Shown: piece after piece, positions 1 to 64,000 of the stretch
Position numbering within the stretch: the first letter of the stretch is position 1
How the letters are laid out: every line of letters begins with the position of its first letter
DNA from: Escherichia phage vB_EcoM_Maryam
Length of the DNA: 64,000 nucleotides
Direction: 5' to 3' (one strand)
Sequence record: PQ799574.1
The notes under the pieces: model-generated
Seen by the model: only the letters and a program-made list of their open reading frames with translations
Told to the model about the DNA's origin: nothing
The model's database searches: none
Translations under genes and position numbers: made by a program

Positions 1-260
1 GGAGCTTTCCACAAATACAACTGAGTATTAGAATCAGTTGGAAGTTCTTCCCATGAAGCAGCAGTTTTAAATTCATCGCCTAAACGATATTTCAACGCGT
101 CAGTTCCAAAACCAAATACAGATTCATATGTTCCGTATAAGCGATTTTCTTCTACTAAAACCCCAGGAGTTTCTTCGTAACTAGTTATATTTATAGATAC
201 TAACGTTTCACCTGTTTCTAATTGAGCGGTAAAGGTGACGTCGATAGAAGAACCTTCCAT
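1..260 (-). CDS. hypothetical protein, 3-prime part outside window (gene 5.1-like position downstream of gene 5)
   Basis: ATG at 260 on minus strand preceded by aggag RBS; ORF stays open to window edge. Confidence 0.45.
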   Translation of the reverse strand, partial: MEGSSIDVTFTAQLETGETLVSINITSYEETPGVLVEENRLYGTYESVFGFGTDALKYRLGDEFKTAASWEELPTDSNTQLYLWKA

Positions 261-294
261 GGATTCTCCTAAATCAGCGCTCATTGGAAGTATA

Positions 295-2022
295 TTAGCC
301 AATGTCAATCCTCGATCCATCAATTGTGTATTGACCAGATGAAATAGAACTCATAGATGCCATTTTTTCTGTCCAATCACCACCAACGTCCCAATCAACT
401 GTCCCAGCAACTTTCCAAGAAAGATTTCCATTTACTGTATTAGTCTGATTTCCTTCAACTAAAGTGGTAGCATCTCCTTTAACTGTAATGTCAGCATTAC
501 CTTCAACTACAATAGTAACATTACCTTTAACTAGAATAGTTCCATTACCTTCAACAGTTTTCGTTTCGTCGCCACGTACAAATATTGTATTGCTTCCATC
601 TATCTGGTGAAGACGATTATCCATGTTGTAATAAATTTCTGAACCACCGACGTTAGTCTTTTTATCACCGGCTACCAAAAAATTACCATCAGCATTTGTT
701 ATATCATACAAATTATCGACAGTTTTTCTTGTTCTTCTTCCTGACGGTGATACTTCTTCATAAGTTCCAGTTGGATGAACTAATCTGTATCGTTCTTGCC
801 CAGGGGTATCATCAAATTCCTGAATATGTCCGCTTTCAGTTTCCATTGTATGTACATAAGGATATTCACCTTTATATGAAGAAACTGGTTCTTTGAATAA
901 AATTCTCGAGTCATTTGGAATAGGAGGGTCAGCAGGGTCAGAAGATTTAGCTACAGTAGCAGCCATTGCTGATAGAGACCTAGCTGGGGTTTTCACTTCA
1001 ACACCGTATGATTCCAAATTCCCCGTAAGAATAATCATGGTAACACGGGATGCACGGCCTTTTGTTTGTTGATACCACAATGAATCACGACCGGCTTTAT
1101 ATGCTTTTTCCCAATCTCCGGCTAACATAGCAGTTAACATTGTGTTAAATTTAGCTACACCGCCAACACCCATTTGAAATGCCATATTTTCTAACGCCAT
1201 TTGACGAGAACGGTTGACAGCTTGCCAGACTGGTCCTACTTTAGAATGTGATTTAATGTCCCGTTGCATATCAGCCAAATCACGCTCAAATAAAGTCGTC
1301 GCCTCTTCCATTGTAATAGAACCTGGATTTCCTGTAATTTCACGACCAACTTGTTTTGATAAAACTTTATTAATTTGAGCCATATCACGAACTGGCTGTT
1401 TCATGATAAGATGACCAATACCAATTGTCGGATATCCTTCAGTATCCCAATAAACTTTTAGTCTTAATCCTTCATCACGGCGAAGCATTTCAGCCATTGA
1501 CATATTTGGATTATCATCAGTTGGAATCTCTGATAGTGGTCTATCATCGGGATTTATTGCGGTGTCTAAGTTACTATCTTGGATAACGTTAGAAGACGAA
1601 TCATATCCTACTTCTCCGCCTTGGTTTAGTACGTTAGTATCATTCCCTAAACGTCTAGGATACTGCCCAGTTGGGTCAGAAAATCCTTCAAGTCTATTCG
1701 GTTTTTCGCGAACTATTCCACCATACGTGCCAAGGACAATTCCGTTAGTTTTCCATTTGTCCAAAAAATGACCATAAACTCTAGTTCCTTCTACCGGTCC
1801 AGTAACAGAACCTCCAATTCCTGACATTGCTGCAGAAGTTATAGGTTGAATAACTGACATCCATGGTAATTTTTCAGTTGGAATACCCATTACATCACCT
1901 TGTGCTCTTTGAGGTGGATGCAGACCAACCACACGAACACGAACACGACCTAATTTTAATGGGTCCATTCTATCTTCAACAACACCAACAAACCAATTAA
2001 GGTTATTACTTATCATTTCCAT
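295..2022 (-). CDS. 5: baseplate central hub / tail-associated lysozyme gp5
   Basis: 575 aa; internal lysozyme motif DEGLRLKVYWDTEGYPTIGIGHL (same fold as gene e product); C-terminal VEGN/VKGN beta-helix repeats. Confidence 0.95.
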   Translation of the reverse strand: MEMISNNLNWFVGVVEDRMDPLKLGRVRVRVVGLHPPQRAQGDVMGIPTEKLPWMSVIQPITSAAMSGIGGSVTGPVEGTRVYGHFLDKWKTNGIVLGTYGGIVREKPNRLEGFSDPTGQYPRRLGNDTNVLNQGGEVGYDSSSNVIQDSNLDTAINPDDRPLSEIPTDDNPNMSMAEMLRRDEGLRLKVYWDTEGYPTIGIGHLIMKQPVRDMAQINKVLSKQVGREITGNPGSITMEEATTLFERDLADMQRDIKSHSKVGPVWQAVNRSRQMALENMAFQMGVGGVAKFNTMLTAMLAGDWEKAYKAGRDSLWYQQTKGRASRVTMIILTGNLESYGVEVKTPARSLSAMAATVAKSSDPADPPIPNDSRILFKEPVSSYKGEYPYVHTMETESGHIQEFDDTPGQERYRLVHPTGTYEEVSPSGRRTRKTVDNLYDITNADGNFLVAGDKKTNVGGSEIYYNMDNRLHQIDGSNTIFVRGDETKTVEGNGTILVKGNVTIVVEGNADITVKGDATTLVEGNQTNTVNGNLSWKVAGTVDWDVGGDWTEKMASMSSISSGQYTIDGSRIDIG

Positions 2023-2596
2023 AAGATTTCTCCATTATACGTATAAGGTCGTTCATAAATGAATTGATGTCTGATTTTGCTATTATTTTTATTTGACGAA
2101 GTTTTTCATTTTCAAGAACAGCAGCTTCATACGTATCGACCGCAGCAAGTGCTCCTTCATATTGAGGATATTTTCTAGCTTTATCACCTTTGTCATACCA
2201 AACATATGGATTATCATCGTATGATATTAAATTATAAAATTTTTCACCGTTCTCATTTACATGATATACTATTTGGTCTCCACCTACATTTTTGTATTTT
2301 TGTATAGATGCTTGATAAGCAGCTTCTTGTGAAGTAATCCATCCATAATACGGGTCATAATTATCATTACACATCAATAAAACCCAATACAACTGCGGAT
2401 TTCCATATATAGTATTTGCTAATTCTTCCGGGCGTGGTGAACCTTTAATATAATAAGTACGTAAGCGGTATCCCGCAAGAGCGCGTTTAAAATAGTCTTT
2501 ATAGTTTCTAAAAATATCTGTCATAGGAATAGTCGGCGCGTTTTTATTCACCGTTTTGGCCGCATATTCAATCGGATCAAAAAATGTAAAGAGCAT
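2006..2596 (-). CDS. 53: baseplate wedge protein gp53
   Basis: 196 aa; overlaps gene 5 start; T-even synteny 53-5. Confidence 0.8.
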   Translation of the reverse strand: MLFTFFDPIEYAAKTVNKNAPTIPMTDIFRNYKDYFKRALAGYRLRTYYIKGSPRPEELANTIYGNPQLYWVLLMCNDNYDPYYGWITSQEAAYQASIQKYKNVGGDQIVYHVNENGEKFYNLISYDDNPYVWYDKGDKARKYPQYEGALAAVDTYEAAVLENEKLRQIKIIAKSDINSFMNDLIRIMEKSYGNDK

Positions 2597-2609
2597 GGGC
2601 CCTCCTGTT

Positions 2610-2617
2610 TATAAATA
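2610..2617 (+). promoter_or_regulatory. late promoter TATAAATA for gene 4
   Basis: exact TATAAATA about 27 nt upstream of gene 4 ATG. Confidence 0.65.
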
Positions 2618-2624
2618 TATTATC

Positions 2625-2632
2625 TATTTATA
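2625..2632 (-). promoter_or_regulatory. late promoter TATAAATA (minus strand) for gene 53-5
   Basis: TATAAATA on minus strand about 30 nt upstream of gene 53 ATG; divergent with gene 4 promoter. Confidence 0.6.
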
Positions 2633-2643
2633 AGGAGAATCCA

Positions 2644-3096
2644 ATGGCATATTCTGGAAAATGGGTTCCTAAAAATATATCAAAGTATAGAGGTGACCCT
2701 AAAAAAATTACGTATAGATCAAATTGGGAAAAATTCTTTTTTGAATGGTTAGATAAAAATCCAGAAATTATTGCATGGGGTAGTGAAACAGCAGTAATTC
2801 CTTATTTTTGTAATGCAGAAGGGAAAAAACGTAGATACTTCATGGATATTTGGATGAAAGATTCTTCTGGACAAGAATTTTTTATTGAAATAAAGCCTAA
2901 AAAAGAAACACAACCACCAGTTAAACCAGCACATCTAACGACTGCAGCGAAGAAAAGATTTATGAATGAAATTTATACATATTCTGTTAATACCGACAAA
3001 TGGAAAGCAGCGCAAGCTTTAGCTGAAAAGCGTGGAATAAAATTTAGAATTCTAACAGAAGATGGATTACGAGCTCTTGGCTTTAAGGGGGCATAA
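2644..3096 (+). CDS. 4: head completion protein gp4
   Basis: 150 aa; synteny 53 / 4-2-3. Confidence 0.8.
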
Positions 3097-3920
3097 TGGC
3101 TATTTTTCAAATAATTAATGAAAGCACACCCCAAGTTCCAAAGGTTAAGCAATCATTAAACGAAAAGAAATGGATTCAGATAGGTCTTGAATATAAAAAG
3201 GCCAAAGCAAAAGGAATGACAGGAAAGCAATTTGCTGAAGAAAGAGGAATCAAATACTCTACGTTTACTTCGGCATTGTCAAAATATGCTTCGGGAATTA
3301 AAACGGCTGAAAAGATTCAAAAGCTTGAATCAAAACCAATGAATAAGCTCAATAAGCAAGAAAGACAACTGCTTATGATAAATTCATTCAGACAAACATT
3401 GCGCGATAAAATTCGTAATGAAGGTGCAGCAATTAATAATAAAACCAGAAAATGGTTTGCTGAAACTATTAAGCAAGTAAAAGGACATAAAGTTGTTCGC
3501 CCGCAGCCGGGACGAATATATGCTTTTGCTTATGATGCTAAACACAAGGAAACTCTTCCTTACTGGGATAAATTTCCTTTGATAATTTACCTTGGTTTAG
3601 GTAAGCATAATTTAATGTACGGATTGAACTTGCACTATATTCCACCTAAAGCTCGTCAGCAATTTCTAGAAGAGCTTTTAAAGCAATATTCAAATACACC
3701 TACTATTACTAATAAAACGAAATTAAAAATTGATTGGAGTCAAGTGAAAGGATTTAGGGGTGCAGACCAAATGATTAAGGCATATATACCTGGTAATATT
3801 ATGGGTAGCCTTGTTGAAATCGCCCCGAAAGACTGGGCGAACGTTGTGCTGATGCCACTTCAGCAGTTCGTTTCAAAAGGAAAACGTTTCTCTGCAAACA
3901 AAGTCTGGTCAAATATCTAA
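3096..3920 (+). CDS. 2: DNA end protector protein gp2
   Basis: 274 aa; start overlaps gene 4 stop; synteny. Confidence 0.8.
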
Positions 3921-4026
3921 TTCTATTATCTTCCATTCTTTTCTGTTGTTTGTTCTAAATGGAATTGAATGGAAGGGACTTAGACCCATTATACCACCAA
4001 CAGTTATAAAGCATTATGAGGAATAT

Positions 4027-4557
4027 ATGTCGCAAGCTCTGCAACAAATTTTTAACCAAGCAAATACAACTAACTTTGTAGTATCAATACCACATAGTAA
4101 TACTACATCTGCTTTTACTTTAAATGCTCAGTCAGTTCCTATTCCAGGAATTAGAATACCTGTTACTGATACCGTGACTGGGCCGTTTGGACTGGGCCGA
4201 GCACAACGTCCAGGTGTTACATTTGAGTATGATCCACTCATTGTGAGATTTATAGTTGATGAAGAACTTAAGTCGTGGATAGGAATGTATGAATGGATGT
4301 TAGGAACTAGCAACTATCTTACAGGTGAAAATACTGCCCAAAAAACAGGTCCTGAGTACATTACGCTTTACATCTTAGATAATAGCAAAACTGAAATCGT
4401 GATGTCAATAAATTTTTATAAGCCGTGGGTTTCTGACCTATCTGAAGTAGAATTTAGCTACACAGAAGATTCAGACCCGGCTTTAGTATGTACTGCAACG
4501 ATTCCTTACACCTATTTTCAAGTAGAAAAAGATGGAAAAATTATAGCAGAAGTTTAA
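4027..4557 (+). CDS. 3: tail completion / sheath stabiliser gp3
   Basis: 176 aa from ATG 4027 (ORF open from 3946); synteny 2-3-1. Confidence 0.7.
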   Translation: MSQALQQIFNQANTTNFVVSIPHSNTTSAFTLNAQSVPIPGIRIPVTDTVTGPFGLGRAQRPGVTFEYDPLIVRFIVDEELKSWIGMYEWMLGTSNYLTGENTAQKTGPEYITLYILDNSKTEIVMSINFYKPWVSDLSEVEFSYTEDSDPALVCTATIPYTYFQVEKDGKIIAEV

Positions 4558-4606
4558 TGCTTCAGTTTTGTGTGTTATAATCTTAATTAAATTTGAGGAG
4601 AAACAC

Positions 4607-5331
4607 ATGAAACTAATCTTTTTAAGCGGTGTAAAGCGTAGTGGAAAAGATACTACTGCTGATTTTATCATGAGCAATTATTCTGCAGTTAAATACCAAC
4701 TTGCTGGTCCTATTAAGGATGCATTGGCTTATGCATGGGGAGTATTTGCAGCAAACACTGACTATCCTTGCTTAACTCGTAAAGAGTTTGAAGGAATTGA
4801 CTATGATCGTGAGACTAATTTAAATCTGACTAAATTAGAAGTAATCACAATTATGGAACAAGCATTTTGCTATCTTAACGGTAAAAGCCCAATTAAGGGT
4901 GTGTTTGTTTTTGATGACGAAGGACAAGAATCAGTTAATTCCGTAGCATTTAACAAGATTATTGACGTTATAAATAATATTGAAGATCAATGGTCAGTCC
5001 GTCGTCTGATGCAAGCCCTAGGTACGGATTTGATTGTTAATAACTTCGACCGCATGTATTGGGTAAAATTATTTGCTTTAGATTATCTTGATAAATTTAA
5101 CTCAGGTTATGAATATTATATCGTTCCTGATACTCGTCAAGATCATGAAATGGATGCGGCTAGGGCGATGGGTGCTACAGTAATTCATGTAGTTCGTCCT
5201 GGTCAAAAATCCAATGATACACATATTACAGAAGCTGGATTGCCAATTCGTGATGGCGATTTAGTAATTACAAACGATGGTTCTCTTGAAGAACTTTTTT
5301 CTAAAATTAAAAATACACTAAAGGTACTATA

Positions 5332-5332
<1 letters not shown>
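4607..5332 (+). CDS. 1: deoxynucleoside monophosphate kinase gp1
   Basis: 241 aa from ATG 4607; P-loop FLSGVKRSGKDT. Confidence 0.85.
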
Positions 5333-6029
<697 letters not shown>

Positions 6030-6041
6030 TTTCACAAAGTT

Positions 6042-6074
6042 GTTTACATGGGGTTTTAGTAGTGATACTATTAC
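6042..6074 (+). promoter_or_regulatory. T4-type early promoter (-35 GTTTAC, -10 region AGTGATACTATTAC)
   Basis: GTTTAC plus extended -10 at the usual spacing; A/T-rich upstream; first copy of a direct repeat. Confidence 0.6.
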
Positions 6075-6107
6075 CCTATCAAAACAAATGTGAAATTGGA
6101 GAACAAA

Positions 6108-6341
6108 ATGAAAACGTATCAAGAATTTATTGCTGAAACTGCTGATGTAAAAGTTGAGTTTATTTACACTGGCAAGAAAGATAAAATGGGTGAAATGCCT
6201 CATGGAGTTCTTCGTGATGCATTAGATGATTTCGGTCAACTCGGTGGTGAAGAGTTTGGCGATTACTTTGTTATCTATGGCCCGGCAAAAGTCATTGAGA
6301 AATGGGCTGATAAATATAAATCAATTTTTCGTAAAAAATAA
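6108..6341 (+). CDS. internal protein (ipI position) with capsid-targeting N-terminus
   Basis: N-terminus MKTYQEFIAE equals the T-even internal-protein capsid targeting sequence; body differs from T4 IPI; alternative start 6090. Confidence 0.65.
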   Translation: MKTYQEFIAETADVKVEFIYTGKKDKMGEMPHGVLRDALDDFGQLGGEEFGDYFVIYGPAKVIEKWADKYKSIFRKK

Positions 6342-6374
6342 GTTTACTTTTAGATAGGGTAGTGATACTATTAC
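6342..6374 (+). promoter_or_regulatory. T4-type early promoter, second copy of the 6042 repeat
   Basis: GTTTAC and identical 22-mer agtgatactattaccctatcaa as at 6061-6082. Confidence 0.6.
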
Positions 6375-6399
6375 CCTATCAACTACCGAGGAGAATAAA

Positions 6400-6585
6400 A
6401 TGAAACGTTGTGAATTAATTCGAAATGTTGCTATTGCAATTTCTGCTTCCGCTTTTAGTTTTTCAATGTTTGTTGGATTTATATGCGGATTATTGACTAC
6501 AGCAGAAAATGTTTTTTCACTTGTAGTAGCATTTTTAATTGGTTTAATTGCTATCGTTATGGATAAAATTTCTAAAGGTGAATAG
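6400..6585 (+). CDS. small membrane protein
   Basis: 61 aa, hydrophobic helices. Confidence 0.5.
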   Translation: MKRCELIRNVAIAISASAFSFSMFVGFICGLLTTAENVFSLVVAFLIGLIAIVMDKISKGE

Positions 6586-6586
6586 A

Positions 6587-6967
6587 ATGTATAAAGTGTA
6601 CGCGGATTATCAGGCTAATCCATCTGAAAAGCCAGATTGCCAAATTGGATGGGCTCATGATACCCTGCTTGAAGCAGTAGATGCTGCTCAAAAATTAGGA
6701 TATAGTTATGTAGATATTGTTCAACCTGGTGGAACAGTTATTACTCTTGAAGAGTTCAATAACATTAAACCAAACTTTTTACTTTTTGCAGGTGATAATT
6801 ATTATCCTCGTGGTGGATATGCTGATTTAATCGCGAAAGCCGCTACTGAAGATGAACTTCGTGATATTATCAAAGAAAATGAAAACAAACCGATGTATGG
6901 TTCTAATCGCTTTGATTGGTGGCAAATTGTAAATGCCCATACTCATACTATTGTTGATGAAGGTTGA
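6587..6967 (+). CDS. hypothetical protein
   Basis: 126 aa from ATG 6587 with aaggtga RBS (ORF open from 6548). Confidence 0.5.
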   Translation: MYKVYADYQANPSEKPDCQIGWAHDTLLEAVDAAQKLGYSYVDIVQPGGTVITLEEFNNIKPNFLLFAGDNYYPRGGYADLIAKAATEDELRDIIKENENKPMYGSNRFDWWQIVNAHTHTIVDEG

Positions 6968-6969
6968 TA

Positions 6970-7257
6970 ATGATTCTTTATGCTAAAGTATCATCCATTG
7001 AAAATGGATATAAATATGATCAAGAAGCAGCTAAAGCCTTGATTGATGATTATGGCATTTTAACATGTTTTGAAGTTGAAAAGGTTTATGTTGACCGTTC
7101 ATCTTCTCAAGTTAAATTAGTGAAGGAAGACCGTAAATTTAATACAGTAAATTTTGATTTCTTTATTGAAACAGAAAAAGGTCCTCTTGGATATGATATT
7201 TTCAAGAATCCTTTGGGTCTTGAATGCATCGTAAATATGTATTATCATAAATGGTAA
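6970..7257 (+). CDS. hypothetical protein
   Basis: 95 aa from ATG 6970 (track start 6964 is TTG). Confidence 0.5.
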   Translation: MILYAKVSSIENGYKYDQEAAKALIDDYGILTCFEVEKVYVDRSSSQVKLVKEDRKFNTVNFDFFIETEKGPLGYDIFKNPLGLECIVNMYYHKW

Positions 7258-7354
7258 ATATGCTTTAAGAATTATTTGTTATTATTAACTCATACCGCAC
7301 TGATTAATACCCTCTATCATCAAGGGCTCTTGCTAAAGAGCCTTTGTTAATAAT

Positions 7355-7427
7355 TGGGAATTAGCCAAGTTGGTAAGGCACTGGATTTTGATTCCAGGAT
7401 GCAAAGGTTCAAGTCCTTTATTCCCAG
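7355..7427 (+). tRNA. tRNA-Gln (anticodon UUG)
   Basis: cloverleaf folded by hand: 7-bp acceptor tgggaat/attccca, anticodon loop ttTTGat, T-loop ttcaagt. Confidence 0.85.
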
Positions 7428-7428
7428 C

Positions 7429-7512
7429 GCGAGAATGGTCAAATTGGTAAAGGCACAGCACTTAAAATGCTGCGGAATGATTTCCTTGTGGGTTCGAGTC
7501 CCACTTCTCGCA
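7429..7512 (+). tRNA. tRNA-Leu (anticodon UAA)
   Basis: acceptor gcgagaa/ttctcgc, anticodon loop ctTAAaa, long variable arm, encoded CCA. Confidence 0.85.
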
Positions 7513-7520
7513 CCAAATTT

Positions 7521-7594
<74 letters not shown>

Positions 7595-7604
7595 ATTTAA
7601 TTTA

Positions 7605-7678
7605 CTCCGTGTAGCTCAGTTTGGTAGAGCGCCTGATTTGGGATCAGGAGGTCCAAGGTTCAAATCCTTGTATGGAGA
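7605..7678 (+). tRNA. tRNA-Pro (anticodon UGG)
   Basis: D-arm agctcagtttggtagagc, anticodon loop ttTGGga, T-loop ttcaaat. Confidence 0.8.
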
Positions 7679-7680
7679 CT

Positions 7681-7767
7681 GGAGGTGTGGCAGAGTGGTT
7701 GAATGCACCGGTCTTGAAAACCGGCAGTCGCTCCGGCGACTCATAGGTTCAAATCCTATCGCCTCCG
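7681..7767 (+). tRNA. tRNA-Ser (anticodon UGA)
   Basis: acceptor ggaggtg/cgcctcc, anticodon loop ctTGAaa, long variable arm, T-loop ttcaaat. Confidence 0.8.
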
Positions 7768-7774
7768 TAATTTC

Positions 7775-7847
7775 GCTGATTTAGCTCAGTAGGTAGAGCA
7801 CCTCACTTGTAATGAGGACGTCGGCGGTTCGATTCCGTCAATCAGCA
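7775..7847 (+). tRNA. tRNA-Thr (anticodon UGU)
   Basis: acceptor gctgatt/aatcagc, anticodon loop ctTGTaa, T-loop ttcgatt, CCA follows. Confidence 0.85.
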
Positions 7848-7851
7848 CCAA

Positions 7852-7925
7852 GGCCCTGTAGCTCAATGGTTAGCAGCAGTCCCCTCATAAGGGAAAGGTT
7901 ACCAGTTCAAATCTGGTCTGGGTCA
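7852..7925 (+). tRNA. tRNA with anticodon CAU (Ile-2 by position in T-even cluster, or Met)
   Basis: anticodon loop ctCATaa, T-arm accag-ttcaaat-ctggt, CCA follows; D-stem and top anticodon-stem pair imperfect. Confidence 0.6.
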
Positions 7926-7937
7926 CCAAATTAATTA

Positions 7938-8021
7938 GGGGAGTTATCCCGTAGAGGTAGCGGTGTGGACTGTAAATCCATTGTCATTGCGACTCGGGTG
8001 GTTCGACTCCATCACTCCCCA
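7938..8021 (+). tRNA. tRNA-Tyr-like (anticodon GUA, long variable arm); possibly pseudo-tRNA
   Basis: acceptor ggggagt/actcccc perfect, anticodon loop ctGTAaa, variable arm resembles bacterial tRNA-Tyr, T-loop ttcgact, CCA follows; D-arm pairs poorly. Confidence 0.5.
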
Positions 8022-8070
8022 CCAATTTATGACTCGTCGTGAGACGCTCAGTTCTTTATTAGGGACTGAT

Positions 8071-8736
8071 ATGCATTTTTATCTTTATAAAATAACAAAT
8101 AAAATTAATAATAAAATTTATATTGGTGTGCATTCTACCGAAAATTTAGATGATGGATATATGGGTTCTGGTAAATTATTAAAAAGAGCCCAAGACAAGT
8201 ATGGTATAGAAAATTTTTCTAAAGAAATATTAGAGTATTTTGATGATAAAGAATCTATGCTTGAAGCCGAGAAAAATATTGTCACAGAAGAGTTTTTAAA
8301 TAGACCAGATGTGTATAATTTAAAACTTGGCGGTGAAGGTGGATGGGACCATATAAATATTCCTGGGATGCTAAACCAGAAGAAAGATGCTAGCTTAAAA
8401 GGAGCTAAATCGTTTAAATCGCGTTTTGAAAATGATATTTTACTTCAAGAAAAATATCGTAAAATTGGTTCAAATGTATTTAAACGTTTGTGGTCAACTC
8501 CTGAATACAAGGAAAAATTTTTAAATAATAGCAGATTTTTAAATAAGCATCATACTCCTGAAACTATTAATAAAATGAAAGAAATTCATGTTAAAAATAA
8601 TCATCAGAAAGGAGAAAAGAATTCCCAATTTGGTATGATGTGGATTCATTCATTAGATGAAAAAGTTTCTAAACGTATTAAGAAAACTGACCCAATTCCA
8701 GAAGGATGGTTTAAAGGTCGAAAAATGAAATTTTAA
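8071..8736 (+). CDS. segB: GIY-YIG homing endonuclease (SegB-like)
   Basis: 221 aa from ATG 8071; YLYKITN...KIYIG motif; embedded in tRNA cluster like T4 segB; upstream ORF extension to 7963 overlaps a tRNA. Confidence 0.75.
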   Translation: MHFYLYKITNKINNKIYIGVHSTENLDDGYMGSGKLLKRAQDKYGIENFSKEILEYFDDKESMLEAEKNIVTEEFLNRPDVYNLKLGGEGGWDHINIPGMLNQKKDASLKGAKSFKSRFENDILLQEKYRKIGSNVFKRLWSTPEYKEKFLNNSRFLNKHHTPETINKMKEIHVKNNHQKGEKNSQFGMMWIHSLDEKVSKRIKKTDPIPEGWFKGRKMKF

Positions 8737-8739
8737 TTA

Positions 8740-8812
8740 CGGGGCATAGCTCAGAAGGAAGAGCAAGGACCTTCTAAGTCCTGGGTCGTAGGTTCGATCC
8801 CTACTGCCTCGA
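8740..8812 (+). tRNA. tRNA-Arg (anticodon UCU)
   Basis: acceptor cggggca/tgcctcg, anticodon stem aggac/gtcct with loop ctTCTaa, T-loop ttcgatc, CCA follows. Confidence 0.85.
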
Positions 8813-8833
8813 CCAATTATAAGTGAGGAAAAT

Positions 8834-9184
8834 ATGAAAGGTAATGTTTATTTAGTAGTTCATGATTTAACATTCTATTTTAATCATAATGATACTGTTA
8901 TTTCTGAACGTGTAATTAATTTGCTTTATCAGCATGCAGATTATGTTTATGTCGAAAACGAATTTGGTCATTGGCAATTTCTCAAAAATCGTTCATTTGG
9001 TTTAGATGGTTACGAATATTTTGAACGTAAAGACCTTTTAGATAAAATTCCGTTATCTACACAATATCAAAATCATAAGTCTTTACATAAATGTCGACTA
9101 ATTCGAAATGCTGAATCTGCTTATGAAGCAATTGATTTATGGCGTAAACGCCGTGAACAGATTGATGCTTTAAAAGAATATTAA
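8834..9184 (+). CDS. hypothetical protein
   Basis: 116 aa; ggaaaat RBS. Confidence 0.5.
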   Translation: MKGNVYLVVHDLTFYFNHNDTVISERVINLLYQHADYVYVENEFGHWQFLKNRSFGLDGYEYFERKDLLDKIPLSTQYQNHKSLHKCRLIRNAESAYEAIDLWRKRREQIDALKEY

Positions 9185-9493
9185 GAAGCCGGGTCGCTAC
9201 CGGTAAGTCGTCGGACTGATGTTCCCTGAGTAAGGAATTGCGTTAATAATCCTTGCGTTTATTGATGCCCTCTTACATCACAGCAGAAACGGCGCACCGA
9301 ATTATCGATTCGAGGAAATATCTTTGCCGTAAGCCGAGTAGCGTTTTTGACGGAACGTTCGGATATGGTCGAGATATGGCCTTTTAAAAATATTGAGTAG
9401 CGTCAACTGCTTGATAACCGGGTTCGAATCCCGGCGTTTCGTACAAACACTTGCCTTAGCAGGTGGAACCCCGACAAGGTTGCCGCAAGGCTT
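9185..9493 (+). ncRNA. candidate structured stable RNA region (T4 species 1/2 RNA-like, tRNA-like T-arm)
   Basis: about 300 bp with no ORF, locally GC-rich; GGGTTCGAATCCCGG T-arm-like motif at 9418-9432; sits just past tRNA-Arg where T4 encodes small stable RNAs. Confidence 0.4.
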
Positions 9494-9522
9494 AGCCCCG
9501 ACCGAAAGGTTGGGGCTTTTTG
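9494..9522 (+). terminator. rho-independent terminator (hairpin + T run)
   Basis: agcccc...ggggct stem followed by ttttt; first copy of a repeated module. Confidence 0.6.
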
Positions 9523-9523
9523 G

Positions 9524-9531
9524 TATAAATA
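9524..9531 (+). promoter_or_regulatory. late promoter TATAAATA
   Basis: exact TATAAATA about 40 nt upstream of the 9572 internal-protein-like gene. Confidence 0.6.
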
Positions 9532-9571
9532 TAGTAGTATATTAAATCCACGAATTAAAACAGGAAATAAG

Positions 9572-10045
9572 ATGAAATCATATACTCAATTTTTAAATGA
9601 AGCGGTGTTAAATGAAGCATCTAGCACCGAAATTCAAGCTGTCGCAAAAGCAGCCATTGCAGCGGGTAAATATTCTTACAAAGATGCTTCTGATGAATCG
9701 CGATTCCAGTTTGCACGCGACATGAAAGCGGAAGGATTTACGGGAAATGCAGTTAGTATGGCCTGGAAAAGTTTAGTTGCTACTGGCGCTGCTTTTGCAA
9801 AGGCTTCGGGTAAACCTGCTCCTAAAGCAGATCCTAAAGTCGCACAAGAGAAAAATATTGTTAAAGGAATTATCTCCAAATATGAAGCTATCCTTAAAGA
9901 GCTTTTAGTAATCAAAACTGAAGGCCAAAAACTAGCTCGTGCTTATAGTTTCAAAGATAACCCACATGCTCACTCTCTTGAGTATGTTGAAGACATCCAA
10001 AAAATTATTAAAGACCGCATTTGGTCTGCTAAACAAATCAAATAA
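9572..10045 (+). CDS. internal-protein-like head protein (CTS-like N-terminus MKSYTQFLNEA)
   Basis: 157 aa; N-terminus resembles capsid targeting sequence; own late promoter; basic/Ala-rich. Confidence 0.55.
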   Translation: MKSYTQFLNEAVLNEASSTEIQAVAKAAIAAGKYSYKDASDESRFQFARDMKAEGFTGNAVSMAWKSLVATGAAFAKASGKPAPKADPKVAQEKNIVKGIISKYEAILKELLVIKTEGQKLARAYSFKDNPHAHSLEYVEDIQKIIKDRIWSAKQIK

Positions 10046-10052
10046 CATTCTT

Positions 10053-10082
10053 AGCCCTAGCCGAAAGGTTGGGGCTTTTTGG
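10053..10082 (+). terminator. rho-independent terminator, second copy of the 9494 module
   Basis: shares ccgaaaggttggggctttttggtat with 9500-9525. Confidence 0.6.
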
Positions 10083-10213
10083 TATCTAGGCCTTTCCAGG
10101 CCTCTCTAGGCATCATTTAGTTTCTACCCTTTATAATATATTATCCTATCCTTTGATTTCCCCTCCCTGCCCTAGAATTCCCCAAAACTTTTTAAAAATT
10201 TTTTCACAAAACT

Positions 10214-10245
10214 GTTTACATCCCTGTTCTTCTATGGTACTATAC
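10214..10245 (+). promoter_or_regulatory. T4-type early promoter (GTTTAC ... TGGTACTATAC)
   Basis: -35 GTTTAC, 15-nt spacer, extended -10; A/T-rich upstream ttttcacaaaa. Confidence 0.7.
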
Positions 10246-10286
10246 AACTATCAACTACTGATACAGAAAACAACTTGGAGAATGAA

Positions 10287-10550
10287 ATGGATAATTACGG
10301 TGAACTGTTCAACTTTTTTATGAAATGTGTTTCAGAAGATTTTGGTCGTACAGTGAATGATATTAAAGTTATCGGTCCTGACCATCCGATGTTTGAAACT
10401 TACGCAGTAATGGGTAATGAAGATGGTCAGTGGTATACTGTAAAGGTTGTGATTAATATGTTCACAGCAGAAGGTTATGTTAAACTGTCTTCTAAAGTTT
10501 ACCATGATAACGATGAAATCGCAGAAGAATATTTCAATAATATGAAATAA
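10287..10550 (+). CDS. hypothetical protein
   Basis: 87 aa from ATG 10287 (track start 10275 is TTG); ggag RBS. Confidence 0.5.
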   Translation: MDNYGELFNFFMKCVSEDFGRTVNDIKVIGPDHPMFETYAVMGNEDGQWYTVKVVINMFTAEGYVKLSSKVYHDNDEIAEEYFNNMK

Positions 10551-10581
10551 GTTTACACAGGCTCATGATTGAGATATTATG
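10551..10581 (+). promoter_or_regulatory. early promoter-like (GTTTAC ... GATATTATG)
   Basis: sigma70-like hexamers at correct spacing. Confidence 0.5.
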
Positions 10582-10606
10582 AGTCTATAACTTTGAGGAG
10601 AACATT

Positions 10607-10942
10607 ATGAAACGTAACTTTAGTAAAGCTTTTTGTAATAGAAATTATTATCCTGAAGAGCTTTTTGAATCTAAGGAATTTAAAGAGTTTAACGAACGCT
10701 CTCAAAACATGCCTGTACAATGGGTGTTAGATTATGCCAAACGTATCTTTGAAGGCGTGCGGGATATTTGTCCTGATGATGAAGCTCCTTATTTTAAAAA
10801 GGCTTGGGAACTCGCCAACCAAGCATATATCAATGCTTTAGAATCTTCTAAAGGTACTGACGATGATTTTATTTTATTAGCTATCAATGATGCCGTTATC
10901 GAGGCCATCAACGTCTTTATCGACGAGCTAGACGAAGAATAA
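10607..10942 (+). CDS. hypothetical protein
   Basis: 111 aa; gaggag RBS. Confidence 0.5.
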   Translation: MKRNFSKAFCNRNYYPEELFESKEFKEFNERSQNMPVQWVLDYAKRIFEGVRDICPDDEAPYFKKAWELANQAYINALESSKGTDDDFILLAINDAVIEAINVFIDELDEE

Positions 10943-10943
10943 G

Positions 10944-10972
10944 TTTACAATCTATTAAAACGTGATATTATC
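10944..10972 (+). promoter_or_regulatory. early promoter-like (GTTTAC ... GTGATATTATC)
   Basis: sigma70-like hexamers at correct spacing. Confidence 0.5.
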
Positions 10973-10998
10973 TAATTGTATCAACCTAAGGAAATACT

Positions 10999-11592
10999 AT
11001 GAACACACTGAAGAAAATTGTTGAGTTTATTCGCACTAAACTTGGTTCTGCTATGGCTAAAAATTTATCTGTTGAAGAACAGTATACTGCTGCGGCAGCA
11101 AAACTACTTGATAAGATTAAAGATCTAAAAACTGCTTCTGTTAAATCTATTAATGAAGAAAAACGTATTCGTGAACTTATTGTCGAAAAGAATCGACAGG
11201 CCGAATCAAAAGAGCGTGAAATTCGCAAGCTTCTTTCCGAAGGTCAAGATGTAACAATGCATGCTAAACTTGGTTTACTATATCGTCGAACAGCTGAGCA
11301 GTTGACTACTAAAGCTGATGGTTATGCTGAAATGCGAATTGAAATCGCCAAGAAAGTAGTTGAGTTAGATGATGCTCGCCAAGAACTTGCAGTTAAATTG
11401 GAATATATCCGTGAAACTCGCGCCGCGAATGCCCTTGGAATTAGTACTGCTGATGATGTAGTTGAAATTGCAGCACTGACTAAGGTTGATATTGAAGATA
11501 CTCTTGCTCGAGTTGAAACCTTTAATGGTAATATTTCTGGGGTTGAAACTACCTCTGCCGATGTTCAGGAATATATTAATTCTCTGAAATAA
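10999..11592 (+). CDS. hypothetical coiled-coil protein
   Basis: 197 aa, heptad-rich. Confidence 0.5.
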
Positions 11593-11597
11593 TGATA

Positions 11598-11613
11598 AGG
11601 GGCTTCGGCCCCT
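11598..11613 (+). terminator. stable UUCG-tetraloop hairpin (aggggc-ttcg-gcccct), weak T tract
   Basis: perfect 6-bp GC stem with UUCG loop after the 10999 gene. Confidence 0.45.
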
Positions 11614-11633
11614 ATTACTTGGAGTAAATAGGA

Positions 11634-12248
11634 ATGAAAATGCAAATGCAAAGTGATTTCAATTCAATGTTTGAAGAGTTTCAAAGACAGGTTGATGTTC
11701 CAGACCAATTATTAAATGCTCTTAAACGTATGGCAGAAGGACGTAATTATTATTGGGGTTCTTCATATGAAACTGATGAAAGTCTTTCTGGAAGATTTTC
11801 TAGAGGTAAAAAGTCTTTAATACGTCCTGGAATACTTATTAACAGTATTGAATCAATTCATTTATTAACATGCGATTTTGATGTTGAATTTACTGATTTT
11901 GTTTCTCCTGAATGGACGGTCTGTTATTTAAACGACGATTATGATTATCTTGGCGTTTATAGTTTAAGTGATGCATGGTTTAAACGTAATTTACAAAAGT
12001 CAAATTTATTCTATATTGATACTACTGTAAAATTTCAGGGCAAGAAATATTTCTTTACTCTTATAGTTGATTCTGAAACGAAGCATGAAAATAAACGTAT
12101 TCTTAGTAAAAAGAATATCTTAACTATAGTTGATGATCTTTTTGATAAATTCGTAGAAAATCCCAATTTTGAAAGCGATTTATTATTAGAAAAATTTGTT
12201 AAGGAATGTAGAGAATATGTCAAAGCCATCACTATACCTTCCAAGTAA
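11634..12248 (+). CDS. hypothetical protein
   Basis: 204 aa; C-terminal FVKECREY motif shared with next three ORFs. Confidence 0.5.
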   Translation: MKMQMQSDFNSMFEEFQRQVDVPDQLLNALKRMAEGRNYYWGSSYETDESLSGRFSRGKKSLIRPGILINSIESIHLLTCDFDVEFTDFVSPEWTVCYLNDDYDYLGVYSLSDAWFKRNLQKSNLFYIDTTVKFQGKKYFFTLIVDSETKHENKRILSKKNILTIVDDLFDKFVENPNFESDLLLEKFVKECREYVKAITIPSK

Positions 12249-12609
12249 ACCTTTGAAGTATGAACTAAAGCGTCAGATAATTTCTACTGATGTGTTAATA
12301 GGTCCTGTGGTAGCTGTATCATTTGTGATTCTGCTGATTGCTGGAATGGTTATAGACGTTATGACTGATATTGAATCTGGTGTAATATTTGCGTCAACAC
12401 TAATTCTTCCAATGATAGTTCCATTTTTATTAGTACCCGTAAATTGGATAGGATACTGGTATCAAGGAAGACATTATCGTAAACGTGTACGCGATTGGAA
12501 AGCTCAGTGTAAAAAGATTAAAAAGGAACACCAGCTTAAACTAGATATGTATGAATTTAATGAAATTATGAAATTTGTTAAGGAATCACGATGCAAAAGC
12601 CAAAATTAA
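12217..12609 (+). CDS. membrane protein (paralogous array member)
   Basis: 130 aa from ATG 12217; TM helices; C-terminal FVKESRC. Confidence 0.45.
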   Translation: MSKPSLYLPSKPLKYELKRQIISTDVLIGPVVAVSFVILLIAGMVIDVMTDIESGVIFASTLILPMIVPFLLVPVNWIGYWYQGRHYRKRVRDWKAQCKKIKKEHQLKLDMYEFNEIMKFVKESRCKSQN

Positions 12610-12953
12610 ATAAAGTCAAATATTCGTTTCCTGAGTCACTATTAATTCTTGCTGTATCAGTATTTGCAGCTCTTGCGGGTAGTCTTATTGGATTGTTAAT
12701 TGACTGTTTTATTTTAAACATTGACGGCACAGTAATTATAACAGAGGTTTGGAGTGAACTTCGTTATACTATAGCGATTTCATTATTTTCATTCTTTGGT
12801 ACCATGTTATATTTTCATTATGATAATTTTAAAATAAATTGGCAAAGAAAAAAGGATTACAAAATACAATTAAAGGAATATAATAGCTACATGTCTTATA
12901 TTGAAAAAGAATCAATGGAAGAGTTTGTGAGTGATTGTAGGAAAATTAAATGA
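12591..12953 (+). CDS. membrane protein (paralogous array member)
   Basis: 120 aa; two TM helices; C-terminal FVSDCRKIK. Confidence 0.5.
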   Translation: MQKPKLNKVKYSFPESLLILAVSVFAALAGSLIGLLIDCFILNIDGTVIITEVWSELRYTIAISLFSFFGTMLYFHYDNFKINWQRKKDYKIQLKEYNSYMSYIEKESMEEFVSDCRKIK

Positions 12954-13434
12954 TTTTAAAAACTCGCTGGTATGATTTAGATGATGGGGATGATGGCATT
13001 TCAGTTGATAGAGTTGACTGGAATGGTTGTTCCGAAGATATGAAAAATTTGTTGATTAGGGAGTTTAGAATGGGATATCAAGCAGCTAAGCCATCTATTA
13101 TAACAGATGATAAATTCGTGTGTATTCATAATGGTCGCGCTAAGTTAACGAACGCTGATTGGTTCACAGATAAAATTATGATTCTGTGGTATATTATTAG
13201 TCTTCCTGTGACATCATTCGTATTTTACTTTTTTATAAAAAATCCAATGGACAGAATAGGAGATTGGATTCTTTTAACCATACTTGTTAATATTTTTACA
13301 GCAGCAATATTATCAGGAATATGGTGCGTGTTCATTGAAATGCCATGGCGTTTACGCAGACAGCAAAAGATTTTTGATGAAAAGAAATACGCTCAAAATT
13401 TAAATAACTTTATCACTGAATGCAGGAAATTAAA

Positions 13435-13438
<4 letters not shown>
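12950..13438 (+). CDS. membrane protein (paralogous array member)
   Basis: 162 aa; TM helices; C-terminal FITECRKLK. Confidence 0.5.
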
Positions 13439-14407
<969 letters not shown>

Positions 14408-14411
14408 AGTT

Positions 14412-14443
14412 ATTTACTTTCTCCTAGAATTGTGATAGTATAT
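14412..14443 (+). promoter_or_regulatory. early promoter-like (ATTTAC ... TGTGATAGTATAT)
   Basis: imperfect -35, extended -10. Confidence 0.4.
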
Positions 14444-14501
14444 TCACAGTTACTTGAAGAGATAAATTATTAATTAAAATATTTACATTTAAAGGATACA
14501 C

Positions 14502-14975
14502 ATGAAAACATATCAAGAATTTATTACTGAAGCAGCTATTAATTCTCAAATTATTGCTGAATCTTTTACTGATCTTTTGAAATTTAAAAAAGGACAGAAA
14601 ATCACTGCTGTACTGGATGATGGTACAGAAGTTGAGATGGATGTACAAGGATATAATTATGCAGTAGATGGAAAACTGTATAATAAATCTCATGCTAAAT
14701 TTGATTCATTTGACGACTTTGTTAATACAGTTGAAGATGAAAAAACTCGTAGATCCATTGCAACTGGTGATGCTAAGGTTCTTATGGCACATGGTCATGA
14801 ACGCATTCGCGCTAAACAGAATAAAATGGGTGAAGATAATTTCGCATTAGTTGGTTATCAATCTGGTAAACAAACTTATGGCTATCAACGTACTGCTACC
14901 ATGTATAATAAAAATGGTAAAATTGCCTTTGTGAATAGTAAAGGTTCTATTCAGTACGTTAAATCGTTCAAATAA
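14502..14975 (+). CDS. internal protein (ipII/ipIII position) with capsid targeting sequence MKTYQEFITEA
   Basis: 157 aa; canonical CTS N-terminus; sits next to gene e. Confidence 0.6.
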   Translation: MKTYQEFITEAAINSQIIAESFTDLLKFKKGQKITAVLDDGTEVEMDVQGYNYAVDGKLYNKSHAKFDSFDDFVNTVEDEKTRRSIATGDAKVLMAHGHERIRAKQNKMGEDNFALVGYQSGKQTYGYQRTATMYNKNGKIAFVNSKGSIQYVKSFK

Positions 14976-15115
14976 TATGGGAACAACCTGGACCTCATGA
15001 TTCTATGAGGGATTCCCGCCAACCTGTAATAAGGTCGAGCCTAAGTGCGGTAATGGGTAAATACAGAAATGGACAATTCATGCGCCATGGAATGGCCCAA
15101 ACTTAGAGAGAAGAA

Positions 15116-15655
15116 ATGAGAACATTTTTAACTGGTCCTTATCTATCCCTGATGAATGCTTTTACACACCATTCTGATGCTAGAGTAGAAGAAATTTGTA
15201 AAAACGAATATATCCCGCCATTTGAAGAATTACTTAAACAGTACTGCACACTTCGTATAGATGGTGGACGTCAATCCGGTAAATCAATTGCTGTGACTAA
15301 CTTTGCTGCTAATTGGCTGTATGATGGCGGAACAGTTATTGTTCTTTCTAATACTTCAGCTTACGCTAAAATTTCTGCAAATAACATTAAAAAGGAATTT
15401 TCGCGTTATTCTAATGATGATATACGTTTTCGTTTATTTACTGATTCTGTGCGCAGTTTTATTGGTAATAAAGGAAGTAAGTTCAGAGGTTTATCGCTTT
15501 CGCGAATTTTGTATATAATTGATGAGCCTGTCAAATCTCCTGATATGGATAAGATTTATAGCGTCCATATTGACACTGTACACTACTGCTGTAATAGTAA
15601 ATGTTGCATTGGTGGTATTACTCGTCCGCAGTTTTTCGTAATCGGAATGCAATGA
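15116..15655 (+). CDS. small P-loop NTPase-like protein
   Basis: 179 aa; Walker A DGGRQSGKS and Walker B-like ILYIIDEP. Confidence 0.5.
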   Translation: MRTFLTGPYLSLMNAFTHHSDARVEEICKNEYIPPFEELLKQYCTLRIDGGRQSGKSIAVTNFAANWLYDGGTVIVLSNTSAYAKISANNIKKEFSRYSNDDIRFRLFTDSVRSFIGNKGSKFRGLSLSRILYIIDEPVKSPDMDKIYSVHIDTVHYCCNSKCCIGGITRPQFFVIGMQ

Positions 15656-15981
15656 TGACAGACACACAGCTTTTCGAATATCTCTATTTTTCGCCAAAAA
15701 CTATTAAAAATAAATTGGTAAATCATTTTGAAATTTTGGCAAATAACAACATTTTAAGCGAATTTTATCCCAAGCAATACAAATTACAAAAAGGTGTATT
15801 CAAAGGATGCAGAGTTTTGTGCACTGCTCCTAATTCACGGCTAATGAATAAAATTCCGTATTTTACCATGGAATTTATTGATGGACCTTTTAAAGGATTA
15901 ATTACCCAAAGTTTAATGGCATATGATTCTGAGCCATTTTTAATTAAAGAACAATCTTGGATAAATTTATTTTCTAATTGA
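15655..15981 (+). CDS. hypothetical protein
   Basis: 108 aa from ATG 15655. Confidence 0.45.
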
Positions 15982-15988
15982 GGTTTAT

Positions 15989-16351
15989 ATGAAAGCATAT
16001 CAAATTCTTGAAGGCACACATAAAGGTACTATTTATTTTGAAGATGGTATTCAAGCACGAATTATTGTCTCTAAAACCTTTAAAGAGGACTCTTTTGTAG
16101 ACCCAGAAATTTTCTATGGTTTGCATGCCCGTGAAATTGAAATTGAGCCACAACCTACAGTTAAAATTGAAGGTGGTCAACACCTGAACGTTAACGTTCT
16201 GCGTCGTGAAACTCTGGAAGATGCAGTTAAGCATCCGGAAAAATATCCGCAACTGACCATCCGTGTATCCGGTTATGCAGTTCGCTTTAACTCTCTGACT
16301 CCGGAACAGCAGCGCGACGTTATCGCTCGTACCTTTACCGAGAGTTTGTAA
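15989..16351 (+). CDS. autonomous glycyl radical cofactor (GrcA/YfiD-like)
   Basis: 120 aa; C-terminal glycyl radical motif RVSGYAVRF. Confidence 0.8.
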
Positions 16352-16572
16352 TGGCAAAGATAATTATTGAAGGTTCTGAAGATGTGCTAAATGCTTTCGC
16401 CGAGTGGTTTAGTAATTCAGGCGAACAGCAATTTAACGAAGCGTGGAATATGGGTGATATTGATGGAATTTATCCTACGACAGAAATTTCTGTTCAGGGA
16501 TATGGCATTCATGAACCTATTCGTTTAGTTGAATATGATTTATGTACTGGTGAGGAAGTCAAATATGATTGA
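16351..16572 (+). CDS. hypothetical protein
   Basis: 73 aa, acidic; translationally coupled. Confidence 0.45.
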   Translation: MAKIIIEGSEDVLNAFAEWFSNSGEQQFNEAWNMGDIDGIYPTTEISVQGYGIHEPIRLVEYDLCTGEEVKYD

Positions 16573-16831
16573 AGACATTAAAGGTTATAAGCCGCATACT
16601 GAAGAGAAAATCGGTAAAGTAAATGCTATCAAAGATGCTGAAGTTCGTTTAGGACTTATCTTTGACGCTTTATACGATGAATTCTGGGAAGCACTAGATA
16701 ATTGCGAAGACTATGAATTCGCGAAGAATTATGCTGAAAGCCTCGATCAGTTAACTATTGCTAAAACGAAACTCAAAGAAGCCAGTATGTGGGCTTGTCG
16801 TGCAGTGTTCCAACCAGAGGAAAAATACTAA
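16565..16831 (+). CDS. hypothetical protein
   Basis: 88 aa from ATG 16565. Confidence 0.45.
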
Positions 16832-17109
16832 TGGCTCAATTAAGTGCAGGGTTTGGTTATGAGTATTATACTGCACCTCGTCGTGTATCTGCTGCTCCTA
16901 AGAAAATTCAAAGTCTTGATGACTTCCAGGAAGTAGTCCGTAAAGCTTTCCAGGACTATGCACGTTATCTTAAAGAAGATTCGCAGGACTGTCTCGAAGA
17001 AGATGAAATTGCTTACTATGAGCAGCGTCTTGAACAGCTTAAAAACTTACATGAGGTTCGTGCAGAAGTTTCAAAGTCTATGAATAAATTGATTAGATTT
17101 AAAGAATAA
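16831..17109 (+). CDS. hypothetical protein
   Basis: 92 aa from ATG 16831. Confidence 0.45.
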
Positions 17110-17111
17110 CT

Positions 17112-17141
17112 GTTTACTTTTCCTCTTGACTGTGGTATAAT
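17112..17141 (+). promoter_or_regulatory. T4-type early promoter (GTTTAC ... TGTGGTATAAT) for regB
   Basis: near-consensus -35 and extended -10. Confidence 0.7.
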
Positions 17142-17168
17142 TTTTCTATCAGTTAAGAGGAGAACAAC

Positions 17169-17630
17169 ATGACTATCAATACAGAAGTTTTTATCCGTCG
17201 AAATAAGCTTCGTCGTCATTTTGAGTCGGAGTTTCGTCAAATTAACAATGAGATTCGTGAGGCATCAAAAGCAGCAGGAGTCTCATCGTTTCATCTAAAA
17301 TATTCTCAACATCTTCTTGATCGTGCAATTCAACGGGAGATTGATGAGACATATGTTTTTAAATTATTCCATAAAATAAAAGACCATGTTTTAGAAGTTA
17401 ATGAATTCCTGAGTATGCCTCCGCGTCCTGACATTGACGAGGATTTTATTGATGGGGTTGAATATCGTCCTGGACGTTTAGAAATCACAGATGGAAATCT
17501 TTGGCTTGGATTTACGGTTTGTAAGCCTAATGAGAAGTTCAAAAACCCGTCACTTCAATGCAGGATGGCAATTATCAACAGTCGTCGTTTACCAGGAAAG
17601 GCTTCTAAAGCAGTAATTAAAACTCAATGA
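17169..17630 (+). CDS. regB: endoribonuclease RegB
   Basis: 153 aa; matches recalled T4 RegB N-terminus and size. Confidence 0.8.
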   Translation: MTINTEVFIRRNKLRRHFESEFRQINNEIREASKAAGVSSFHLKYSQHLLDRAIQREIDETYVFKLFHKIKDHVLEVNEFLSMPPRPDIDEDFIDGVEYRPGRLEITDGNLWLGFTVCKPNEKFKNPSLQCRMAIINSRRLPGKASKAVIKTQ

Positions 17631-17637
17631 GGTAAGC

Positions 17638-18183
17638 ATGAGAAAAGCACTACTCGCTGGTCTATTGGCCATTTCTATGATGGCACATAGCTCCGAGCAT
17701 ACTTTCAGTAATGTCCAACTCGATAACATGCGTTACGCGTATCAATTCGGGGAACAATTTTCTAAGGATGGAAAATATAAAACACACAAAAATATCCACA
17801 AGAGCGGATTAGGTCATATAATGGCTGCCATTTTATGGCAAGAAAGCTCTGGCGGAGTTAATTTAAAATCTAAACCAAAGCATCACGCCTACGGAATGTT
17901 CCAAAATTATTTGCCTACTATGCGAGCAAGAGTTAAGGAACTTGGTTATAATATGACCGATGCTGAAATAAAAAGAATGTTGAATAAACGGTCCAATTCA
18001 GCTTCCTGGGCGTACATTGAACTTTCTTATTGGTTAAATATACATAAGGGCGATATAAGAAAAGCAGTATCCTCTTATAATTCGGGATGGAATGTTAAAG
18101 CAGGTTCTAAATATGCTTCTGAAGTCCTAGAAAAGGCTAATTACCTTAAAAATAATAAACTTTTGGAAATAGTAAATGACTAA
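17638..18183 (+). CDS. secreted lytic transglycosylase-like protein
   Basis: signal peptide MRKALLAGLLAISMMAHS; SLT-like motif WQESSGG...YGMFQ. Confidence 0.6.
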   Translation: MRKALLAGLLAISMMAHSSEHTFSNVQLDNMRYAYQFGEQFSKDGKYKTHKNIHKSGLGHIMAAILWQESSGGVNLKSKPKHHAYGMFQNYLPTMRARVKELGYNMTDAEIKRMLNKRSNSASWAYIELSYWLNIHKGDIRKAVSSYNSGWNVKAGSKYASEVLEKANYLKNNKLLEIVND

Positions 18184-18517
18184 AATTTTGGTTTTATGTA
18201 TAGGATTAATTTCATTTTCTGCGTTAGCAGATACATCATATACTGAAATTAGAGAGTATGTAAACCGTACTGCAGCGGATTATTGCGGGAAAAATAAAGC
18301 ATGCCAAGCTGAATTTGCGCAGAAATTAATATATGCATATAAAGACGGAGAAAGAGATAAATCAAGCAGATACAAAAATGATACATTGTTAAAACGATAT
18401 GCTAAAAAGTGGAATACCTTAGAATGTTCAGTTGCGGAGGAGAAAGATAAAGCCGCTTGTCATTCAATGGTTGACCGTTTGGTAGATTCTTATAATCGAG
18501 GATTGAGTACTAGATGA
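18176..18517 (+). CDS. secreted Cys-containing protein
   Basis: 113 aa; signal peptide MTKILVLCIGLISFSALA. Confidence 0.5.
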   Translation: MTKILVLCIGLISFSALADTSYTEIREYVNRTAADYCGKNKACQAEFAQKLIYAYKDGERDKSSRYKNDTLLKRYAKKWNTLECSVAEEKDKAACHSMVDRLVDSYNRGLSTR

Positions 18518-18993
18518 TTGTAAAATATATCAAGGGCGATATTGTCGCCCTATTTCTTCAAGGTAATATTATTGCGCACGGGTGCAATTGTTTTCATACT
18601 ATGGGTTCAGGTGTAGCGGGTCAATTAGCCAGAGCCTATCCCAAAATTTTAGAAATAGATAAAACCACTACTGAGTACGGTTCTCGTGATAAATTAGGCG
18701 ATATGTCTATTGTTTTTAAACATAAACCTAATGGTTTTGGTATATGCTATAACCTGTATACGCAATACGAACCAGGTCCTAATCTTGATTATGGTGCTTT
18801 AGTAAACTGCATGATAGAATTAAATCTACAGGCAGAAACCCTTTTGTTTAAACCAGTAATTTACATTCCACGCATAGGTTGTGGTATTGCTGGCGGCGAT
18901 TGGGATAAGGTTTCTAAATTAATCGACATGTTTACTCCTGATATTGATTTAATAGTGGTGGATTATGAAAGTACATTACCCACATCCGTTTGA
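18514..18993 (+). CDS. macro domain protein (ADP-ribose binding/processing)
   Basis: 159 aa; GDIV...GNIIAHGCNC...GSGVAGQL resembles macro-domain signature. Confidence 0.55.
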   Translation: MIVKYIKGDIVALFLQGNIIAHGCNCFHTMGSGVAGQLARAYPKILEIDKTTTEYGSRDKLGDMSIVFKHKPNGFGICYNLYTQYEPGPNLDYGALVNCMIELNLQAETLLFKPVIYIPRIGCGIAGGDWDKVSKLIDMFTPDIDLIVVDYESTLPTSV

Positions 18994-19177
18994 TCCTAAA
19001 AACAAAGTGGAAATTATTCGTCAATGGGAACGCATTTGCCGTACTAAATGTCCAATTAATAGTCCACATGATGTAGATAAAGACTACATTGGAACATTCG
19101 TTGAATATACCTTTATTGATAAGAAAGGTCGTAAACAACATGTAGAAGAATATTGCTTAAAGGTTACATGGTTATGA
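18965..19177 (+). CDS. hypothetical protein
   Basis: 70 aa. Confidence 0.45.
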   Translation: MKVHYPHPFDPKNKVEIIRQWERICRTKCPINSPHDVDKDYIGTFVEYTFIDKKGRKQHVEEYCLKVTWL

Positions 19178-19380
19178 GCCAAACTAGTATTCTTAAAAAT
19201 GCCCACTGTGAAAAGTGTAAGTGGCCGGTTGTTTTTGCTTTATGCAACGATGAAATGGCTTGTGATTTCGATTATTGGTGCTATTGTTCTAATAAAGGAT
19301 GCATCAATCATAAAGGTGAAGGATTTTATTCAGGATTTTATCCTTATCCTGATTTCGTTAAAGAAGGTAAACCGAAATGA
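19174..19380 (+). CDS. Cys-rich putative zinc-binding protein
   Basis: 68 aa; CEKC...CNDEMAC...CYCSNKGC. Confidence 0.45.
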   Translation: MSQTSILKNAHCEKCKWPVVFALCNDEMACDFDYWCYCSNKGCINHKGEGFYSGFYPYPDFVKEGKPK

Positions 19381-19546
19381 ATAGTTTTGAGTTACAATAT
19401 GAAGTGTTACGTGAACTTGATAATTTAATTGAACTCGCTGTTAATAAAGGTTTTGCCATTGGAATTGGTCAAAAAGATACTGATCATTTAACTGTGGAAA
19501 TATTTAAGCAAAAGCGAATTATTTTAAAACTTCTGGAAATTAATAT

Positions 19547-19732
19547 ATGAGCCTAAGCAAAGAACAAAAAGACAAACTCTTTTCTCTTATCCACGAAGTT
19601 ATGGATAAAAATAGTGAATTGGAAAAAGTTTGTAATGAATGCGGTCCTTTTAGTGCAAACGAGTACGAAGAACTTTCTAAAGAATTCGATAATAAAGAAC
19701 AAGAACTCATTAATTATATAAATTCCTTATGA
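19547..19732 (+). CDS. small acidic protein (paralog family)
   Basis: 61 aa; N-terminal xxEQK pattern shared by neighbours. Confidence 0.45.
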   Translation: MSLSKEQKDKLFSLIHEVMDKNSELEKVCNECGPFSANEYEELSKEFDNKEQELINYINSL

Positions 19733-19917
19733 TTACTCGCGAACAAAAGAACGAAATATTATTTTTAGTTAGTGAAATTGTTAGTTTAGAAAAGGATTTG
19801 TCTTTTGAAATATCTTCTGAATATGGAGATGCCGAAACATATTACGAATTAGTAAAATCTATCGATAAAGCTGAAAATGATTTAGAAACATATTTAGAAA
19901 ATTTAACTAAGGACTAA
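19729..19917 (+). CDS. small acidic protein (paralog family)
   Basis: 62 aa; MITREQKNEILFLV. Confidence 0.45.
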   Translation: MITREQKNEILFLVSEIVSLEKDLSFEISSEYGDAETYYELVKSIDKAENDLETYLENLTKD

Positions 19918-19918
19918 G

Positions 19919-20500
19919 ATGGCGAGTTTAATTTTTACTTATGCAGCAATGAATGCTGGAAAATCTGCTTCTCTTTTGACTGCTGCACATAATTATAAAG
20001 AACGCGGAATGGGCGTATTAGTTCTTAAGCCTGCTATTGATACTCGCGATTCTGTCTGTGAAGTCGTTTCTCGCATTGGAATTAAACAGGAAGCGAATAT
20101 TATCACAGATGATATGGATATTTTCGAGTTCTATAAATGGGCTGAAGCACAAAAAGATATTCATTGCGTATTTGTAGATGAAGCCCAATTTTTAAAAACT
20201 GAACAGGTGCATCAATTAAGTCGAATTGTTGATACATATAATGTTCCTGTTATGGCTTATGGATTAAGGACTGATTTCGCTGGAAAATTATTTGAAGGTT
20301 CTAAAGAACTTTTGGCGATTGCAGATAAACTTATTGAACTAAAGGCAGTTTGTCACTGTGGTAAAAAAGCGATTATGACAGCTCGATTAATGGAAGATGG
20401 AACACCAGTTAAAGAAGGTAATCAAATCTGTATTGGTGATGAAATTTATGTTTCTTTGTGTAGAAAACATTGGAATGAATTAACTAAAAAGCTCGGTTAG
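19919..20500 (+). CDS. tk: thymidine kinase
   Basis: 193 aa; P-loop AAMNAGKSASLL; C-terminal Cys zinc site. Confidence 0.95.
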   Translation: MASLIFTYAAMNAGKSASLLTAAHNYKERGMGVLVLKPAIDTRDSVCEVVSRIGIKQEANIITDDMDIFEFYKWAEAQKDIHCVFVDEAQFLKTEQVHQLSRIVDTYNVPVMAYGLRTDFAGKLFEGSKELLAIADKLIELKAVCHCGKKAIMTARLMEDGTPVKEGNQICIGDEIYVSLCRKHWNELTKKLG

Positions 20501-20509
20501 TGCAAAAGT

Positions 20510-20517
20510 TATAAATA
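20510..20517 (+). promoter_or_regulatory. late promoter-like TATAAATA
   Basis: exact TATAAATA about 25 nt upstream of the 20543 ORF. Confidence 0.45.
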
Positions 20518-20542
20518 GGTTTATCTAACTAAAGGGGTATAT

Positions 20543-20755
20543 ATGCTACAATTAACTGAAAAGCAACTTCGCAATCTTACTGTTCTTCAATTAGATGAAA
20601 TTCGTAGGGAAGTTGGAAATATCATTTCAGCTTTGCGTCGAGAAGTATCACTCAACCAATCTCCGGCAGACTATACTAGATTGCGAAATTTTGAAAAATA
20701 CCTTGATAAAGTTAAGGCCGTGCATCGGCATAAAGTAAATACAGGACAAAAATGA
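20543..20755 (+). CDS. hypothetical protein
   Basis: 70 aa. Confidence 0.45.
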
Positions 20756-20767
20756 TAGGAGGCCTTT

Positions 20768-21061
20768 ATGGCCTTAAAAGCAACGGCACTTTTTGCCATG
20801 CTAGGATTGTCATTTGTTTTATCTCCATCGATTGAAGCGAATGTCGATCCTCATTTTGATAAATTTATGGAATCTGGTATTAGGCACGTTTATATGCTTT
20901 TTGAAAATAAAAGCGTAGAATCGTCTGAACAATTCTATAGTTTTATGAGAACGACCTATAAAAATGACCCGTGCTCTTCTGATTTTGAATGTATAGAGCG
21001 AGGCGCGGAGATGGCACAATCATACGCTAGAATTATGAACATTAAATTGGAGACTGAATGA
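20768..21061 (+). CDS. secreted protein
   Basis: 97 aa; signal peptide MALKATALFAMLGLSFVLSPSIEA. Confidence 0.5.
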   Translation: MALKATALFAMLGLSFVLSPSIEANVDPHFDKFMESGIRHVYMLFENKSVESSEQFYSFMRTTYKNDPCSSDFECIERGAEMAQSYARIMNIKLETE

Positions 21062-21444
21062 AATTCAGCGACTTTTCACAAAGTGGAAAACCTTCAAAGG
21101 CAGATGAATACTTAGGTTTATTAATGGCTGCACAAGCTTATTTTCATTCTGCACATTTTGAAACTAAAAGTTATGCTAGACACAAAGCATACGATTTTAT
21201 TTTCTCCGAGTTGCCAGATTTGATTGATAAATTTGGTGAGCAATATTTGGGGTATTCTGGTAGAAAATACACACCTTCAATTCCAGATGCCAGTAAACTT
21301 CCTACCGACACAATTAAAATGATTGATCGCATACTAGACCAATCTAACAGCATTTATAAAGAAATGCCTCCAGCCATCCAAAGCACGATAGATGATATTA
21401 CTGGAATGTTTTACCAGAGTAAGTATCTTCTTTCCCTCGAATAA
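21058..21444 (+). CDS. hypothetical protein
   Basis: 128 aa. Confidence 0.5.
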
Positions 21445-21448
21445 CATT

Positions 21449-21472
21449 AGTCTCCTTCGGGAGACTTTTTTC
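21449..21472 (+). terminator. rho-independent terminator (agtctcc-ttcg-ggagact + T run)
   Basis: 7-bp stem, UUCG loop, tttttt. Confidence 0.7.
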
Positions 21473-21481
21473 ATTTTACCG

Positions 21482-21513
21482 GTTTACTTTCCGTTTGAGC
21501 TGTGGTACTATAC
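21482..21513 (+). promoter_or_regulatory. T4-type early promoter (GTTTAC ... TGTGGTACTATAC)
   Basis: member of repeated promoter cassette family. Confidence 0.7.
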
Positions 21514-21539
21514 AACTATCGGATAAAGAGGAGAACATC

Positions 21540-21728
21540 ATGAAAATTGAAGCACTCAATCAAGAAGGAAATATCTACGTCATCATTAATGGTGATTTTT
21601 TCGTCAACATGGATGAAGTTACTAGTGAAGAACTTGTTGAAGTTTTGAAGAAACGTTATAATATGTGTGATGAAGCTGCAACGCATATGGCGTGTGCAAT
21701 ATTCTCTCTGTCATATGTGGTGGAATAA
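21540..21728 (+). CDS. hypothetical protein
   Basis: 62 aa from ATG 21540. Confidence 0.45.
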
Positions 21729-21931
21729 TGATTAGTATAGAGCAAGCAGATAAAATCAAGGAATTAGTGGCTTCAATTCGTAAAGCAGATGAAGAGCTGA
21801 TTGACTTTGCTTGGTATTCATCGGGTATTTCGAATAAAGGCATTAAAGACTTTGAAACTAAAGTTGATAATGCTTTAGAAGCGTTAGATATGTTTCTTGA
21901 TGAAATTATCGATCATAATACGAGAGTTTAA
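21728..21931 (+). CDS. small acidic protein (paralog family)
   Basis: 67 aa; [13 protein letters not shown]. Confidence 0.45.
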   Translation: MISIEQADKIKELVASIRKADEELIDFAWYSSGISNKGIKDFETKVDNALEALDMFLDEIIDHNTRV

Positions 21932-21933
21932 TT

Positions 21934-22128
21934 ATGCTAACACGCGAACAGTTTGAAAAAATCATTAAATTAGCACGTGATATTGAAATAGATTCATATC
22001 AATTAGCAGTTGAGCATTGTGAAGGATATTCATACGACGGTATAGAAGCAGCTAAAAAGGATTTGGATAAATCTAAAGCTAAGTTAGTTCAATATCTTGA
22101 AATGATTAGGTGGAATAATGAAAACTGA
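21934..22128 (+). CDS. small acidic protein (paralog family)
   Basis: 64 aa; MLTREQFEKIIKL. Confidence 0.45.
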   Translation: MLTREQFEKIIKLARDIEIDSYQLAVEHCEGYSYDGIEAAKKDLDKSKAKLVQYLEMIRWNNEN

Positions 22129-22291
22129 AAAGCAGATGTTTTTAATGAAGCTAATTGAAGAATATGCTAATGCAGTTTCTGACTATGAGTATTCTGCTCG
22201 GGAAAGAGGTACAGCTTTCGCAAAGGAAGAAATGAAAATCATGGTTGATGCTCACACAAAGCTTCAGAATTTTATTGAAAACAACATTTAA
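22118..22291 (+). CDS. small acidic protein (paralog family)
   Basis: 57 aa; MKTEKQMFLMKLIEE; below the ORF-track size cutoff. Confidence 0.4.
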   Translation: MKTEKQMFLMKLIEEYANAVSDYEYSARERGTAFAKEEMKIMVDAHTKLQNFIENNI

Positions 22292-22293
22292 CG

Positions 22294-22327
22294 GTTTACA
22301 AGTTGGCAAGGTTATGGTATAGTAATC
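22294..22327 (+). promoter_or_regulatory. T4-type early promoter (GTTTAC ... TATGGTATAGTAAT)
   Basis: hexamers and spacing. Confidence 0.6.
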
Positions 22328-22455
22328 TTGTCAACTGTCAAGGAGAAGAGAATGAAAGTTTTGTTTGTTATATATGTGATGATTCAATATAATTACCCAA
22401 TGTTTACTTATAATCTGGTGAACAACATTATTGATATGATTCAGAGGAGTATGTA

Positions 22456-22641
22456 ATGACAAGTGAGCAGGCTTTTAAATTAAGAGAATTAATTGAGACG
22501 TATAGTAAAGCTGTTCATACATCAACAATTATTGATGAATCAGCTTTCTCCGGACATGCCAGCAAGATTAAATACAAAACTCTTATGGAAGAAGCTAAAG
22601 TAAATCTTGATTCTTATATTGAAACTTTAATTGGTAAATAA
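22456..22641 (+). CDS. small acidic protein (paralog family)
   Basis: 61 aa; MTSEQAFKLRELIE. Confidence 0.45.
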   Translation: MTSEQAFKLRELIETYSKAVHTSTIIDESAFSGHASKIKYKTLMEEAKVNLDSYIETLIGK

Positions 22642-22642
22642 T

Positions 22643-23185
22643 ATGAAAGCTGTAATTGAAACAACTGATTTGTTCGGTGACCTGGTTATCGAAAAACGTG
22701 ATAATGTATACGTTCTGACGCAGGAAGACGATAGTATTACTATTCTTCCTATGGAATTGCCTGCGATTTTATCTTATGCTCCCTCAGGAGTTACCTGTGT
22801 AACTAATATTACAGACGACCTCCAAGTTCGTTTTTATCGTGGCACTCACGGCGGTAATATTGAAACTGAACTTGCGTGTCTTTCTATCAACAATTGGGCA
22901 ACATTCGTTGCCAAGGTGAAAGAATTCTTGGAATCTGAAACAGTCGAAACACCCGAAAAGGCTAAACTTCAATGGGCTAAAGATCGCGGTGCTAGCATTA
23001 TTAATCCAGTAGCTGCAAATTATACTACGACTTTGGATGTCAAGACTTCTTATGAAGATGGCGATGTCGTACTTGTTCGCCAAATTGATGATTCTCGAGC
23101 ACATATTGTCACATTTACCAAAGACGAAGCTATTGCGCTAAAGACTTATCTTGATTCTGTTATTCCAACTATGATTTCAAAGTGA
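22643..23185 (+). CDS. hypothetical protein (paralog of next ORF)
   Basis: 180 aa from ATG 22643; C-terminal EAIALKTYLDSVIPTM. Confidence 0.5.
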   Translation: MKAVIETTDLFGDLVIEKRDNVYVLTQEDDSITILPMELPAILSYAPSGVTCVTNITDDLQVRFYRGTHGGNIETELACLSINNWATFVAKVKEFLESETVETPEKAKLQWAKDRGASIINPVAANYTTTLDVKTSYEDGDVVLVRQIDDSRAHIVTFTKDEAIALKTYLDSVIPTMISK

Positions 23186-23191
23186 GGAAAT

Positions 23192-23713
23192 ATGTTTATT
23201 TCAAGTGGAAGCGGTTTAATTCGTGTTGAATTTAAAAATGACATCTTCCTTATTCAAGGAGATGATATTATTAAAATGAGTTATGACGAAATCAAGAAAA
23301 TTTGTCATACTCTTGAAAGCCGTGGAAAAGTAAATGCTGTTATTGACATTGGTGATTTATGGGTAACGCTTTATGAAGTATCCGAAGGATTTAACATTGA
23401 AGATGAAAATAACATCTTAGCTATTGATAAAAGAACTGATTTGCTTGATGTATTAAAAGCCTATGAACAATCAAACGGTGGAAGAAAAGCTGTATTGATT
23501 TATCAAAAACCGCATTCATGTGGAACTGCTTCAATCATTTCAAATATTGAAGGCGAAGTTGATACTTATATGTGTGTTTTAAAAGCTGGTGGTGACCGTC
23601 ATCCAGATTTTGTTTCTATTCGCCAAAACGGTGAAGAAATTTCACTATCAAAATCAGAAGCTGAAGCTATGATTAAGTATTTAACAACTGTTACGCCTTC
23701 AATGAAAGGATAG
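23192..23713 (+). CDS. hypothetical protein (paralog of previous ORF)
   Basis: 173 aa; C-terminal EAEAMIKYLTTVTPSM. Confidence 0.5.
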   Translation: MFISSGSGLIRVEFKNDIFLIQGDDIIKMSYDEIKKICHTLESRGKVNAVIDIGDLWVTLYEVSEGFNIEDENNILAIDKRTDLLDVLKAYEQSNGGRKAVLIYQKPHSCGTASIISNIEGEVDTYMCVLKAGGDRHPDFVSIRQNGEEISLSKSEAEAMIKYLTTVTPSMKG

Positions 23714-23715
23714 TT

Positions 23716-24177
23716 ATGATTATTAATGAAAACTCTTGGCACTATAAATTATTCAAATTGTTTAACGACGAATGGCAACGACCTAAGACGCTATGTGCAT
23801 ACTTTTGGTCTATTGTTATCCCTACATTTTTCGTTTCTATTTTTGGGTGTGCTATACTCGTAGGGCTGACAATTATTTGTGCAGAAAGCCTACAACGATG
23901 GCTTATTTTCGGTAGTTTATGGACTTTGCTTCCATCAGCATTTATACTTGCGCTTTTGGTTGTTTTACTTATTATTGGTTCATTTGTTATTCCTGTACAT
24001 TTGCGTGAAAAATATAAAGATTATAAATGGAAAAAGGATTATGCTTTACACGTAGAAAACATTGATAGGAAAAATAAAGGTTTACCTCCTATTCAACCCA
24101 AGAAATCGATTATCGTTGAATTTTTAAAAGCTCGTAAAGCTAAAGTATGTCCTGTTATTGAATATAAGGCTGAATGA
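23716..24177 (+). CDS. membrane protein
   Basis: 153 aa; 2-3 TM helices. Confidence 0.5.
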   Translation: MIINENSWHYKLFKLFNDEWQRPKTLCAYFWSIVIPTFFVSIFGCAILVGLTIICAESLQRWLIFGSLWTLLPSAFILALLVVLLIIGSFVIPVHLREKYKDYKWKKDYALHVENIDRKNKGLPPIQPKKSIIVEFLKARKAKVCPVIEYKAE

Positions 24178-25187
24178 TGAAAACAGTAATGAAAAGCTAT
24201 TTTGGTAGTCATCTTTATGGAACTTCTACTCCAGAATCTGATGTAGATTTTAAAGAAATCTTTGTTCCTCCTGCTCGCGATATTCTTATCGGAAATGTTA
24301 AAGAGCATATGAGTAAAAATACTAACAATACATCATCTAAAAACACTAAAGATGATATTGACCATGAACTATACAGTCTTAAATATTTCTTTAAATTAGC
24401 AGCAGATGGTGAAACCGTAGCATTGGATATGCTTCACACTCCACCTGAGCTAGTAGTTAAATCAGATTTGCCTGATGTGTGGAAGTTTATTCAAGACAAC
24501 CGTTCTCGTTTTTATACGACTAACATGAAATCCTATTTAGGATATGTCCGCAAGCAAGCTTCTAAATACGGTGTCAAGGGTTCTCGTTTGGCTGCATTAC
24601 GTGATGTATTGAAAGTAGTTAATCAAATTCCTGATCAACGGAATGTCTACCGAGAAGATGGAACACAAGGACAACGTCGCACTAAAATTGAAGATATTAA
24701 GCATCGTCTTCCAGAAAACGAATTCTGTGAATGGGTGTTCCATAATCATGAGAAAACAGGCCCACAGACGTTTTACACAGTGTTGGGTCGTAAATATCAG
24801 ACAACGCTTTCTCTTATTGAGCTTAAGCAGTCACTGAACAAATTAGATGCTGAATATGGTGAACGCGCTCGAAAGGCCGAAGCCAATGAAGGCATTGACT
24901 GGAAAGCTCTGAGCCATGCTTGTCGTGGTGGACTTCAACTATTGGAAATTTACAAAACTGGTGACTTGGTTTATCCACTTCAAGACGCTCCATTTATTCT
25001 CGACGTGAAGTTGGGTAAACATCCATTTAAAACGGTTCAAGAGTTTTTGGAAGATGTGGTCGATCAAGTAGAAGCAGCATCTACTGAAGCTTCTAAGAAT
25101 GGTATGCCTAAAACAGTAGATATGAGCTTTTGGAATAATTTCCTCGAACAGGTTTATCTTGAAAACCACCGAAGTTATTATAAATGA
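24174..25187 (+). CDS. nucleotidyltransferase-fold protein (Pol beta superfamily motif)
   Basis: 337 aa; N-terminal GSHLYGTSTPESDVD fits the G[SG]-x(9-13)-DxD minimal nucleotidyltransferase motif. Confidence 0.55.
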   Translation: MMKTVMKSYFGSHLYGTSTPESDVDFKEIFVPPARDILIGNVKEHMSKNTNNTSSKNTKDDIDHELYSLKYFFKLAADGETVALDMLHTPPELVVKSDLPDVWKFIQDNRSRFYTTNMKSYLGYVRKQASKYGVKGSRLAALRDVLKVVNQIPDQRNVYREDGTQGQRRTKIEDIKHRLPENEFCEWVFHNHEKTGPQTFYTVLGRKYQTTLSLIELKQSLNKLDAEYGERARKAEANEGIDWKALSHACRGGLQLLEIYKTGDLVYPLQDAPFILDVKLGKHPFKTVQEFLEDVVDQVEAASTEASKNGMPKTVDMSFWNNFLEQVYLENHRSYYK

Positions 25188-25189
25188 TA

Positions 25190-25216
25190 GGGAGCCTTCG
25201 GGCTCCCTTTTTTTAT
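25190..25216 (+). terminator. rho-independent terminator (gggagcc-ttcg-ggctccc + T7)
   Basis: perfect 7-bp stem, UUCG loop, ttttttt. Confidence 0.75.
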
Positions 25217-25238
25217 TTCAAAAATTTTTCACAAAACG

Positions 25239-25270
25239 GTTTACAAGCATAAAGCTTTATGGTACTATAC
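25239..25270 (+). promoter_or_regulatory. T4-type early promoter (GTTTAC ... TATGGTACTATAC)
   Basis: member of repeated promoter cassette family. Confidence 0.7.
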
Positions 25271-25302
25271 AACTATCAACTGATACTGATTTGGAGAATA
25301 AA

Positions 25303-26271
25303 ATGAAAACTGTAACTATCAATAAGGGTATCTACTTCGGTAAAGAAATCTCTGGAACTTTTGAGCTCTTAGGCGAATGGTTCCCAGATAATGCTCCGGT
25401 AGATGCGCAAGGAGATGGTAAAGTTTTTGTTGAAATTGACGGTAAACGTCGCGGTGTTTGGGTTTACAAATCAGACATTTCATATGATGGTGTAAAAGTT
25501 GAAGAAGTTAAAGAATCGTATGAAGATATGAAAACCCGCATTAATAAAAGATTTAATGTTATGGGAATGATGACGAATGGTATTATTAACGGAAACATTC
25601 GTTCATTAATTATCTCTGGTGCGGCAGGTATTGGTAAAACGTATTCTTTAGATAAAGCTTTAAATAAAGCAAATGATATTGGATACATTGAATATAAAAG
25701 CATTAACGGTAAAATCTCCGGTATCGGTCTTTATGAACAGCTTTGGAATAATCGTGAAGAGAATTCTGTCCTTTTGATTGATGATGTGGATGTTTTCTCT
25801 GATATGGACATTCTTAATCTTCTGAAAGCTGCTCTGGACACTGGAGAGACCCGTAAAGTCTGCTGGAGCACCGCATCTTCTTACTTAGAAGAAAAAGGCA
25901 TTGAGCGTGAGTTTGAATTTAAAGGAACGATTGTTTTTATCACAAACGTTGACATTGACCGCGAATTAGACCGTGGTACTAAACTTGCTCCACATTTACA
26001 AGCATTAGTGTCCCGCTCAGTTTATTTGGATTTGGGTGTTCACACTAATGAAGAAATTATGGTCAGGGTTGAAGATGTTATTCTTTCAACTGACATGATG
26101 CAAAAACGCGGTCTTTCTGATGAAGAAACTTATAAAGCATTATCATGGATGAAAGTCAATGTTAACCGTTTACGCAATGTTTCACTGCGTACTGCACTTT
26201 ATCTTGCTGACTTTATTATGACCGACAAAAACGGTTGGGAAGAAATCGCTGAGGTTACTCTTCTGAAATAA
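25303..26271 (+). CDS. AAA+ family ATPase
   Basis: 322 aa from ATG 25303; Walker A GAAGIGKT, Walker B VLLIDDVD. Confidence 0.6.
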   Translation: MKTVTINKGIYFGKEISGTFELLGEWFPDNAPVDAQGDGKVFVEIDGKRRGVWVYKSDISYDGVKVEEVKESYEDMKTRINKRFNVMGMMTNGIINGNIRSLIISGAAGIGKTYSLDKALNKANDIGYIEYKSINGKISGIGLYEQLWNNREENSVLLIDDVDVFSDMDILNLLKAALDTGETRKVCWSTASSYLEEKGIEREFEFKGTIVFITNVDIDRELDRGTKLAPHLQALVSRSVYLDLGVHTNEEIMVRVEDVILSTDMMQKRGLSDEETYKALSWMKVNVNRLRNVSLRTALYLADFIMTDKNGWEEIAEVTLLK

Positions 26272-26369
26272 TTCATAAGAGGCCTTCTAAGATAAAAAGG
26301 CAGTTCAGAAATAGATTATATGGACTGCCATCAAAAAGATGACTAGAATTAAACTGGTAAATGGAGGTA

Positions 26370-26675
26370 ATGATGTTATACTCAAAGGCTCGTGAAATTT
26401 ACGAAACTAAAATTAAAGAAGCTGTATTTCAATTCGCAACGACAATGCGATGGACAAATGACTGGGAGTATTCAAAAAATCATAAGAAGCCCATGGTGAC
26501 AAGAAAGGCTCATATGTTAGTGTTAATAGACCGTGAGCAGATTAAAGCCCGAGAAGCCCTCCATAATCATAAAAAGGCTGCCTTTGAATGGTTTATGGAT
26601 AACACTGCTCCTGAGACTAAGAAAGCGGTTAGCGCATGGTTTAGTGGAAAAAATTGTGAAAGAAGTTTCTTTTAG
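26370..26675 (+). CDS. hypothetical protein
   Basis: about 101 aa; ggagg RBS before ATG 26370 (alternatives 26361, 26373). Confidence 0.45.
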   Translation: MMLYSKAREIYETKIKEAVFQFATTMRWTNDWEYSKNHKKPMVTRKAHMLVLIDREQIKAREALHNHKKAAFEWFMDNTAPETKKAVSAWFSGKNCERSFF

Positions 26676-26677
26676 TG

Positions 26678-26709
26678 GTTTACAAGACTGTTCCTCTGTG
26701 GTACTATAC
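26678..26709 (+). promoter_or_regulatory. T4-type early promoter (GTTTAC ... TGTGGTACTATAC)
   Basis: inside the 3-prime end of the preceding ORF; member of repeated cassette family. Confidence 0.65.
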
Positions 26710-26735
26710 AACTATCAACTACGGAGGAACAGAAA

Positions 26736-27263
26736 ATGAACGCTAAAGATATTTTCAACTTGGTAAATTACAACGATGGTAAATTTAAATCTGAAGCACA
26801 AAGCAAGTTCTTTAATGACATCTCAATCGGAGGTGAAATCACAGTTGATGGAGGACAAATTTACAAATCCCGTTGGAATTGGATCGTTATTATTGATGAG
26901 ATTGGTATTGTAGAAATTTATAAGAATACGAATAAAAATCGTACATTACACTGGTCTCGTGATACTAACGAACAGTACAAAAAGGATAAAGCATCTAAAT
27001 TATCTCGCGTAACTCAAGAAGATATTGAGTTCATCAAGAAAGATATTTTGATGTATGATAACTTAATTGCTGAAGAGCAAGCTGTTATTGATAAATTTGA
27101 CGAGATTAAAGCTTCTCGTGAAATTCCTGATTTTATGAAAGAATCAGTAAATGAACGATACACTCTCATTTCAGAGCGTATTGAAACTTACAAAAAGCAA
27201 AGAGCTGAACGCCAAAATACTCTTCGGAAGTTTGAAGAACGGTTAAAGACGGTACTCGCATAA
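26736..27263 (+). CDS. hypothetical protein
   Basis: 175 aa; ggagg RBS. Confidence 0.5.
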   Translation: MNAKDIFNLVNYNDGKFKSEAQSKFFNDISIGGEITVDGGQIYKSRWNWIVIIDEIGIVEIYKNTNKNRTLHWSRDTNEQYKKDKASKLSRVTQEDIEFIKKDILMYDNLIAEEQAVIDKFDEIKASREIPDFMKESVNERYTLISERIETYKKQRAERQNTLRKFEERLKTVLA

Positions 27264-27318
27264 CCGCTTTATACCAAGGATGGTATAATGGTTCTAAGCC
27301 CTTTTAATTGAGATTATT

Positions 27319-27723
27319 ATGAAACAGTTGATAATTAAAAGATTGAATTTATTGATATGTTGTTTATGTGTAGTAGTTGCATATGGTTATTACGCAATTA
27401 ATGATTATATGCATTATAAAGATTATGATGTTACTGTAGTTAATACCCTTACAGGAACTCAAGGGAAGGGGTCTAGTTTATCGTTTATTGCTGTATATGA
27501 ACTAAATGACGGTTATAGATTTAGCGAATATATTTCACCGGAGATGTATTCTTCAATAGAAAAAGGTGATAATATTACTGTAAGTTTACGTCCTTTCGAC
27601 GTAAAACAGACACTGTTTGATAATATTGTTTGGTTCTTTGGAATGGTATTAGTTCAATCTGTATGCGGTGCTTATATAGTCTTTTCCATCATATTCTGTG
27701 TATTTAGTAAAATTGAAAATTGA
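27319..27723 (+). CDS. membrane protein
   Basis: 134 aa; N- and C-terminal TM helices. Confidence 0.5.
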   Translation: MKQLIIKRLNLLICCLCVVVAYGYYAINDYMHYKDYDVTVVNTLTGTQGKGSSLSFIAVYELNDGYRFSEYISPEMYSSIEKGDNITVSLRPFDVKQTLFDNIVWFFGMVLVQSVCGAYIVFSIIFCVFSKIEN

Positions 27724-28622
27724 GTGAGAAAAATATGTCAGTAGTAATTAATAATGTCAATGCAGTAATTAAATCTTTAGTTAATAAAAAATTAAATGAA
27801 TGGACTGTACTTCGTCGTGGAGAGCCAGATAAATTTTTTCATAGATTTAACCCAACTTTGGATTTGAATGTTATTGACAGAGATGTTCATGCTGAAATTT
27901 TAGATAAATTTAAAGTTGATATTGGGTTTGGATTAGATAAACATTTACAACGAACAAACGGGTCTGGAATGGGTTTATCTAATCGCATCATGAAAGCCCT
28001 TAATAAAATTGGAGCGTTGTCTCGTATTAATGCGAGTGAAATCCTTCGCAATTATAATAAAGGATATGACCTTTATGGTCGACTAATGCCGAAATTATCA
28101 TTCGATCAAATGATTGCGGATTTGTGGGAAAATCAACGACGATTATTAGCATTAGGCGCTCGATTAGCTAAAGGTTTAGATAAACAAATGATTTTTAAAA
28201 CTAATAATACAGAAGACCTTAAATGCTTTAAATTTAGCACTCGTGGAGATGATTATTACGTCAGAGCTCACTCTACAGATTATGTCAATATGGGGCATCA
28301 TCTCTGTTTAGCTTTTGAAGTTTTAAAGGAAGCTGGAACATTAGAATATGTGTCTGGTGCTAAATGCCCGATTGGTTCAAATTGTATTTTAATTTATCGC
28401 CCGGATGAATCCAGTTTAACTAAATTTCCTACAAAACCTGTACCAGTTCGTAGTAACGAAAAACATTCTGAACAAATTGATTATTTTAATAAGCAAATTG
28501 AAGAGCTGAATATTTCTATTCAACAATATGACGATGAAATTTTCAGACTATCTGGATTGAGTAGTAAAGCTAAATCTGAGCGTGAAAAATTAATTAAAAT
28601 TGTTGATTTACTTAAATCTTAA
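27720..28622 (+). CDS. hypothetical protein with C-terminal coiled coil
   Basis: 300 aa. Confidence 0.5.
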   Translation: MSEKNMSVVINNVNAVIKSLVNKKLNEWTVLRRGEPDKFFHRFNPTLDLNVIDRDVHAEILDKFKVDIGFGLDKHLQRTNGSGMGLSNRIMKALNKIGALSRINASEILRNYNKGYDLYGRLMPKLSFDQMIADLWENQRRLLALGARLAKGLDKQMIFKTNNTEDLKCFKFSTRGDDYYVRAHSTDYVNMGHHLCLAFEVLKEAGTLEYVSGAKCPIGSNCILIYRPDESSLTKFPTKPVPVRSNEKHSEQIDYFNKQIEELNISIQQYDDEIFRLSGLSSKAKSEREKLIKIVDLLKS

Positions 28623-28630
28623 GGAACACC

Positions 28631-29650
28631 ATGAAAACTCGTTCTCAAATTGAAGATATGGTTCGTAATGCCAGCTATACTCGTGATGTTATGACATTTT
28701 TGTGCCAAAATAATTTAGACCCTGATAAAGTTAATCGTGATATTCACTTTAAATATATGAATAGCAGTGAATGGTTACGTCATTTTAGTAAAGCGGGGTA
28801 TATTACACAAATGACTGCTCGTGAGCAGCTCACCGATTTCTGTAAAACTATTGATTATAAAAATCCTCTGTTTGTTCAAGGTGTTGGTCAGAGTAAGGTC
28901 GATTTATCATCTGGATTTTTCAATCCAAATCATTATCGTATTGAATGGAGATTTATTGCTCTATTCCGTAAACAATTAAAGCAAATTTTGTCGACGGCTA
29001 GTCGATTAAAAGGTTCTGACATTAACTTAAAGAACCTGAAATTTGATGGTTATACTCTTCAGATGGAAGTAAGACCATTAAAAGAAAATAATAGAACTGC
29101 ACGAATTAGCTTTAAACCTAATACAAAAAATTCTCTTTCAATTTGCGAATGCCTTAAATCGCAGTTGACAGAAGCATTTAAGTATATGGATGTTGTTGCC
29201 GCTGTTCATTCTAAGATTTTACCTCGTTTTGAGCGAAATTGGGAACATACAACAACATATGAACTTGATATGATCGTTTCATTTAAATACGATTTTTTGA
29301 GAAAGGATGAAGTCCCGCAAGAGAAAAAGCAAGAAGTGCAAGATAACTTAAATTTATCTAATTACTCATCAAACGATCCTAAATTTTGGATGTATAGTTC
29401 AGGCAATAAAGATGCATGGAAATTCAATAAAGTGAATTTTCTTCCTATTGAAAATCCGAGTCTTAAACCTGTTGAAAAATGGCACGCGGATGCGATTGAG
29501 AAGTCTATCAAGGCAGTAGATGATGAACTCGTTAAAGCGACCAATGAAGTGCTAGAAGCTGAAAAGATGCTAGAAAAAGCTCAAGAAAAAGTCAAAAATC
29601 TCACGAAGCAACGTTCTAAACTGAACAATGCACTAAATGCACTGAACTAG
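28631..29650 (+). CDS. hypothetical protein with C-terminal coiled coil (paralog family)
   Basis: 339 aa; MKTR N-terminus. Confidence 0.5.
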   Translation: MKTRSQIEDMVRNASYTRDVMTFLCQNNLDPDKVNRDIHFKYMNSSEWLRHFSKAGYITQMTAREQLTDFCKTIDYKNPLFVQGVGQSKVDLSSGFFNPNHYRIEWRFIALFRKQLKQILSTASRLKGSDINLKNLKFDGYTLQMEVRPLKENNRTARISFKPNTKNSLSICECLKSQLTEAFKYMDVVAAVHSKILPRFERNWEHTTTYELDMIVSFKYDFLRKDEVPQEKKQEVQDNLNLSNYSSNDPKFWMYSSGNKDAWKFNKVNFLPIENPSLKPVEKWHADAIEKSIKAVDDELVKATNEVLEAEKMLEKAQEKVKNLTKQRSKLNNALNALN

Positions 29651-29679
29651 TTTACTTTGCCACAAGGATGTGGTATAAT
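29650..29679 (+). promoter_or_regulatory. T4-type early promoter (GTTTAC ... TGTGGTATAAT)
   Basis: consensus hexamers. Confidence 0.7.
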
Positions 29680-29707
29680 GTTCTTACTTTCTACTGAGGA
29701 GATTATT

Positions 29708-30706
29708 ATGACTCGTAACGAATATATCAAATCATTCAATAGCGTTATTGATGATAAAGTTAAACCTATGTCTAGTAAGAATAGTGTGATTTCTATTATC
29801 AATCAATGGCTCAATAATACTGATGCAAGTATTGTTTCTTCCGGCAAATTTATTCATGAAGTTCGTGAAATTTCTAGCCGTGTAGATAAAGATGACATTA
29901 AGAAAACCTTTAAAGGGTCTCGTCTTCTTTCATACTTAGTCAACAGAGATATTCTTAGTAAATTTGGGAAAGAAATTAAACGAACTAAAGATGTAGTAGG
30001 ATATAATTGGTTCGGTGATGTTAATTCTTATCATCTTAATAAAGAAGCCCCTGAGAATATTTTTACTCGTCGTTGGATTAGTAATTTCAGACTTTTCAAA
30101 GGACAAATTCTAAAATCAGCTTCTAAATTATGTTATGGCGATTATCGTCAAATTCATCCTTTGGCTTCTGATATGATTATCGTAAAAGAATATGAGCTTG
30201 ATGAAAATAAAGTAGCTATTTTTGTGAATTATGGATTTTTTACACCAAACGCTAACCAAAAGAATATTAATAAATTTTTCTCAATTGCTAGCACTATAAC
30301 TTATCAATTAAAGGCGGTTTTGGGCTGTATGGAAACAGTAGAAAATATTCATACATATCCTTTTAAGAATATATGCGGTTGGGAAGGATATAAAATTGTA
30401 GTTAGTCTTCGTGAAGTGAAATGTACTTATTCACCTACTAGTAAAGAAATTTACCAACAAAAATGTGATGAAATTGTGAATACTCCTAAAGAAGAAACTA
30501 CCCTTGAGGAACTAATGGAATGTCTTGATGATTCACCTGAACCGGTAGAAATTCGTCCAGAAGTTATTGCATTAGAAAAAGCTTATAAAGAAGTTCTAGA
30601 AATTTCTAATAAAGCGCAGAAAGAATATGAGCAGGCTAAAAGGATTTGGGAAGAATCTGTCAATCGCTTGGATCGTCTTGAACAAGCTTTACAGTTAATT
30701 AAGTAA
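29708..30706 (+). CDS. hypothetical protein with C-terminal coiled coil (paralog family)
   Basis: 332 aa from ATG 29708 (ORF open from 29657). Confidence 0.5.
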   Translation: MTRNEYIKSFNSVIDDKVKPMSSKNSVISIINQWLNNTDASIVSSGKFIHEVREISSRVDKDDIKKTFKGSRLLSYLVNRDILSKFGKEIKRTKDVVGYNWFGDVNSYHLNKEAPENIFTRRWISNFRLFKGQILKSASKLCYGDYRQIHPLASDMIIVKEYELDENKVAIFVNYGFFTPNANQKNINKFFSIASTITYQLKAVLGCMETVENIHTYPFKNICGWEGYKIVVSLREVKCTYSPTSKEIYQQKCDEIVNTPKEETTLEELMECLDDSPEPVEIRPEVIALEKAYKEVLEISNKAQKEYEQAKRIWEESVNRLDRLEQALQLIK

Positions 30707-30760
30707 AATTTAAAGCCAAGGATGGCTCGGAGTATAAATCATTAACCAAGTGAGAAGAAC

Positions 30761-31687
30761 ATGAAAACTCGTAAACATTATATTGATTATTTTGACAGTC
30801 TTATTACTAAACATCGTGATTATCAGATAGGACACAGAGCAGTAATCAATAATATTCTTCGTGATTTTTTAGACTATATTGGATGGGAAAACCATATTTG
30901 TAAAGATACACAAAATGCGTATTCACATTCTCTTGGTTCTTTGCTCGAGTGGTTCAAACGTTCCCGATTACTATCTTCTGTGATAGCTGTTAATAATGTT
31001 AAAAAATTTATGTATCCAAGCTACATTGAGACTAATGTATCAAATGCTAGTGTTGTTACATTTAATATTATTAACGATGTGAAAAGAACTTATTTAGAAG
31101 AATGGTTTTCTAAAGATAGTAAAGAAAAATTTGCTAGTGAATTTTCACACGAATTCAATAATAACGTGAATATGCTTTTTAAGCATTCTCGTAGACTGTT
31201 TTGTCATGGTGATAACCGTACTATTAATGTGAATGTAAAAGACTGGGTTACGGCTAAATTCATTCCATCGTCCCAGAATGGACAATTTGAATTGTCAATT
31301 ATCGTTTGCGCTCCGCATGAGATATATAAAAATCTTCCGTATATGAAACCACGCGAAGCTAATAAACACAATGAAACTATTAGTTCTTTGGCTTATAATT
31401 TGCGCGTGTTATTATCTGATATGGATGTAGTCAAATCCTTTGATGATAATACGAATTATGGTCTTTCACTGTTTGAAACTAAATTTGTTATTAAATTAAA
31501 GGACCCTAGTGAATTTAAACCTACACCAAAATCTAATCATGGAAATGATACTATGAAAGAAGAACGCGAATATCTCAATGCTCGTTTGATTGAAGTTGAA
31601 AAACAAATTGAAGAGCATACTAAAGTTCTTAAGGCTTTAACCGCCAAAGCAAATGGTTTACGTGATGCTATTGAGGTACTGAAATGA
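30761..31687 (+). CDS. hypothetical protein with C-terminal coiled coil (paralog family)
   Basis: 308 aa; MKTR N-terminus; RSRLLS motif shared with the 29708 ORF. Confidence 0.5.
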   Translation: MKTRKHYIDYFDSLITKHRDYQIGHRAVINNILRDFLDYIGWENHICKDTQNAYSHSLGSLLEWFKRSRLLSSVIAVNNVKKFMYPSYIETNVSNASVVTFNIINDVKRTYLEEWFSKDSKEKFASEFSHEFNNNVNMLFKHSRRLFCHGDNRTINVNVKDWVTAKFIPSSQNGQFELSIIVCAPHEIYKNLPYMKPREANKHNETISSLAYNLRVLLSDMDVVKSFDDNTNYGLSLFETKFVIKLKDPSEFKPTPKSNHGNDTMKEEREYLNARLIEVEKQIEEHTKVLKALTAKANGLRDAIEVLK

Positions 31688-32073
31688 AAAAGCGTTTATT
31701 AGAAGATATTGCAGCTTCAAGTAATTCTAGTCTAATTAAAATTATTATGGCTGGTGAGGAAGATGATATGGAAATGCGTGGAAAGATTCACGGCTGCGAC
31801 GATTTAGATTTTAAACCTCCAGCATGGGATGCTATTATGGCTATGGTTGAACGACGTGAAAGAGCTTCTAAAAACGTTCCTAATTGCCCTGAATGCGGTA
31901 CTGAACAAGTTCAATTGATTAACTGGCGTAAACCAGAGCTTGAATATAAATGCCGTCAATGTAAACATAAATTCAGTAAGCATGCTCCGGAAATGGTTAA
32001 ATTGCCTGACTCTACTGAGTTCTTTAAAGAACTTGTGAGTGTTCAACCAATGCCTAATAATATTTTGGATTAA
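31684..32073 (+). CDS. zinc-ribbon protein
   Basis: 129 aa; CPECG...CRQC. Confidence 0.5.
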
Positions 32074-32075
32074 AA

Positions 32076-32318
32076 ATGACCAAGCGTAAAGAATATATGG
32101 AGGCTGCTGAAAAGGCAGTCCGTGAATTAGCAATAGCTTATTATAATGAACATGGTAAATTTCCTGATAGATACAGCGTGCTTAAATCTGCTTTAACTCG
32201 TTCATATAAAAATATGCTATCAGAAGTAAGTGATATTATATACAAACATAAAGAACAAACGGGCCAAAGTCTTGATTACGACGAGACTTTTAAACAAGTA
32301 CTAGGAATTAAGGAATAA
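32076..32318 (+). CDS. hypothetical protein
   Basis: 80 aa. Confidence 0.45.
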
Positions 32319-32319
32319 T

Positions 32320-32583
32320 ATGTTTAAAGTATATGGTTATGATAGCAACATTCATAAATGTGTGTATTGCGATAATGCAAAACGTCTTTTGACCGTGAAG
32401 AAACAGCCGTTTGAATTTATCAACATTATGCCGGAAAAAGGTGTTTTTGATGATGAGAAAATCGCTGAGCTTCTGACTAAACTAGGTCGTGATACTCAAA
32501 TCGGCTTGACAATGCCTCAGGTATTTGCTCCTGATGGAAGTCATATTGGTGGATTTGACCAACTGCGAGAATATTTTAAATGA
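32320..32583 (+). CDS. nrdC: glutaredoxin/thioredoxin NrdC
   Basis: 87 aa; CVYC redox motif; matches recalled T4 NrdC. Confidence 0.9.
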   Translation: MFKVYGYDSNIHKCVYCDNAKRLLTVKKQPFEFINIMPEKGVFDDEKIAELLTKLGRDTQIGLTMPQVFAPDGSHIGGFDQLREYFK

Positions 32584-32795
32584 TGCTCGAAGGAACTGAC
32601 TATATTCATGATTACCGCGGAAGCGCGGTATATGTAGGTGATGAAGTTGCAGTTTATTATGGGTATGGAACTTTGATGACAGCCAAGGTTATTCAAATTA
32701 AAAATAATCGTGCTAAACTTGAAGTTTATTATTCTAATGGTGAAAAGTCTATTTCTAAGTGGAAATACGGTGATTGCATGGTCAAACTGGGGTAA
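32580..32795 (+). CDS. hypothetical protein
   Basis: 71 aa. Confidence 0.45.
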   Translation: MMLEGTDYIHDYRGSAVYVGDEVAVYYGYGTLMTAKVIQIKNNRAKLEVYYSNGEKSISKWKYGDCMVKLG

Positions 32796-32797
32796 AT

Positions 32798-32968
32798 ATG
32801 ATTTACGATATTAATGTAGCAAGAGCTCCGTCAATGGTTACTATTCCTGCTGAAGAACTAGATCGTCTTCATAAAATTGAAGAACTTCTTTGGGAAATTG
32901 AATGTGACCTGCCATCAGGACTAGAATCCTGGATTGATTATGAAGAACTTAATAAGCTTCGGGGTTAA
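32798..32968 (+). CDS. hypothetical protein
   Basis: 56 aa from ATG 32798. Confidence 0.4.
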   Translation: MIYDINVARAPSMVTIPAEELDRLHKIEELLWEIECDLPSGLESWIDYEELNKLRG

Positions 32969-33090
32969 ACCTTGGTGGGCGGCTAGATGGGAAACTGTAG
33001 AGCCAGAGCCGGAAGAACCGGTTTACACTGATGAAGAAACAGTATATAATGAACCAACGATAAATGACTTAATTGATATGGAGATGGGAC

Positions 33091-33576
33091 ATGATTACAG
33101 TAGATAAGTGGTTTAGAATTAATCGTGCTGATACAGGGCTGTGTAATTACTGGCCGGAACTTAGTGCAGGTACTGTCTTTAAAGTTCGTGAACTTGCAAA
33201 AGAATGTGAAGATGATATAGAGCCTGATACTGGAATTATTGAAATTGAACTTTCCGACGGAAAGATTATTAATATCTATGATAAGCCAATTACGTATTGG
33301 TGCTTATGGAATACTGAATCAGTAGAAAATGGTGAAATCGAGGAAGTTGTAGAGCGAACTAATCAAGTTGTTCAGAAGCCTAAAGCTGATTTTCAAGGTG
33401 AACGTATTTCATACGCATTAGCTAAATTAGCTGCGCAAGAAAATAACGATGGCTATGAAGGTAACCTGATGCAAGCTGCGGCAGAATATATTGAATGGCT
33501 TGAAACCCAAATTTCTTTTTCTGACCAAAAGATTCGGCAATATAAGCGATTGAATCAAATGTTTTACAATACTTGA
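33091..33576 (+). CDS. hypothetical protein (pin position between nrdC and gene 49)
   Basis: 161 aa from ATG 33091 (track start 33073 is TTG); assignment by position and size only. Confidence 0.4.
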   Translation: MITVDKWFRINRADTGLCNYWPELSAGTVFKVRELAKECEDDIEPDTGIIEIELSDGKIINIYDKPITYWCLWNTESVENGEIEEVVERTNQVVQKPKADFQGERISYALAKLAAQENNDGYEGNLMQAAAEYIEWLETQISFSDQKIRQYKRLNQMFYNT

Positions 33577-33618
33577 AAATAATAAATACCCTTATCTATT
33601 TAAGGTAAGGGTTTTATT

Positions 33619-34092
33619 ATGTTATTGACTGGCAAATTATATAAAGAAGAAAAACAGAAATTTTATGATGCACAAAATGGTAAATGCTTAATTTGCCAAC
33701 GAGAACTAAATCCTGACGTTCAAGCTAATCACCTCGACCATGACCATGAATTAAATGGACCAAAAGCAGGAAAGGTGCGTGGATTGCTTTGTAATCTCTG
33801 CAATGCCGCAGAAGGTCAAATGAAGCATAAATTTAATCGTTCTGGCTTAAAGGGACAAGGTGTTGATTATCTTGAATGGTTAGAAAATTTACTTACTTAT
33901 TTAAAATCCGATTACACCCAAAATAATATTCACCCTAACTTCGTTGGAGATAAATCAAAGGAATTTTCTCGTTTAGGAAAAGAGGAAATGATGGCTGAGA
34001 TGCTTCAAAGAGGATTTGAATATAATGAATCTGACACTAAAACACAATTAATAGCTTCATTTAAGAAGCAGCTTAGAAAGAGTTTAAAATGA
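33619..34092 (+). CDS. 49: endonuclease VII (Holliday junction resolvase) gp49
   Basis: 157 aa; Cys zinc site CLICQ...CNLCN; HNH-like LDHDHEL. Confidence 0.85.
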   Translation: MLLTGKLYKEEKQKFYDAQNGKCLICQRELNPDVQANHLDHDHELNGPKAGKVRGLLCNLCNAAEGQMKHKFNRSGLKGQGVDYLEWLENLLTYLKSDYTQNNIHPNFVGDKSKEFSRLGKEEMMAEMLQRGFEYNESDTKTQLIASFKKQLRKSLK

Positions 34093-35906
34093 CAATTGAA
34101 AAAGAAATTGAAGGATTGATTCATAAAACTAATAAAGACCTTTTAAACGAGAATGCTAATAAAGATTCTCGTGTTTTTCCAACTCAACGGGACCTTATGG
34201 CTGGTATTGTGTCTAAACACATTGCCAAAAATATGGTCCCGTCTTTTATTATGAAAGCGCATGAAAGCGGAATTATTCATTTCCATGATATTGATTATTC
34301 CCCTGCTCTTCCATTTACTAATTGTTGTTTAGTAGATTTAAAAGGAATGCTTGAAAACGGATTTAAGCTAGGTAATGCGCAGATTGAAACTCCTAAATCA
34401 ATTGGCGTTGCTACTGCAATTATGGCACAAATTACTGCGCAAGTTGCTTCCCATCAATATGGCGGAACGACTTTTGCGAATGTAGATAAAGTACTTTCTC
34501 CTTATGTTAAACGCACCTATGCAAAACATATTGAGGATGCAGAAAAATGGCAAATCGCTGATGCGTTGAATTATGCCCAGTCTAAAACAGAAAAAGACGT
34601 ATACGATGCATTCCAAGCTTATGAATATGAAGTAAATACTCTTTTTAGTTCAAACGGACAAACTCCTTTTGTAACAATTACATTTGGTACGGGAACTGAC
34701 TGGACTGAACGAATGATTCAGAAAGCAATTCTGAAAAATCGTATTAAAGGTCTCGGTCGTGATGGGATAACTCCTATTTTCCCTAAGCTTGTTATGTTCG
34801 TCGAAGAAGGTGTTAATCTTTATAAAGACGATCCGAACTATGATATTAAACAGCTTGCTCTAGAGTGCGCAAGCAAAAGAATGTATCCTGACATCATTTC
34901 GGCTAAGAACAATAAAGCTATTACTGGTTCATCTGTTCCTGTTTCTCCAATGGGTTGCCGTAGTTTCTTGAGCGTATGGAAAGATTCGACTGGTAATGAA
35001 ATTCTTGATGGACGTAATAATCTTGGTGTTGTAACACTGAATCTTCCTCGTATCGCATTAGATTCTTATATTGGAACACAGTTCAATGAACAGAAATTTA
35101 TCGAATTGTTCAATGAGCGAATGGATTTGTGTTTTGAAGCTTTGATGTGTAGAATTAGTTCCTTAAAAGGAGTTAAAGCAACTGTTGCTCCTATTCTTTA
35201 CCAAGAAGGTGCATTCGGGGTTCGTCTTAAACCTGATGACGACATAATTGAGTTATTTAAAAACGGTAGAAGTTCAGTGTCTTTAGGATACATTGGTATT
35301 CACGAATTGAATATTCTTGTCGGTCGTGATATTGGACAAGAAATTTTAACTAAAATGAATGCTCATCTTAAACAGTGGACTGAAAGAACCGGATTTGCTT
35401 TTAGTTTATATTCGACTCCTGCTGAAAACCTTTGTTATCGCTTCTGTAAACTCGATACAGAAAAATATGGAAGCGTAAAAGATGTTACAGATAAAGGCTG
35501 GTACACTAACAGTTTCCATGTTTCAGTAGAAGAAAATATTACTCCGTTTGAAAAGATTTCTCGTGAAGCGCCATATCATTTCATTGCGACAGGTGGTCAC
35601 ATTTCTTATGTTGAACTTCCTGATATGAAAAATAACTTAAAGGGTCTTGAGGCCGTATGGGATTATGCTGCACAACATTTAGATTATTTTGGTGTTAACA
35701 TGCCGGTAGATAAATGTTTTACGTGTGGAAGTACCCATGAAATGACTCCTACTGAAAACGGATTTGTTTGTTCTATCTGTGGAGAAACTGATCCTAAAAA
35801 GATGAACACAATAAGAAGAACATGTGGTTATTTGGGAAATCCGAACGAACGCGGATTTAATCTCGGTAAAAATAAAGAAATCATGCATAGGGTTAAACAC
35901 CAATGA
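34089..35906 (+). CDS. nrdD: anaerobic ribonucleoside-triphosphate reductase NrdD
   Basis: 605 aa; C-terminal Zn ribbon and glycyl radical motif RRTCGYLG; continuous ORF with no intron. Confidence 0.95.
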   Translation: MTIEKEIEGLIHKTNKDLLNENANKDSRVFPTQRDLMAGIVSKHIAKNMVPSFIMKAHESGIIHFHDIDYSPALPFTNCCLVDLKGMLENGFKLGNAQIETPKSIGVATAIMAQITAQVASHQYGGTTFANVDKVLSPYVKRTYAKHIEDAEKWQIADALNYAQSKTEKDVYDAFQAYEYEVNTLFSSNGQTPFVTITFGTGTDWTERMIQKAILKNRIKGLGRDGITPIFPKLVMFVEEGVNLYKDDPNYDIKQLALECASKRMYPDIISAKNNKAITGSSVPVSPMGCRSFLSVWKDSTGNEILDGRNNLGVVTLNLPRIALDSYIGTQFNEQKFIELFNERMDLCFEALMCRISSLKGVKATVAPILYQEGAFGVRLKPDDDIIELFKNGRSSVSLGYIGIHELNILVGRDIGQEILTKMNAHLKQWTERTGFAFSLYSTPAENLCYRFCKLDTEKYGSVKDVTDKGWYTNSFHVSVEENITPFEKISREAPYHFIATGGHISYVELPDMKNNLKGLEAVWDYAAQHLDYFGVNMPVDKCFTCGSTHEMTPTENGFVCSICGETDPKKMNTIRRTCGYLGNPNERGFNLGKNKEIMHRVKHQ

Positions 35907-36373
35907 ATTACGATAGATTTTATCCATGTGATTTTGTGAATGGCCCTGGATGCAGGGTCGTTCTTTTCGTTACAGGTTGTTTGCATAAATGCGAAGGGTG
36001 TTATAATAAATCAACATGGAATGCTAGAAATGGTATTCCATTCACTGGTGAAACACTAGAACAATTGATTGAATGTTTGAATAATGATTATATAGAAGGA
36101 TTGACTATAACCGGAGGTGACCCTCTCTATCCTGATAATCGAGATGTTATTCATTGCATTGTTCAAACAGTAAAAAATCTTTATCCCAATAAAAGCATTT
36201 GGTTGTGGACAGGATATAAATTTGAAGATATTAAACAACTAGAAATGCTTAAATATGTTGATGTTATTATTGATGGGAAGTATGAGAAAAATCTTCCGAC
36301 TAAAAAGCTATGGCGAGGATCAGATAATCAGCGGCTTTGGTCAAATACCGATGGGGTGTGGAAACATGATTAA
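35903..36373 (+). CDS. nrdG: anaerobic RNR activating enzyme NrdG (radical SAM)
   Basis: 156 aa; Cys cluster GCLHKCEGCYN. Confidence 0.9.
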   Translation: MNYDRFYPCDFVNGPGCRVVLFVTGCLHKCEGCYNKSTWNARNGIPFTGETLEQLIECLNNDYIEGLTITGGDPLYPDNRDVIHCIVQTVKNLYPNKSIWLWTGYKFEDIKQLEMLKYVDVIIDGKYEKNLPTKKLWRGSDNQRLWSNTDGVWKHD

Positions 36374-36488
36374 ATTGAATTATATTATGGATACTATAAA
36401 TGATATGATTTTTCATTTTGGTCCAGAATTTTATTCGCAATATAGTTTAGTGCTTATCAATGCTTGGTTAATCAATTAAGGGTAAAAT

Positions 36489-36704
36489 ATGTATAAATTT
36501 CGTAAAGGTTTAGCTGATTTTCTTACAACTGTAACATTCTTTCTGTTTATGGCAGTTGGAGCTATTTTTCTTATTCCTTTTATTGTTGTATTTTTCGTTA
36601 TTAGTTTAATTTCTCCAGAAAAGGGCTTATCTTCTAGTGAGTTCAATGAGCGTCTGGATAAAATTACTAACAAGCTGAATGCTGTTCTTGATAAAAAGGC
36701 TTAA
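36489..36704 (+). CDS. small membrane protein
   Basis: 71 aa, two TM helices. Confidence 0.5.
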   Translation: MYKFRKGLADFLTTVTFFLFMAVGAIFLIPFIVVFFVISLISPEKGLSSSEFNERLDKITNKLNAVLDKKA

Positions 36705-36706
36705 TT

Positions 36707-37018
36707 ATGATTAGTTTTGAGCGGTATGTAGTAGAGAGTTGGAATGGTTTTGATATGTTCGGTAATGACTATTATTTCTATGAATGTAGTCTGAACCCAA
36801 GCTTCTGGGCTGGACGTGAACAAGACCTCGAAGAAATCAACGCTCGTGCCGATTTGTTAGGTGAACTGCCTACTACTTATTTCACCTTTGATGAATCCGG
36901 CTTCGTTATCCAGGTTTATTTCCCTGAAGAAAATTCTGGTGATGATTCTGTTAATCCTCCTTATTGGGCTTACCAAGGAATTATTTCTCGTGGAACAAAA
37001 CTCGAACTTAAAGAATAA
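36707..37018 (+). CDS. hypothetical protein
   Basis: 103 aa. Confidence 0.5.
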   Translation: MISFERYVVESWNGFDMFGNDYYFYECSLNPSFWAGREQDLEEINARADLLGELPTTYFTFDESGFVIQVYFPEENSGDDSVNPPYWAYQGIISRGTKLELKE

Positions 37019-37019
37019 G

Positions 37020-37313
37020 ATTGAAGTCTATGGAATTCCAGATGAAGTAGGTCGTTGTCCTGGATGTCAATCAGTTACAAAACTTCTAAAGGAGCTCAAT
37101 GCTCCTTTTACTTTCTATAAAGTTCTTACAAATAACGGTAAGATTGAGTATGATCGTCCACTGATTGTATCTCTTGCTAAACGCGCTGGATTCACATCTC
37201 TTAACATTCGTTATCCAGTCATTTTCATTAATGATTCTAGACAAAAGAACATTAAACACTTCAAAGAAACTCTCATTTCACTTGGATATGATAGAGATAT
37301 CATAGAAGATTAA
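37020..37313 (+). CDS. nrdH: glutaredoxin-like protein NrdH (start codon uncertain, no in-frame ATG)
   Basis: CPGC redox motif in KIEVYGIPDEVGRCPGCQ; ORF open from 36861 with no ATG near the domain start. Confidence 0.55.
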   Translation: MEVYGIPDEVGRCPGCQSVTKLLKELNAPFTFYKVLTNNGKIEYDRPLIVSLAKRAGFTSLNIRYPVIFINDSRQKNIKHFKETLISLGYDRDIIED

Positions 37314-37315
37314 GA

Positions 37316-37340
37316 CGGGCCCTTTGGGCCTTTCTTTCTC
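37316..37340 (+). terminator. rho-independent terminator (ggccc-ttt-gggcc + T-rich)
   Basis: GC hairpin followed by tttctttctc. Confidence 0.55.
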
Positions 37341-37411
37341 ACATTCTGTATATTACCATTCTAAGCTATCGTTCCCTTCTTATCATTCCCTAAAATAATT
37401 TTCACAAAGTT

Positions 37412-37442
37412 GTTTACAACGAGCTCAAACTGTGGTATTATT
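37412..37442 (+). promoter_or_regulatory. T4-type early promoter (GTTTAC ... TGTGGTATTATT)
   Basis: upstream ttcacaaagttgtttaca identical to the promoter at 6031-6048. Confidence 0.7.
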
Positions 37443-37640
37443 AACACATGAATTGCCTTTGAGGAATTGATATGGTTGATAAAGAGATTAAAATTGACCA
37501 GTATTATCGTGTTAACGGACATATCGTTATTGTTACAGCAGTCGATGATCTAGATGTTCATTATACTGTGATTAAATGGAACAAACGTATGATTTGTGAT
37601 CGTGCTGTATTTAGTTCAGTTGCTAAGGAAATTAAACTCC

Positions 37641-37934
37641 ATGGGTAAAACGTATCGTCGTAAAGACTTAAAAGTGCGTGATTATGACTATTTCGGAAAG
37701 CGTAAAGCTCCTGATGGGGTAAGTCATAAAGATATGGTTGAAAACATTTTTCGCTCAGATAAATGGCGTAGAATGAAAGGCATTGATTCAGAAGTTAAAG
37801 ATGAGCTAAATCGCCAATTACGCGGTGAAGTAAGAAAGTTGAAAAAATCAGTTTACATTGATGATGATTTTGATTATAATACTTCTCAACGAGTTGCTAA
37901 ACGTAAATCAAACGAGTGTTATCGTTACAGCTGA
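37641..37934 (+). CDS. hypothetical basic protein
   Basis: 97 aa from ATG 37641. Confidence 0.45.
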   Translation: MGKTYRRKDLKVRDYDYFGKRKAPDGVSHKDMVENIFRSDKWRRMKGIDSEVKDELNRQLRGEVRKLKKSVYIDDDFDYNTSQRVAKRKSNECYRYS

Positions 37935-38073
37935 GGAAAATATGAATATCAAACGAATGCTTTTTAAGCAGGGGTTATACACTTTAAATGTTACTCCAAA
38001 AGGTGATACAACTAAGTGGTCAGTAAATGACTGGATTAAATTTATTGATGAAAATGGTAATTGGGAAATTTAA

Positions 38074-38274
38074 ATGAATCCTGAATCTAAATTATCGCAG
38101 CGAATTGCCGAAGCTCGTCGTCAGTTCTTTGAAAATATGATAGCACAAGGTATTGATGACGAAGTTTTTCTAAACTGGTTTTGGAATCACAAATATTCAA
38201 GTTGCTCAGGAGCAATATTAATATCAGCCGCAATGATGTATGAAGGCTGGAAGGGTGCCAAACGGTTTAGCTAA
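38074..38274 (+). CDS. hypothetical protein
   Basis: 66 aa. Confidence 0.45.
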   Translation: MNPESKLSQRIAEARRQFFENMIAQGIDDEVFLNWFWNHKYSSCSGAILISAAMMYEGWKGAKRFS

Positions 38275-38292
38275 GGGCTTCGGCCCTTTTTG
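38273..38292 (+). terminator. rho-independent terminator (agggc-ttcg-gccct + T5)
   Basis: UUCG hairpin then ttttt. Confidence 0.7.
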
Positions 38293-38326
38293 GATAATAA
38301 AATTTTAATGCAATTGAGGATAATGT

Positions 38327-38653
38327 ATGACTATTCAAATTAAAAACGCCATCAATTCTTACGCATATGATAAAGTAGTTTCTTTGTTAGAAAAAGGCGA
38401 TATTGTAACTCCTCAAATTTTGGATAAATGGGAAAAAGAGCTTCATCAAATGATGAAACAGAATGATCAGAAGATTGGACGCAATACTGTCCGTGAATTG
38501 TTGGTTCAATATATCTTGTCAGAATTTGATGTTAAAGCTTTTGGTGTAGAATCTAAAGCTTATCAAAAGCATGAAATTTCCGATAAAACTATTCGTCGCA
38601 TGAAAAATCAACGCAAGAAAAAATTTGCAGACCTGAAAATTACTAAGGTATAA
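38327..38653 (+). CDS. hypothetical protein
   Basis: 108 aa. Confidence 0.5.
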   Translation: MTIQIKNAINSYAYDKVVSLLEKGDIVTPQILDKWEKELHQMMKQNDQKIGRNTVRELLVQYILSEFDVKAFGVESKAYQKHEISDKTIRRMKNQRKKKFADLKITKV

Positions 38654-38655
38654 TT

Positions 38656-38871
38656 ATGAACGAAGCTCTTATTAACGATTTGCGTCTTGCCGGATATGAA
38701 GTAAATACAAACGGCAATGGTTTAACTCAAATTGAAGGAAATGGATTCATCCTTGAGTATGAATTTAGCCAATGGTGGTTATATGCCAATTACGGCGAAT
38801 TGATTGAATATGTTGACCAATTTGATTCACTAGATGCAGCTCTTGGAGCGGCTAAGTTGATGAATGTATGA
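38656..38871 (+). CDS. hypothetical protein
   Basis: 71 aa. Confidence 0.45.
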   Translation: MNEALINDLRLAGYEVNTNGNGLTQIEGNGFILEYEFSQWWLYANYGELIEYVDQFDSLDAALGAAKLMNV

Positions 38872-39137
38872 AATTTATTAATATTTCTATTACTATTGAA
38901 AATTATGGCATTTTCTATGTTGACCAATACATGAAAATTTCATTTTTCCCAAATAAGACTGGTGTTGGATATTGGGAAAGCCATGTTTCTGAATTAAATG
39001 AAAGTGAATATGTTAGTACACATGAAAAGTTTTTAGACTTTTTATATCATGCTGATCTAACTAGTCATTATATAGATATTCATGAATTTAAAAAGATGAT
39101 GGAGAAAGTATTCCAAGCATACTGTTTACTTAGATAA
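38868..39137 (+). CDS. hypothetical protein
   Basis: 89 aa. Confidence 0.45.
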   Translation: MKFINISITIENYGIFYVDQYMKISFFPNKTGVGYWESHVSELNESEYVSTHEKFLDFLYHADLTSHYIDIHEFKKMMEKVFQAYCLLR

Positions 39138-39215
39138 CTGATATCCTCTATGCTTTAAGATAGATCTTCAAATATTATGATATAATAGATCTATGAATTG
39201 AGCTAAGAGGTGAAA

Positions 39216-39773
39216 ATGTCAGAAACTAAGCCTAAATATAATTACGTAAACAATAAAGAGCTTTTACAAGCTATTATTGATTGGAAAACAGAATTAGCAA
39301 ATAATAAAGACCCAAATAAAGTAGTTCGTCAGAATGATACTATCGGATTAGCCATTATGCTTATTGCAGAAGGCTTATCTAAGCGTTTCAACTTTTCAGG
39401 ATACACCCAGTCTTGGAAACAAGAAATGATTGCAGATGGTATAGAAGCTTCTATTAAGGGGCTTCACAATTTTGATGAAACGAAATATAAAAACCCACAT
39501 GCATATATAACTCAAGCTTGTTTTAATGCATTCGTCCAGCGTATTAAAAAAGAACGTAAGGAAGTTGCAAAGAAATATAGTTACTTCGTTCACAATGTCT
39601 ATGACAGTCGTGACGACGATATGGTTGCGTTAGTAGATGAAACTTTTATTCAAGACATCTACGATAAAATGACGCATTACGAAGAATCAACCTATAGAAC
39701 ACCGGGGGCTGAAAAGAAAAGTGTTGTAGACGATTCTCCTAGTTTGGATTTTTTATATGAGGCTAACGATTAA
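39216..39773 (+). CDS. 55: late-transcription sigma factor gp55
   Basis: 185 aa from ATG 39216; matches recalled T4 gp55 N-terminus [23 protein letters not shown]. Confidence 0.9.
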
Positions 39774-39975
39774 CCTCTCCGGATTCTTGGAAGAAATACC
39801 TGAAGTTGAAGCTATTCCCTATTTACTTAAAATGTATCTCAGGGAAGTTTTAGCTCTTGACATTGATATTGATCCAGAAAATCCGTATGATACCGCTTTT
39901 AAATCTAATGGTGTAGAATTAAATTACAGGTATCATTTAACAGATGATGATTTTTATTTTATATTAGAGAAATAA
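39757..39975 (+). CDS. hypothetical protein
   Basis: 72 aa. Confidence 0.4.
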
Positions 39976-39976
39976 T

Positions 39977-40294
39977 ATGACTGATAAACCCGAAATTAAT
40001 GATGAAGTGGAAAAGCTTATTTCTTCTATTGAAGAAAAGAACCGTCTTGAAGCAGAAAGAAAAGCAAATAAGTTATTGTCTAAAAACAAACGCGAACTGA
40101 ATCGTCTTTATAAGCATGCTCAGATTGCGGCTGAAAATAATAATTTTGCTCAATACGAATATGCTATCAAGAAAAGTCGGGATATTCTAAAACAGCCATA
40201 TAACGATGAACTCATCAGTATTCTTTGGAAGACTACTAGATCGCAAATTGAGGATATGATTGATGCTTACACACGTAAAATTCAAGCGTCTTAA
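39977..40294 (+). CDS. hypothetical protein
   Basis: 105 aa. Confidence 0.45.
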   Translation: MTDKPEINDEVEKLISSIEEKNRLEAERKANKLLSKNKRELNRLYKHAQIAAENNNFAQYEYAIKKSRDILKQPYNDELISILWKTTRSQIEDMIDAYTRKIQAS

Positions 40295-40466
40295 AATTAA
40301 TGCAGGATTTACTGAATCTTTGAATGGTCATCTTTGTGTGAAAATTTCTGAAAAAGAATACCATGATAGTTCAATTAAAGAAGTTAATCCTCCTATTGTA
40401 AGAGCAGACCCTAATATGAAAGTGTGGGTTGATTCTTATCAAGTCAAAAAATGGTGGCAGTTATGA
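40260..40466 (+). CDS. hypothetical protein
   Basis: 68 aa. Confidence 0.4.
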   Translation: MMLTHVKFKRLKINAGFTESLNGHLCVKISEKEYHDSSIKEVNPPIVRADPNMKVWVDSYQVKKWWQL

Positions 40467-40642
40467 AAGATGAACATCCAGACTTCTGAAATAGATTATA
40501 ATAAAATTCGTTCCTCTAAAGAGGAAATGATGAGACTCTTTAAAGCGTCTCATGATAAAGCTAAAGCAGAAGGAACTATAAAATATAAGCGCATAAAATT
40601 TAAAAGTTCTAACGAGCCTCTGTATGGCGTATTATGTGGATA

Positions 40643-40658
40643 GGAGCTTCGGCTCCTA
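40643..40658 (+). terminator. UUCG-tetraloop hairpin (aggagc-ttcg-gctcct)
   Basis: perfect 6-bp stem. Confidence 0.45.
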
Positions 40659-40660
40659 TA

Positions 40661-40690
40661 TTGCTTTATAAATTTTTGGTAAAATAAACC
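40661..40690 (+). promoter_or_regulatory. putative MotA-dependent middle promoter for a-gt (MotA box TTGCTTTA)
   Basis: TTGCTTTA at 40661-40668 with an A/T -10-like element about 12 nt downstream. Confidence 0.4.
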
Positions 40691-40709
40691 AAAACAAAGA
40701 GGATATTAA

Positions 40710-41912
40710 ATGAAAGTATGTATTTTTATGGCTCGAGGTCTTGAAGGTTGTGGTGTAACAAAATTCTCACTCGAGCAACGTGATTGGTTTATTAAAAATG
40801 GTCATGAAGTAACTTTGGTTTATGCTAAAGATAAATCATTTACTCGTAATTGCGCGCATGATTATAAATCATTTTCAATTCCGGTTTTATTGGCAAAAGA
40901 ATATGATAAAACACTTAAGCTGGTAAATGATTGTGATATTCTAATTATCAATTCAGTTCCTGCTACTTCGGTTGAAGAAGACACTATTAATAACTATAAA
41001 AAAATTATTGATAACATTAAACCTTCTGTTCGTGTTGTAGTTTATCAACATGACCATTCTTCTCTTTCTTTGCGCCGAAATTTGGGATTAGAAGAAACTG
41101 TTCGTCGAGCTGATGTTATTTTTAGCCATTCTGATAATGGTGATTTTAATAAAGTTCTGATGAAAGAATGGTATCCTGAAACAGTTTCTCTGTTTGATGA
41201 TATTGAAGAAGCACCGACAGTATATAACTTTCAGCCTCCTATGGATATTGCGAAGGTTCGGTCAACCTACTGGAAAGATGTTTCTGAAATTAACATGAAT
41301 ATCAACCGTTGGATTGGTCGTACGACTACATGGAAAGGTTTTTATCAGATGTTTGATTTTCATGAAAAACATCTTAAACCTGCAGGACTAAGTACTATTA
41401 TGGAAGGTCTGGAACGTTCTCCAGCGTTCATTCCTATTAAAGAAAAAGGAATTCCATACGAGTATTATCGTCTTCATCAAGTAGACCAAATTAAAATTGC
41501 TCCTAATTTGCCAACGCAAATTCTTGACCGTTATGTAAATAGCGAAATGCTTGAACGTATGAGTAAATCCGGTTTTGGTTATCAGTTGAGTAAGTTGGAT
41601 AAAAAATATCTACAACGTTCTTTAGAATATACTCATCTCGAGCTTGGTGCATGTGGAACAATTCCGGTATTTTGGAAATCTACTGGCGAAAATTTAAAAT
41701 TCCGTGTTGATAATACTCCGCTAATTTCGCATGATAGCGGTATCGTTTGGTTTGATGAAAATGATATGGAATCAACGTTTGAACGTATTAAAGAACTGTC
41801 ATCTGACCGAGCTCTTTATGACCGTGAGCGAGAAAAAGCGTATGAATTTTTGTATCAGCATCAAGATTCAAGCTTCTGCTTTAAAGAACAGTTTGACATT
41901 ATTACAAAATAA
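40710..41912 (+). CDS. a-gt: DNA alpha-glucosyltransferase
   Basis: 400 aa; position between gene 55 and gene 47. Confidence 0.8.
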   Translation: MKVCIFMARGLEGCGVTKFSLEQRDWFIKNGHEVTLVYAKDKSFTRNCAHDYKSFSIPVLLAKEYDKTLKLVNDCDILIINSVPATSVEEDTINNYKKIIDNIKPSVRVVVYQHDHSSLSLRRNLGLEETVRRADVIFSHSDNGDFNKVLMKEWYPETVSLFDDIEEAPTVYNFQPPMDIAKVRSTYWKDVSEINMNINRWIGRTTTWKGFYQMFDFHEKHLKPAGLSTIMEGLERSPAFIPIKEKGIPYEYYRLHQVDQIKIAPNLPTQILDRYVNSEMLERMSKSGFGYQLSKLDKKYLQRSLEYTHLELGACGTIPVFWKSTGENLKFRVDNTPLISHDSGIVWFDENDMESTFERIKELSSDRALYDREREKAYEFLYQHQDSSFCFKEQFDIITK

Positions 41913-41913
41913 A

Positions 41914-41932
41914 GGGCTTCGGCCCTTTAGCT
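41914..41932 (+). terminator. UUCG-tetraloop hairpin (agggc-ttcg-gccct)
   Basis: hairpin just after a-gt stop; weak T tract. Confidence 0.5.
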
Positions 41933-42088
41933 TTATACGGAGTTTGATATAATGATATTTCTTGGATATGTGATACTTTTTCTTGCATTTTATCTATTCA
42001 CTAGAGCATGTTGGATTGGGTTCTTTAGCACTCCAGATGGATTTATTTCAATAATTTTATTTTGCATTTCAATGACGGTTCTTGATAT

Positions 42089-43108
42089 ATGAAAATTTTA
42101 AATTTAGGTGATTGGCATTTAGGCGTTAAAGCTGATGATGAGTGGGTTCAATCCATTCAGTTGGATGGAATTAAACAAGCAATAGAATATTCTAAGAAAA
42201 ATGGAATTACTACCTGGATTCAATACGGCGATATTTTTGATGTGCGAAAAGCGATCACGCATAAAACTATGGAGTTTGCTCGTGAAATAGTTCAAATGCT
42301 TGATGATGCTGGTATTACCCTACATACTATTGTAGGAAACCATGATATGCACTTTAAAAATACTTTAACTCCAAATGCCTCTACTGAGCTTTTGGCTAAA
42401 TATCCTAATGTTAAAGTATATGATAAGCCTACTACAGTAGATTTTGACGGATGTTTAATTGATTTAATTCCTTGGATGTGTGAAGAAAATACTGGTGAAA
42501 TTCTTGAACACATCAAAACTTCATCTGCTTCTTTTTGTGTTGGTCACTGGGAACTGAATGGATTTTATTTTTATAAAGGAATGAAATCTCATGGTCTTGA
42601 ACCTGATTTCCTTAAGACTTATAAAGAAGTGTGGTCTGGTCACTTCCATACTATTTCTGAGGCTGCAAACGTCAGATATATTGGGACACCATGGACACTA
42701 ACTGCAGGTGACGAGAATGACCCTCGTGGGTTCTGGATGTTTGATACAGAAACAGAACGAATGGAATTTATTCCAAACAATACTACCTGGCATCGTAGAA
42801 TTCATTATCCATTTAAAGGAAAAATTGACTATAAAGATTTTACAAATCTATCAGTACGTGTTATAGTAACTGAAGTAGACAAAAATCTAACGAAGTTCGA
42901 ATCTGAACTAGAAAAAGTTGTGCATTCATTACGAGTTGTGTCAAAGATTGATAACTCTGTCGAGTCAGATGACAGTGAAGAAGTTGAAGTTCAATCTCTT
43001 CAGACGTTGATGGAAGAATACATTAATGCAATTCCAGACATCACTGATTCTGATCGCGAAGCACTTATTCAATATGCAAATCAGTTATATGTAGAGGCAA
43101 CACAATGA
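42089..43108 (+). CDS. 47: recombination endonuclease subunit gp47 (Mre11-like)
   Basis: 339 aa; phosphoesterase motifs GDWHLG, GDIFD, GNHD. Confidence 0.9.
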   Translation: MKILNLGDWHLGVKADDEWVQSIQLDGIKQAIEYSKKNGITTWIQYGDIFDVRKAITHKTMEFAREIVQMLDDAGITLHTIVGNHDMHFKNTLTPNASTELLAKYPNVKVYDKPTTVDFDGCLIDLIPWMCEENTGEILEHIKTSSASFCVGHWELNGFYFYKGMKSHGLEPDFLKTYKEVWSGHFHTISEAANVRYIGTPWTLTAGDENDPRGFWMFDTETERMEFIPNNTTWHRRIHYPFKGKIDYKDFTNLSVRVIVTEVDKNLTKFESELEKVVHSLRVVSKIDNSVESDDSEEVEVQSLQTLMEEYINAIPDITDSDREALIQYANQLYVEATQ

Positions 43109-43368
43109 CTTTTGATGAATTTAAAAATGTTATGATGAGTCAGCATTTTGAATGCGAAGTAAAAGATGATATTGGTCATAAAGAAATTATTGAATATTGG
43201 TTTGAACCGCTAGAGGTTGAAGATAATTGTATTAAAAAGGTTACGGTCTGCACTGACTGGGCTGTATCTTTTAACTTCAACATTTTAGATAATGACACAC
43301 CTAAATCATTACGAGATATGGCTGTATCTTGTATTAAGGATGCATATTGTGAAGTTTTCGACATTTGA
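43105..43368 (+). CDS. hypothetical protein
   Basis: 87 aa. Confidence 0.5.
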   Translation: MTFDEFKNVMMSQHFECEVKDDIGHKEIIEYWFEPLEVEDNCIKKVTVCTDWAVSFNFNILDNDTPKSLRDMAVSCIKDAYCEVFDI

Positions 43369-43555
43369 CATTAATGATGAATTCATAGCAAATATTGATT
43401 ATACCGAAGAAGATTCTAGATATGTTGGAATAATTTATATTACATCAAAAACAGCACAAGGTGTTGTTTGCATGGCTGAATTTGATGAATACTTTTTAGA
43501 TTATGATGATATGATAGAATGGTCTAAAAGATACATTAAAAGGAATCTTTTGTGA
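43340..43555 (+). CDS. hypothetical protein
   Basis: 71 aa from ATG 43340. Confidence 0.45.
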   Translation: MHIVKFSTFDINDEFIANIDYTEEDSRYVGIIYITSKTAQGVVCMAEFDEYFLDYDDMIEWSKRYIKRNLL

Positions 43556-45234
43556 AGAATTTTAAACTAAACCGAGTTAGGTATCAAAATATAATGTCAG
43601 TAGGTGGAAATCCTATTGACATTCAATTAGATAAGGTTCAAAAAACTCTTATTACTGGACGAAATGGCGGTGGTAAGTCTACTATGCTAGAAGCCATCAC
43701 ATTTGGGCTTTTTGGTAAGCCATTTCGTGATGTAAAGAAAGGTCAATTAATAAACAGCACAAATAAGAAAGAACTTTTAGTTGAACTGTGGATGGAATAT
43801 GATGAGAAAAAGTACTATATCAAAAGAGGACAAAAACCAAACGTTTTCGAAATCACCGTTAACGGTACACGTCTTAATGAATCTGCCAGCAGTAAAGATT
43901 TCCAAGCAGAATTTGAACAGCTTATCGGAATGTCATATGCCAGTTTCAAGCAGATTGTTGTCCTTGGTACAGCAGGGTATACCCCTTTCATGGGTTTGTC
44001 GACCCCTGCACGAAGAAAGCTTGTGGAAGACCTGCTTGAGGTAGGAACATTAGCTGAAATGGATAAGCTTAATAAAGCACTAATACGTGAATTAAATTCG
44101 CAGAACCAAGTGCTTGATGTTAAAAAAGATAGTATTATCCAACAAATTAAAATATATAATGATAACGTTGAACGCCAGAAAAAATTGTCTGGTGACAACC
44201 TTACTCGTCTGCAGAATATGTATGATGATTTGGCAAAAGAAGCTAGAACGCTAAAATCGGAAATAGAAGAAGCTAATGAAAGATTAGTTAATATTGTTTT
44301 AGATGAAGACCCGACTGATGCATTTAATAAAATCGGTCAAGAAGCATTTTTAATTAAATCAAAAATTGACTCGTATAATAAAGTCATTAATATGTATCAT
44401 GAAGGTGGATTATGTCCAACCTGTTTGTCACAATTAAGTTCCGGTGATAAAGTTGTTTCTAAAATTAAAGATAAAGTTTCTGAATGTACGCATTCATTTG
44501 AACAGCTTTCAACACACCGTGATAATTTAAAAGTTCTTGTTGATGAATACCGAGATAATATTAAAACCCAGCAGTCGTTGGCAAATGATATTCGCAATAA
44601 AAAGCAATCTCTAATCACGACGGTAGATAAAGCTAAAAAAGTTAAAGCGGCTATAGAAAAAGCATCTTCTGAGTTTATTGACCATGCTGATGAAATAGCA
44701 CTGCTTCAAGAAGAACTTGATAAAATTGTTAAGACAAAAACTAATTTAGTAATGGAAAAATACCACCGAGGAATTTTGACTGATATGCTCAAAGATTCTG
44801 GTATTAAAGGTGCTATTATTAAAAAGTACATTCCATTATTTAATAAGCAGATTAACCATTATCTTAAAATAATGGAAGCGGATTATGTGTTTACATTAGA
44901 TGAAGAATTTAATGAGACAATTAAATCCCGTGGTCGTGAAGATTTTAGTTATGCTTCATTTAGTGAAGGTGAAAAGGCACGAATTGATATTGCTCTTTTA
45001 TTTACTTGGCGTGATATTGCTTCTATCGTATCTGGTGTTAGTATTAGTACATTAATTCTTGATGAAGTGTTTGATGGGTCATTTGATGCCGAAGGTATTA
45101 AAGGTGTAGCTAATATTATAAATTCAATGAAAAACACTAATGTTTTTATAATTTCGCATAAAGACCATGACCCGCAAGAATATGGTCAGCATCTTCAAAT
45201 GAAGAAAGTTGGTCGATTTACTATAATGGTTTAA
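43552..45234 (+). CDS. 46: recombination endonuclease subunit gp46 (Rad50/SbcC-like ATPase)
   Basis: 560 aa; Walker A GRNGGGKST, central coiled coil with CPTC zinc hook, C-terminal signature; GTG start. Confidence 0.9.
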   Translation: MKNFKLNRVRYQNIMSVGGNPIDIQLDKVQKTLITGRNGGGKSTMLEAITFGLFGKPFRDVKKGQLINSTNKKELLVELWMEYDEKKYYIKRGQKPNVFEITVNGTRLNESASSKDFQAEFEQLIGMSYASFKQIVVLGTAGYTPFMGLSTPARRKLVEDLLEVGTLAEMDKLNKALIRELNSQNQVLDVKKDSIIQQIKIYNDNVERQKKLSGDNLTRLQNMYDDLAKEARTLKSEIEEANERLVNIVLDEDPTDAFNKIGQEAFLIKSKIDSYNKVINMYHEGGLCPTCLSQLSSGDKVVSKIKDKVSECTHSFEQLSTHRDNLKVLVDEYRDNIKTQQSLANDIRNKKQSLITTVDKAKKVKAAIEKASSEFIDHADEIALLQEELDKIVKTKTNLVMEKYHRGILTDMLKDSGIKGAIIKKYIPLFNKQINHYLKIMEADYVFTLDEEFNETIKSRGREDFSYASFSEGEKARIDIALLFTWRDIASIVSGVSISTLILDEVFDGSFDAEGIKGVANIINSMKNTNVFIISHKDHDPQEYGQHLQMKKVGRFTIMV

Positions 45235-45289
45235 TTTATAAGAGATTATGCTTTAATTTATTAGAGTATAATCTCTATGGAGGAAAAAC

Positions 45290-45478
45290 ATGGAATATTC
45301 AACTGGACAGCATCTATTAACTATTCCTGAAATAAAACGATATATTCTGAGAAATAATTTTTCTAATGAAGAGCATATAGTTACTGAATCTATGCTTAGG
45401 AATGCATTTAAAGCAGAATATACAAAAATAATGTCCAATAGAAATGAAGCTTGGACTGTTACTGATTATTATGACTAA
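45290..45478 (+). CDS. hypothetical protein
   Basis: 62 aa. Confidence 0.45.
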   Translation: MEYSTGQHLLTIPEIKRYILRNNFSNEEHIVTESMLRNAFKAEYTKIMSNRNEAWTVTDYYD

Positions 45479-45487
45479 AGGTGTATT

Positions 45488-45877
45488 ATGACTAAAATTA
45501 CTGTGAATTATACTGTTGATGTAAAAGATATTCAGCCAAAACACGTGCGTTCTGAATCAAATCCACAAAACCAAAATAAAATTCGTCGCGCATGGGTTTT
45601 GTCTCTTTCTGATAACGCAATGGAAGTTATTCAGAATAAAATTAAATCTGCACCTGCTCGTCATGCGTATTATGAAGCTATCGATCGTGAAGTAAGTAAT
45701 AAATGGATTGAACTAATGCGCAAACATACTACAGAATCCCTAAACGCCGGTGCTAAATTTATTATGACTTCATGTGGTGAACGCCTTGAAGATGATTATT
45801 GTGGTAATGCAGATGAACGTCTAATTGTTGCTGCTCAAATTGTTGCGGAAACAATTGCGGCTGATTTTAATCGTTAA
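45488..45877 (+). CDS. rpbA: RNA polymerase-binding protein RpbA
   Basis: 129 aa; position between gene 46 and gene 45. Confidence 0.7.
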
Positions 45878-45878
45878 T

Positions 45879-45905
45879 TGCTTTATTAAATTAGTTATAA
45901 AATTA
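45879..45905 (+). promoter_or_regulatory. putative middle promoter for gene 45 (MotA box TGCTTTA)
   Basis: TGCTTTA at 45879-45885 followed by an A/T -10-like element; spacing slightly short. Confidence 0.35.
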
Positions 45906-45932
45906 AATCTCATTTGAATTGAAGGAAATTAC

Positions 45933-45992
45933 ATGAAACTGTCTAAAGATACTACTGCTCTGCTTAAAAATTTCGCTACTATTAACTCGTAA
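45933..45992 (+). pseudogene. 45: truncated sliding clamp gene 45: first 19 codons then stop
   Basis: MKLSKDTTALLKNFATINS matches recalled gp45 N-terminus; expected GIMLKSG continuation is replaced by TAA; rest of the 228-codon gene absent. Confidence 0.8.
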
Positions 45993-46062
45993 TTAAAATC
46001 GCAGCAGTTTTTTCATTCAGAACATCGTTAGAAGCTTTGATGATGTAAGTTACTTTAGACAT
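45982..46062 (-). pseudogene. motA: truncated motA: first about 25 codons on minus strand, then unrelated codons and stop
   Basis: minus-strand MSKVTYIIKASNDVLNEKTAAILIT matches recalled MotA N-terminus; similarity ends at 45988, abutting the gene 45 fragment. Confidence 0.75.
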
Positions 46063-46159
46063 TTTGTTTCTCCGTAGTTGATAAGACTATAATACCATAA
46101 GTTAAAGCAGAAGTAAACTTTATTTTGAGCTCTTTTTCAAGAGCTCTGGTAAAAATTAC

Positions 46160-46375
46160 TTAGATTGATAGGTCTTTAATCTTAGCTATTAAAACAGCTT
46201 TTCCTTCACGAAGTTTTTCCAGTTTACGACCATTAGAGCCGCGAACTACTAAGGAATTTATCTCCACTTCCAACCAATTTAGTTTTTCAACTAGTTCTTT
46301 ACGTTTAGCATTCATGCCGGGTTTAACTTTACCGAAACGGGTGGTAGCGTTTTGAGTATTTTTCATCTTATTCAT
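46160..46375 (-). CDS. hypothetical basic protein
   Basis: 71 aa; ggag RBS. Confidence 0.5.
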   Translation of the reverse strand: MNKMKNTQNATTRFGKVKPGMNAKRKELVEKLNWLEVEINSLVVRGSNGRKLEKLREGKAVLIAKIKDLSI

Positions 46376-46414
46376 TTTAATCTCCAGTTATTTTTCTGTA
46401 TCAGTGTTGATAGG

Positions 46415-46447
46415 GTAATAGTACCATGGAATGCTTTGGTTGTAAAC
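46415..46447 (-). promoter_or_regulatory. T4-type early promoter, minus strand (GTTTAC ... TGGTACTATTAC)
   Basis: reverse complement shows GTTTAC, 15-nt spacer, extended -10; shares ctattaccctatcaac with the promoters at 6061 and 6361. Confidence 0.65.
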
Positions 46448-46469
46448 CGTTTTGTGAAAAAAATTTTAA

Positions 46470-46497
46470 ATAAAAAAGGGAGAGCCGAGGCTCTCCC
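46470..46497 (-). terminator. rho-independent terminator, minus strand (gggagagcc hairpin + T run on minus)
   Basis: 9-bp GC stem; A run precedes on plus strand, so T run follows on minus. Confidence 0.65.
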
Positions 46498-46502
46498 TAA
46501 AA

Positions 46503-46652
46503 TTACTGCATGACTGTGATAACTGTCATGATAACACGTTGAATTCCGAACGCAAGAAGACCTCCTGCTACGGCTGGAACAACGCCTAAACCAGCCAGTA
46601 AAATGCTACCAGATACTAATGCAGCGCTTGTAATACCAATGAATGGACTCAT
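46503..46652 (-). CDS. small hydrophobic membrane peptide
   Basis: 49 aa MSPFIGITSAALVSGSILLAGLGVV...; ATGA overlap with gene 52 stop. Confidence 0.4.
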   Translation of the reverse strand: MSPFIGITSAALVSGSILLAGLGVVPAVAGGLLAFGIQRVIMTVITVMQ

Positions 46653-47977
46653 TTGATTTCCTCTAAATCTTTGGTGTATTCGGTAACTACATCAGTAGTT
46701 TTCCAATATTCGTTTTCTTCTTTTTTAGCTTTAGCTTCTTCAGCAAGTTTCTTTGCTTCATCGGAAGTCATATGAAAAATATTCATTCCAACTAGTTTAT
46801 CAACATAAGAAGAATACATATCGATTTTCGAAAGTTCTTCGGTCAGTTCTTTACGAGTTTTACCCTGTACAACAATTTCACCTGAAATTACTTTCTTAAT
46901 GAAATGTGCCTTGGCAAAGGCTAAACGAAAAGCTGATTCAGTTTCTTTAATTTTGTTATCAATTCGTTTTTGGACATAAGTTTTACGAACTTCAACGAAG
47001 TCTTTAATTAAATCAACTACGTTATCGTAAACTTGTAGTTTTCCTTTCTCATTAATAACCGTAATATTCTGAGAACGACGCTCAATCAACCCAAAGTCTT
47101 TCATAATTTTTGCATGGCGTTCTTCTTCATTATCGCTCAAAGAATATTCTTTACGGAATTTAACTTTGAATCCAAAACCGTGCTCACCGCAAGCATCATC
47201 CCATGTAATGAAGCCTTTATCTTCAAGTGGGTCTAAGATTTTACTCACATAAGTTTCACGATCATACTTATATGGAATCTCAGTGATATGCATTTGAGTT
47301 CGTGAAGTAAACTTATATGTTCCGCGAATTTCATATTGACCATCAATCTCAACGACTTCACCACGAAATTCTGGGAATTCTACCTTCGGTTTAGTTACTT
47401 TCTTTCCTTGAAGAGCTTGCAGTACAGCTTTCTTGACAGAAGAAACACTATGAGGAAGAATGTAAGTTGCATAACCAGTTGCAATACCGGAAACGCCATT
47501 AAGAAGAACAGTAGGAATAATAGGTAAATAGAAAGCAGGCGGAATGTGTTCTTTATCTTGATGTACCGGAGCATATTCAGTATCTTTATATACGTTATAG
47601 AAATTTTTACTTACACGAGCAAAAATATAACGACTTGCTGCTGCTTTTTGGACGGTACGAGAACCAAAGTTTCCTTGACCATCTAACAGAGGAAAATTAT
47701 TATTCCAAGTGTTAGCCATCAAAGCACCTGCGTCTTGTGCAGAGTTTTCGCCATGGTGATATCCAAGGTCCGCTACACCACCTGCAATAGAAGCAAGTTT
47801 GTGAAACTTATCTTTATTTCCTCGTGCCAAATCAAGAGCTCGAGCAATAACAAATCGTTGAACTGGCTTAAATCCATCAATCATATTTGGAATGGCACGA
47901 TTTTCAACCGTGTACATAGCATAAGCCAATGCTTCATTATCAATGATACTTTTTAAATCGCGATTATTCAGTTGCAT
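46649..47977 (-). CDS. 52: DNA topoisomerase II medium subunit gp52 (GyrA-like)
   Basis: 442 aa; conserved GyrA-like N-terminal region (PNMIDGFKPVQRFVIARAL). Confidence 0.9.
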   Translation of the reverse strand: MQLNNRDLKSIIDNEALAYAMYTVENRAIPNMIDGFKPVQRFVIARALDLARGNKDKFHKLASIAGGVADLGYHHGENSAQDAGALMANTWNNNFPLLDGQGNFGSRTVQKAAASRYIFARVSKNFYNVYKDTEYAPVHQDKEHIPPAFYLPIIPTVLLNGVSGIATGYATYILPHSVSSVKKAVLQALQGKKVTKPKVEFPEFRGEVVEIDGQYEIRGTYKFTSRTQMHITEIPYKYDRETYVSKILDPLEDKGFITWDDACGEHGFGFKVKFRKEYSLSDNEEERHAKIMKDFGLIERRSQNITVINEKGKLQVYDNVVDLIKDFVEVRKTYVQKRIDNKIKETESAFRLAFAKAHFIKKVISGEIVVQGKTRKELTEELSKIDMYSSYVDKLVGMNIFHMTSDEAKKLAEEAKAKKEENEYWKTTDVVTEYTKDLEEIK

Positions 47978-47981
47978 AAAT

Positions 47982-48122
47982 TTACCATACTAGTGAATGT
48001 AGTGCCATAATAACATCAGAAATGAAAAGCACGACTTGAATTAATCCGAACATTACTCCATAATATAGTGCTACTAATAAAGTAGCAAGGGCTAATGAAT
48101 AGCCCAAGATTTTCTTAATCAT
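47982..48122 (-). CDS. small membrane peptide
   Basis: 46 aa hydrophobic ORF MIKKILGYSLALATLLVALYYG... Confidence 0.4.
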   Translation of the reverse strand: MIKKILGYSLALATLLVALYYGVMFGLIQVVLFISDVIMALHSLVW

Positions 48123-48273
48123 TAGTAGATAACAACACAAATGTTAAATATGCACACATACCTTGGGCTAAAGCTTGCGAAAACACGCTGCTGGCATCAA
48201 TACAGATAGTTAAAACACATGCTACTATCCAACAAATAAATGAAATAACTCCTAATAATTTTGCAATATTCAT
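48115..48273 (-). CDS. small membrane peptide (ac position)
   Basis: 52 aa MNIAKLLGVISFICWIVACVLTIC...; overlaps the next small ORF. Confidence 0.4.
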   Translation of the reverse strand: MNIAKLLGVISFICWIVACVLTICIDASSVFSQALAQGMCAYLTFVLLSTND

Positions 48274-48360
48274 ATTTTCCTCACTGGCGTCCGAAGACGC
48301 CTTTAGTTTTAAGATTATTACGATAGAACTGCATCACATGTTCGTTATGGAAATTACTCA

Positions 48361-48819
48361 TTAATATGCCTGCAAAACAAATTTAAAGTTATCAGCCAAC
48401 ATACGGTTCATTTCTTCAAGTGTTTGATACTCAGAATGATGATTACGAGTAAACGCCAAAGCTAACTGACCTTTACCAAATCCTGTCGTCAGAGGTTTCA
48501 TCTTAGAAGCAGGCAGATAAAATACTGTGTATGGAACATTGTTATTTGCAATAGTACGTGCAAGCTGAGACCGACGTTGACGAATATGACTTAGAACTGC
48601 ACTGAATCCTTGCTTAGAACGCTGATTACCTACATAAAATCGTGCAGACACACATGGATTACTAAATGGACGACCATCTAATTTACTTACTAAAAAGTAA
48701 AATCCAGGTTTAGATAAAATGTCTTTATGCGGAGTTCCCAAAAACCATTCACCGCCCTTGATTGTGCCAATAACAGTAGCGCCTGCATTATTCAGATCAG
48801 TAACAGTCATGTATTTCAT
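48361..48819 (-). CDS. hypothetical protein (ndd position, possible nucleoid disruption protein)
   Basis: 152 aa from ATG 48819; assignment by position and size only. Confidence 0.4.
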
Positions 48820-48879
48820 ATTAATTTCCTCTAAATTATTTTCTACTCCAAGGCCGCATGAATACACGCGGCCATTAAA

Positions 48880-49095
48880 TTAATCGTCGCAGTCGACGCT
48901 CAATTCCCAAAACTCTTCTACGGTATAAGTTTCAATATCATTTTCAATACAGAAACGTTCATTACTATTGTTTGCTAAAGTAGCGTTAACTGTCATTTTC
49001 TCGCTGGTACTCTTAAGAGGTGAAATACGAATTAACTGATCACCGTTATCTAAACAAAAAATTTCACCAACTTTTACATCTTTAAAACTTTTCAT
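48880..49095 (-). CDS. hypothetical protein
   Basis: 71 aa. Confidence 0.45.
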   Translation of the reverse strand: MKSFKDVKVGEIFCLDNGDQLIRISPLKSTSEKMTVNATLANNSNERFCIENDIETYTVEEFWELSVDCDD

Positions 49096-49210
49096 AATTC
49101 ACCTCAAGGAGTATAAAATCCGAATGCAGTTGTTGACCATCCCATCCAGTATGGGAAATTTGCACCAATGTAAAACATAAGAATATAAAACCAACCGCTC
49201 AGCAAATTCA

Positions 49211-49429
49211 TCATTTTACACCGTTCCAAATTGTTTCAACCACGGATTTTAAGCCATTTTGATGAATGTCCATTCCAACTACCGCCATCAAATAGATTCC
49301 AACTACAACTGAACCTAAGGCAAAAATCAGCATGAAAATGAATAAAGCCGGAAAAATATTATCGAAAAACCATTCAATAAATGTAAAAGCACTGCGTTTA
49401 CGCTTCATATTTTCCTCACATAAATCCAA
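49211..49429 (-). CDS. small membrane protein
   Basis: 72 aa; TM helix. Confidence 0.45.
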   Translation of the reverse strand: MDLCEENMKRKRSAFTFIEWFFDNIFPALFIFMLIFALGSVVVGIYLMAVVGMDIHQNGLKSVVETIWNGVK

Positions 49430-49529
49430 AGTAAACGTTTAATACATCAATCATTAAAACGATTGGGAATATACTCAAAACAACTAAAATTATAATTATA
49501 TTCCATATAGCTTTAATAATCTTTTTCAT
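49416..49529 (-). CDS. small membrane peptide
   Basis: 37 aa from ATG 49529 with ggagg RBS; longer ORF-track version runs through a promoter. Confidence 0.35.
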   Translation of the reverse strand: MKKIIKAIWNIIIILVVLSIFPIVLMIDVLNVYFGFM

Positions 49530-49554
49530 TTTGTGTTCCTCCGTGGTTGATAGG

Positions 49555-49587
49555 GTAATAATACCACAGAGGAACAGTCTTGTAAAC
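49555..49587 (-). promoter_or_regulatory. T4-type early promoter, minus strand (GTTTAC ... TGTGGTATTATTAC)
   Basis: reverse complement gttgtttacaagactgttcctctgtggtattattaccctatcaacc. Confidence 0.65.
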
Positions 49588-49834
49588 AACTTTTTTAAAA
49601 ATATTCGTAATAAATGTGAATACCAATCACTACTGCCGAAACTTGCGCAACCCACCACGCACAAGCAATAAGTACAGAATTAAAAATTTTCATAATAACC
49701 TCATCACAAAAGTAAATGTTAAACAAATTACTGGAATACTAATTAACCAAACAAAACACCACCACAATGAACTCATAGTTCAATCTCAGCGATTTTCATT
49801 TTATTCTCCAAATCTGTATCAGTAGTTGATAGTT

Positions 49835-49866
49835 GTATAGTACCACGGTCCTTGTGGTATGTAAAC
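49835..49866 (-). promoter_or_regulatory. T4-type early promoter, minus strand (GTTTAC ... TGGTACTATAC)
   Basis: member of repeated promoter cassette family. Confidence 0.65.
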
Positions 49867-49881
49867 CATTTTGTGAAATTT

Positions 49882-50439
49882 TTAAATGGAAAGATACCAT
49901 CCATTGTAGTTGCTTTTTCTTACAACCTTACGAAGGTCTTCTCTATCACCGATGAACTTCGGAGTGTACTGGATGACACCTGGATGAATTTCTTTAGTGT
50001 TGAATATAATTATACAGTCCGCGACCTGGTGATTTAGAATGGGCCCTAGATTTATTCCAGAACCATATGGATACTCTCCGCTGCATCCTGTTGTTACAGA
50101 AATCCAACGTGAGTCAGTTTGATGTGTCTTAACTTCTACACGGAGCCCGCAATATTTTGGATGTGCTAAAACATCCCATGCATATGTGTACGGATCATTG
50201 ACATCTTCTTGGCCTTTATTGACATATCCGCTTAGCCAATCTGCTACAAAAAACTCTGCGTACACAGCGATACGGCATCTTTCGATAACTTCTGTCTTAT
50301 CCTGATTTGGGTTTTGTTTTAAAGAGTATCTTGCAGTATCAGCAATTTTGACCTTCATTTCACCAGTCAAGTCACTGTTCGATAGGGTAAATGTCGGAAT
50401 CTGAAATAGTCTCTGTAGCCCCGGATTCGTTTTCTGCAT
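49882..50439 (-). CDS. denB: endonuclease IV DenB (by position and size)
   Basis: 185 aa, between the ndd-region ORFs and rIIB. Confidence 0.6.
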   Translation of the reverse strand: MQKTNPGLQRLFQIPTFTLSNSDLTGEMKVKIADTARYSLKQNPNQDKTEVIERCRIAVYAEFFVADWLSGYVNKGQEDVNDPYTYAWDVLAHPKYCGLRVEVKTHQTDSRWISVTTGCSGEYPYGSGINLGPILNHQVADCIIIFNTKEIHPGVIQYTPKFIGDREDLRKVVRKSNYNGWYLSI

Positions 50440-50493
50440 TTAAACTTTCCTTTATGTCGGAATCACTGATATTCATATAATAAATCATAAAAC

Positions 50494-50512
50494 AAAAGGG
50501 CCGAAGCCCTTA
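50494..50512 (-). terminator. hairpin terminator (gggc-cgaa-gccc) with A/T runs on both sides
   Basis: GC stem with CGAA loop between convergently ending ORFs. Confidence 0.5.
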
Positions 50513-50514
50513 TT

Positions 50515-50709
50515 TTATTTGAATTGTGCAATTCTTTTCTCTAGACATTCAGCATAAGATTTCATTGAGATGAACTGTGAAAGCAGCAGTTCTTGCTCAA
50601 CTGCACTAACCGTTAGAAACTTTGTGCTTTCTAAAAATTTGCTCAGTGCATTAATTTTGAGCATTAATTGATCGTATTCTTCTTTTACTCGTGCTTGATA
50701 ACCTAACAT
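50515..50709 (-). CDS. hypothetical protein
   Basis: 64 aa. Confidence 0.45.
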   Translation of the reverse strand: MLGYQARVKEEYDQLMLKINALSKFLESTKFLTVSAVEQELLLSQFISMKSYAECLEKRIAQFK

Positions 50710-50737
50710 AATTTTCCTTAGTTAAGGGCCGAAGCCC

Positions 50738-51676
50738 TTATTTAAATTGTTCAGTAACGTCTTCAACTACTTCATATTGGCAGGTACGCATTTTAGCATC
50801 ATTGTAATCAATCGGAATTGATACTACATCACGTGGATGTACTTTAACTTTTACAACTCGGCTGGTTGAACTGCCAAAGTGACGAATATAAGATTTAGAA
50901 CACACATGCAGACCACGAGAACAAGTTTGTGTATCATCGTCATTCACACGAGTACGCGGCATTTTAACTACTTTACCAGGACTGTTATCAAAGGTATTTG
51001 AGTGACAGTCAAAGTAATTGCTGCGAACTACTTTCCAAGCATAGAAGTAACCATCTTCTGTAATTTCAATATCGTTTGCTACCAAGAAATCAAAAAGTCG
51101 AGATACCGCTTTCTGGCTTGGGTTTTCCAGCAGATTTTCCAAGAACGGAAAATAAAATTCAAAGTTTTCGCCTTTTTCCATCGAATCAAGAATACGATCA
51201 ACCAAACCAGACCGCAATTCAATATTTTGATAGAATAAGCTTCCACCTTCAATTCGAACATCGCCGGAAATATATTTTTCAACAGCACGACGAACATTAA
51301 TTTTTTGTGCCGCTTCTTCCAGCTTATCTGCTACAAGCAGATTAAGAATTTCCTGGAAGTTTGAATGAGTATTAGGAGTTGCGTTATAAGTTACACCGTC
51401 AACAGTAATTGAAATGAATTTTTTAGATGCATTCCAAATAATGTCAGATTTAGCAACTGGAGCAATAACTGCATCGCTATTAACTTTAACTGTAATATCA
51501 CCGCTAATAGTAACTTTAGAGCGTTTAGCTTCTTCAGCATTTTTCAAAACACGACGGATTGTGTCAACCGATACATCCTTCCAATAAGCTAATTCCTGCT
51601 GAGTGTAATTACCACTTGAATACAGTTTAACAATTTCAGCTTGTTCGTTTTTGGTCAGGCATTTAATATTGTACAT
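50738..51676 (-). CDS. rIIB: rIIB membrane-associated protein
   Basis: 312 aa; directly downstream of rIIA. Confidence 0.85.
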   Translation of the reverse strand: MYNIKCLTKNEQAEIVKLYSSGNYTQQELAYWKDVSVDTIRRVLKNAEEAKRSKVTISGDITVKVNSDAVIAPVAKSDIIWNASKKFISITVDGVTYNATPNTHSNFQEILNLLVADKLEEAAQKINVRRAVEKYISGDVRIEGGSLFYQNIELRSGLVDRILDSMEKGENFEFYFPFLENLLENPSQKAVSRLFDFLVANDIEITEDGYFYAWKVVRSNYFDCHSNTFDNSPGKVVKMPRTRVNDDDTQTCSRGLHVCSKSYIRHFGSSTSRVVKVKVHPRDVVSIPIDYNDAKMRTCQYEVVEDVTEQFK

Positions 51677-51687
51677 AATTTTCCTTA

Positions 51688-53865
51688 TTAGGCCGCAAGG
51701 GCCTTCATAGTTTTAGCGATTTGGGAAACTTCATCATCACTTAAAGAGTTGCGATATCCGATGAAGTCGGAAACAATACGGAATTTCTTGGTAAACTCAG
51801 CAACCATTTTATCACTGTTTTTTGAAGCATTATTTGATAATACATCAAAAAGATTAGTTACTGTCCAGATGTCATGACCGATGGTATCTTTTCCACCATT
51901 AAAATATACACCGCGCAATGAACTAACTATATTAGCGAGTCGTGTATATTCTTCAGAAACTTCATCTGTACTGAAGTACTTCATCATAAAATCTAGTTCA
52001 GGATACTTGATAATTTTATCAATATATCGTTGAGCTGAACTTGAATAACCTACATACTTATCATAATCTACATCATCAAAAGCATCTACATATAAATCAC
52101 GCAAAGCTTCAAAAATACATTGGCACTGACCGAGTTCTTTTACCTTTTTCTGTAAAAGCGGACGAATAACATAAAATTCATTAATGCCAATAAGATTAGC
52201 CATACGAATCAAAATATTCATAGATGGATGACAAAGAGATGTAGTACCATCCATAGAGAAAATATCAGAACGATGCATATACGCTACATAACCAGTAATT
52301 TCATCTGCTTCTGATGTGAGCGTAAATAATTCCTCTTTTTCCCATCGCCCATCTTTAATTTCAAACTTAAATGCTGTAGCAGCTTTAGGACGAGGAGCTT
52401 TACTTTTAACTACCTTTGGAATATAGCTTTTAACTAAAGCTTCAATTTCTGACAAATAATGAATGTTAACTTCATCACTTTCAAACATCGCCATAATATC
52501 AGGAAGTAAATCAATCTGCGATTCTACTTCCGGATTAATAAACAGAAGACGCTCATTGTGATGAATATTCAAAGTGTTATTAAATTCACTATCATCTAAC
52601 GCGTGTGCTAATCCACGGACAATATTAACACGATTTTTAATATTATCAATAACGATATTAATTTTTGTTGCATTAATACCAAACAGACGATAACTTGATG
52701 CAACGGCTGAAGTTTCATGACTTTGCTTAATGCGCTTCAGTCGAGGGTCAAGATTTACTTCATACACAACTCCTGCATTACATAACTTACTATCAGGTTC
52801 AAACATGCTTTGCATCTTCTTATATGACAGATTTTTAGTCGTAAATTTGACTGAATTACTAATCATATAATCTCGAGCAGAATACCCCATCTTCATCAAT
52901 TCACGATATGTATGACGGGGAGATGTGGATTCTTTAAATCGTTTTACATCTTCATTAAATGCTTTCTCACTGAGTTCTTTAACTCGTTCAATGATATTTT
53001 TACGAGTGCGATCATCTAGTGAAAGAGCCTCGCGAGATGGAGCAATATCAAGTGAACCCATTGGAAACTTAATGTAATTCACTTCATTGCGAATGCTTAG
53101 CCAGTTACGGTCTCTAATAACACCATCGATAGGATAAACAATACCGCCATAGATAGCATATAATCCACCACGATCAGGCCAGTATCTTTCTGGATTTACA
53201 CCATAATAATCATCAAAATCCGGAAAATAATCAATTTCACGGTCAAGACCATTAATGATAGCCAAATCTTTGAACGGTCGCATGATATAAGAAACTTCAT
53301 AAGCAAAGTTTCTAAAGTCTTTTTCTTCAACTGGAACTACGATTTCAATACCAGTTTTATCATCTGGACCCATTTCTTTTACGAATGTAGGTTTAATCTG
53401 TGGACCATCACCATCCATGTAAGCTACATAACCACGAATTTCACCTTTATGATACGAAGTAATACTAAACGTATCAGTATAACTAAACGGAGATTTAGAA
53501 CCTAAACCAAATCCGCCAATAAAGTCATTAGATTCAGCTTTAGATGAACTGAAGTATGAATTATACAACCCAGGAGAATTATCATCACCTTGAATATCAA
53601 AATCACTCATACCCGGACCAAAATCTCGACAAACAAATCGCGGGTCTAAACGTCCAGGAACTTGTATGATAAATTTCTCTGGATTTCCATTAAGTGCATG
53701 AGCATCAATCATGTTAGTAATCAATTCACGGACTACTGCGCGAATCTTGTTTGTATACAAATCAGACGACAGAATTTTAAATACTTTAGGAGATGCTGTG
53801 ATGCTAAATGCTTTCGATTTAGAACCATTACCAAGAATTGTTTCTTTTTCAGTGGTGATAATCAT
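51688..53865 (-). CDS. rIIA: rIIA protein
   Basis: 725 aa; GHKL-ATPase-like N-terminal region. Confidence 0.9.
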
Positions 53866-53875
53866 AATTTCCTCA

Positions 53876-54079
53876 TTAATTCATATTACGCTTAATAACT
53901 TCAGCAACTTCTAGTAGTTCATCTTTAGTTGCGGTGTCGGATTGAATTTTATCTCTAATATCTTTAAAGCGGTTTTTAAATTCTTCAGCTTCTCCCATAT
54001 CGAAAAAGCGTTGAATGATTCTATATTCTCGATGAACTGCTTTATCAAAAAGTTCTAAATTTACTTTATATGATTTCAT
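53876..54079 (-). CDS. hypothetical protein (rIIA.1 position)
   Basis: 67 aa; gagga RBS. Confidence 0.45.
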
Positions 54080-54100
54080 TTCAATATCCTCATTTGCCCA

Positions 54101-54134
54101 ATTAATTATACCACATCCTTGTGGTAAAGTAAAC
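54101..54134 (-). promoter_or_regulatory. T4-type early promoter, minus strand (GTTTAC ... TGTGGTATAATTAAT)
   Basis: reverse complement cagtagtttactttaccacaaggatgtggtataattaat; would drive rIIA.1-rIIA. Confidence 0.65.
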
Positions 54135-55954
54135 TACTGGCTCATCCATTCTTTACGAAGGTCAGCATTATCTCCCATGAGCATTTCAAAAAGCTCTTTC
54201 CAGTTCTCAGGAAGTTTAACAACATCATATACTGGGTTTTGAATCATCTCACGATATTCAGATTTTTCCAAAGAGCCAAGTCCCTTAATATAACGGATGC
54301 TATGTTTAGGTAGAGCATCTTTGGCACTCTCATATTCAGCGACTGTATAAAACCATTCTTGTTTTTTACCGACCTGAGCGATGATTACAGGAGTTTTGAC
54401 AAAGCGAATTCGTCCTTGCTCAAACAATTCTGGCCAATTACTAAAAAATCCAAGCAGAGAAGGATAAATGCTTCCTAGACCATCATGGTCAGCATCAGTC
54501 ATAATAGCAATATTATGATAATTCAAGTTTTCAGCTTTTTCACCGAGAACTAATCCAGTGATTGCGCAAATATCAAATAGTTCTTTGTTTTTAAGCATAT
54601 CAGCATATGACATACCCCAACTATTAAGAACTTTACCACGCAATGGATAACCACCATGAAGTTCTTTATCACGAACATCAATAAGATATCCGATAGCCGA
54701 ATCACCCTCAGTCAAGAAAAGAGTCGTGTCAGCATCTTTACCACAAAGATTCGCTTTAATATGTTTATGAACCTTAGCTTTAGAAGCCTTTTTAGCTGCT
54801 TTTGTTTCTGCTGCTTTTTCTGCTGCCAATTTACGAGCCAAAGCAGCTTCAATAATCGGCATTAGAATTGCTTCATTATTTAGAATAGCACGTGAAATCT
54901 TTTTAGCATCAAGCTGAATATGACTACGGATTTCACCAAATGGAGAAGTCAAACGCTCTTTAGTTTGAGAATCAAATCGCATGTTTTTCATATCACGAAC
55001 AAACATAACGATAGTCAAACATTCTTTAACACGTGCTTTAGTTACATCAATTTTGAATTTACGTTTGATTTGTGGAATAAGGTCTTCACAAATATCATCC
55101 ATAACACAGTCAATGTGATGGCCACCATTCTTAGTGTGAATGTTATTCACATAAGTTAATTGACGAAATCCATCCGGTGAACGACCAACCGCAATAGAAC
55201 AATTTTCTTGTTCTTGAACAATAGCATGTTCATCATACTGTCGTGCATATTTCTTAAAATTGCCCTGAACCTTTTTACCATTAAAGGTAAATTGAATATC
55301 AGGATAAACAACAGCAAGTGTCTGGAGACGATCTAGTGTAATATCAAGATAAACTTGGGACAGCTCATTAGTTTCAAATGACATAAAATCAGGAATGAAA
55401 GTAACACGTGTTCCTTTCCATTTTCCAGGAATATCTTCCCATGATTTATTTTCCATGCCATTTGAACAACGAACTACAATATTATTTTGACCATCACCCG
55501 TTTCACCAACAAACATCACAGAAAAAATGTTTGTCAAACTAGAACCAACACCATTCATACCGCCGGTGACACGTTCTTTATCATCACCAAAGTTACCACC
55601 CGCTTTTGGAATAGTCCAAGCAGCAACTGGACCAGGAATTTCTTCACCGGTAGGTGTTTTAACCATCGCTTGTGGAATACCACGACCGTTATCTTCAACT
55701 GTTACTTGATTGTTTTTAATAGTAACATTAATTTTATTTGCGAATTTAAACTTAGTACGAATACCTTCATCGACTGAGTTATCGATAATTTCATCAATAA
55801 GCTTAACAAGACCAGGTACATACTGAACACTTTCCCATTTACCAAACAGAAAGCGCTCATGCATTTCATTAGCAGAAGAGCCAATGTACATGCCACTACG
55901 CTTTTTGATATGTTCAATATCGCTCAGAATTTTAATTTCATTCTTAATCATCAC
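54134..55954 (-). CDS. 39: DNA topoisomerase II large subunit gp39 (GyrB-like), unsplit
   Basis: 606 aa continuous ORF; GHKL ATPase motifs incl. VEDNGRGIP; Toprim region; no gene 60 split. Confidence 0.9.
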   Translation of the reverse strand: MMIKNEIKILSDIEHIKKRSGMYIGSSANEMHERFLFGKWESVQYVPGLVKLIDEIIDNSVDEGIRTKFKFANKINVTIKNNQVTVEDNGRGIPQAMVKTPTGEEIPGPVAAWTIPKAGGNFGDDKERVTGGMNGVGSSLTNIFSVMFVGETGDGQNNIVVRCSNGMENKSWEDIPGKWKGTRVTFIPDFMSFETNELSQVYLDITLDRLQTLAVVYPDIQFTFNGKKVQGNFKKYARQYDEHAIVQEQENCSIAVGRSPDGFRQLTYVNNIHTKNGGHHIDCVMDDICEDLIPQIKRKFKIDVTKARVKECLTIVMFVRDMKNMRFDSQTKERLTSPFGEIRSHIQLDAKKISRAILNNEAILMPIIEAALARKLAAEKAAETKAAKKASKAKVHKHIKANLCGKDADTTLFLTEGDSAIGYLIDVRDKELHGGYPLRGKVLNSWGMSYADMLKNKELFDICAITGLVLGEKAENLNYHNIAIMTDADHDGLGSIYPSLLGFFSNWPELFEQGRIRFVKTPVIIAQVGKKQEWFYTVAEYESAKDALPKHSIRYIKGLGSLEKSEYREMIQNPVYDVVKLPENWKELFEMLMGDNADLRKEWMSQ

Positions 55955-56020
55955 TTATCCTCGTTTGGTTTCGGGAATATTATACTCCGGTAATCATAAA
56001 GCTAAAGGCCCGAAGGCCTT

Positions 56021-56290
56021 TTATTTAAAACGAATAGTTGAATCCTTAAAGAACAGCCCAGAACATACTGTTCCTTCTACTTTCTGCCCGGTAGGTCCAA
56101 TAGCACGAAATCCAGTATGTTGGAAATCATTTTCAGAGCAACCGAACCAGTTATATCCAGTGATTTCAATATTCGTAAAACCACTTGATGATAAAATTTT
56201 AGTTGCATTATCAGCATCAGTACATCCTACTAAAGATACTGCTAATACTAATGCTGCAATAGAACGATTAATATATTTCATAATTTTCAC
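56021..56290 (-). CDS. lipoprotein
   Basis: 89 aa; signal peptide with lipobox LVGC. Confidence 0.5.
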   Translation of the reverse strand: MKIMKYINRSIAALVLAVSLVGCTDADNATKILSSSGFTNIEITGYNWFGCSENDFQHTGFRAIGPTGQKVEGTVCSGLFFKDSTIRFK

Positions 56291-56658
56291 TTAAATTTAA
56301 TGGCTTGAAGAAGACTAATAACTCTCAAGCGACTTCTTTCATCTTTAACTGTAAAGGAAAGAGGGTCACCAGATTTCATAGTGATAGTGCATCCAAAATC
56401 AAAATTTTCGGGAACTTCTTTGAAGAAGTCAAATTCTTCATCATAAATTAGAACATTACTCTGACAACTATGAAGAATTTTTCCATCATTTCCAGATGCT
56501 GTACTAATCATTGTAACATTATGACCTTTCATATCTTCAACGATAAATTCACTAGTCAATATTACAGCATTAATAGAACTATTCCTATTACTAGCAGAAA
56601 GTAGAAATTTCTGTTCTTCACCTTCACGAATGCAATATTTCTTACCAATTTTAAACAT
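56287..56658 (-). CDS. hypothetical protein
   Basis: 123 aa. Confidence 0.5.
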   Translation of the reverse strand: MFKIGKKYCIREGEEQKFLLSASNRNSSINAVILTSEFIVEDMKGHNVTMISTASGNDGKILHSCQSNVLIYDEEFDFFKEVPENFDFGCTITMKSGDPLSFTVKDERSRLRVISLLQAIKFK

Positions 56659-56660
56659 AA

Positions 56661-56837
56661 TTACCCTTTAAGTAAATCGTAAAATCCACCATTCACATGC
56701 TTAGGAGCAGAAGGCCGACGAGTAGACAAACGATGACATTTAGGGCAAACATCATTTTCTCGTTCAGAAATCTTTTTAATTTTTTCATATTCATGCCCGC
56801 AGTCTTCAGATTGGCATTTATAATCATACATTGGCAT
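56661..56837 (-). CDS. zinc-ribbon protein (CxxC...CPxC)
   Basis: 58 aa MPMYDYKCQSEDCGHEYE...CPKC; below the ORF-track cutoff. Confidence 0.45.
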   Translation of the reverse strand: MPMYDYKCQSEDCGHEYEKIKKISERENDVCPKCHRLSTRRPSAPKHVNGGFYDLLKG

Positions 56838-56839
56838 AA

Positions 56840-57265
56840 TTATTCCTTAAAGTGTGCTTTCAGCATTTGATACAAGGACCATGCCTGTTCATTATTTTCA
56901 ATAGTAACTTTCATGACAGGAAATTCTGTGAAATCTTCTATTTGTTCTTGCTCTTTCTCTTCCTGCTCTTGCTCTTCAGCTGCCTGATATGGATTTTCCA
57001 CTTCATCAAAGAACTCGGCTTCGTTAGTAGAGAGCCAGATAAAGTTTTCGTCAAGGATATCACCATGTGTTGCATATCCAATTGTGCCAGTAAATGACAT
57101 AATTTTAGTAGGACGACCAAGATGGTCAACATCTAAAATTTTAAAAGGATGCATACCTAAACGTCGTGCATAAATTCCGTTATCAGTATGGTCTTTAATA
57201 AAAGCTTCTTGAGCTTGTTTATTTTTAAATTGATACCATTTATTAACTTCAAATTTAATAGCCAT
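56840..57265 (-). CDS. hypothetical acidic protein
   Basis: 141 aa. Confidence 0.5.
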
Positions 57266-57480
57266 TAATAAATTTCCTTCCAGTAAGTTGTGCCATCTTC
57301 AGTAATTTCACGAAATACACCGTAAATTGGTTGTTTATCACCAACCTTTTCATACACATAAACCGAAGTCAAGTGAGTAAACTTAACGGTATGTTCCTTT
57401 TGAACCACTACCAAATCTGGATCAAATAATACATCTTCAAATTCGTCATTAGTGCAATTCTGAACAATTTTACGTTTCAT
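57265..57480 (-). CDS. hypothetical protein
   Basis: 71 aa. Confidence 0.45.
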
Positions 57481-57493
57481 TACAATTTCCTCA

Positions 57494-57763
57494 TTAATTA
57501 AACATTGGAGCGATACGTTTCAGAAGAGTAGCAGCACCTTTAGCGAATTTTACATCATGAAAAACAGTTTCTTCTTCTGTAACAACTCGAACTTTAATAT
57601 TTTCACAATCCCAATTTTTACGAACAATCTTCAAAAGCTGCAGTAAATCTTTACATTCAGCAATATCGATAACACATCCACGAGAATCTTCCATTATCGC
57701 ACGATAACCGTAAGCCATACCATAATCGTTGAAAGATTGCTCGATGATAATTAAGTTTTCCAT
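57494..57763 (-). CDS. hypothetical protein
   Basis: 89 aa from ATG 57763; leader nearly identical to that of the 10287 gene. Confidence 0.45.
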   Translation of the reverse strand: MENLIIIEQSFNDYGMAYGYRAIMEDSRGCVIDIAECKDLLQLLKIVRKNWDCENIKVRVVTEEETVFHDVKFAKGAATLLKRIAPMFN

Positions 57764-57860
57764 TTTATTCTCCAAGTTGTTTTCTGTATCAGTAGTTGAT
57801 ATTGATATAGTACCATAATCAACTACTGATGTATATAGTTTTATGAAAAAATTTTAAACT

Positions 57861-58352
57861 TTATGCATAGCGAGCTTTGCTGTAGTGTTTAATCCAACTT
57901 TCAGGAATGACTTTGTATGTTCCTAAAAATACCGCGTTGTATAACTTAACGCCATCTTCTACCCATTGATCAGTAATGTATGCACACATAGCGCGAGTAC
58001 GGTTAACAACACCTTCCTCACCTTCAGTAAATTCAAACTCATAAGGAGCAACGAACTTGATAGCTTGACCGAGTTTCCACTTAAAGTCTACACCTACATG
58101 CGAAGTATCAATCGTTTCAATTCCTTTAGCGGGAACAGCTTTCAAAAACGCAGGCTCAAGAAATTTCCATCGAACATAACCAAACTGAGGTTTAGACATT
58201 CCATCTTTAGGAATGATACGCACTTTTACTTCAGAATCTTCATCTTTAACACCATGTTTAAGCTGAATGCTTACGACTTCAACCAATTTTCCTGCTGCTT
58301 TAGAACGGGATTTATCAGATACACGAGCAATTTCACCGATATTAATATTCAT
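57861..58352 (-). CDS. hypothetical protein (paralog of next ORF)
   Basis: 163 aa; C-terminal ITDQWVEDGVKLYNAVFLGTY motif. Confidence 0.5.
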   Translation of the reverse strand: MNINIGEIARVSDKSRSKAAGKLVEVVSIQLKHGVKDEDSEVKVRIIPKDGMSKPQFGYVRWKFLEPAFLKAVPAKGIETIDTSHVGVDFKWKLGQAIKFVAPYEFEFTEGEEGVVNRTRAMCAYITDQWVEDGVKLYNAVFLGTYKVIPESWIKHYSKARYA

Positions 58353-58425
58353 AATTATCTCTCACTTGTTAAAAAGATTTTATACTCCGCAGGACCATTA
58401 TACTCTGGTCCCAAGAGTTTGTAAA

Positions 58426-58926
58426 CTAGCTTACACGAACATTAATCACTGCGCTGCGAGGAACTACGGAGTACTCTCCAGCATGAACTACGTTCAGAAG
58501 TTCAACACCATCTTCAATCCACTGATCAGTTACCCAACCGCCAATCGGATTCGCGAATGGACGACGAATATAAACTGCCTTACACAACAAATCAGTCGGG
58601 TCTTCAATTTTTTCAACTGGTGTTACATACATAGAAACTAAATCCATATCAATATGGGATTTTTCTTGTTCTTCTTTTTCAATTTCTGTCAATAAATTGA
58701 AATCTTCTTCATAGATGATGAATGATGATACCCTTCCATAATAGTTTCTAATTTCCATGTACACTGTACCAATGAGAATTCCGCTATTAACACTAATAAC
58801 AGTAAAAGGATATCCGCCAGTTGTACCAAGAAGTTCCCAAAACTTGCTATCAGTCGTATTCGACATTGTCTGGAAATCAATTTCAGATGGTTTTTTCATT
58901 TGATACGTAGTATTAATTTTAATCAT
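58426..58926 (-). CDS. hypothetical protein (paralog of previous ORF)
   Basis: 166 aa; C-terminal VTDQWIEDGVELLNVVHAGEY. Confidence 0.5.
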   Translation of the reverse strand: MIKINTTYQMKKPSEIDFQTMSNTTDSKFWELLGTTGGYPFTVISVNSGILIGTVYMEIRNYYGRVSSFIIYEEDFNLLTEIEKEEQEKSHIDMDLVSMYVTPVEKIEDPTDLLCKAVYIRRPFANPIGGWVTDQWIEDGVELLNVVHAGEYSVVPRSAVINVRVS

Positions 58927-58935
58927 AATTTTCCT

Positions 58936-59448
58936 TTAATCTAAGGTAATAAAGCCTTTTAATTCGGCATGCGATTTGCGAAACATTACTTGATGCCCAC
59001 CAATGATAACTTGATCATCTGGCACTTCATAAATCGCAATGTACATTCCACGATCTTTTAAGTCTTCACGCTCTTCTCGAGTAAACCATCTCATTATATC
59101 ATATTCACTAGCGAAAGCAAAATGATATAATGCAATAAACCACAATGGAATATAATTTTCAATTCGTGAATAATCTTTATTCCATTTAGTTTTAATAGCA
59201 TCATTAGCATTTTCAACTAATAACTTATCATCGTGTGGAATAGGAATACTTTCATGACTTTCATAATCATTGCTATGATGATGAAATGATGATGAATTAA
59301 TACCGCAAAATTTTAGCCAAGTTCGAGTTTTCATAGAATCAAATCCACGATAAGGAGTTGATTGAACACATAACTCTTGCCTAATTTTCATTATACCACT
59401 ATCATCATTTAATGCGCTAAACGATGATTCAACACGATAAATTTTCAT
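58936..59448 (-). CDS. hypothetical protein
   Basis: 170 aa from ATG 59448 with gagga RBS; longer ORF-track version overlaps the promoter. Confidence 0.5.
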   Translation of the reverse strand: MKIYRVESSFSALNDDSGIMKIRQELCVQSTPYRGFDSMKTRTWLKFCGINSSSFHHHSNDYESHESIPIPHDDKLLVENANDAIKTKWNKDYSRIENYIPLWFIALYHFAFASEYDIMRWFTREEREDLKDRGMYIAIYEVPDDQVIIGGHQVMFRKSHAELKGFITLD

Positions 59449-59472
59449 TTTATTATCCTCAGTAGCTATGGT

Positions 59473-59505
59473 GTTATAATACCACAACTAACCGAGGAAG
59501 TAAAC
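59473..59505 (-). promoter_or_regulatory. T4-type early promoter, minus strand (GTTTAC ... TGTGGTATTATAAC)
   Basis: reverse complement gttgtttacttcctcggttagttgtggtattataac. Confidence 0.65.
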
Positions 59506-59511
59506 AACTTT

Positions 59512-60195
59512 TTATCGTTTTGTTGGAAGAGATAGAGGATCGCACTCTTCCTCTGATGGAGCGTCTTCAAGACCCATCGCATAGCGCAAAGCATACTTCA
59601 TCATCAGGATGTCTTTCGCACAGTCATGAATAGAATCATGCGCAACGAATCCATCTAAAGTTCCCTTTGGAAGAGGACATGTGGTCATATCACGAACAAG
59701 CAGAAGTGCTTCAATTCTGGTACGAATATCACGCTGATTCCAGAATTTACATGGTTCTAACTTAAATGTGTCAAGCTCATTCTCAGATACACCATTAAGG
59801 CGTTGAATATCACGAATGAGATCGACTAAAATTGGAAAATCAAACGACATTCCACGGCACCAGCCTTGAGATTTCCAAGGATCGATATTATGTGCATTGA
59901 TGTAATCATTAAATTTCGCAATACCGTCGATAGTGCTTACATCTTCATCGGACGGTGCAATATTTTTTCGAGCTTCAGGAGACTGATTTTTCCACCATTC
60001 GATAGTGCTTTTAGTAAAAAGACGGTGTCCTTTTTGGCTTTTTAAATCAAATTTGATTTTAATGCCGCGTGAAACTAATTCATCAAATGTTTCAACTACT
60101 TCTGGGTTAGGGTCAAAAGCAATTACAGCTAAATCAATAACAGCTGCTTTTTCACCACTTCCCATTGTTTCAAAATCTATAATAAAATCAAACAT
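59512..60195 (-). CDS. dexA: exonuclease A DexA (DEDD family 3-5 exonuclease)
   Basis: 227 aa; FDFIIDFETMG exo I motif. Confidence 0.85.
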   Translation of the reverse strand: MFDFIIDFETMGSGEKAAVIDLAVIAFDPNPEVVETFDELVSRGIKIKFDLKSQKGHRLFTKSTIEWWKNQSPEARKNIAPSDEDVSTIDGIAKFNDYINAHNIDPWKSQGWCRGMSFDFPILVDLIRDIQRLNGVSENELDTFKLEPCKFWNQRDIRTRIEALLLVRDMTTCPLPKGTLDGFVAHDSIHDCAKDILMMKYALRYAMGLEDAPSEEECDPLSLPTKR

Positions 60196-60452
60196 TAAAT
60201 TTTCCTTGCTAAATCGCGAATTTGACCTACAGTATAATCTTGGATATAAACTTTATTAATAGGCTCATCAATAAATTTTGACATAGATTCAATATCTTTT
60301 TGTATCTCTTCAAGACTGTATACTATCTTTAAAGCTTTTTCGCGAATAGTAATATTTTCAGGACCCTGATTTTCTTCAATGACAGCTTTAACATTTGTCA
60401 TAAGAGATTTAAATTGGTACCAACTTAATTCAATCATTAATAATCGCCTCAT
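60195..60452 (-). CDS. small protein (tandem paralog)
   Basis: 85 aa; LEEIQKDIESM. Confidence 0.45.
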   Translation of the reverse strand: MRRLLMIELSWYQFKSLMTNVKAVIEENQGPENITIREKALKIVYSLEEIQKDIESMSKFIDEPINKVYIQDYTVGQIRDLARKI

Positions 60453-60690
60453 AAAGATAGCTAATTTCGCCTAAAACATAATCATTAATTGTAACAGTTT
60501 TCACTTCACCGCAAAAGAATTCTAACGCAATTAAATCTCGTTCAATTTCTTCTAATTGAAGCATCAACTTATTAGATTCAATTTTTACAGTTTCACGATT
60601 TTTACCATGAGCAATTTCATAAATTTCGCTAATTTTATCCTGAAGAAGATAAAACTGATCTTTAGTTATTTCCACGAATAGCTTCCTCAA
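60430..60690 (-). CDS. small protein (tandem paralog)
   Basis: 86 aa; LEEIERDLIAL. Confidence 0.45.
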   Translation of the reverse strand: MRKLFVEITKDQFYLLQDKISEIYEIAHGKNRETVKIESNKLMLQLEEIERDLIALEFFCGEVKTVTINDYVLGEISYLYEAIIND

Positions 60691-60922
60691 ATTTAATTAG
60701 TAATTTACAGACACTTTCATCTAGTGTAATTACCGTATCTGTATTACTGTGATATGATTGTTTTTCAATTCGTTTAATTGCTAATATAGTATCACTTATA
60801 AGATAAAGCTTATGAAGGAGCTCAGCTCCTGTTACCATAACATTAAGATTATCTTGCTTATTAGTATGCTTCCTTATACCATCTATTAGACGATTTAAAT
60901 ATTTTGAATTGATGTTAATCAT
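60662..60922 (-). CDS. small protein
   Basis: 86 aa. Confidence 0.45.
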   Translation of the reverse strand: MININSKYLNRLIDGIRKHTNKQDNLNVMVTGAELLHKLYLISDTILAIKRIEKQSYHSNTDTVITLDESVCKLLIKFEEAIRGNN

Positions 60923-60928
60923 ATATCC

Positions 60929-62248
60929 TCACACATAAAATACGTCATAACGACCACGGGTAACACCAACATAAAGAAGTTGTTGAGCCAATTCAGCATC
61001 TGCATAATGAATACAAGGCGTATAAATGAAAGCACGGTCTACAGACATACCCTGAGCTTTATGGAATGTTGATGCAGGAAGTGCTTTCACTTTACTGAAC
61101 TGCGATTTAGCATCCCAAAAATCACTCCATGGAGCTTTTCCGCCTTTGTTCCAATTTTTATAAGTTTCTGCCGTTTTACCTAAAAATAGGTTAAACTTAT
61201 ACAATTCTTCATCAGATGAAATTATTTTAATCTTTTCACGATAATATTCATCATCGCCATAAGTTTCTACTGTTAAATCCCAATGACGAATTAAGTATTC
61301 CCCAGAAACACCACGAGCTTTAACAAACGTTGATGTATACTCTGCTTCTATAATACGAACTAATTGTCCGTTATTAAAAATAATTTCTGACACAGGCTTT
61401 CCATCAATTTTATATGTTTTAATTAATGGTTCCTGCATTACAATAATTTCACCGACAATAAAATCTTTATCAGTTTCAAAAATCTTTTTACGAATGATGT
61501 TATTTAACTTGTCAACAGATTTATTCGTAAATGCCATTACGCGATTTTCAAACAAATCATCTAGTGATTTTACGATTGAAAAATAATTTACCATAAAATC
61601 GCGTAAAGCGGTATCACCAGTAAATCCACGTACTCCATGCCCGTCAACAACTTTATCATAAATCCACTTACCGTTGCGAACATCAGTAGCTACATCAATA
61701 ATAGGAGCATTACTGCGTTTAACTTCAGTGAGTTCACACTGATAAAAATCTTTGTGTGTAAAGAATGGACTGATATAAGCAGTATTTTCTCCTGGGTCAA
61801 CAGGTCTAATTTGCTTATTATCGCCTATTCCAATTATAGTACACCACGGCGGAATAGTTGAAAGCAGAATTTTAAACAGCTTTCTATCATACATTGACAC
61901 TTCGTCACAGATTAATACTCTGCATTTAGCTAAATCTGGTACTTCCTTCTGCTCAAAGAGGACATTTTCTTCATATGTTACCGGGTTAATTTTAAGAATG
62001 CTGTGAATAGTACTCGCTTCTTTCCCTGATAGTTTTGAAAGAATCTTTTTAGCTGCATGAGTAGGAGCTGCTAAAATAATACCAGTTTCACCCGTAGATA
62101 TTAGGGCTTCAATGATGAATTTTGTAAGAGTAGTCTTACCAGTACCAGCAGGTCCATTAATAGTTACATGATGTTTCTTTTCTTTAATAGCCTTCATAAC
62201 AATGTTAAAGGCATTTTTCTGGCCTTCTGTCAAATCATCAAATGTCAT
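60929..62248 (-). CDS. dda: DNA helicase Dda (SF1B)
   Basis: 439 aa; Walker A GPAGTGKT, Walker B LICDEVSM. Confidence 0.9.
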   Translation of the reverse strand: MTFDDLTEGQKNAFNIVMKAIKEKKHHVTINGPAGTGKTTLTKFIIEALISTGETGIILAAPTHAAKKILSKLSGKEASTIHSILKINPVTYEENVLFEQKEVPDLAKCRVLICDEVSMYDRKLFKILLSTIPPWCTIIGIGDNKQIRPVDPGENTAYISPFFTHKDFYQCELTEVKRSNAPIIDVATDVRNGKWIYDKVVDGHGVRGFTGDTALRDFMVNYFSIVKSLDDLFENRVMAFTNKSVDKLNNIIRKKIFETDKDFIVGEIIVMQEPLIKTYKIDGKPVSEIIFNNGQLVRIIEAEYTSTFVKARGVSGEYLIRHWDLTVETYGDDEYYREKIKIISSDEELYKFNLFLGKTAETYKNWNKGGKAPWSDFWDAKSQFSKVKALPASTFHKAQGMSVDRAFIYTPCIHYADAELAQQLLYVGVTRGRYDVFYV

Positions 62249-62556
62249 CGGAAAGTCCCTGCAATTGGAATACTAACAATACGCCCAGTATCTAGAATTC
62301 GTTGATATAATCTTTGTGTATCTACATCAGGCTTAACATGTTTAACTTCTATTTTATTAAACCAAAATTTACGTGGGGTCTCAACTAATCTTGGAATTCC
62401 CTTACCTAAAGCTAGTTTATATTGGTCTTTGAGAGTAGTAAAAACTCTATCAGCAATCTCTCTTTCAAAAAACACAGCAGGACGATGTTCATCAAGTGGA
62501 ACTGGCGCCGTAAATCCGTCTTTGTCTCGGTAAACTATCGCATATACATAAACCAT
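62245..62556 (-). CDS. hypothetical protein (dda.1 position)
   Basis: 103 aa. Confidence 0.5.
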   Translation of the reverse strand: MVYVYAIVYRDKDGFTAPVPLDEHRPAVFFEREIADRVFTTLKDQYKLALGKGIPRLVETPRKFWFNKIEVKHVKPDVDTQRLYQRILDTGRIVSIPIAGTFR

Positions 62557-62557
62557 A

Positions 62558-63313
62558 TTATCCTCGGATAAGTTTAAAAATTGAACAATTTAGCGGGTAT
62601 CCTCTTTTCAGTTTAAGTTTATCAATAAAAGACAAGTTTTGATACCGCTCTACACCTTGAATAATTTTATCACACATATCATATTGCATTTCTGCTTCTG
62701 ACAACTTTTTCACAATTTTCCAATCCGAGCCTTTAAGAAGAACGTTCAGTTTAACAACTTCAGCGCCTTCTGCTATGCGAGAACCATCAATACGAGCTTT
62801 AAGTGCTATAATCTTTAGCTTAATGTCAGAGGTCTGTTTTGATTTAGAAAGCTGAGAAATGTGTTCAATTCGATTTTCACGTTTTTTCTGTATAGCTTTA
62901 ATTTGATTATAAGTCTTTTTGATTTTAGCCCATTTCTTTTCATCTAAATTTAGTTTATGAACTTTTTTCGCAGATGAACGACCAATTCGCAAAGCAAATA
63001 AATCCCGTTTTTCAATCAACTCTTCTAAAGTATAATCAGAACGAAATGTATTATACTTTTTCTTTACTGCAATAACATTCCCTTTAATGTATCCAATGTT
63101 ATTATCAAAACGTTCTAATGATAATTTCTCTCCTTCAATACGATTATCAAAAGGTTCTCCCGAGTAAGCACAAACTTTTTGATCTAAAATGTTCTTAATG
63201 TAATTGAAGTCTAAGTTAAAATCTTTAGAACGTCTTTTTGCAGATGCCTGAGTATGCTCTAAACGACGTTTAATTTTACGAATTTGATTATTAGACATAT
63301 TATGCAGTTTCAT
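62558..63313 (-). CDS. srd: Srd-like protein (by position and size)
   Basis: 251 aa basic protein downstream of the mod-like gene, upstream of dda. Confidence 0.55.
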   Translation of the reverse strand: MKLHNMSNNQIRKIKRRLEHTQASAKRRSKDFNLDFNYIKNILDQKVCAYSGEPFDNRIEGEKLSLERFDNNIGYIKGNVIAVKKKYNTFRSDYTLEELIEKRDLFALRIGRSSAKKVHKLNLDEKKWAKIKKTYNQIKAIQKKRENRIEHISQLSKSKQTSDIKLKIIALKARIDGSRIAEGAEVVKLNVLLKGSDWKIVKKLSEAEMQYDMCDKIIQGVERYQNLSFIDKLKLKRGYPLNCSIFKLIRG

Positions 63314-63344
63314 ATTTTTCTCACATCTTACGGACGATTGACTA

Positions 63345-63378
63345 CTATACTATAACATTTTTACCTTGGCTTGTAAAC
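63345..63378 (-). promoter_or_regulatory. T4-type early promoter, minus strand, for srd
   Basis: reverse complement ttgtttacaagccaaggtaaaaatgttatagtatag. Confidence 0.6.
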
Positions 63379-63434
63379 AATTTTATGAAAAATGCTTTAA
63401 AAATTTCATGGTATAATGAATCTAAGTCCTTCCA

Positions 63435-63992
63435 TTATAGATTAAATCCTTCAAAATCAAGAGTATAGATAGTGTATGTTGAGTACTTTTTGTACTCATA
63501 TCTATCTGCAATTCTAAATACACTTCCAGCTGGTATCATTACTTCTTGTTCATCTGAAACTAATTCCATATTACGATAACGATGACTATCCGGAAACTTA
63601 AAGTTTGGATTGTATTCTTTACAGCGTAGAGCTTTTATAGCATACTCCTGGAAATTGAATACCATAGGAGCTTTGAATTCAAAAATAACTTGTGTGTTAT
63701 ACTCTAAACCAGAAGCAAAATGTAGAGCTATATTTTTATCATATGAAGCTGATACGACTTTATCAAATGTAATAATATCAATTCCTTGATTTAATACTTG
63801 TTTAGTCTCAGCTGGAACACCTCTCCAAAGAGGTTTATCGTTTGGAACCAAACGAGATTTGATTATTTCATTTAACCAAGAATGATCGTCTGGTTTATTA
63901 GTAATACAATGAATTAAAAGTTCAATTTCAGATAAATTAAACCCTTCAGAAAGTAATTCTTCACGAATAGAAGCACGCACCGATGCATCCAT
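63435..63992 (-). CDS. modA: ADP-ribosyltransferase ModA-like
   Basis: 185 aa; ART-like R (LWRGVP) and S-x-S elements; position upstream of srd; start lies near window edge. Confidence 0.5.
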   Translation of the reverse strand: MDASVRASIREELLSEGFNLSEIELLIHCITNKPDDHSWLNEIIKSRLVPNDKPLWRGVPAETKQVLNQGIDIITFDKVVSASYDKNIALHFASGLEYNTQVIFEFKAPMVFNFQEYAIKALRCKEYNPNFKFPDSHRYRNMELVSDEQEVMIPAGSVFRIADRYEYKKYSTYTIYTLDFEGFNL

Positions 63993-64000
63993 TGATTTTA

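What the first reader, a model, noticed from the sequence alone, without database searches (positions are those of the whole stretch)
18514..18993. Macro-domain protein
Macro domains bind or hydrolyse ADP-ribose conjugates. In a phage that ADP-ribosylates host proteins (Alt/ModA/ModB) and faces ADP-ribosylating defences, this is a plausible counter-defence or regulatory factor.
Basis: partly seen in the sequence, partly recalled or inferred. Interest (0 to 1): 0.45.

Follow-up and report, generated by a model that had tools for sequence, protein, structure and literature searches.

The report
T4-type anti-DarT2 macrodomain (tk.4/adfM)
This gene is the T4 tk.4 (adfM) counterpart in a T4-like phage, a small macrodomain enzyme that most likely strips ADP-ribose off phage DNA to defeat the bacterial DarTG2 defence, a role reported for T4 in a 2025 preprint.

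Summary
Window 18514..18993 (+) is a real 159-aa gene. It passes Pfam's Macro threshold, gives a confident AlphaFold model (pLDDT 94), and its closest solved folds are TARG1, BT1257, Poa1p and the DarG macrodomain.

The window comes from a Tequatrovirus. The gene sits between vs and tk.3, so it is the ortholog of T4 tk.4. That gene has been known as an "A1pp/macro" ORF since 2006. A November 2025 preprint named it adfM after showing that a T4 knockout becomes sensitive to DarTG2.

Two refinements come from this analysis:
- **Active site:** it is the glutamine type of SCO6735 and BT1257, not the lysine type of DarG and TARG1. Q84 is invariant in 121 of 121 relatives. The protein also lacks DarG's toxin-binding domain.
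- **Divergent allele:** this phage's protein is only 57% identical to T4 Tk.4, while the flanking genes are 97-100% identical. It is closer to a Dhakavirus allele (74%).

Most likely mechanism: hydrolysis of thymidine-N3-ADP-ribose on single-stranded phage DNA. This rests on orthology and conserved residues and was not tested on this allele. Verdict: already known, low to moderate interest.

The parts
18514..18993 (+). tk.4 / adfM coding sequence: 159 aa, a single macrodomain with no other domain
   Evidence: ORF; Pfam Macro above cut-off; AF2 pLDDT 94; Foldseek top hits TARG1, BT1257, Poa1p, DarG; synteny with T4 tk.4
18577..18591 (+). Codons H22-G23-C24-N25-C26, the 'HGCNC' motif. H22 and N25 correspond to SCO6735 H24 and N27, which were tested by mutagenesis.
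   Evidence: H22, G23, N25 and C26 are present in 119 of 121 relatives, the other two having gaps. N27S nearly abolishes SCO6735 activity (PMC9411070). Poa1p has the same HSCNC motif.
18763..18765 (+). Codon Q84, the glutamine at the position of the catalytic lysine of TARG1 (K84) and DarG (K80)
   Evidence: hhalign of the family against TARG1 aligns LYTQ with LITK. The profile alignment to BT1257 aligns Q with Q. Q is present in 121 of 121 sequences. SCO6735 Q85 is the structural equivalent and is essential.
18868..18903 (+). Codons P119-W130, 'PRIGCGIAGGDW', the diphosphate-binding loop. A126 occupies the position of TARG1 D125.
   Evidence: BT1257 has PRIGCGLAGGKW and SCO6735 has PRIGCGLAGGTW. 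hhalign maps A126 to TARG1 D125.
18580..18990 (+). Divergence island relative to T4: 46-64% nucleotide identity in the core of the island (about 18620-18990) against 97-100% in the flanks. This is an allele (cassette) replacement within tk.4.
   Evidence: Sliding-window identity; DNA alignment; per-gene protein identities
18533..18551 (+). Conserved G+C-rich hairpin followed by a T-rich tract, 20 nt inside the coding sequence. Role unknown; possibly an attenuator or RNA-stability element.
   Evidence: Terminator-like hit; predicted folding energy -12.9 kcal/mol; stem intact in T4 and in a Dhakavirus, absent in CC31
18176..18517 (+). vs (valyl-tRNA synthetase modifier), the upstream gene. Its stop codon overlaps the tk.4 start, suggesting translational coupling.
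18965..19177 (+). tk.3 homolog, the downstream gene. It overlaps the tk.4 3' end by 29 nt here, against 4 nt in T4.
17113..17141 (+). Candidate sigma-70-type (early) promoter upstream of regB that could drive regB-vs.1-vs-tk.4. Inferred only.
   Evidence: TTTACT-17-TATAAT with TG. The number of promoter-like sites in the region is no higher than in shuffled sequence, so this is weak evidence.

Best explanation
The gene is this phage's tk.4/adfM, a stand-alone 17.5-kDa macrodomain ADP-ribosyl glycohydrolase that acts as an orphan antitoxin against the host DarTG2 defence.

Background (established knowledge): DarT2 transfers ADP-ribose from NAD+ to N3 of thymidine in single-stranded DNA at TNTC-type motifs, which blocks phage replication.

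Inferred mechanism: Tk.4 is made from the regB-vs.1-vs-tk.4 transcription unit. It binds the ADP-ribose in the macrodomain cleft formed by the H22/N25 motif and the G122-G128 diphosphate loop. Q84 positions the distal ribose, and a water molecule cleaves the N-glycosidic bond. This releases free ADP-ribose and restores thymidine.

The chemistry is expected to follow the glutamine-type SCO6735 mechanism, not the lysine-dependent DarG/TARG1 mechanism. The protein has no DarT-binding domain, so it should act on the lesion whichever DarT2 variant made it.

Shown here: fold, family, orthology, conserved residues and the allele swap. Shown by others: the T4 knockout phenotype, and enzymology on SCO6735 and PhiKZ AdfM. 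Inferred: activity and role of this particular allele.
For: - Macro fold.
- Orthology to T4 tk.4: same locus across Tequatrovirus, Dhakavirus and Karamvirus, with 57% identity over 155 aa.
- T4 genetics: tk.4 was the single significant hit on a DarTG2 host, and its knockout is DarTG2-sensitive. T4 lacking adfA and adfN stays DarTG2-resistant, which pointed to a further factor.
- Conserved residues: H22 and N25 in 119 of 121 relatives (the other two have gaps), Q84 in all 121, and the GxG[IL]AGG.W loop in nearly all.
- Residue mapping: Q84 aligns with TARG1 K84 and with the BT1257 glutamine.
- SCO6735 has the same Gln, Asn and loop. It cleaves dT-ADPr on DarT-modified DNA with high turnover, needs Q85 and N27, and protects against DarT toxicity.
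- PhiKZ AdfM, another stand-alone phage macrodomain, removes ADP-ribose from TNTC DNA in vitro.
- DarG profiles match the macro part: NCBIfam 1.5e-6; PADLOC 4e-7 for this allele and 1e-9 for T4.
- The T4-type protein is detected in T2-infected cells.
Against: - No experiment exists on this allele. It is only 57% identical to the tested T4 protein, and the difference is a discrete cassette swap, so specificity could differ.
- The T4 evidence is genetic and comes from a preprint. No biochemistry on any Tk.4 protein was found in the papers searched.
- DarG's catalytic lysine is absent. The DarG profile scores (about 28 bits) are far below the family cut-off of 250.
- Macrodomains of this class are promiscuous. 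SCO6735 also acts on PARP1-linked protein ADP-ribose and on uracil-ADPr in RNA.
- The direct residue mapping to SCO6735 and DarG is transitive, through TARG1 and BT1257. A plain pairwise alignment to BT1257 placed the Q84 region differently.
Confidence: 0.8

Rival explanations
1. It is a broader nucleic-acid de-ADP-ribosylase. Besides or instead of DarT2 lesions on DNA, its relevant substrate would be N3-ADP-ribosyl-uracil on RNA, or lesions from other still unknown ADP-ribosylating defences. The divergent alleles would then reflect different substrate preferences.
For: SCO6735, the glutamine-type relative, is highly active on uracil-ADPr in single-stranded RNA and more efficient than DarG. 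tk.4 is an allelic hot spot within otherwise near-identical genomes. The family is very widespread in phages, with 2,773 records.
Against: No bacterial uracil-ADP-ribosylating defence appears in the papers read. CmdTAC, which ADP-ribosylates mRNA, defends strongly against wild-type T4 carrying tk.4. In the T4 screen the only reported conditional phenotype of tk.4 was on DarTG2.
Confidence: 0.12
2. It is an ADP-ribose-1''-phosphate phosphatase or O-acetyl-ADP-ribose deacetylase, a small-molecule housekeeping enzyme, as the database labels 'phosphatase', 'A1pp' and 'Poa1p-like' imply.
For: It resembles yeast Poa1p by sequence (E=1.2e-9, shared HxCNC motif) and by fold. The annotations appear.
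Against: The labels come from domain homology only (Nolan et al. 2006). Of the three Poa1p residues mutated in PDB entries 6lfs, 6lft and 6lfu, only His is kept: S30 aligns with T29 and F152 with A126 (my mapping). No T4 pathway known to me produces Appr-1''-p. This reading would not explain the DarTG2-specific knockout phenotype.
Confidence: 0.04
3. It reverses or edits the phage's own ADP-ribosylation of host proteins (Alt, ModA, ModB) or ModB RNAylation, acting as a regulator and not a counter-defence.
For: T4-like phages encode these transferases (established knowledge). SCO6735 and TARG1 remove some protein-linked ADP-ribose.
Against: Alt and Mod modify arginine. The enzymes of this class characterised in the papers read act on acidic-residue and thymine/uracil linkages, and arginine-specific macrodomains such as MavL are described as a separate type (title). 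No such phenotype was reported for T4 tk.4 in the text read. The gene is not adjacent to alt, modA or modB in the stretches examined.
Confidence: 0.03
4. It neutralises DarT2 mainly by binding the toxin, without needing catalysis.
For: Catalytically dead SCO6735 Q85A inhibits DarT in vitro more strongly than DarG K80A or TARG1 K84A. Allele diversification would fit co-evolution with a protein partner.
Against: The protein lacks DarG's C-terminal DarT-binding domain: it is 159 aa, and the DarG profiles are matched only over positions 2-145 of about 330. The catalytic-site residues are invariant across the family, which argues that catalysis is under selection. An active-site Asn mutant of PhiKZ AdfM loses activity.
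Confidence: 0.05

Closest known systems
Phage T4 Tk.4 = AdfM (anti-DarT factor, macrodomain), NP_049723
   Same: Same locus (vs - tk.4 - tk.3), same size, same single-domain architecture and same invariant residues H22, N25, Q84 and W130. It is the ortholog.
   Different: Only 57% amino-acid identity although the neighbouring proteins are 97-100% identical. The T4 diphosphate loop is GAGIGKGNW where this protein and the family consensus have GCGIAGGDW. The C-terminus is 4 aa longer and overlaps tk.3 by 29 nt. This allele has not been tested.
Streptomyces coelicolor SCO6735 (PDB 5E3B), and Bacteroides BT1257 (2AFC/2FG1)
   Same: Stand-alone ALC1-like macrodomains. They have glutamine at the position of the TARG1/DarG lysine, a conserved His and Asn in the first motif, and a PRIGCGLAGG.W loop. 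BT1257 is the best-scoring solved sequence. SCO6735 cleaves dT-ADPr DNA and counters DarT.
   Different: They are bacterial chromosomal genes and share about 25% identity with this protein. They carry a longer mobile loop after the Gln (a 6-residue insertion in the profile alignment). The SCO6735 lysines K34 and K89 implicated in DNA binding could not be mapped here.
DarG antitoxin of DarTG2 (PDB 5M31/5M3E/5M3I; NCBIfam NF048014)
   Same: Same macro fold and class. It removes ADP-ribose from thymidine in single-stranded DNA and neutralises DarT2. Its profile matches this protein at 1e-6 to 1e-9.
   Different: DarG uses a catalytic lysine (K80) where this protein has Gln. DarG has a second, DarT-binding domain (profiles of about 330 positions) and is encoded next to darT. 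The score of 27.8 bits is far below the 250-bit cut-off.
Human TARG1/OARD1 (PDB 4J5S)
   Same: Top Foldseek hit (TM about 0.74-0.83). hhalign probability is 98.6%. It hydrolyses thymine- and uracil-linked ADP-ribose.
   Different: The catalytic dyad K84/D125 is replaced by Q84/A126. Identity is about 20%. TARG1 is eukaryotic.
PhiKZ gp104 AdfM (chimallivirus DarG2-like macrodomain)
   Same: A stand-alone phage macrodomain that counters DarTG2. Hydrolysis of TNTC-ADPr DNA has been shown biochemically.
   Different: It is a different phage lineage and is imported into the phage nucleus. Sequence relatedness to Tk.4 was not examined here.
T4 AdfN (gp30.3, NADAR)
   Same: The same strategy, an orphan antitoxin-like glycohydrolase in T-even phages that erases DNA ADP-ribosylation.
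   Different: It has an unrelated fold (NADAR), is specific for guanine lesions made by DarT1, and does not counter DarTG2. It is encoded elsewhere in the genome.
Yeast Poa1p (PDB 6LFQ-6LFU)
   Same: Macro fold and a very similar N-terminal half, including the HxCNC motif.
   Different: It is an Appr-1''-p phosphatase. Its F152 and S30 are not conserved here. The match is the source of the misleading 'phosphatase' label.

Membership tests
Macro domain superfamily (Pfam PF01661) | Sequence match above the curated gathering score | tested here: met
   33.1 bits against a 22-bit cut-off, covering profile positions 2-117 of 118
Macro domain superfamily (Pfam PF01661) | Three-layer alpha/beta/alpha macro fold | tested here: met
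   AF2 pLDDT 94; the top 50 Foldseek PDB hits are all macro-fold proteins with probability 1.00
ALC1-like / TARG1-like macrodomain class | Closest relatives by sequence and structure are TARG1, DarG, SCO6735, BT1257 and Poa1p rather than MacroD, PARG or viral Mac1 types | tested here: met
   Profile search: these score 1e-19 to 1e-10, while coronavirus Mac1 scores about 5e-3. The Foldseek order agrees.
Gln-type subgroup (SCO6735/BT1257-like thymidine-ADPr hydrolases) | Glutamine at the position of TARG1 K84 / DarG K80 | tested here: met
   Q84 aligns with TARG1 K84 and with the BT1257 Gln. It is invariant in 121 of 121 sequences. The equivalence of SCO6735 Q85 with K84/K80 is taken from PMC9411070.
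Gln-type subgroup (SCO6735/BT1257-like thymidine-ADPr hydrolases) | Conserved His and Asn in motif 1 (SCO6735 H24, N27) and the GCG[IL]AGG.W diphosphate loop (G128) | tested here: met
   HGCNC at residues 22-26 and PRIGCGIAGGDW at 119-130. Residue-level alignment to SCO6735 was seen only for the loop.
Gln-type subgroup (SCO6735/BT1257-like thymidine-ADPr hydrolases) | Hydrolysis of thymidine-N3-ADP-ribose on single-stranded DNA | not testable with these tools
   Needs an enzyme assay
AdfM (T4 tk.4) orthologous group | Conserved position between vs and tk.3/tk in Tevenvirinae | tested here: met
AdfM (T4 tk.4) orthologous group | Full-length sequence similarity to T4 Tk.4 | tested here: met
   57% identity over 155 aa, E=1e-69. 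This is a divergent allele.
AdfM (T4 tk.4) orthologous group | Required for phage growth on DarTG2 hosts | not testable with these tools
   Shown only for the T4 allele
DarG antitoxin (NCBIfam NF048014 / PADLOC DarG) | Score above the equivalog cut-off | tested here: not met
   27.8 bits against a 250-bit cut-off
DarG antitoxin (NCBIfam NF048014 / PADLOC DarG) | Catalytic lysine (K80) | tested here: not met
   Gln at that position
DarG antitoxin (NCBIfam NF048014 / PADLOC DarG) | C-terminal DarT-binding domain | tested here: not met
   The protein has 159 aa. Only profile positions 2-142 of 338 and 3-144 of 329 are matched. The 120 closest relatives are all 95-199 aa.
DarG antitoxin (NCBIfam NF048014 / PADLOC DarG) | Encoded next to a darT toxin gene | tested here: not met
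   The neighbours are vs and tk.3. A bacterial homolog examined also had no adjacent gene with a DarT Pfam annotation.
Poa1p-type ADP-ribose-1''-phosphate phosphatase | Residues probed in Poa1p structures (H23, S30, F152) | tested here: inconclusive
   H23 aligns with H22 and is kept; S30 aligns with T29; F152 aligns with A126 (alignment, with chain offset inferred from the F152A mutant chain). Activity was not testable.

The most novel reading that the evidence does not exclude
tk.4 may be an arms-race cassette. T-even phages that are otherwise about 98% identical carry macrodomain alleles only 50-75% identical, exchanged across genera; this allele is closer to a Dhakavirus allele than to T4's. 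The alleles could differ in what they erase (DarT2 variants, uracil-ADPr on RNA, or lesions from undiscovered ADP-ribosylating defences) or in whether they also bind the toxin. The conserved hairpin just inside the 5' end could be a regulatory element or a recombination boundary.
Probability: 0.15. Interest if true: 0.55.

Novelty: already known. Interest (0 to 1): 0.25.

Why it matters
ADP-ribosylation of phage DNA by DarT toxins is a common bacterial defence. Knowing which phage genes erase it helps predict host range for T4-like phages, including those used therapeutically. This gene is the DarTG2-specific eraser of T-even phages and complements AdfN, which handles DarTG1. Two points from this analysis could guide future biochemistry and explain differences in DarTG2 sensitivity between near-identical phages: the enzyme is glutamine-type like SCO6735, not a truncated DarG, and the locus is an allelic hot spot. 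Both are refinements of a published function, not a new system.

Tried and rejected
- **Residue-level alignment to DarG and SCO6735.** The PDB sequence search prints only the five best alignments. Fragment queries showed SCO6735 only for the diphosphate loop and never showed DarG. The Q84 = K80 equivalence therefore rests on hhalign to TARG1 plus the structural alignment published in PMC9411070.
- **Pairwise alignment to BT1257.** Single-sequence phmmer alignments place 'NLYTQ' against 'GIYKD'. I rejected this in favour of the profile alignment (N with N and Q with Q, plus a 6-residue insertion), which agrees with the published alignment.
- **First structure job.** I reran it without that row.
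- **adfA (gp61.2) in the window.** tblastn found nothing, and T4 16-24 kb has no match in the window. adfN (gp30.3) lies elsewhere in T4.
- **Promoter scan.** The number of promoter-like sites was no higher than in shuffles, so early expression stays an inference.
- **Anti-CmdTAC role.** Rejected because CmdTAC defends strongly against wild-type T4.
- **Not run.** I did not run the large representative-library search or the genome-contig scan, because they would not change the verdict.

Full report
**1. Observation**

Window 18514..18993 (+) is an intact ORF of 159 codons. Its ATG overlaps the stop codon of the upstream gene as ATGA.

- The protein matches Pfam Macro (PF01661) above the curated threshold: 33.1 against 22 bits, E=6.2e-8, nearly the full profile.
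- It matches PHROG 335 at 1.4e-71.
- It matches several solved macrodomains by sequence: BT1257 at 1.7e-10, plus Poa1p, SCO6735, Mtb DarG and TARG1.
- A 62-sequence family profile raises these to between 1e-19 and 5e-10.
- An AlphaFold2 model built on that alignment is confident, with mean pLDDT 94 and pTM 0.89.
- Its best Foldseek matches in the PDB are TARG1, BT1257, Poa1p and the DarG macrodomains, all with probability 1.00.

**2. Identity of the gene**

The region is 100% identical to Escherichia phage vB_EcoT_BCU-2 and 95-99% identical to hundreds of Tequatrovirus genomes. On the window's + strand the gene order is regB, vs.1, vs, this gene, tk.3, then small ORFs, tk and rI. This is the T4 order read on the opposite strand, where the gene between vs and tk.3 is tk.4, annotated 'contains A1pp phosphatase motif'. 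The same arrangement holds in a Dhakavirus and in Karamvirus CC31. The gene is therefore the tk.4 ortholog.

**3. What is already published**

- The A1pp/macro match of tk.4 orthologs was reported in 2006 (PMC1524935).
- T4 lacking both adfA and adfN stays resistant to DarTG2, which suggested a further factor (PMC11825919).
- A November 2025 preprint screened a T4 transposon library on a DarTG2 host. It found tk.4 as the single significant hit, showed that a clean knockout is DarTG2-sensitive, noted structural similarity to Mtb DarG, and renamed the gene adfM (10.1101/2025.11.20.689424).
- A 2026 paper showed that PhiKZ gp104, also called AdfM, removes ADP-ribose from DarT2-modified TNTC DNA in vitro (PMC13309987).
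- The T4-type protein, which is 100% identical in T2, was detected in T2-infected cells. Its mRNA was captured with the host sRNA ArcZ, without any effect on protein level.

**4. Active site**

The 120 closest relatives plus this protein were aligned.

- H22, G23, N25 and C26 are present in all ungapped sequences.
- G33, A35, D49, N80, Y82 and Q84 are present in 121 of 121 sequences.
- P119, G122, G124 and W130 are essentially invariant.

Profile-profile alignment to human TARG1 (98.6% probability) places Q84 on the catalytic K84 and A126 on D125. Its numbering reproduces the published K84 and D125, and the printed PDB alignments of TARG1 chains show the same residues. The profile alignment to BT1257 pairs N80 with N and Q84 with Q.

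The SCO6735 paper states, from structural superposition, that SCO6735 Q85 is equivalent to TARG1 K84 and DarG K80. It also reports the following (PMC9411070):
- Q85A/E and N27S abolish or nearly abolish activity.
- SCO6735 lacks both TARG1 catalytic residues.
- It cleaves thymidine-linked ADP-ribose on DarT-modified DNA with high turnover.
- It protects against DarT toxicity.

SCO6735 and BT1257 also share the PRIGCGLAGG.W loop with this protein's PRIGCGIAGGDW.

I conclude that Tk.4 is a glutamine-type ALC1-like macrodomain of the SCO6735/BT1257 kind and not a truncated DarG. The family profile also scores BT1257, TARG1 and SCO6735 above DarG. The DarG models are matched only over their macro part and far below cut-off. 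None of the 120 relatives is longer than 199 aa. One bacterial homolog examined sits among unrelated genes, with no neighbour annotated as DarT.

**5. A divergent allele**

The protein is only 57% identical to T4 Tk.4. A sliding-window comparison shows 97-100% nucleotide identity to T4 on both sides. Identity falls to 46-64% across the core of the island, roughly 18620-18990.

| Protein | Window vs T4 | Window vs Dhakavirus |
|---|---|---|
| RegB | 98.7% | 58.8% |
| Vs.1 | 99.4% | 67.2% |
| Vs | 97.4% | 44.9% |
| Tk.4 | 57.4% | 74.3% |
| Tk | 99.0% | 71.1% |
| RI | 100% | 25.0% |

This allele is 74% identical to the Dhakavirus allele although the flanking proteins are only 25-71% identical. 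The T4 allele is the more deviant from the family consensus, with loop GAGIGKGNW.

In the phage collection, 281 records carry this allele at 95% identity or more, and 221 carry the T4 type. Further classes exist at 74-78% identity to this allele and at 80-90% identity to T4. So tk.4 is a recombination or allele-replacement hot spot. All alleles keep the catalytic-site residues.

**6. Mechanism**

The best-supported model has four steps.
- DarT2 ADP-ribosylates thymidine N3 in single-stranded phage DNA.
- Tk.4 binds the ADP-ribose in its cleft.
- Q84, held in place by N25, positions the distal ribose, and a water-mediated reaction releases ADP-ribose and restores thymidine.
- Replication proceeds.

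This rests on orthology, conserved residues and analogy with SCO6735. Nothing was measured on this allele, and the T4 evidence is genetic and from a preprint. I put the confidence at about 0.8.

Expression from an early promoter upstream of regB (17113-17141) is plausible but weakly supported, because promoter-like sites are no more frequent than in shuffled sequence.

**7. Rivals**

- **Wider nucleic-acid role.** A role such as removing uracil-ADPr from RNA is possible, because SCO6735 is very active on that substrate. CmdTAC, however, still defends against wild-type T4.
- **Phosphatase.** The 'phosphatase' label is inherited from Poa1p homology. It does not explain the DarTG2 phenotype.
- **Reversal of Alt/Mod modification.** Reversal of arginine ADP-ribosylation is not supported by the substrate range of the closest characterised enzymes.
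- **Toxin binding.** This could contribute, since SCO6735 Q85A inhibits DarT in vitro. The invariant catalytic residues argue that catalysis is the selected function.

**8. Verdict**

The glutamine-type assignment and the allele swap are modest additions. Interest is 0.25.

Noticed in passing
window 18533-18551 (+): A perfect 7-8 bp G+C-rich hairpin (AGGGCGAT-ATT-GTCGCCCT, predicted folding energy -12.9 kcal/mol) followed by a T-rich tract lies 20 nt inside the tk.4 coding sequence. The stem is identical in T4 and in a Dhakavirus (one loop change) but absent in CC31. It lies in the 5' segment of tk.4 that is still identical to T4, a few tens of bases upstream of where the alleles begin to diverge. 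It could be an attenuator, a stability element or a coincidence of codon choice.
   Followed up: partly
window 19174-19550 (+): Two small ORFs lie between tk.3 and tk.2 with no counterpart in T4. They are 68 aa (Cys-rich, PHROG 2306) and 57 aa (PHROG 3452), both of unknown function.
   Followed up: partly
window about 44000-46000: Colinearity with typical Tequatrovirus genomes breaks near window 45,990. Downstream sequence matches the rIIA / topoisomerase / ndd / endonuclease region as separate places. The 100%-identical GenBank record PV290051.1 is only 46,924 bp long. This may be an assembly join or a rearrangement.
   Followed up: no
window 17638-18183 (+): The vs.1 ortholog is annotated 'endoribonuclease' in PV290051.1. 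Other records and the 2006 paper describe a lytic transglycosylase (SLT) domain, so this looks like an annotation carried over from the neighbouring regB.
   Followed up: no
window 13435-13875 (+): A Nudix hydrolase (nudE ortholog) lies about 5 kb upstream. T4 NudE hydrolyses free ADP-ribose (PMC9503650), so it could dispose of the ADP-ribose released by Tk.4. This is speculation.
   Followed up: no
window 18965-18993 (+): tk.4 and tk.3 overlap by 29 nt here, against 4 nt in T4. T4 has an extra 13 nt at the allele's 3' boundary. The last three residues of this Tk.4 are predicted to be disordered.
   Followed up: yes

What the first reader, a model, noticed from the sequence alone, without database searches (positions are those of the whole stretch)
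19547..22641. Six or more paralogous about 60-aa acidic ORFs flanking tk
ORFs at 19547, 19729, 21728, 21934, 22118 and 22456 share length and an N-terminal M-x-x-[RS]-EQ-x-x-K-[IL] pattern with predicted helical hairpins. Such expanded small-protein families in hyperplastic regions are typical of host-takeover or anti-defence modules.
Basis: seen in the sequence. Interest (0 to 1): 0.45.

Follow-up and report, generated by a model that had tools for sequence, protein, structure and literature searches.

The report
Six paralogous T4 hairpin mini-proteins
The six small genes are real, old copies of one already catalogued T4-phage family (Tk.1/Tk.2/MobD.3/MobD.4, Pfam DUF7438) of about 60-residue two-helix hairpin proteins made early in infection; their job is unknown, and binding host or defence proteins is the most likely one.

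Summary
The window is a T4-like (Tequatrovirus) genome. All six ORFs match Pfam DUF7438 over its full length (E 1e-15 to 1e-19, well above the curated cut-off). Each also ranks above every unrelated window ORF and every shuffle when left out of an HMM built from the other five. There are exactly six copies in the window.

They are the orthologues of T4 tk.2, tk.1, mobD.4, mobD.3 and an intact mobD.2a, which is split by a frameshift in reference T4. The sixth copy is missing from T4 and present in only 192 phage records. AlphaFold2 predicts one antiparallel two-helix hairpin (pLDDT about 94). That fold is generic and has no informative structural relative.

In T4 the orthologues are early genes, detected as proteins, and dispensable in the laboratory. 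They evolve much faster than their neighbours, vary in copy number (1-6) across Tevenvirinae, and lie next to proven anti-defence genes such as tk.4 (AdfM).

The anti-defence or host-takeover reading is therefore plausible by context, but nothing here tests it. My best guess (about 0.4) is small oligomerising protein binders with a conserved scaffold and variable surfaces. The family is already known; its function is not. Interest is modest.

The parts
19547..19732 (+). DUF7438 copy 1, orthologue of T4 tk.2 (61 aa, net charge -7)
   Evidence: Pfam PF24219 E 3.9e-19. It is 96.7% identical to T4 Tk.2. Its ATGA start/stop overlaps the upstream ORF.
19729..19917 (+). DUF7438 copy 2, orthologue of T4 tk.1 (62 aa, net charge -10); it ends 1 nt before the tk start
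   Evidence: Pfam E 3.2e-15. It is 96.8% identical to T4 Tk.1. The AF2 model is a hairpin, pLDDT 94.3.
21728..21931 (+). DUF7438 copy 3, orthologue of T4 mobD.4 (67 aa; a divergent allele with a longer loop than T4's 60-aa form)
   Evidence: Pfam E 6.5e-16. It is only 74.6% identical to T4 MobD.4. Variation among its orthologues clusters at residues 14-16 and 23-44.
21934..22128 (+). DUF7438 copy 4, orthologue of T4 mobD.3 (64 aa)
   Evidence: Pfam E 1.5e-17. It is 96.9% identical to T4 MobD.3. The AF2 model is a hairpin, H4-29/H34-63, pLDDT 93.7.
22118..22291 (+). DUF7438 copy 5 (57 aa), the intact form of T4 mobD.2a
   Evidence: Pfam E 5.8e-16 and phrog_2758. In reference T4 the two halves lie in different frames, at 58052-58177 and 57996-58094. 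The copy is full length in 489 of 491 matching phage records.
22456..22641 (+). DUF7438 copy 6 (61 aa); absent from T4 and variably present among relatives; labelled 'helicase loader' in RefSeq/PHROGs without support
   Evidence: Pfam E 2e-15 and phrog_4859. It has no T4 hit and occurs in 192 phage records. It shows no similarity to T4 gp59.
21483..21511 (+). T4-type early promoter-like site (cgGTTTACt, 17 nt, TACTAT) upstream of mobD.5, which is followed by copies 3-5
   Evidence: Read from the sequence. It is too weak for the sigma-70 consensus scan. A mobD.5 promoter 5' end was mapped in T4 by primer extension (PMC1702504). That this site is the same promoter is inferred.
22295..22323 (+). 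Early promoter-like site (cgGTTTACA, 17 nt, tgg-TATAGT) upstream of the mobD.2-like 34-aa ORF and copy 6
   Evidence: Consensus scan: 10 of 12 matches with an extended -10 TG; sequence read. Function is inferred.
21449..21466 (+). Intrinsic-terminator-like hairpin (UUCG tetraloop followed by a T run) after rI.-1; it separates the tk-side unit from the mobD-side unit
   Evidence: Terminator scan and sequence.

Best explanation
SHOWN (about 0.97). The six ORFs are anciently diverged paralogues of one phage-restricted family, Pfam DUF7438, which contains T4 Tk.2, Tk.1, MobD.4, MobD.3 and MobD.2a. Each is a single antiparallel two-helix hairpin of about 60 residues. They lie in two translationally coupled early gene runs, one on each side of tk-rI.

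INFERRED (about 0.4). They are non-enzymatic, stoichiometric protein binders made early in infection. The conserved 'open end' of the hairpin comprises the N-cap T-x-E-Q and the residues at positions 10, 13, 14, 17, 51, 54, 55 and 58 (numbering of the 21934 copy). I infer that this end is a common scaffold and probably an oligomerisation face, pairing two hairpins into a four-helix bundle as in other 60-residue hairpins. The fast-changing mid-helix and loop surfaces would give each paralogue its own target. On this reading the array is a diversified, partly redundant set of accessory factors that neutralise or redirect host proteins. Counter-defence is the likeliest sub-case, given the neighbouring genes.
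For: Family identity rests on three results: Pfam hits for all six copies, the leave-one-out tests, and orthology and synteny with T4.

The fold is a confident AF2 hairpin for two paralogues. The family is too small, and has no conserved polar cluster, to be an enzyme. The conserved columns are hydrophobic a/d/e positions plus a helix N-cap, and the other columns are near-random.

The hydrophobic stripe is wider at the open end (positions 13/14 and 54/55, 58/59). This is typical of hairpins that pair into bundles, an inference by analogy with Rop, CsoR and designed homo-oligomers among the structural matches.

The T4 orthologues are made early and are detected as proteins (PMC9697503 supplement). 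A mobD.5 promoter has been mapped in T4 (PMC1702504). The T4 genes are individually dispensable (PMC11879866 supplement) and partly deletable (PMC9825161).

The family evolves fast. Between the window and a Mosigvirus, tk is 82%, regB 75.5% and nrdC.11 77% identical, against 47.5% for tk.2 and 51% for mobD.2a, with tk.1 below the BLAST threshold. Copy number is 6 here, 4 intact plus 1 broken in T4, 4 in Mosigvirus, and 1 plus weak extra hits in Kanagawavirus and Moonvirus. Copy 6 is present in only 192 records.

The family is phage-restricted: only 37 clusters at 50% identity among 1.84 billion representatives. A single copy sits in the early left end of the N4-like phage IME11.

The neighbours tk.4 (AdfM, anti-DarTG2) and nrdC.1 (anti-Septu) are experimentally shown anti-defence genes (preprint 10.1101/2025.11.20.689424).
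Against: - There is no direct functional evidence of any kind.
- No relative has a known function by sequence or by a specific fold match.
- The absence of a knock-down phenotype fits 'accessory' but fits 'unimportant' equally well.
- A transposon screen of T4 on defence-carrying hosts reported other genes, and its main text does not mention these. Its supplements were not examined, and redundancy among paralogues could hide effects.
- Oligomerisation could not be modelled with the available tools.
- tk.1 lies directly upstream of tk in four genera, which could instead point to a phage-internal role.
- Guilt by association is weak in T4, where most early regions mix many functions.
Confidence: 0.4

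Rival explanations
1. The proteins are phage-internal accessory subunits. They would act as small adaptors or chaperones for phage proteins encoded nearby, for example thymidine kinase or the dNTP-synthesising enzyme complex, rather than acting on host proteins.
For: tk.1 abuts tk, with its stop codon 1 nt before the tk start in the window. A DUF7438 gene lies just upstream of tk in Tequatrovirus, Mosigvirus, Kanagawavirus and Moonvirus. Tk.1, Tk.2 and Tk share the same expression class in T4, early RNA with middle protein.
Against: Four of the six copies are not next to tk. In phage Moon a homing endonuclease gene separates the copy from tk. The N4-like phage IME11 carries a copy among small early genes with no tk annotated in the 8-kb stretch examined. 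A partner-specific adaptor for the conserved Tk (82% identical between genera) would not be expected to diverge to 47% or to undetectable similarity. Copy number varies while tk stays single.
Confidence: 0.12
2. The proteins act on nucleic acids. They would be either Rop-like four-helix-bundle binders of RNA or DNA structures, or acidic DNA mimics that titrate DNA-binding host proteins such as restriction enzymes or nucleoid proteins.
Confidence: 0.1
3. The proteins are host-takeover regulators of transcription. They would be small helical binders of RNA polymerase or sigma factors, in the manner of other small T4 early proteins, rather than counter-defence factors.
For: They are expressed early. 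They are small all-helical proteins. From general knowledge, T4 devotes several small early proteins to RNA polymerase.
Against: No similarity to any such protein was found in Pfam or PDB sequence searches. A conserved target such as RNA polymerase would not obviously drive six-fold diversification, variable copy number and fast divergence. Knock-downs show no fitness effect.
Confidence: 0.12
4. The similarity is a chance or compositional artefact of AT-rich short ORFs, or the ORFs are not genes.
For: Pairwise BLAST between copies is weak or absent for many pairs.
Against: Pfam E-values are 1e-15 to 1e-19 for all six copies. The leave-one-out tests beat all 1204 window ORFs and about 1000 shuffles each. 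The orthologues are conserved across genera. The T4 orthologues were detected as proteins by mass spectrometry.
Confidence: 0.01

Closest known systems
Pfam DUF7438 (PF24219) / PHROGs 653, 2758 and 4859: T4 Tk.1, Tk.2, MobD.3, MobD.4 and MobD.2a
   Same: All six window proteins are full-length members above the curated threshold. They sit at the same genomic positions as the T4 genes and are 75-97% identical to them.
   Different: Nothing essential differs. This genome has one more intact copy than reference T4 (mobD.2a is not frameshifted), plus a sixth copy that T4 lacks. PHROGs splits the one family into three groups. The family has no assigned function.
Rop/Rom of ColE1 plasmids (63-aa hairpin that dimerises to a four-helix bundle and binds RNA kissing complexes)
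   Different: No detectable sequence relationship. The match is one of 1868 generic hairpin matches. The phage proteins are acidic to neutral and lack a conserved basic face, so RNA binding is unlikely. Dimerisation was not tested.
D-63 of Sulfolobus spindle-shaped virus 1 (PDB 1skv), a viral helical-hairpin protein of unknown function
   Same: A roughly 60-residue viral helix-turn-helix hairpin with no catalytic features. It appears among the Foldseek matches. That it forms a dimeric four-helix bundle and was proposed to be an adaptor is my recollection, not a tool result.
   Different: Weak match (E about 1, TM about 0.5), an archaeal virus, and no sequence similarity. It is an analogy only.
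Neighbouring T4 anti-defence genes (tk.4 = AdfM macrodomain; nrdC.1)
   Same: Same early, non-essential, fast-evolving genome neighbourhood.
   Different: They are unrelated in sequence and fold. Those genes have demonstrated phenotypes against DarTG2 and Septu, whereas DUF7438 genes have none reported.

Membership tests
Pfam DUF7438 (PF24219) | Full-length match to the family HMM above the curated gathering score (25 bits) | tested here: met
   56.7-69.2 bits, covering HMM positions 1-56/57 of 57, for all six ORFs.
Pfam DUF7438 (PF24219) | Single-domain protein of about 60 aa with the N-terminal M-[LI]-T-x-E-Q..K-[IL]..L-[IV] motif and the C-terminal L..[YF]-[LIV]-E..[LI] motif | tested here: met
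   Lengths are 57-67 aa. Both motifs are present in the alignments of the six copies and of 33 family members.
Pfam DUF7438 (PF24219) | Orthology and synteny with the T4 genes tk.2, tk.1, mobD.4, mobD.3 and mobD.2a | tested here: met
   Gene order matches T4. Identity is 75-97% for five copies. The sixth copy has orthologues in 192 related phage records but not in T4.
Rop/Rom | Sequence homology to Rop | tested here: not met
   A profile of the six copies searched against all PDB sequences at E up to 10 returns no Rop chain.
Rop/Rom | Antiparallel two-helix hairpin | tested here: met
Rop/Rom | Homodimeric four-helix bundle that binds RNA | not testable with these tools
   No multimer prediction or binding assay was available. 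Net charges of -1 to -10 argue against RNA binding.
T4 gp59-type helicase loader (the label carried by phrog_4859 and RefSeq for copy 6) | Sequence similarity to gp59 or to a helicase-loader domain | tested here: not met
   BLASTP against T4 gp59 gives E 0.9 over 8 residues. The only significant Pfam hit is DUF7438.
Molybdopterin-guanine dinucleotide biosynthesis protein 'MobD' (the RefSeq label on mobD.4 and mobD.3 orthologues) | A molybdopterin-biosynthesis domain | tested here: not met
   No such Pfam domain is found; only DUF7438. The label appears to derive from the T4 gene name mobD.x, where 'mob' refers to the neighbouring homing endonuclease.
Phage anti-defence proteins (functional class) | Demonstrated inhibition of a host defence system, or homology to a protein with such activity | not testable with these tools
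   No homologue of known function was found. The searched literature contains no phenotype for these genes. Only the genomic context supports this class.

The most novel reading that the evidence does not exclude
The DUF7438 hairpins would be a combinatorial counter-defence toolkit. All paralogues share one conserved pairing face, so they could form homo- and hetero-oligomeric four-helix bundles. Their variable surfaces would each neutralise a different host immune protein or allelic variant. Redundancy among copies would hide them from single-gene knock-down and transposon screens. Natural hybrid genes, such as the tk.2/tk.1 chimera in phage UFV-AREG1, would show new specificities arising by recombination at the loop.
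Probability: 0.15. Interest if true: 0.6.

Novelty: already known. Interest (0 to 1): 0.3.

Why it matters
T4 is the best-studied large lytic phage, yet close to half of its genes have no known function. Families that a phage keeps in several diverged copies are good candidates for arms-race functions.

If these hairpins prove to be a diversified set of host- or defence-protein binders, two things would follow. It would explain five to six 'hypothetical' genes in several hundred T4-like genomes. It would also show how single-gene screens miss redundant paralogue sets.

As it stands, the result is mainly a clean annotation. The six genes form one known family of unknown function. Two labels that are spreading through the databases ('helicase loader' and 'molybdopterin-guanine dinucleotide biosynthesis protein MobD') are unsupported.

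Tried and rejected
- Seventh copy: HMMs built from 6, 26 and 33 family members found none in the window. In T4 the only extra hit is PseT.1 (E about 0.005), which has no Pfam match, so I left it as a lead.
- Recent tandem duplication: rejected. Protein identity is 14-33%. DNA similarity is limited to 19-26 nt around the start codons, for example GGTGGAATAATG before copies 3 and 5.
- Metal binding by the CxxC in the loop of the tk.2 copy: rejected, because the cysteines are not conserved among orthologues or paralogues.
- Sequence search of the PDB: nothing below E 0.1.
- The search for related loci with the family alignment failed, because no stretch is conserved enough.
- tblastn of two distant metagenomic members (P0138, P0127) against phage genomes found no match.
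- Rfam scan of 18500-23500: no RNA family.
- Literature: no paper contains 'DUF7438'. Only three papers mention any mobD.x gene, none of them functionally.
- 'Helicase loader' identity of copy 6: rejected.
Full report
**What the window is.** The stretch 19300-22700 is 100% identical to Escherichia phage vB_EcoT_BCU-2 (PV290051.1). It is 97-98% identical to several hundred Tequatrovirus genomes. The + strand of the window is the reverse of the T4 GenBank orientation. The gene order here is regB, vs.1, vs, tk.4, tk.3, two extra small ORFs, tk.2, tk.1, tk, rI.1, rI, rI.-1, mobD.5, mobD.4, mobD.3, mobD.2a, mobD.2, one extra ORF, mobD.1-like genes and nrdC.11.

**Checking the observation.** All six ORFs start with ATG at the stated coordinates and are annotated CDS in the identical record. 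Each matches Pfam PF24219 (DUF7438) end to end at 56.7-69.2 bits, against a cut-off of 25, with E 3.9e-19 to 3.2e-15. In PHROGs, four copies fall in phrog_653, one in phrog_2758 and one in phrog_4859, with cross-hits between these groups.
- I also tested the relationship using the window alone. I built an HMM from five copies and scored all 1204 stop-to-stop ORFs of the window. The left-out copy always ranked sixth, at 11.8-24.4 bits. That was above the best unrelated ORF (6.0-9.4 bits) and above the best of about 1000 scored shuffles of itself (9.5-13.7 bits).
- Pairwise identities are only 14-33% and many BLAST pairs are insignificant. The relationship is therefore old, and only profile searches show it.
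- HMMs of increasing breadth find no seventh copy in the window.
- 'Acidic' holds strongly for only three copies. Net charges are -7, -10, -7, -3, -2 and -1.

**Identity of each copy.** The mapping to T4 is:
- 19547 = tk.2 (96.7% identical)
- 19729 = tk.1 (96.8%)
- 21728 = mobD.4 (74.6%; a divergent allele with a longer loop)
- 21934 = mobD.3 (96.9%)
- 22118 = the intact form of mobD.2a
- 22456 = no T4 counterpart

In reference T4 the mobD.2a copy is split. HMM positions 1-34 lie in the annotated 38-aa ORF and positions 32-58 lie in another frame just downstream. The 57-aa form is full length in 489 of 491 matching phage records, including another T4 record, KJ477685.1. Copy 6 occurs in only 192 records, against about 550 that carry the region.

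**Structure.** AlphaFold2 with a 26-sequence family alignment gives a confident antiparallel two-helix hairpin for two paralogues. The mobD.3 copy has H4-29/H34-63 at pLDDT 93.7, and the tk.1 copy has H4-29/H35-61 at pLDDT 94.3.
- In a 33-member alignment, the conserved columns are M1, L/I2, T3, E5, Q6, K9, I/L10, L13, I/V14, I/Y17, A20 and L24 on helix 1. On helix 2 they are positions 40, 44, 47, L51, Y/F54, L/I55, E56 and L/I58.
- These columns form a helix N-cap plus an a/d core. The core widens to a/d/e at the open end of the hairpin, where the two termini meet.
- The remaining surface, and especially the loop-proximal half, is close to random between paralogues. It is also where orthologues differ most in the mobD.4 and tk.2 lineages.

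**Relatives.**
- No PDB sequence is related.
- Foldseek against the PDB gives nothing better than E 0.4.
- In BFVD the only matches with sequence identity near or above 30% are uncharacterised proteins of other T4-like phages such as Merlin, VR25, EcS1, IME523 and PM2.
- An exhaustive profile search of 1.84 billion representative proteins finds only 37 clusters at E up to 1e-3. Nearly all are 57-67 aa; two are 117-119 aa with an extra C-terminal part.

**Distribution.** A Mosigvirus (ATK47) has four copies: the tk.2 and tk.1 positions, a mobD.2a-like copy and a copy-6-like gene. Kanagawavirus PEi20 and Moonvirus Moon each have one clear copy at the tk.1 position plus one or two weak ones downstream of rI.-1. 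One bona fide member (Pfam E 1.8e-13) sits among the small early genes at the left end of the N4-like phage IME11. A weaker relative is in an Aeromonas Casjensviridae phage. The family is thus phage-restricted. It is anchored at two syntenic sites in Tevenvirinae, and it is most expanded in genomes like this one.

**Expression and dispensability (T4 orthologues, from the literature).**
- In a time-resolved transcriptome and proteome study, mobD.3 and mobD.4 are classed early-RNA/early-protein. tk.1 and tk.2 are classed early-RNA/middle-protein, so all four proteins are made (PMC9697503 supplement).
- A mobD.5 promoter 5' end was mapped by primer extension (PMC1702504).
- In the window, a T4-type early promoter-like site (cgGTTTAC, 17 nt, TACTAT) precedes mobD.5. 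A second (cgGTTTACA, 17 nt, tgg-TATAGT) precedes mobD.2 and copy 6. A UUCG-tetraloop terminator follows rI.-1.
- Start and stop codons overlap or abut throughout (ATGA, TAATG), which suggests translational coupling.
- dCas13d knock-down of tk.1, tk.2, mobD.2a, mobD.3 and mobD.4 gave no fitness effect (PMC11879866 supplement).
- The segment nrdC.11-mobD.3 was lost in viable genome-reduced T4 (PMC9825161). A protein from a T4 record (locus tag T4583L_100) joins the N-terminal part of MobD.3 to a tail ending in the same residues as the nrdC.11-like protein of this window. That would fit such a deletion; I did not check it further.

**Evolutionary behaviour.** Between this genome and a Mosigvirus, tk, regB, vs.1 and nrdC.11 are 75-82% identical. 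By contrast tk.2 is 47.5%, the mobD.2a-type copy 51%, and tk.1 is not found by tblastn. Within Tequatrovirus the mobD.4 lineage is the most polymorphic. It has 45 clusters at 90% identity, falls to 63% identity, and carries loop indels. DNA similarity between paralogues survives only around the start codons, so the duplications are ancient.

**How it most likely works.** The shown facts are these: a tiny non-enzymatic hairpin with a conserved core and variable surface; early expression; dispensability in the laboratory; fast divergence; variable copy number; restriction to phages. From them I infer stoichiometric protein binders that probably pair through the conserved open end into four-helix bundles, each using its own variable surface on a different target.
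- The neighbourhood favours counter-defence. Three genes upstream lies tk.4, shown by transposon sequencing and a clean knockout to be an anti-DarTG2 macrodomain (AdfM). nrdC.1, further downstream, inhibits Septu (preprint 10.1101/2025.11.20.689424).
- This is context, not proof. I put about 0.4 on the binder/accessory model as a whole and less on counter-defence specifically.
- The rivals are a phage-internal adaptor for Tk or the dNTP complex (0.12), nucleic-acid-directed action or DNA mimicry (0.10), and RNA-polymerase-directed takeover (0.12). Chance is excluded.

**Comparison with the known, and novelty.** The six proteins are members of an existing Pfam family and near-identical orthologues of long-annotated T4 ORFs, so the thing itself is already known. 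The function is not known, and I found no paper that discusses the family. Two database labels are unsupported. 'Helicase loader' for the copy-6 lineage shows no similarity to gp59. 'Molybdopterin-guanine dinucleotide biosynthesis protein MobD' for mobD.3 and mobD.4 orthologues appears to come from the gene name only.

**Verdict.** The family is catalogued, and interest is modest (0.3). The finding is mainly a well-defined target for a multi-copy deletion experiment.

Noticed in passing
L001 (T4 NC_000866) 57996-58177 on the minus strand; window 22118-22291: T4's annotated 38-aa mobD.2a is the N-terminal half of a frameshift-split DUF7438 gene, and the C-terminal half lies in another frame just downstream. 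The 57-aa form is intact in 489 of 491 matching phage records, including another T4 record (KJ477685.1). The reference T4 state is therefore a strain mutation or a sequencing error.
   Followed up: partly
window 22456-22641 and 21728-22128; RefSeq records: Unsupported product names are spreading through the databases. The copy-6 lineage carries 'helicase loader' (phrog_4859, RefSeq). mobD.3 and mobD.4 orthologues carry 'molybdopterin-guanine dinucleotide biosynthesis protein MobD'. Neither label has any sequence support.
   Followed up: yes
P0039 (Escherichia phage UFV-AREG1), aligned: This is a natural hybrid protein. Its N-terminal helix matches Tk.2 and its loop and C-terminal helix match Tk.1, apparently by recombination between the adjacent paralogues with loss of one copy.
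   Followed up: no
window 18514-18993 (tk.4/AdfM macrodomain) and 22643-23185 (mobD.1): These two genes are only 57% and 47.5% identical to their T4 counterparts, while the flanking genes are 95-100% identical. That indicates allelic replacement (mosaicism). tk.4 was recently shown to be an anti-DarTG2 factor.
   Followed up: partly
window 19174-19380 and 19377-19550: Two small ORFs between tk.3 and tk.2 are absent from T4. The first is Cys/His-rich (CxxC...CxC...C..H), is 89.6% identical to a Mosigvirus ORF, and may bind zinc. The second is a phrog_3452 member of unknown function.
   Followed up: no
window 22643-23185 and 23192-23713: A second tandem paralogue pair lies immediately downstream. 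Two MobD.1-like proteins of 180 and 173 aa are 29% identical over 173 residues (E 1e-8). The second has no T4 counterpart.
   Followed up: partly
L005 (T4) 37909-38136 on the minus strand (pseT.1), outside the window: PseT.1 (75 aa) gives a weak end-to-end hit to the family HMMs (E about 0.005 among T4 ORFs) but no Pfam match. It may be a very distant relative or a chance match.
   Followed up: partly
window about 45990; record PV290051.1: Gene order appears to break near 45990. Beyond it, the sequence matches the gene 52/ndd/motA region, which lies about 100 kb from tk in T4. The identical GenBank record is labelled a 'complete genome' but is only 46.9 kb long. The window may span an assembly junction or concatenated contigs.
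   Followed up: no
L007 (phage IME11) 3995-4177; P0133 and P0139 (metagenomic): Family members occur outside the T4-like phages. A single copy sits in the early left end of an N4-like Gamaleyavirus. Two metagenomic proteins of 117-119 aa carry the hairpin plus an extra C-terminal part.
   Followed up: partly
window 21719-21744 and 22109-22134: The junction sequence GGTGGAATAATG, in which the upstream stop TAA overlaps the ATG, is conserved in front of copies 3 and 5. It looks like a shared translational-coupling signal retained since the duplication.
   Followed up: no

Follow-up and report, generated by a model that had tools for sequence, protein, structure and literature searches.

Phage T4 NrdC.5 counteracts the Dsr1 defence: when T4 nrdC.5 is expressed, plating on MG1655 carrying dsr1 is restored, an activity known for the T4 allele (Srikant, Guegler & Laub, eLife 2022, PMC9391042). 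T4 also has a described anti-defence cluster, the dmd-tifA-adfA 'anti-TA island' (PMC9391042). The phage protein DSAD1 inhibits the DSR2 sirtuin defence, a system triggered by a virion protein. Our searches of the literature returned no description of the NrdC.5 mechanism. We analyzed a 64,000-nucleotide stretch of Escherichia phage vB_EcoM_Maryam (PQ799574.1; hereafter the window), a Tequatrovirus (T4-like) genome in which four consecutive ORFs correspond to nrdC.6, nrdC.5, nrdC.4, and nrdC.3. A sequence-only reading had taken these ORFs for a rapidly diversifying paralogue family, perhaps of adaptors or sensor decoys. Three of the encoded proteins resemble T4 NrdC.5 in size and in having a C-terminal heptad helix, and NrdC.4 and NrdC.3 share a core with it by profile comparison (E 5.6e-7). 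However, NrdC.3, NrdC.4, and NrdC.6 are at most 25% identical to NrdC.5, and a Pfam search found no match to its domain, DUF7235, in them.

Identity, distribution, and divergence of the four genes

The region is 100% identical in Escherichia phage vB_EcoT_BCU-2 and 90-99% identical in approximately 490 Tequatrovirus records, in which the genes are named nrdC.3-nrdC.6. The four-ORF arrangement, which more than 450 phage records share, is far beyond chance. The genes and a predicted promoter are located as follows:

27735..28622, plus strand: nrdC.6 homologue, 295 aa (phrog_2257, E 4e-152)
28631..29650, plus strand: nrdC.5 homologue, 339 aa (Pfam DUF7235, E 1.8e-126)
29651..29679, plus strand: predicted sigma-70-type early promoter upstream of nrdC.4 (TTTACT-17-TATAAT, extended TG; promoter scan)
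29708..30706, plus strand: nrdC.4 homologue, 332 aa (phrog_1435, E 1.3e-164)
30761..31687, plus strand: nrdC.3 homologue, 308 aa, nrdC.4 paralogue (phrog_1435, E 1.3e-100)

The four same-strand ORFs lie where the sequence-only reading had placed them, with two starts corrected. The program-made first ORF begins at TTG 27720; because the homologues are 295-296 aa long (all 105 carry PF26899, Phage_T4_Y05B) and the phrog_2257 profile aligns from residue 6, nrdC.6 most likely starts at ATG 27735, and TTG 27720 is probably not a start. The maximal frame of nrdC.4 opens at TTG 29657, and its homologues, all of which carry PF26897 (Phage_T4_Y04OP), use ATG 29708, preceded by GAGGAG, which we assign as the start.

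NrdC.6 of the window is 96% identical to T4 NrdC.6, and NrdC.5 is 93% identical to T4 NrdC.5 over its full length. The 28631-29650 ORF matches DUF7235 over residues 1-339 with 422 bits (cut-off 30) and sits between nrdC.6 and nrdC.4, as in T4, which identifies it by sequence as the orthologue of the experimentally tested T4 nrdC.5. T4 has an annotated 'early promoter 50.0' in the nrdC.5-nrdC.4 interval, and the predicted promoter occupies the corresponding place. Promoter matches and the T4 annotation together indicate that the four genes are transcribed early. Many such ORFs are named thioredoxin in GenBank; none of the four has a thioredoxin or glutaredoxin Pfam domain, the gene that does encode a glutaredoxin fold is nrdC, at 32320-32583, and the label appears to have been carried over from the 'nrdC.x' locus names.

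The locus lies between nrdC.10 and nrdC in T4, RB5, RB69, JS98, VR7, Acj61, and Klebsiella phage 311F, and T4-like phages that infect Klebsiella and Acinetobacter carry the same build at the syntenic position. In Acj61 the nrdC.10-nrdC interval contains two neighbouring members, and a syntenic 324-aa Klebsiella phage protein is matched with an HHalign E of 2.9e-6. The AlphaFold2 model of NrdC.4 matches approximately 15 uncharacterised proteins of 300-370 aa by Foldseek, all from T4-like phages, and a search of 1.84 billion proteins (9 hits) did not find the family outside T4-like phages. The family is thus ancient and syntenic. The comparison of presence and absence across related phages that the sequence-only reading had proposed revealed, besides these syntenic members, a copy number of 3 in RB69, JS98, and VR7, a natural deletion of 2.7 kb in ACG-C40, a nrdC.5/nrdC.3 hybrid gene with loss of nrdC.4 in at least 4 contigs, and an internal duplication. 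The genes of the locus are dispensable and plastic.

They also diverge much faster than their neighbours. Identity across genera is 23-55% for the four genes and 67-92% for the neighbours; within the genus the values are 60-98% and 99-100%, respectively. NrdC.6 is 96-98% identical within the genus, whereas NrdC.3 occurs there as two alleles that are approximately 60% identical. dN/dS ranges from 0.06 to 0.37 in the four genes and from 0 to 0.09 in the neighbours. Rapid diversification is therefore borne out relative to the neighbours; since every dN/dS value is below 1, this measure provides no demonstration of positive selection or an arms race.

A probable common core and the C-terminal helices

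Pairwise similarity was clearest between NrdC.4 and NrdC.3, which match by BLASTP (E 4e-5) and, as families, by HHalign (probability 98.2%, E 4e-14). These sequence matches identify nrdC.4 and nrdC.3 as clear paralogues, a relation already catalogued in that Pfam PF26897 and PHROG 1435 each unite them. The NrdC.4 AlphaFold2 model (pLDDT 83.4, pTM 0.68) matches NrdC.3 in BFVD by Foldseek with an E of 4e-8 and a TM of 0.28-0.30. With broadened profiles, NrdC.5 aligns to NrdC.4/3 over 142 columns (NrdC.5 residues 50-202) with an HHalign probability of 92% and the E of 5.6e-7 given above. The AlphaFold2 models of NrdC.5 and NrdC.4 show secondary-structure elements in the same order, and a Cronus hit is common to both, with the NrdC.5 model being poor (pLDDT 56.6) and its fold comparison weak. 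Membership of nrdC.5 in the nrdC.4/nrdC.3 paralogue family is thus well supported by sequence. Two short similarities noted by the sequence-only reading fit this picture: the MKTR start is present in the ORFs at 28631 and 30761 (the ORF at 29708 begins MTRNEY), the RSRLLS-like segment is present as KGSRLLS and KRSRLLS, and both occupy homologous alignment columns. The alignments define a core motif, which in the NrdC.4 model spans helices 61-84 and 118-141, and which has a putative counterpart in NrdC.6:

27993..28175, plus strand: NrdC.6 core motif, residues 87-147 (KALNKIGALSRINASEILRNY ... LLALGARLAKG), from HHalign to the NrdC.5 and NrdC.4/3 profiles
28778..29017, plus strand: NrdC.5 core motif, residues 50-129 (RHFSKAGYITQMTAREQLTDF ... 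ILSTASRLKGS), from HHalign to the NrdC.4/3 profile
29903..30139, plus strand: NrdC.4 core motif, residues 66-144 (KTFKGSRLLSYLVNRDILSKF ... ILKSASKLCYG), from profile alignments
30947..31210, plus strand: NrdC.3 core motif, residues 63-150 (EWFKRSRLLSSVIAVNNVKKF ... LFKHSRRLFCHG), from alignment

A coiled coil had been suggested at each C-terminus. Taking as such a continuous helix of at least 4 heptads with hydrophobic a/d positions, we located one predicted helix in each protein, with a hydrophobic periodicity of 3.5 residues:

28452..28619, plus strand: NrdC.6 C-terminal heptad-repeat helix, residues 240-295 (75% hydrophobic a/d)
29471..29647, plus strand: NrdC.5 C-terminal heptad-repeat helix, residues 281-339 (88% hydrophobic a/d)
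30557..30703, plus strand: NrdC.4 C-terminal heptad-repeat helix, residues 284-332 (86% hydrophobic a/d)
31547..31684, plus strand: NrdC.3 C-terminal heptad-repeat helix, residues 263-308 (85% hydrophobic a/d)

In these tails of 46-59 aa the heptad register is unbroken, and the periodicity peak reaches 7-12 times the median power in all four. The heptad score of the NrdC.6 tail exceeds those of 200/200 shuffles. AlphaFold2 predicts the NrdC.5 tail as one helix (280-338, pLDDT 73-90) and that of NrdC.4 as a single long helix (284-331), with which the NrdC.3 tail helix aligns; within the NrdC.4 family, conservation is highest in the last approximately 20 residues. The heptad helix is also found in members from JS98, VR7, RB69 (NrdC.6 and NrdC.3), Acj61, and Klebsiella phage 311F. 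Altogether, sequence periodicity and structural models indicate that the C-terminal helices of all four proteins are real. In the NrdC.4 helix, Tyr, Trp, Ala, and Ser take the a/d positions in place of the Leu/Ile of a canonical zipper; it is therefore possible that this helix packs within its own protein or against a target instead of self-associating. The helix end is missing from T4's own NrdC.6, and therefore either the tail is not indispensable or the T4 copy is defective.

Proposed function and extent of the family

The explanation that we favour, and consider on balance probable, is that the locus is a tandem-duplicated early accessory family of stoichiometric inhibitors of host immunity. 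One ancestor would have given rise to the four genes by tandem duplication, followed by divergence almost past sequence recognition. Each protein would consist of an N-terminal module of approximately 235-280 aa, helical and alpha/beta (long helix, beta-hairpin, helix, beta-hairpin), which carries the core motif, and, behind a flexible linker, the 46-59-aa heptad-repeat helix as a second module. NrdC.5 is known from experiments with T4 to neutralise Dsr1, a SIR2-type abortive-infection protein; all four would be proteins that, made early in infection, inhibit host immune proteins stoichiometrically. Each paralogue may owe its specific target to the variable surfaces of its N-domain. The conserved C-terminal helix may mediate oligomerisation or docking on a common partner, which would result in avid binding of oligomeric defence proteins. 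By analogy with NrdC.5, the proteins NrdC.3, NrdC.4, and NrdC.6 probably inhibit other defences of the host. The adaptor or sensor-decoy role suggested earlier falls in the right territory, in that T4 NrdC.5 overcomes Dsr1 (PMC9391042), and decoy, inhibitor, and adaptor all stand as candidate mechanisms.

It is possible, though we think it somewhat unlikely, that the family is real and NrdC.5 is its only anti-defence member, NrdC.3, NrdC.4, and NrdC.6 having other early host-takeover or regulatory roles. Functional data are confined to NrdC.5, but the other three have the build and probably the fold of this proven anti-defence protein and are dispensable, being lost or rearranged in nature. 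NrdC.6 is fairly conserved in the genus, as its 96-98% identity shows, and dN/dS is well under 1; on the other hand, the 23-55% identity between genera reflects a divergence far above that of the neighbours, and the NrdC.3 alleles differ strongly inside one genus. Loss, rearrangement, and strong divergence form a pattern typical of host-range genes in phage accessory regions.

The favoured explanation takes nrdC.6 as a distant family member, which we regard as probable from profile and model comparisons. Paralogy is demonstrated for nrdC.4 and nrdC.3 and well supported for nrdC.5; the four-member family of the sequence-only reading is to that extent upheld, with nrdC.6 probable and not proven. 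We consider it unlikely that only nrdC.5, nrdC.4, and nrdC.3 are paralogous and that the similar length and amphipathic tail helix of an unrelated NrdC.6 are convergent or coincidental. NrdC.6 does not begin with M(K)TR, gave no match by BLASTP or in a first HHalign run, and was not returned when HMMER was used with the NrdC.4/3 profile against 1.84 billion proteins. Its best HHalign E-values, 0.0035-0.045 (0.0035 and 0.012 in the comparison of the N-terminal core), are non-significant; yet the profile scores of 29.4 and 25.8 exceed a shuffle null of 15 +/- 2.5 (maximum 23.1), with 0/100 column shuffles reaching them, and also exceed reversed-profile controls. Moreover, all the weak alignments land on one motif, residues 87-147, where conservation within the NrdC.6 family is highest, and the register is consistent across the three pairwise alignments (NrdC.6 K87 = NrdC.5 R50 = NrdC.4 K66). 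A Foldseek comparison of the NrdC.4 model with BFVD returned JS10 NrdC.6 (E 6.5e-5, probability 1.0, TM 0.37-0.43), one hit between two predicted structures, which is calibrated by the proven homologue NrdC.3, whose TM is lower. Finally, NrdC.6 adjoins the others, syntenically, in every genus examined. As far as we could find, the link joining NrdC.5 and NrdC.6 to NrdC.3/4 in one superfamily is new; in Pfam and PHROG, NrdC.5 and NrdC.6 (PF26899/PHROG 2257) are kept apart from PF26897/PHROG 1435 as separate families of unassigned function.

A doubtful further possibility is structural mimicry, in which the alpha/beta core would imitate a virion protein that is made late and has a fold like that of tail terminators or tail completion proteins, and the early-made protein would act as a non-activating decoy in a defence sensor. 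That NrdC.5 and its relatives are not binders but enzymes, offsetting NAD+ depletion or modifying a defence protein, is very improbable: Dsr1 is a NADase-type defence and other phages counter such systems by rebuilding NAD+ (NARP3, PMC13464706), but Pfam and NCBIfam gave no enzyme signature above threshold in the four beyond the family's own DUF, no relatives were found among PDB sequences, the alignments contain no invariant catalytic-looking residues across the paralogues, and the coiled-coil-tailed build would be typical of binding proteins.

Comparison with known systems

The fold resemblance of the core to tail terminator and completion proteins (lambda gpU-like, SPP1 gp17-like) does not extend to sequence, identity being at most 8% with no sequence-family match. 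Those genes are late and lie in the tail module, whereas nrdC.3-6 are early and lie in an accessory region, and in the models the likeness is one of fold only. In outline DSAD1 resembles NrdC.5, each being a phage product that disarms a NADase defence of the SIR2 type; DSAD1 differs in coming from Bacillus phages, in acting on DSR2, and in binding directly, whereas NrdC.5 would presumably bind Dsr1. Our comparisons found no sequence or fold relation between the two.

The favoured reading, a duplicated family of immunity inhibitors, is closest in setting to the T4 hyperplastic accessory regions, which likewise hold early, non-essential, fast-changing genes between conserved genes, here nrdC.10 and nrdC, and which likewise undergo changes in copy number, deletions, and hybrid formation. 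T4 anti-defence clusters consist of unrelated small genes; the nrdC.3-6 block, in contrast, would consist of paralogues of one fold.

Gene identity and C-terminal helices

By megablast, 502 phage records matched positions 27720-31687, nearly all of them from Escherichia, Shigella or Yersinia T4-like phages; one match, Escherichia phage vB_EcoT_BCU-2, was 100% identical, and most others were 90-99% identical. Where these records name the genes, they are nrdC.6, nrdC.5, nrdC.4 and nrdC.3. The original T4 record and phage RB5 confirmed the gene order nrdC.11 ... nrdC.6,.5,.4,.3,.2,.1, nrdC, and the window neighbours fit this T4-type order.

27735-28622, + strand, nrdC.6
28631-29650, + strand, nrdC.5
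29708-30706, + strand, nrdC.4
30761-31687, + strand, nrdC.3
Window neighbours: RlaP-type nucleotidyltransferase (nrdC.11), AAA protein (nrdC.10), glutaredoxin-fold nrdC, endonuclease VII and NrdD

The four consecutive ORFs proposed by the sequence-only reading are present, with two starts adjusted. nrdC.6 most likely starts at ATG 27735 and not at TTG 27720, because its homologues are 295-296 aa long and the PHROG profile aligned from residue 6. The start of nrdC.4 is ATG 29708, which follows the ribosome-binding site GAGGAG; its frame could extend at most to TTG 29657. Many deposited genomes label nrdC.3-nrdC.6 (and also nrdC.10) as 'thioredoxin', and one GenBank record names a gene of this block 'Mur ligase domain-containing protein'. 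No thioredoxin or glutaredoxin domain was found in NrdC.3, NrdC.4, NrdC.5 or NrdC.6 (window 27735-31687). The 'nrdC.x' locus labels are the apparent source of the 'thioredoxin' name, and this widespread GenBank label on nrdC.3-nrdC.6 is wrong.

The coiled-coil endings were upheld in all four proteins. Each C-terminal tail (46-59 aa) forms a single unbroken heptad register with 75-88% hydrophobic residues at the a/d positions and a spectral peak of hydrophobicity at 3.5 residues. With a cruder heptad score, the top stretch was the C-terminus in NrdC.6 and NrdC.5, above 200 of 200 shuffles, and the signal was weaker in NrdC.4 and NrdC.3. AlphaFold2 modelled a single long helix at residues 280-338 of NrdC.5 and 284-331 of NrdC.4. 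An L-x-x-A-[LI]-x-x-L-[KN]-like motif closes all four proteins in the same heptad phase, and in each family conservation is somewhat higher in the tail than elsewhere in the protein. The RB69 gene annotated as 'nrdC.5' (L003, the RB69 record, 5973-6875, 300 aa) matches NrdC.5 in its core, and its last approximately 40 residues (…PPWTNCLLNWTRHKLSSVMLKVL) are unlike the heptad helix; this tail may be frameshifted. A charged helical tail (…ERIETYKKQRAERQNTLRKFEERLKTVLA) likewise closes the product of the nearby nrdC.8 (window 26736-27263, 175 aa).

Probable paralogy of the four proteins

The four proteins had also been read as one paralogue family. This is solid for NrdC.3, NrdC.4 and NrdC.5, with NrdC.6 as a probable member. 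By plain BLASTP among the four proteins, the only significant pair was NrdC.4-NrdC.3 (24.5% identity over 200 residues, E 4e-5). HHalign supported this pair (E 4e-14), and both proteins belong to phrog_1435 in PHROGs and PF26897 'Phage_T4_Y04OP' in Pfam, indicating that their paralogy is already catalogued.

NrdC.5 has its own Pfam family, DUF7235. Using narrow family alignments, HHalign linked it to NrdC.4 only at E 0.004 and found no match for NrdC.6. We broadened the NrdC.5 profile with divergent proteins from the middle slot in VR7, JS98 and RB69, and only once these orthologues were included did the scores rise: the profile then aligned with that of NrdC.4/3 with 92% probability and E 5.6e-7 over 142 columns (NrdC.5 residues 50-202, NrdC.4 residues 66-221), and reversed-profile controls gave E 0.2-0.5. 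The aligned elements agree with both AlphaFold2 models, in which NrdC.5 and NrdC.4 share the same order of a long helix, beta-hairpin, helix, beta-hairpin, linker and long terminal helix. An M(K)TRxxY/I N-terminal start is common to NrdC.3, NrdC.4 and NrdC.5-type proteins. The NrdC.5 model has a pLDDT of 56.6, its alignment being shallow (mean column identity 91%), and its fold-search results were treated as weak. An hmmsearch match of the NrdC.5 HMM to RB5 NrdC.3 (E 1e-8, 59-sequence database) was discarded as a gapped artefact.

For NrdC.6, profile E-values were non-significant (0.0035-0.045) even with broadened profiles, and a merged NrdC.3/4/5 profile brought no gain (E 0.045). Three lines of evidence nevertheless favour a distant relationship. 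The NrdC.6 profile scores of 29.4 and 25.8 exceeded 100 of 100 column-shuffled controls (mean 15, sd 2.5, maximum 23.1). The three pairwise alignments were mutually consistent in register (K87 of NrdC.6 aligned with R50 of NrdC.5 and K66 of NrdC.4), and the aligned core consists of the motif [FL]-x-K-x-G-x-L-S-x-x-x-A-x-x-x-L-x-x-[FY] followed by a helix ending LL-x-x-[GA]-[AS]-[RK]-L-x-x-G, conservation within the NrdC.6 family being highest in this motif region. Finally, the confident NrdC.4 model (pLDDT 83.4, pTM 0.68) matched the BFVD model of JS10 NrdC.6 by Foldseek with E 6.5e-5, probability 1.0 and TM 0.37-0.43; the proven homologue NrdC.3 of fPS-65 matched with E 4e-8 and a TM of just 0.28-0.30. 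We thus consider it quite likely that NrdC.6 belongs to the NrdC.3-5 family.

Divergence, rearrangement and distribution

The proposed rapid diversification is real relative to the neighbouring genes. Compared with RB69, JS98 or VR7, the window neighbours NrdC.11, NrdC.10, NrdC.8, NrdC and gp49 are 67-92% identical, whereas the four NrdC.3-6 proteins are 23-55% identical or absent; within Tequatrovirus the corresponding values are 99-100% and 60-98%. The dN/dS ratios were 0.06-0.37 for nrdC.3-nrdC.6 and 0-0.09 for the conserved neighbours, indicating that these proteins change more quickly yet remain under net purifying selection; positive selection is not proven by these values. NrdC.3 occurs in Tequatrovirus as two allele classes (92-100% and approximately 60% identical to the window protein, 30761-31687), and the adjoining nrdC.2 has a high dS of 0.9, which together suggest allele exchange by recombination across nrdC.3-nrdC.2.

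The block is also rearranged. Phage ACG-C40 (L006 6802-7213) carries a natural deletion of approximately 2.7 kb from nrdC.5 codon ~68 into the end of nrdC.3, with nrdC.4 wholly gone, and survives the loss of three of the four genes. A hybrid gene, seen in at least 4 assembled contigs, fuses NrdC.5 residues 145-271 with NrdC.3 residues 134-308, and nrdC.4 is lost; the junction shows N(K/N)VN microhomology, and a 115-aa nrdC.5 N-terminal fragment precedes the hybrid. It lies in two metagenome contigs carrying protein P0056 at:

L012, 3570-4900, hybrid gene
L013, 1931-3261, hybrid gene

NrdC.6 of Shigella phage Sf25 (P0120, 378 aa) contains an internal tandem duplication of approximately 83 residues (176-258) in the N-terminal domain. 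The T4 reference NrdC.6 (U76612, L004 6623-7450, 275 aa) leaves the family frame inside the C-terminal helix (…QIEELIFLFNNMMMKFSDYLD), reflecting either a frameshifted tail in laboratory T4 or an error in the old sequence.

In word-indexed searches of 5.8 billion proteins, every sequence retrieved for each family came from a T4-like phage. In a full HMMER run against 1.84 billion representatives, the NrdC.4+3 profile recovered 9 proteins; all belonged to its own family, none connected it to NrdC.5 or NrdC.6, and none was of cellular origin. A related-locus search with NrdC.3 returned 2 near-identical loci only. At the fold level, approximately 15 uncharacterised proteins of 300-370 aa matched the NrdC.4 model, all from T4-like phages, with hosts in Enterobacter, Acinetobacter, Pectobacterium, Klebsiella, Erwinia, Serratia and Yersinia. 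Two of them, E5E4A1 and E5E4A2 of Acinetobacter phage Acj61 (330 and 304 aa), have the lengths of two adjacent Acj61 genes between nrdC.10 and nrdC, and a syntenic 324-aa protein of Klebsiella phage 311F matched the NrdC.4/3 profile with E 2.9e-6. Copy number is four in T4-type phages, three in RB69, JS98 and VR7, and two in Acj61. A 175-aa protein of Klebsiella phage KPV15 was among the fold matches of both the NrdC.5 and NrdC.4 models. NrdC.8 was rejected as a short relative (profile links to the four families, E 0.04-0.2, not significant), and neither Acj61 p118 nor the Klebsiella 272-aa neighbour showed a link to the family.

A putative set of early anti-defence proteins

The T4 annotation places early promoters in the nrdC.3-nrdC.6 block and the window contains a matching one (TTTACT-17-TATAAT, 29651-29679), indicating that these are early genes. 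The sign of the GC skew switches near 46 kb of the window, consistent with the point where the rightward early genes give way to genes transcribed in the opposite direction.

A T4 clone with genome deletions did not grow on ECOR17 owing to dsr1, which encodes a SIR2-type abortive-infection protein, and expression of T4 nrdC.5 alone restored plating of the deleted clone on MG1655 with dsr1 (Srikant, Guegler and Laub, eLife 2022, PMC9391042). Literature searches on the NrdC.5 mechanism or Dsr1 inhibition, and on nrdC.3, nrdC.4, nrdC.6 and their DUF/PF numbers, found nothing beyond this study. The first reading suggested adaptor or sensor-decoy proteins; a role in immune evasion is established for NrdC.5, which may act as a decoy, inhibitor or adaptor, and we infer such a role for NrdC.3, NrdC.4 and NrdC.6. 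PDB sequence searches gave only spurious matches to designed helical repeats, an NCBIfam search gave nothing for the four, and a tail-terminator resemblance is retained at the level of fold only. Since no enzyme family or sequence-level match to a solved structure was found for any of the four, the best-supported model is that NrdC.3-6 would act as protein inhibitors made early in infection; variable surfaces would be borne on a shared scaffold, and the conserved coiled-coil tail may serve oligomerisation or docking.

A wider proposal, which we offer tentatively and rather doubt, is that T4-like phages use this scaffold, an alpha/beta core with a C-terminal coiled coil, as a dedicated anti-sensor platform open to diversification, each paralogue or allele blocking a different host sensor-plus-effector abortive-infection protein, and that rearrangement of the locus retunes T-even host range. 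The targets would be, for example, Dsr1 and other proteins with the TPR sensor that Dsr1 shares with Avs7; a 2026 preprint (PMC12803255) reports that the trigger of this sensor is the phage major capsid protein. Retuning would proceed by duplicating genes in tandem, forming hybrids and exchanging alleles at nrdC.3-nrdC.6.

If NrdC.5 is part of a four-gene array reaching T4-like phages of Klebsiella and Acinetobacter, each phage would offer three candidate anti-defence genes with many alleles each; the conserved core motif and C-terminal helix would be targets for mutation, and the natural deletions and hybrids ready-made genetic tests. NrdC.5 is one of few known inhibitors of sirtuin-type abortive-infection defence. 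The genes, the paralogy of NrdC.3 with NrdC.4 and what NrdC.5 does were already known; added here is the link of the anti-Dsr1 protein to its three neighbours, probable in the case of NrdC.6, and to a syntenic family that spans the Straboviridae.

Follow-up and report, generated by a model that had tools for sequence, protein, structure and literature searches.

Probable chimeric join of gene 45 and motA fragments in the sequence of Escherichia phage vB_EcoM_Maryam

In a stretch of 64,000 nucleotides from sequence record PQ799574.1 (Escherichia phage vB_EcoM_Maryam; the whole of this 64-kb stretch is called the window here), the beginning of the sliding-clamp gene 45 runs directly into the beginning of motA read from the opposite strand. 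This locus raises the question of whether a T4-like genome has truly been rearranged at this point (that is, whether we are looking at one end of an inversion) or whether two pieces of sequence have been joined that are not neighbours in the phage. We address it by comparing the window with the T4 map, with the breakpoint's two parental sequences, with an independent GenBank record of the same template and with public sequence collections.

Two T4-colinear arms and one break

Mapping by BLAST onto T4 (AF158101.6) resolves the 64-kb window into two T4-colinear arms with one break only (Table 1). The right arm carries motA', an open reading frame (ORF) assigned to phrog_6200, motA.1, 52, ac, ndd, denB, rIIB, rIIA, a fused 39/60, cef, motB, dexA, dda, srd and modA', the last of which is truncated where the window ends, 37 nt before its start codon is reached, so that the source sequence must extend past 64 kb. 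On the T4 circle the two breakpoints lie 37,922 bp apart, which corrects the figure of approximately 35 kb given in the original prediction; the flanking blocks that it had named (gene 5 to rpbA, and motA-52-rIIB-rIIA-39-dda) do flank the break and stand in opposite relative orientation in the window. The arms are ordered and oriented as they would be at one end of an inversion of the motA...45 segment, and the reciprocal junction of a balanced inversion would fall approximately 37.9 kb past 45,988, beyond the 64-kb window.

Table 1 Coordinates of features at the junction and in the two arms
Feature	Position in window	Strand	Description
Left arm, gene 5.1/5 to 46, 45.2, rpbA and 45'	1..45988	+	T4 79,980 to 32,548, reversed
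Right arm	45989..64000	-	T4 163,529 to 168,903/1 to 12,473, forward
Junction	45988..45989	.	Blunt join without microhomology (0 nt) or filler
Gene 45 upstream signals (putative)	45878-45885; 45896-45903	+	MotA-box-like TTGCTTTA; TATAAAAT; found by eye
Gene 45 (sliding clamp) 5' fragment	45933..45988	+	56 nt = 18 codons + 2 nt; identical to PV290051.1 gene 45
Chimeric ORF, gene 45 side	45933..45992	+	MKLSKDTTALLKNFATINS then stop; ATG at 45,933; TAA at 45990-45992 from motA-derived antisense sequence
motA 5' fragment	45989..46062	-	74 nt = 24 codons + 2 nt; aligns to motA of teqsoen, Manna, vB_Eco_BGP and others
Chimeric ORF, motA side	46062..45982	-	MSKVTYIIKASNDVLNEKTAAILITS then stop; 25 aa of MotA, then Ser and stop from gene 45 antisense
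Sigma-70-like promoter upstream of motA stump (putative)	46089..46117	-	TTTACT-17-TATTAT with upstream TG; consensus scan
phrog_6200 ORF	46160-46375	-	71 aa, basic; between motA and motA.1
Terminator-like hairpin	46477-46498	-	Strong; 9 pairs (6 G-C), then T-run
motA.1	46503-46652	-	
Topoisomerase II large subunit (fused 39/60)	54134-55954	-	Single 606-aa product; full-length match to phrog_543
Replacement of T4 denV-ipII-ipIII interval	14533-14975		About 440 bp in place of T4 64,942-66,384 (~1.4 kb)
ORF in the replacement	14502..14975		Annotated hypothetical

Within the arms, several elements of T4 are missing or replaced. Genes 39 and 60 are fused into a single large-subunit gene, and the 60.1/mobA insertion and the translational-bypass segment of gene 60 (T4 2,793 to 3,911) are absent from the window. 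Likewise, nrdD has no I-TevII group I intron at 34624-34627 (T4 45,850 to 44,814 missing), and the homing-endonuclease genes mobB and mobC are absent at the corresponding gaps of the T4 map (around 40694-40719 and 35903-35926). The sequence that replaces the denV-ipII-ipIII interval carries a different ORF from those of T4.

Truncated gene 45 and motA

The peptides at the break are the N termini of gp45 and MotA, an assignment that alignment upholds. The gp45 fragment corresponds to residues 1-19 of T4 gp45 (19/19 aa matching), and the MotA fragment agrees with residues 1-25 of T4 MotA at 24 of 25 positions (96%, tblastn) and with MotA of phage teqsoen at all 25; the 19-codon and 25-codon stumps are present where they had been predicted. 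Chance resemblance can be set aside for both assignments, because hundreds of Tequatrovirus records align with the flanks at a nucleotide identity of 95-100%. The gp45 homology also stands in its native context (that is, with rpbA upstream): taken together with the upstream rpbA and 45.2, the gene 45 fragment is 100% identical in nucleotides to GenBank PV290051.1 and 99.5% identical to T4.

Neither gene is complete. Full-length gp45 has approximately 228 aa and comprises the domains PF02916 (DNA_PPF) and PF09116 (gp45-slide_C), and the reading frame in the window stops after 19 codons; full-length MotA has approximately 211 aa (211 aa in the relatives) with the domains PF09114 (MotA_activ) and PF09158 (MotCF), of which 25 codons are left. 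The two chimeric ORFs share 11 nt when stop codons are counted (45982-45992). The stumps are convergent, in that they meet at their truncated 3' ends, with the start codons facing outward, so the description of the locus as a head-to-head fusion is right in that two N-terminal fragments are fused and loose in its choice of term. What remains of the two genes are dead fragments of 19 aa (gp45) and 26 aa (MotA), each of which retains its own start codon and putative promoter. As to the other copy of gene 45 that the original prediction had considered necessary in a viable phage, tblastn found no second gp45, nor a second MotA, within the 64-kb window.

The upstream signals of both stumps can be proposed from the letters. 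Measured against the T4 middle-promoter consensus, the pair of short motifs ahead of gene 45 would be its native upstream signals, the first of them MotA-box-like. The sigma-70-like promoter ahead of the motA stump is a candidate on account of its position, in a region where promoter-like sites are no more numerous than in shuffled sequence.

Two further elements lie on the motA side of the break. The phrog_6200 ORF is at least 99% identical in Salmonella phage Manna, vB_Eco_BGP and UoN_LDJ77_1 and is absent from T4 and teqsoen; being present in some relatives and absent from others, it is an optional gene cassette. The terminator-like hairpin lies just downstream of motA.1, between that gene and the phrog_6200 ORF, and the region 45400-46700 holds four terminator-like sites, compared with 0.5 expected from shuffles.

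Anatomy of the breakpoint

The breakpoint was placed by a three-way alignment of the window with a left parent (PV290051.1) and a right parent (teqsoen, MN895436), which confirms that the stumps meet at 45988/45989, as had been predicted, and replaces the supposed overlap of approximately 2 nt with a blunt join of 0 nt. The next base in native gene 45 is C and the window has G; the preceding base in the motA antisense sequence is A and the window has C. As the bases mismatch on both sides of 45988/45989, there is neither microhomology nor filler at the junction. Each of the two split codons is completed synonymously by a single base of its new neighbour (TCC to TCG, Ser; ACT to ACG, Thr).

Over ±60 nt around the break, the parental sites have no word of at least 8 nt in common, whichever orientation is compared, and the inverted repeats or microhomology that an inversion driven by recombination or template switching would show are thus lacking at the breakpoint. 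Since no sequence is shared at the parental sites, homologous or inverted-repeat recombination is ruled out, and so is a repeat-induced misjoin of a de Bruijn graph, the commonest kind of misassembly. A 7-mer that does occur near both breakpoints (TACTATT) was rejected as a mediator: it is out of register, it is direct rather than inverted in the native genome, and approximately 0.8 such matches are expected by chance. A deletion is ruled out as the cause by the flip in orientation at the break. An effect of circular permutation or of a record end was likewise rejected, given that PV290051.1 runs on for 936 bp past the break and does not contain the right arm.

An independent record with intact gene 45

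PV290051.1 is the record of Escherichia phage vB_EcoT_BCU-2 (46,924 bp; River Chelt, UK). Compared position by position, window 1-45,988 and PV290051.1 1-45,988 show 0 mismatches under the same numbering. From 45,989 onwards PV290051.1 runs on into an intact annotated gene 45 (45,933..46,619, 228 aa); at the same base, the window switches to motA antisense. A search of the whole window for the last 936 bases of PV290051.1 found none of them. PV290051.1 therefore represents the same template with the canonical rpbA-45 order, so that an independent deposit contradicts the junction at 45988/45989, as is expected of an assembly or construction chimera. The original prediction would have been refuted by reads that run across the junction into full-length gene 45; PV290051.1 comes near to this, as an independent record rather than as reads.

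The authority of PV290051.1 is limited, because the record is itself imperfect, being a fragment labelled 'complete genome'. Under that title it comprises a 46.9-kb fragment of a Tequatrovirus genome of approximately 167 kb. The first base of the fragment, which is also the first base of the window, lies within gene 5.1 (T4 79,980), and its last base lies within gene 44 (T4 ~31,612). A literature search for phage vB_EcoT_BCU-2, PV290051 or River Chelt returned nothing relevant.

The junction in other sequences

The junction was sought in collections beyond these records. In none of the 690 phage records that match the 1.2-kb junction region (megablast) are the two flanks adjacent. The junction 31-mer has 0 matches in IMG/VR, in JGI metagenome contigs and in GTDB genome contigs, and megablast of the junction region found no match in PLSDB plasmids or in complete E. 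coli genomes. Where neighbouring genes of the window recur exactly, the surroundings are canonical: exact gp52 occurs in 738 blocks, and among the matches listed 10 of 10 contigs have a full 211-aa motA adjoining; exact alpha-glucosyltransferase occurs in 331 blocks, and among the matches listed 10 of 10 contigs read rpbA, a full 228-aa gene 45 and 44-62-regA-43. The arrangement expected of a reproducible inversion is accordingly not repeated: PV290051.1 is canonical, and the flanks are adjacent in 0 of the 690 phage records.

Origin of the two arms

The left arm has an exact counterpart in PV290051.1, and its next-best relatives reach at most 97.6%. The right arm is colinear with teqsoen and hundreds of other phages, its best matches among phage records being 96.6-97.6% identical; a 100% source was sought for it, and sub-queries of the arm gave nothing above 97.6%. 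Its exact rIIA occurs on five public contigs, all of which are at most 96.2% identical to the right arm in nucleotides. The nearest non-self relatives of both arms stand at approximately 97.3-97.6% and belong in both cases to AR1/wV7/RB18-like phages, with O157 typing phage 7 as a relative common to the two. This similar distance and overlap in relatives agrees with a mis-joining of two parts of a single genome, and the simplest reading would be that the two arms belong to the same phage and that the right one has not been deposited. That the right arm is missing from PV290051.1 is as expected, because this record covers only 46.9 kb of a genome of approximately 167 kb.

Artefact or rearrangement

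Considering that the join is blunt and free of homology, that the junction is seen nowhere else and that PV290051.1 has an intact gene 45, we suggest that 45988/45989 is very probably an artefact, a chimera in which two pieces of one T4-like (Tequatrovirus) genome that are neither adjacent nor in the same orientation have been joined, and not the phage's own arrangement. As the genome of a phage the arrangement is biologically untenable, for a core gene of replication and late transcription would be lost. The original prediction had offered both an inversion end and a chimera; the geometry of an inversion end is there, and of the two readings the inversion is the less favoured in view of PV290051.1, the 0-nt microhomology and the uniqueness of the junction.

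Several routes could have led to such a chimera. Two DNA fragments or virion DNA ends (possibly the random ends of headful-packaged virion DNA) may have been joined in a chimeric long read, by ligation or in silico, that was then accepted by the assembler; contigs may have been concatenated during finishing, either manually or by a scaffolder; or the sequence may have been rearranged computationally. The 0-nt blunt junction fits end-to-end ligation or concatenation. Both the route taken and the shared phage origin of the arms are matters that we infer rather than observe.

The alternative that survives best is a real inversion of 37.9 kb with its ends at motA nt 74 and gene 45 nt 56, or some more complex rearrangement of the two sites, that was present in a subpopulation of the DNA molecules in the lysate, which we nevertheless consider unlikely. 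Such a molecule would be the product of illegitimate breakage and rejoining that needs no homology (topoisomerase II could mediate it, for example), would be non-viable on its own and either transient or sustained by complementation in mixed infection, and would have been caught by the assembler beside the normal arrangement seen in PV290051.1. A single break between colinear arms of opposite orientation is exactly what one inversion end would look like, both arms resemble the same phage, and the junction is clean, without filler or adapter bases. Type II topoisomerase-mediated illegitimate recombination is able to produce blunt joins without homology, so the form of this junction could have come about in that way too. 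However, the same template occurs in PV290051.1 with gene 45 intact, and the junction was not found in any other collection searched. Recombination of the T4 type is strongly homology-driven, and there is no homology at this junction. The join costs the genome two genes, a core gene among them, and a defective molecule that is rare would ordinarily lose out in the assembly consensus.

The narrower proposition that the window records a genuine molecule, namely a homology-independent 38-kb inversion that truncated the sliding-clamp gene and motA in defective genomes abundant enough to be assembled from the lysate, we regard as very unlikely. These genomes might be products of, for example, topoisomerase-mediated illegitimate recombination that were propagated by wild-type co-infection. 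If real, they would be one of few documented instances of a large inversion without homology in a T-even phage, and even so a defective genome and no new biological system.

A join of two different phages, whether from a mixed lysate or from pasted records, is a sub-case of the artefact explanation, and one to which we attach very slight probability. A 100% match exists for the left arm and none anywhere for the right arm, an asymmetry that different origins would produce; yet the absence of the right arm from PV290051.1 is expected of a record spanning only 46.9 kb of an approximately 167-kb genome, and the nearest relatives of the two arms lie at about the same distance, some of them (for example, O157 typing phage 7) being common to both.

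Least credible, and very unlikely, is an inversion fixed in a viable phage with intact gp45 and MotA copies elsewhere in its genome, for which the sole point is that the genome past 64 kb lies outside the window and against which stand the lack of a second gp45 or MotA copy in those 64 kb, the synteny at both loci that is universal among the relatives inspected, the canonical arrangement of the same sequence in PV290051.1, and the large duplications that intact copies in operon context alongside the stumps would require, which far exceed the headful slack (headful-packaged T4-type genomes have a spare capacity of a few kb only).

Taking the join as a probable artefact, the main value of this analysis is in quality control: the first 46 kb of the window duplicate a GenBank record, and their continuation appears to be mis-joined. 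A by-product is that PV290051.1 is shown to be a fragment despite its 'complete genome' title.

Comparison with known systems

In the canonical Tequatrovirus arrangement, T4 (AF158101.6) reads ...46-45.2-rpbA-45-44-62-regA-43... at one locus and ...arn-motA-motA.1-52... at the other, and each arm of the window is colinear with it gene by gene at 86-98% identity. T4 and all the relatives inspected have both genes whole (gene 45, 228 aa; motA, 211 aa), approximately 38 kb apart and in the same orientation, whereas in the window they are cut to 19 and 25 codons and abut one another.

A balanced inversion is alike in relative order and orientation, in that the window presents one end of a 37.9-kb motA-rII-39-43-45 segment. 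It differs at the breakpoint, which has neither inverted repeats nor microhomology; an inversion at this place would, moreover, put a core gene out of action, and none is seen in the related phages inspected. Among errors of assembly, repeat-induced misassembly differs from the present case in that the two sites of this junction share no repeat. The resemblance is instead to the chimeric contigs that occur in phage assemblies, with which the window has in common an abrupt switch between non-adjacent regions in opposite orientation, a homology-free blunt join within coding sequence, contradiction by an independent record and absence from all other genomes examined.
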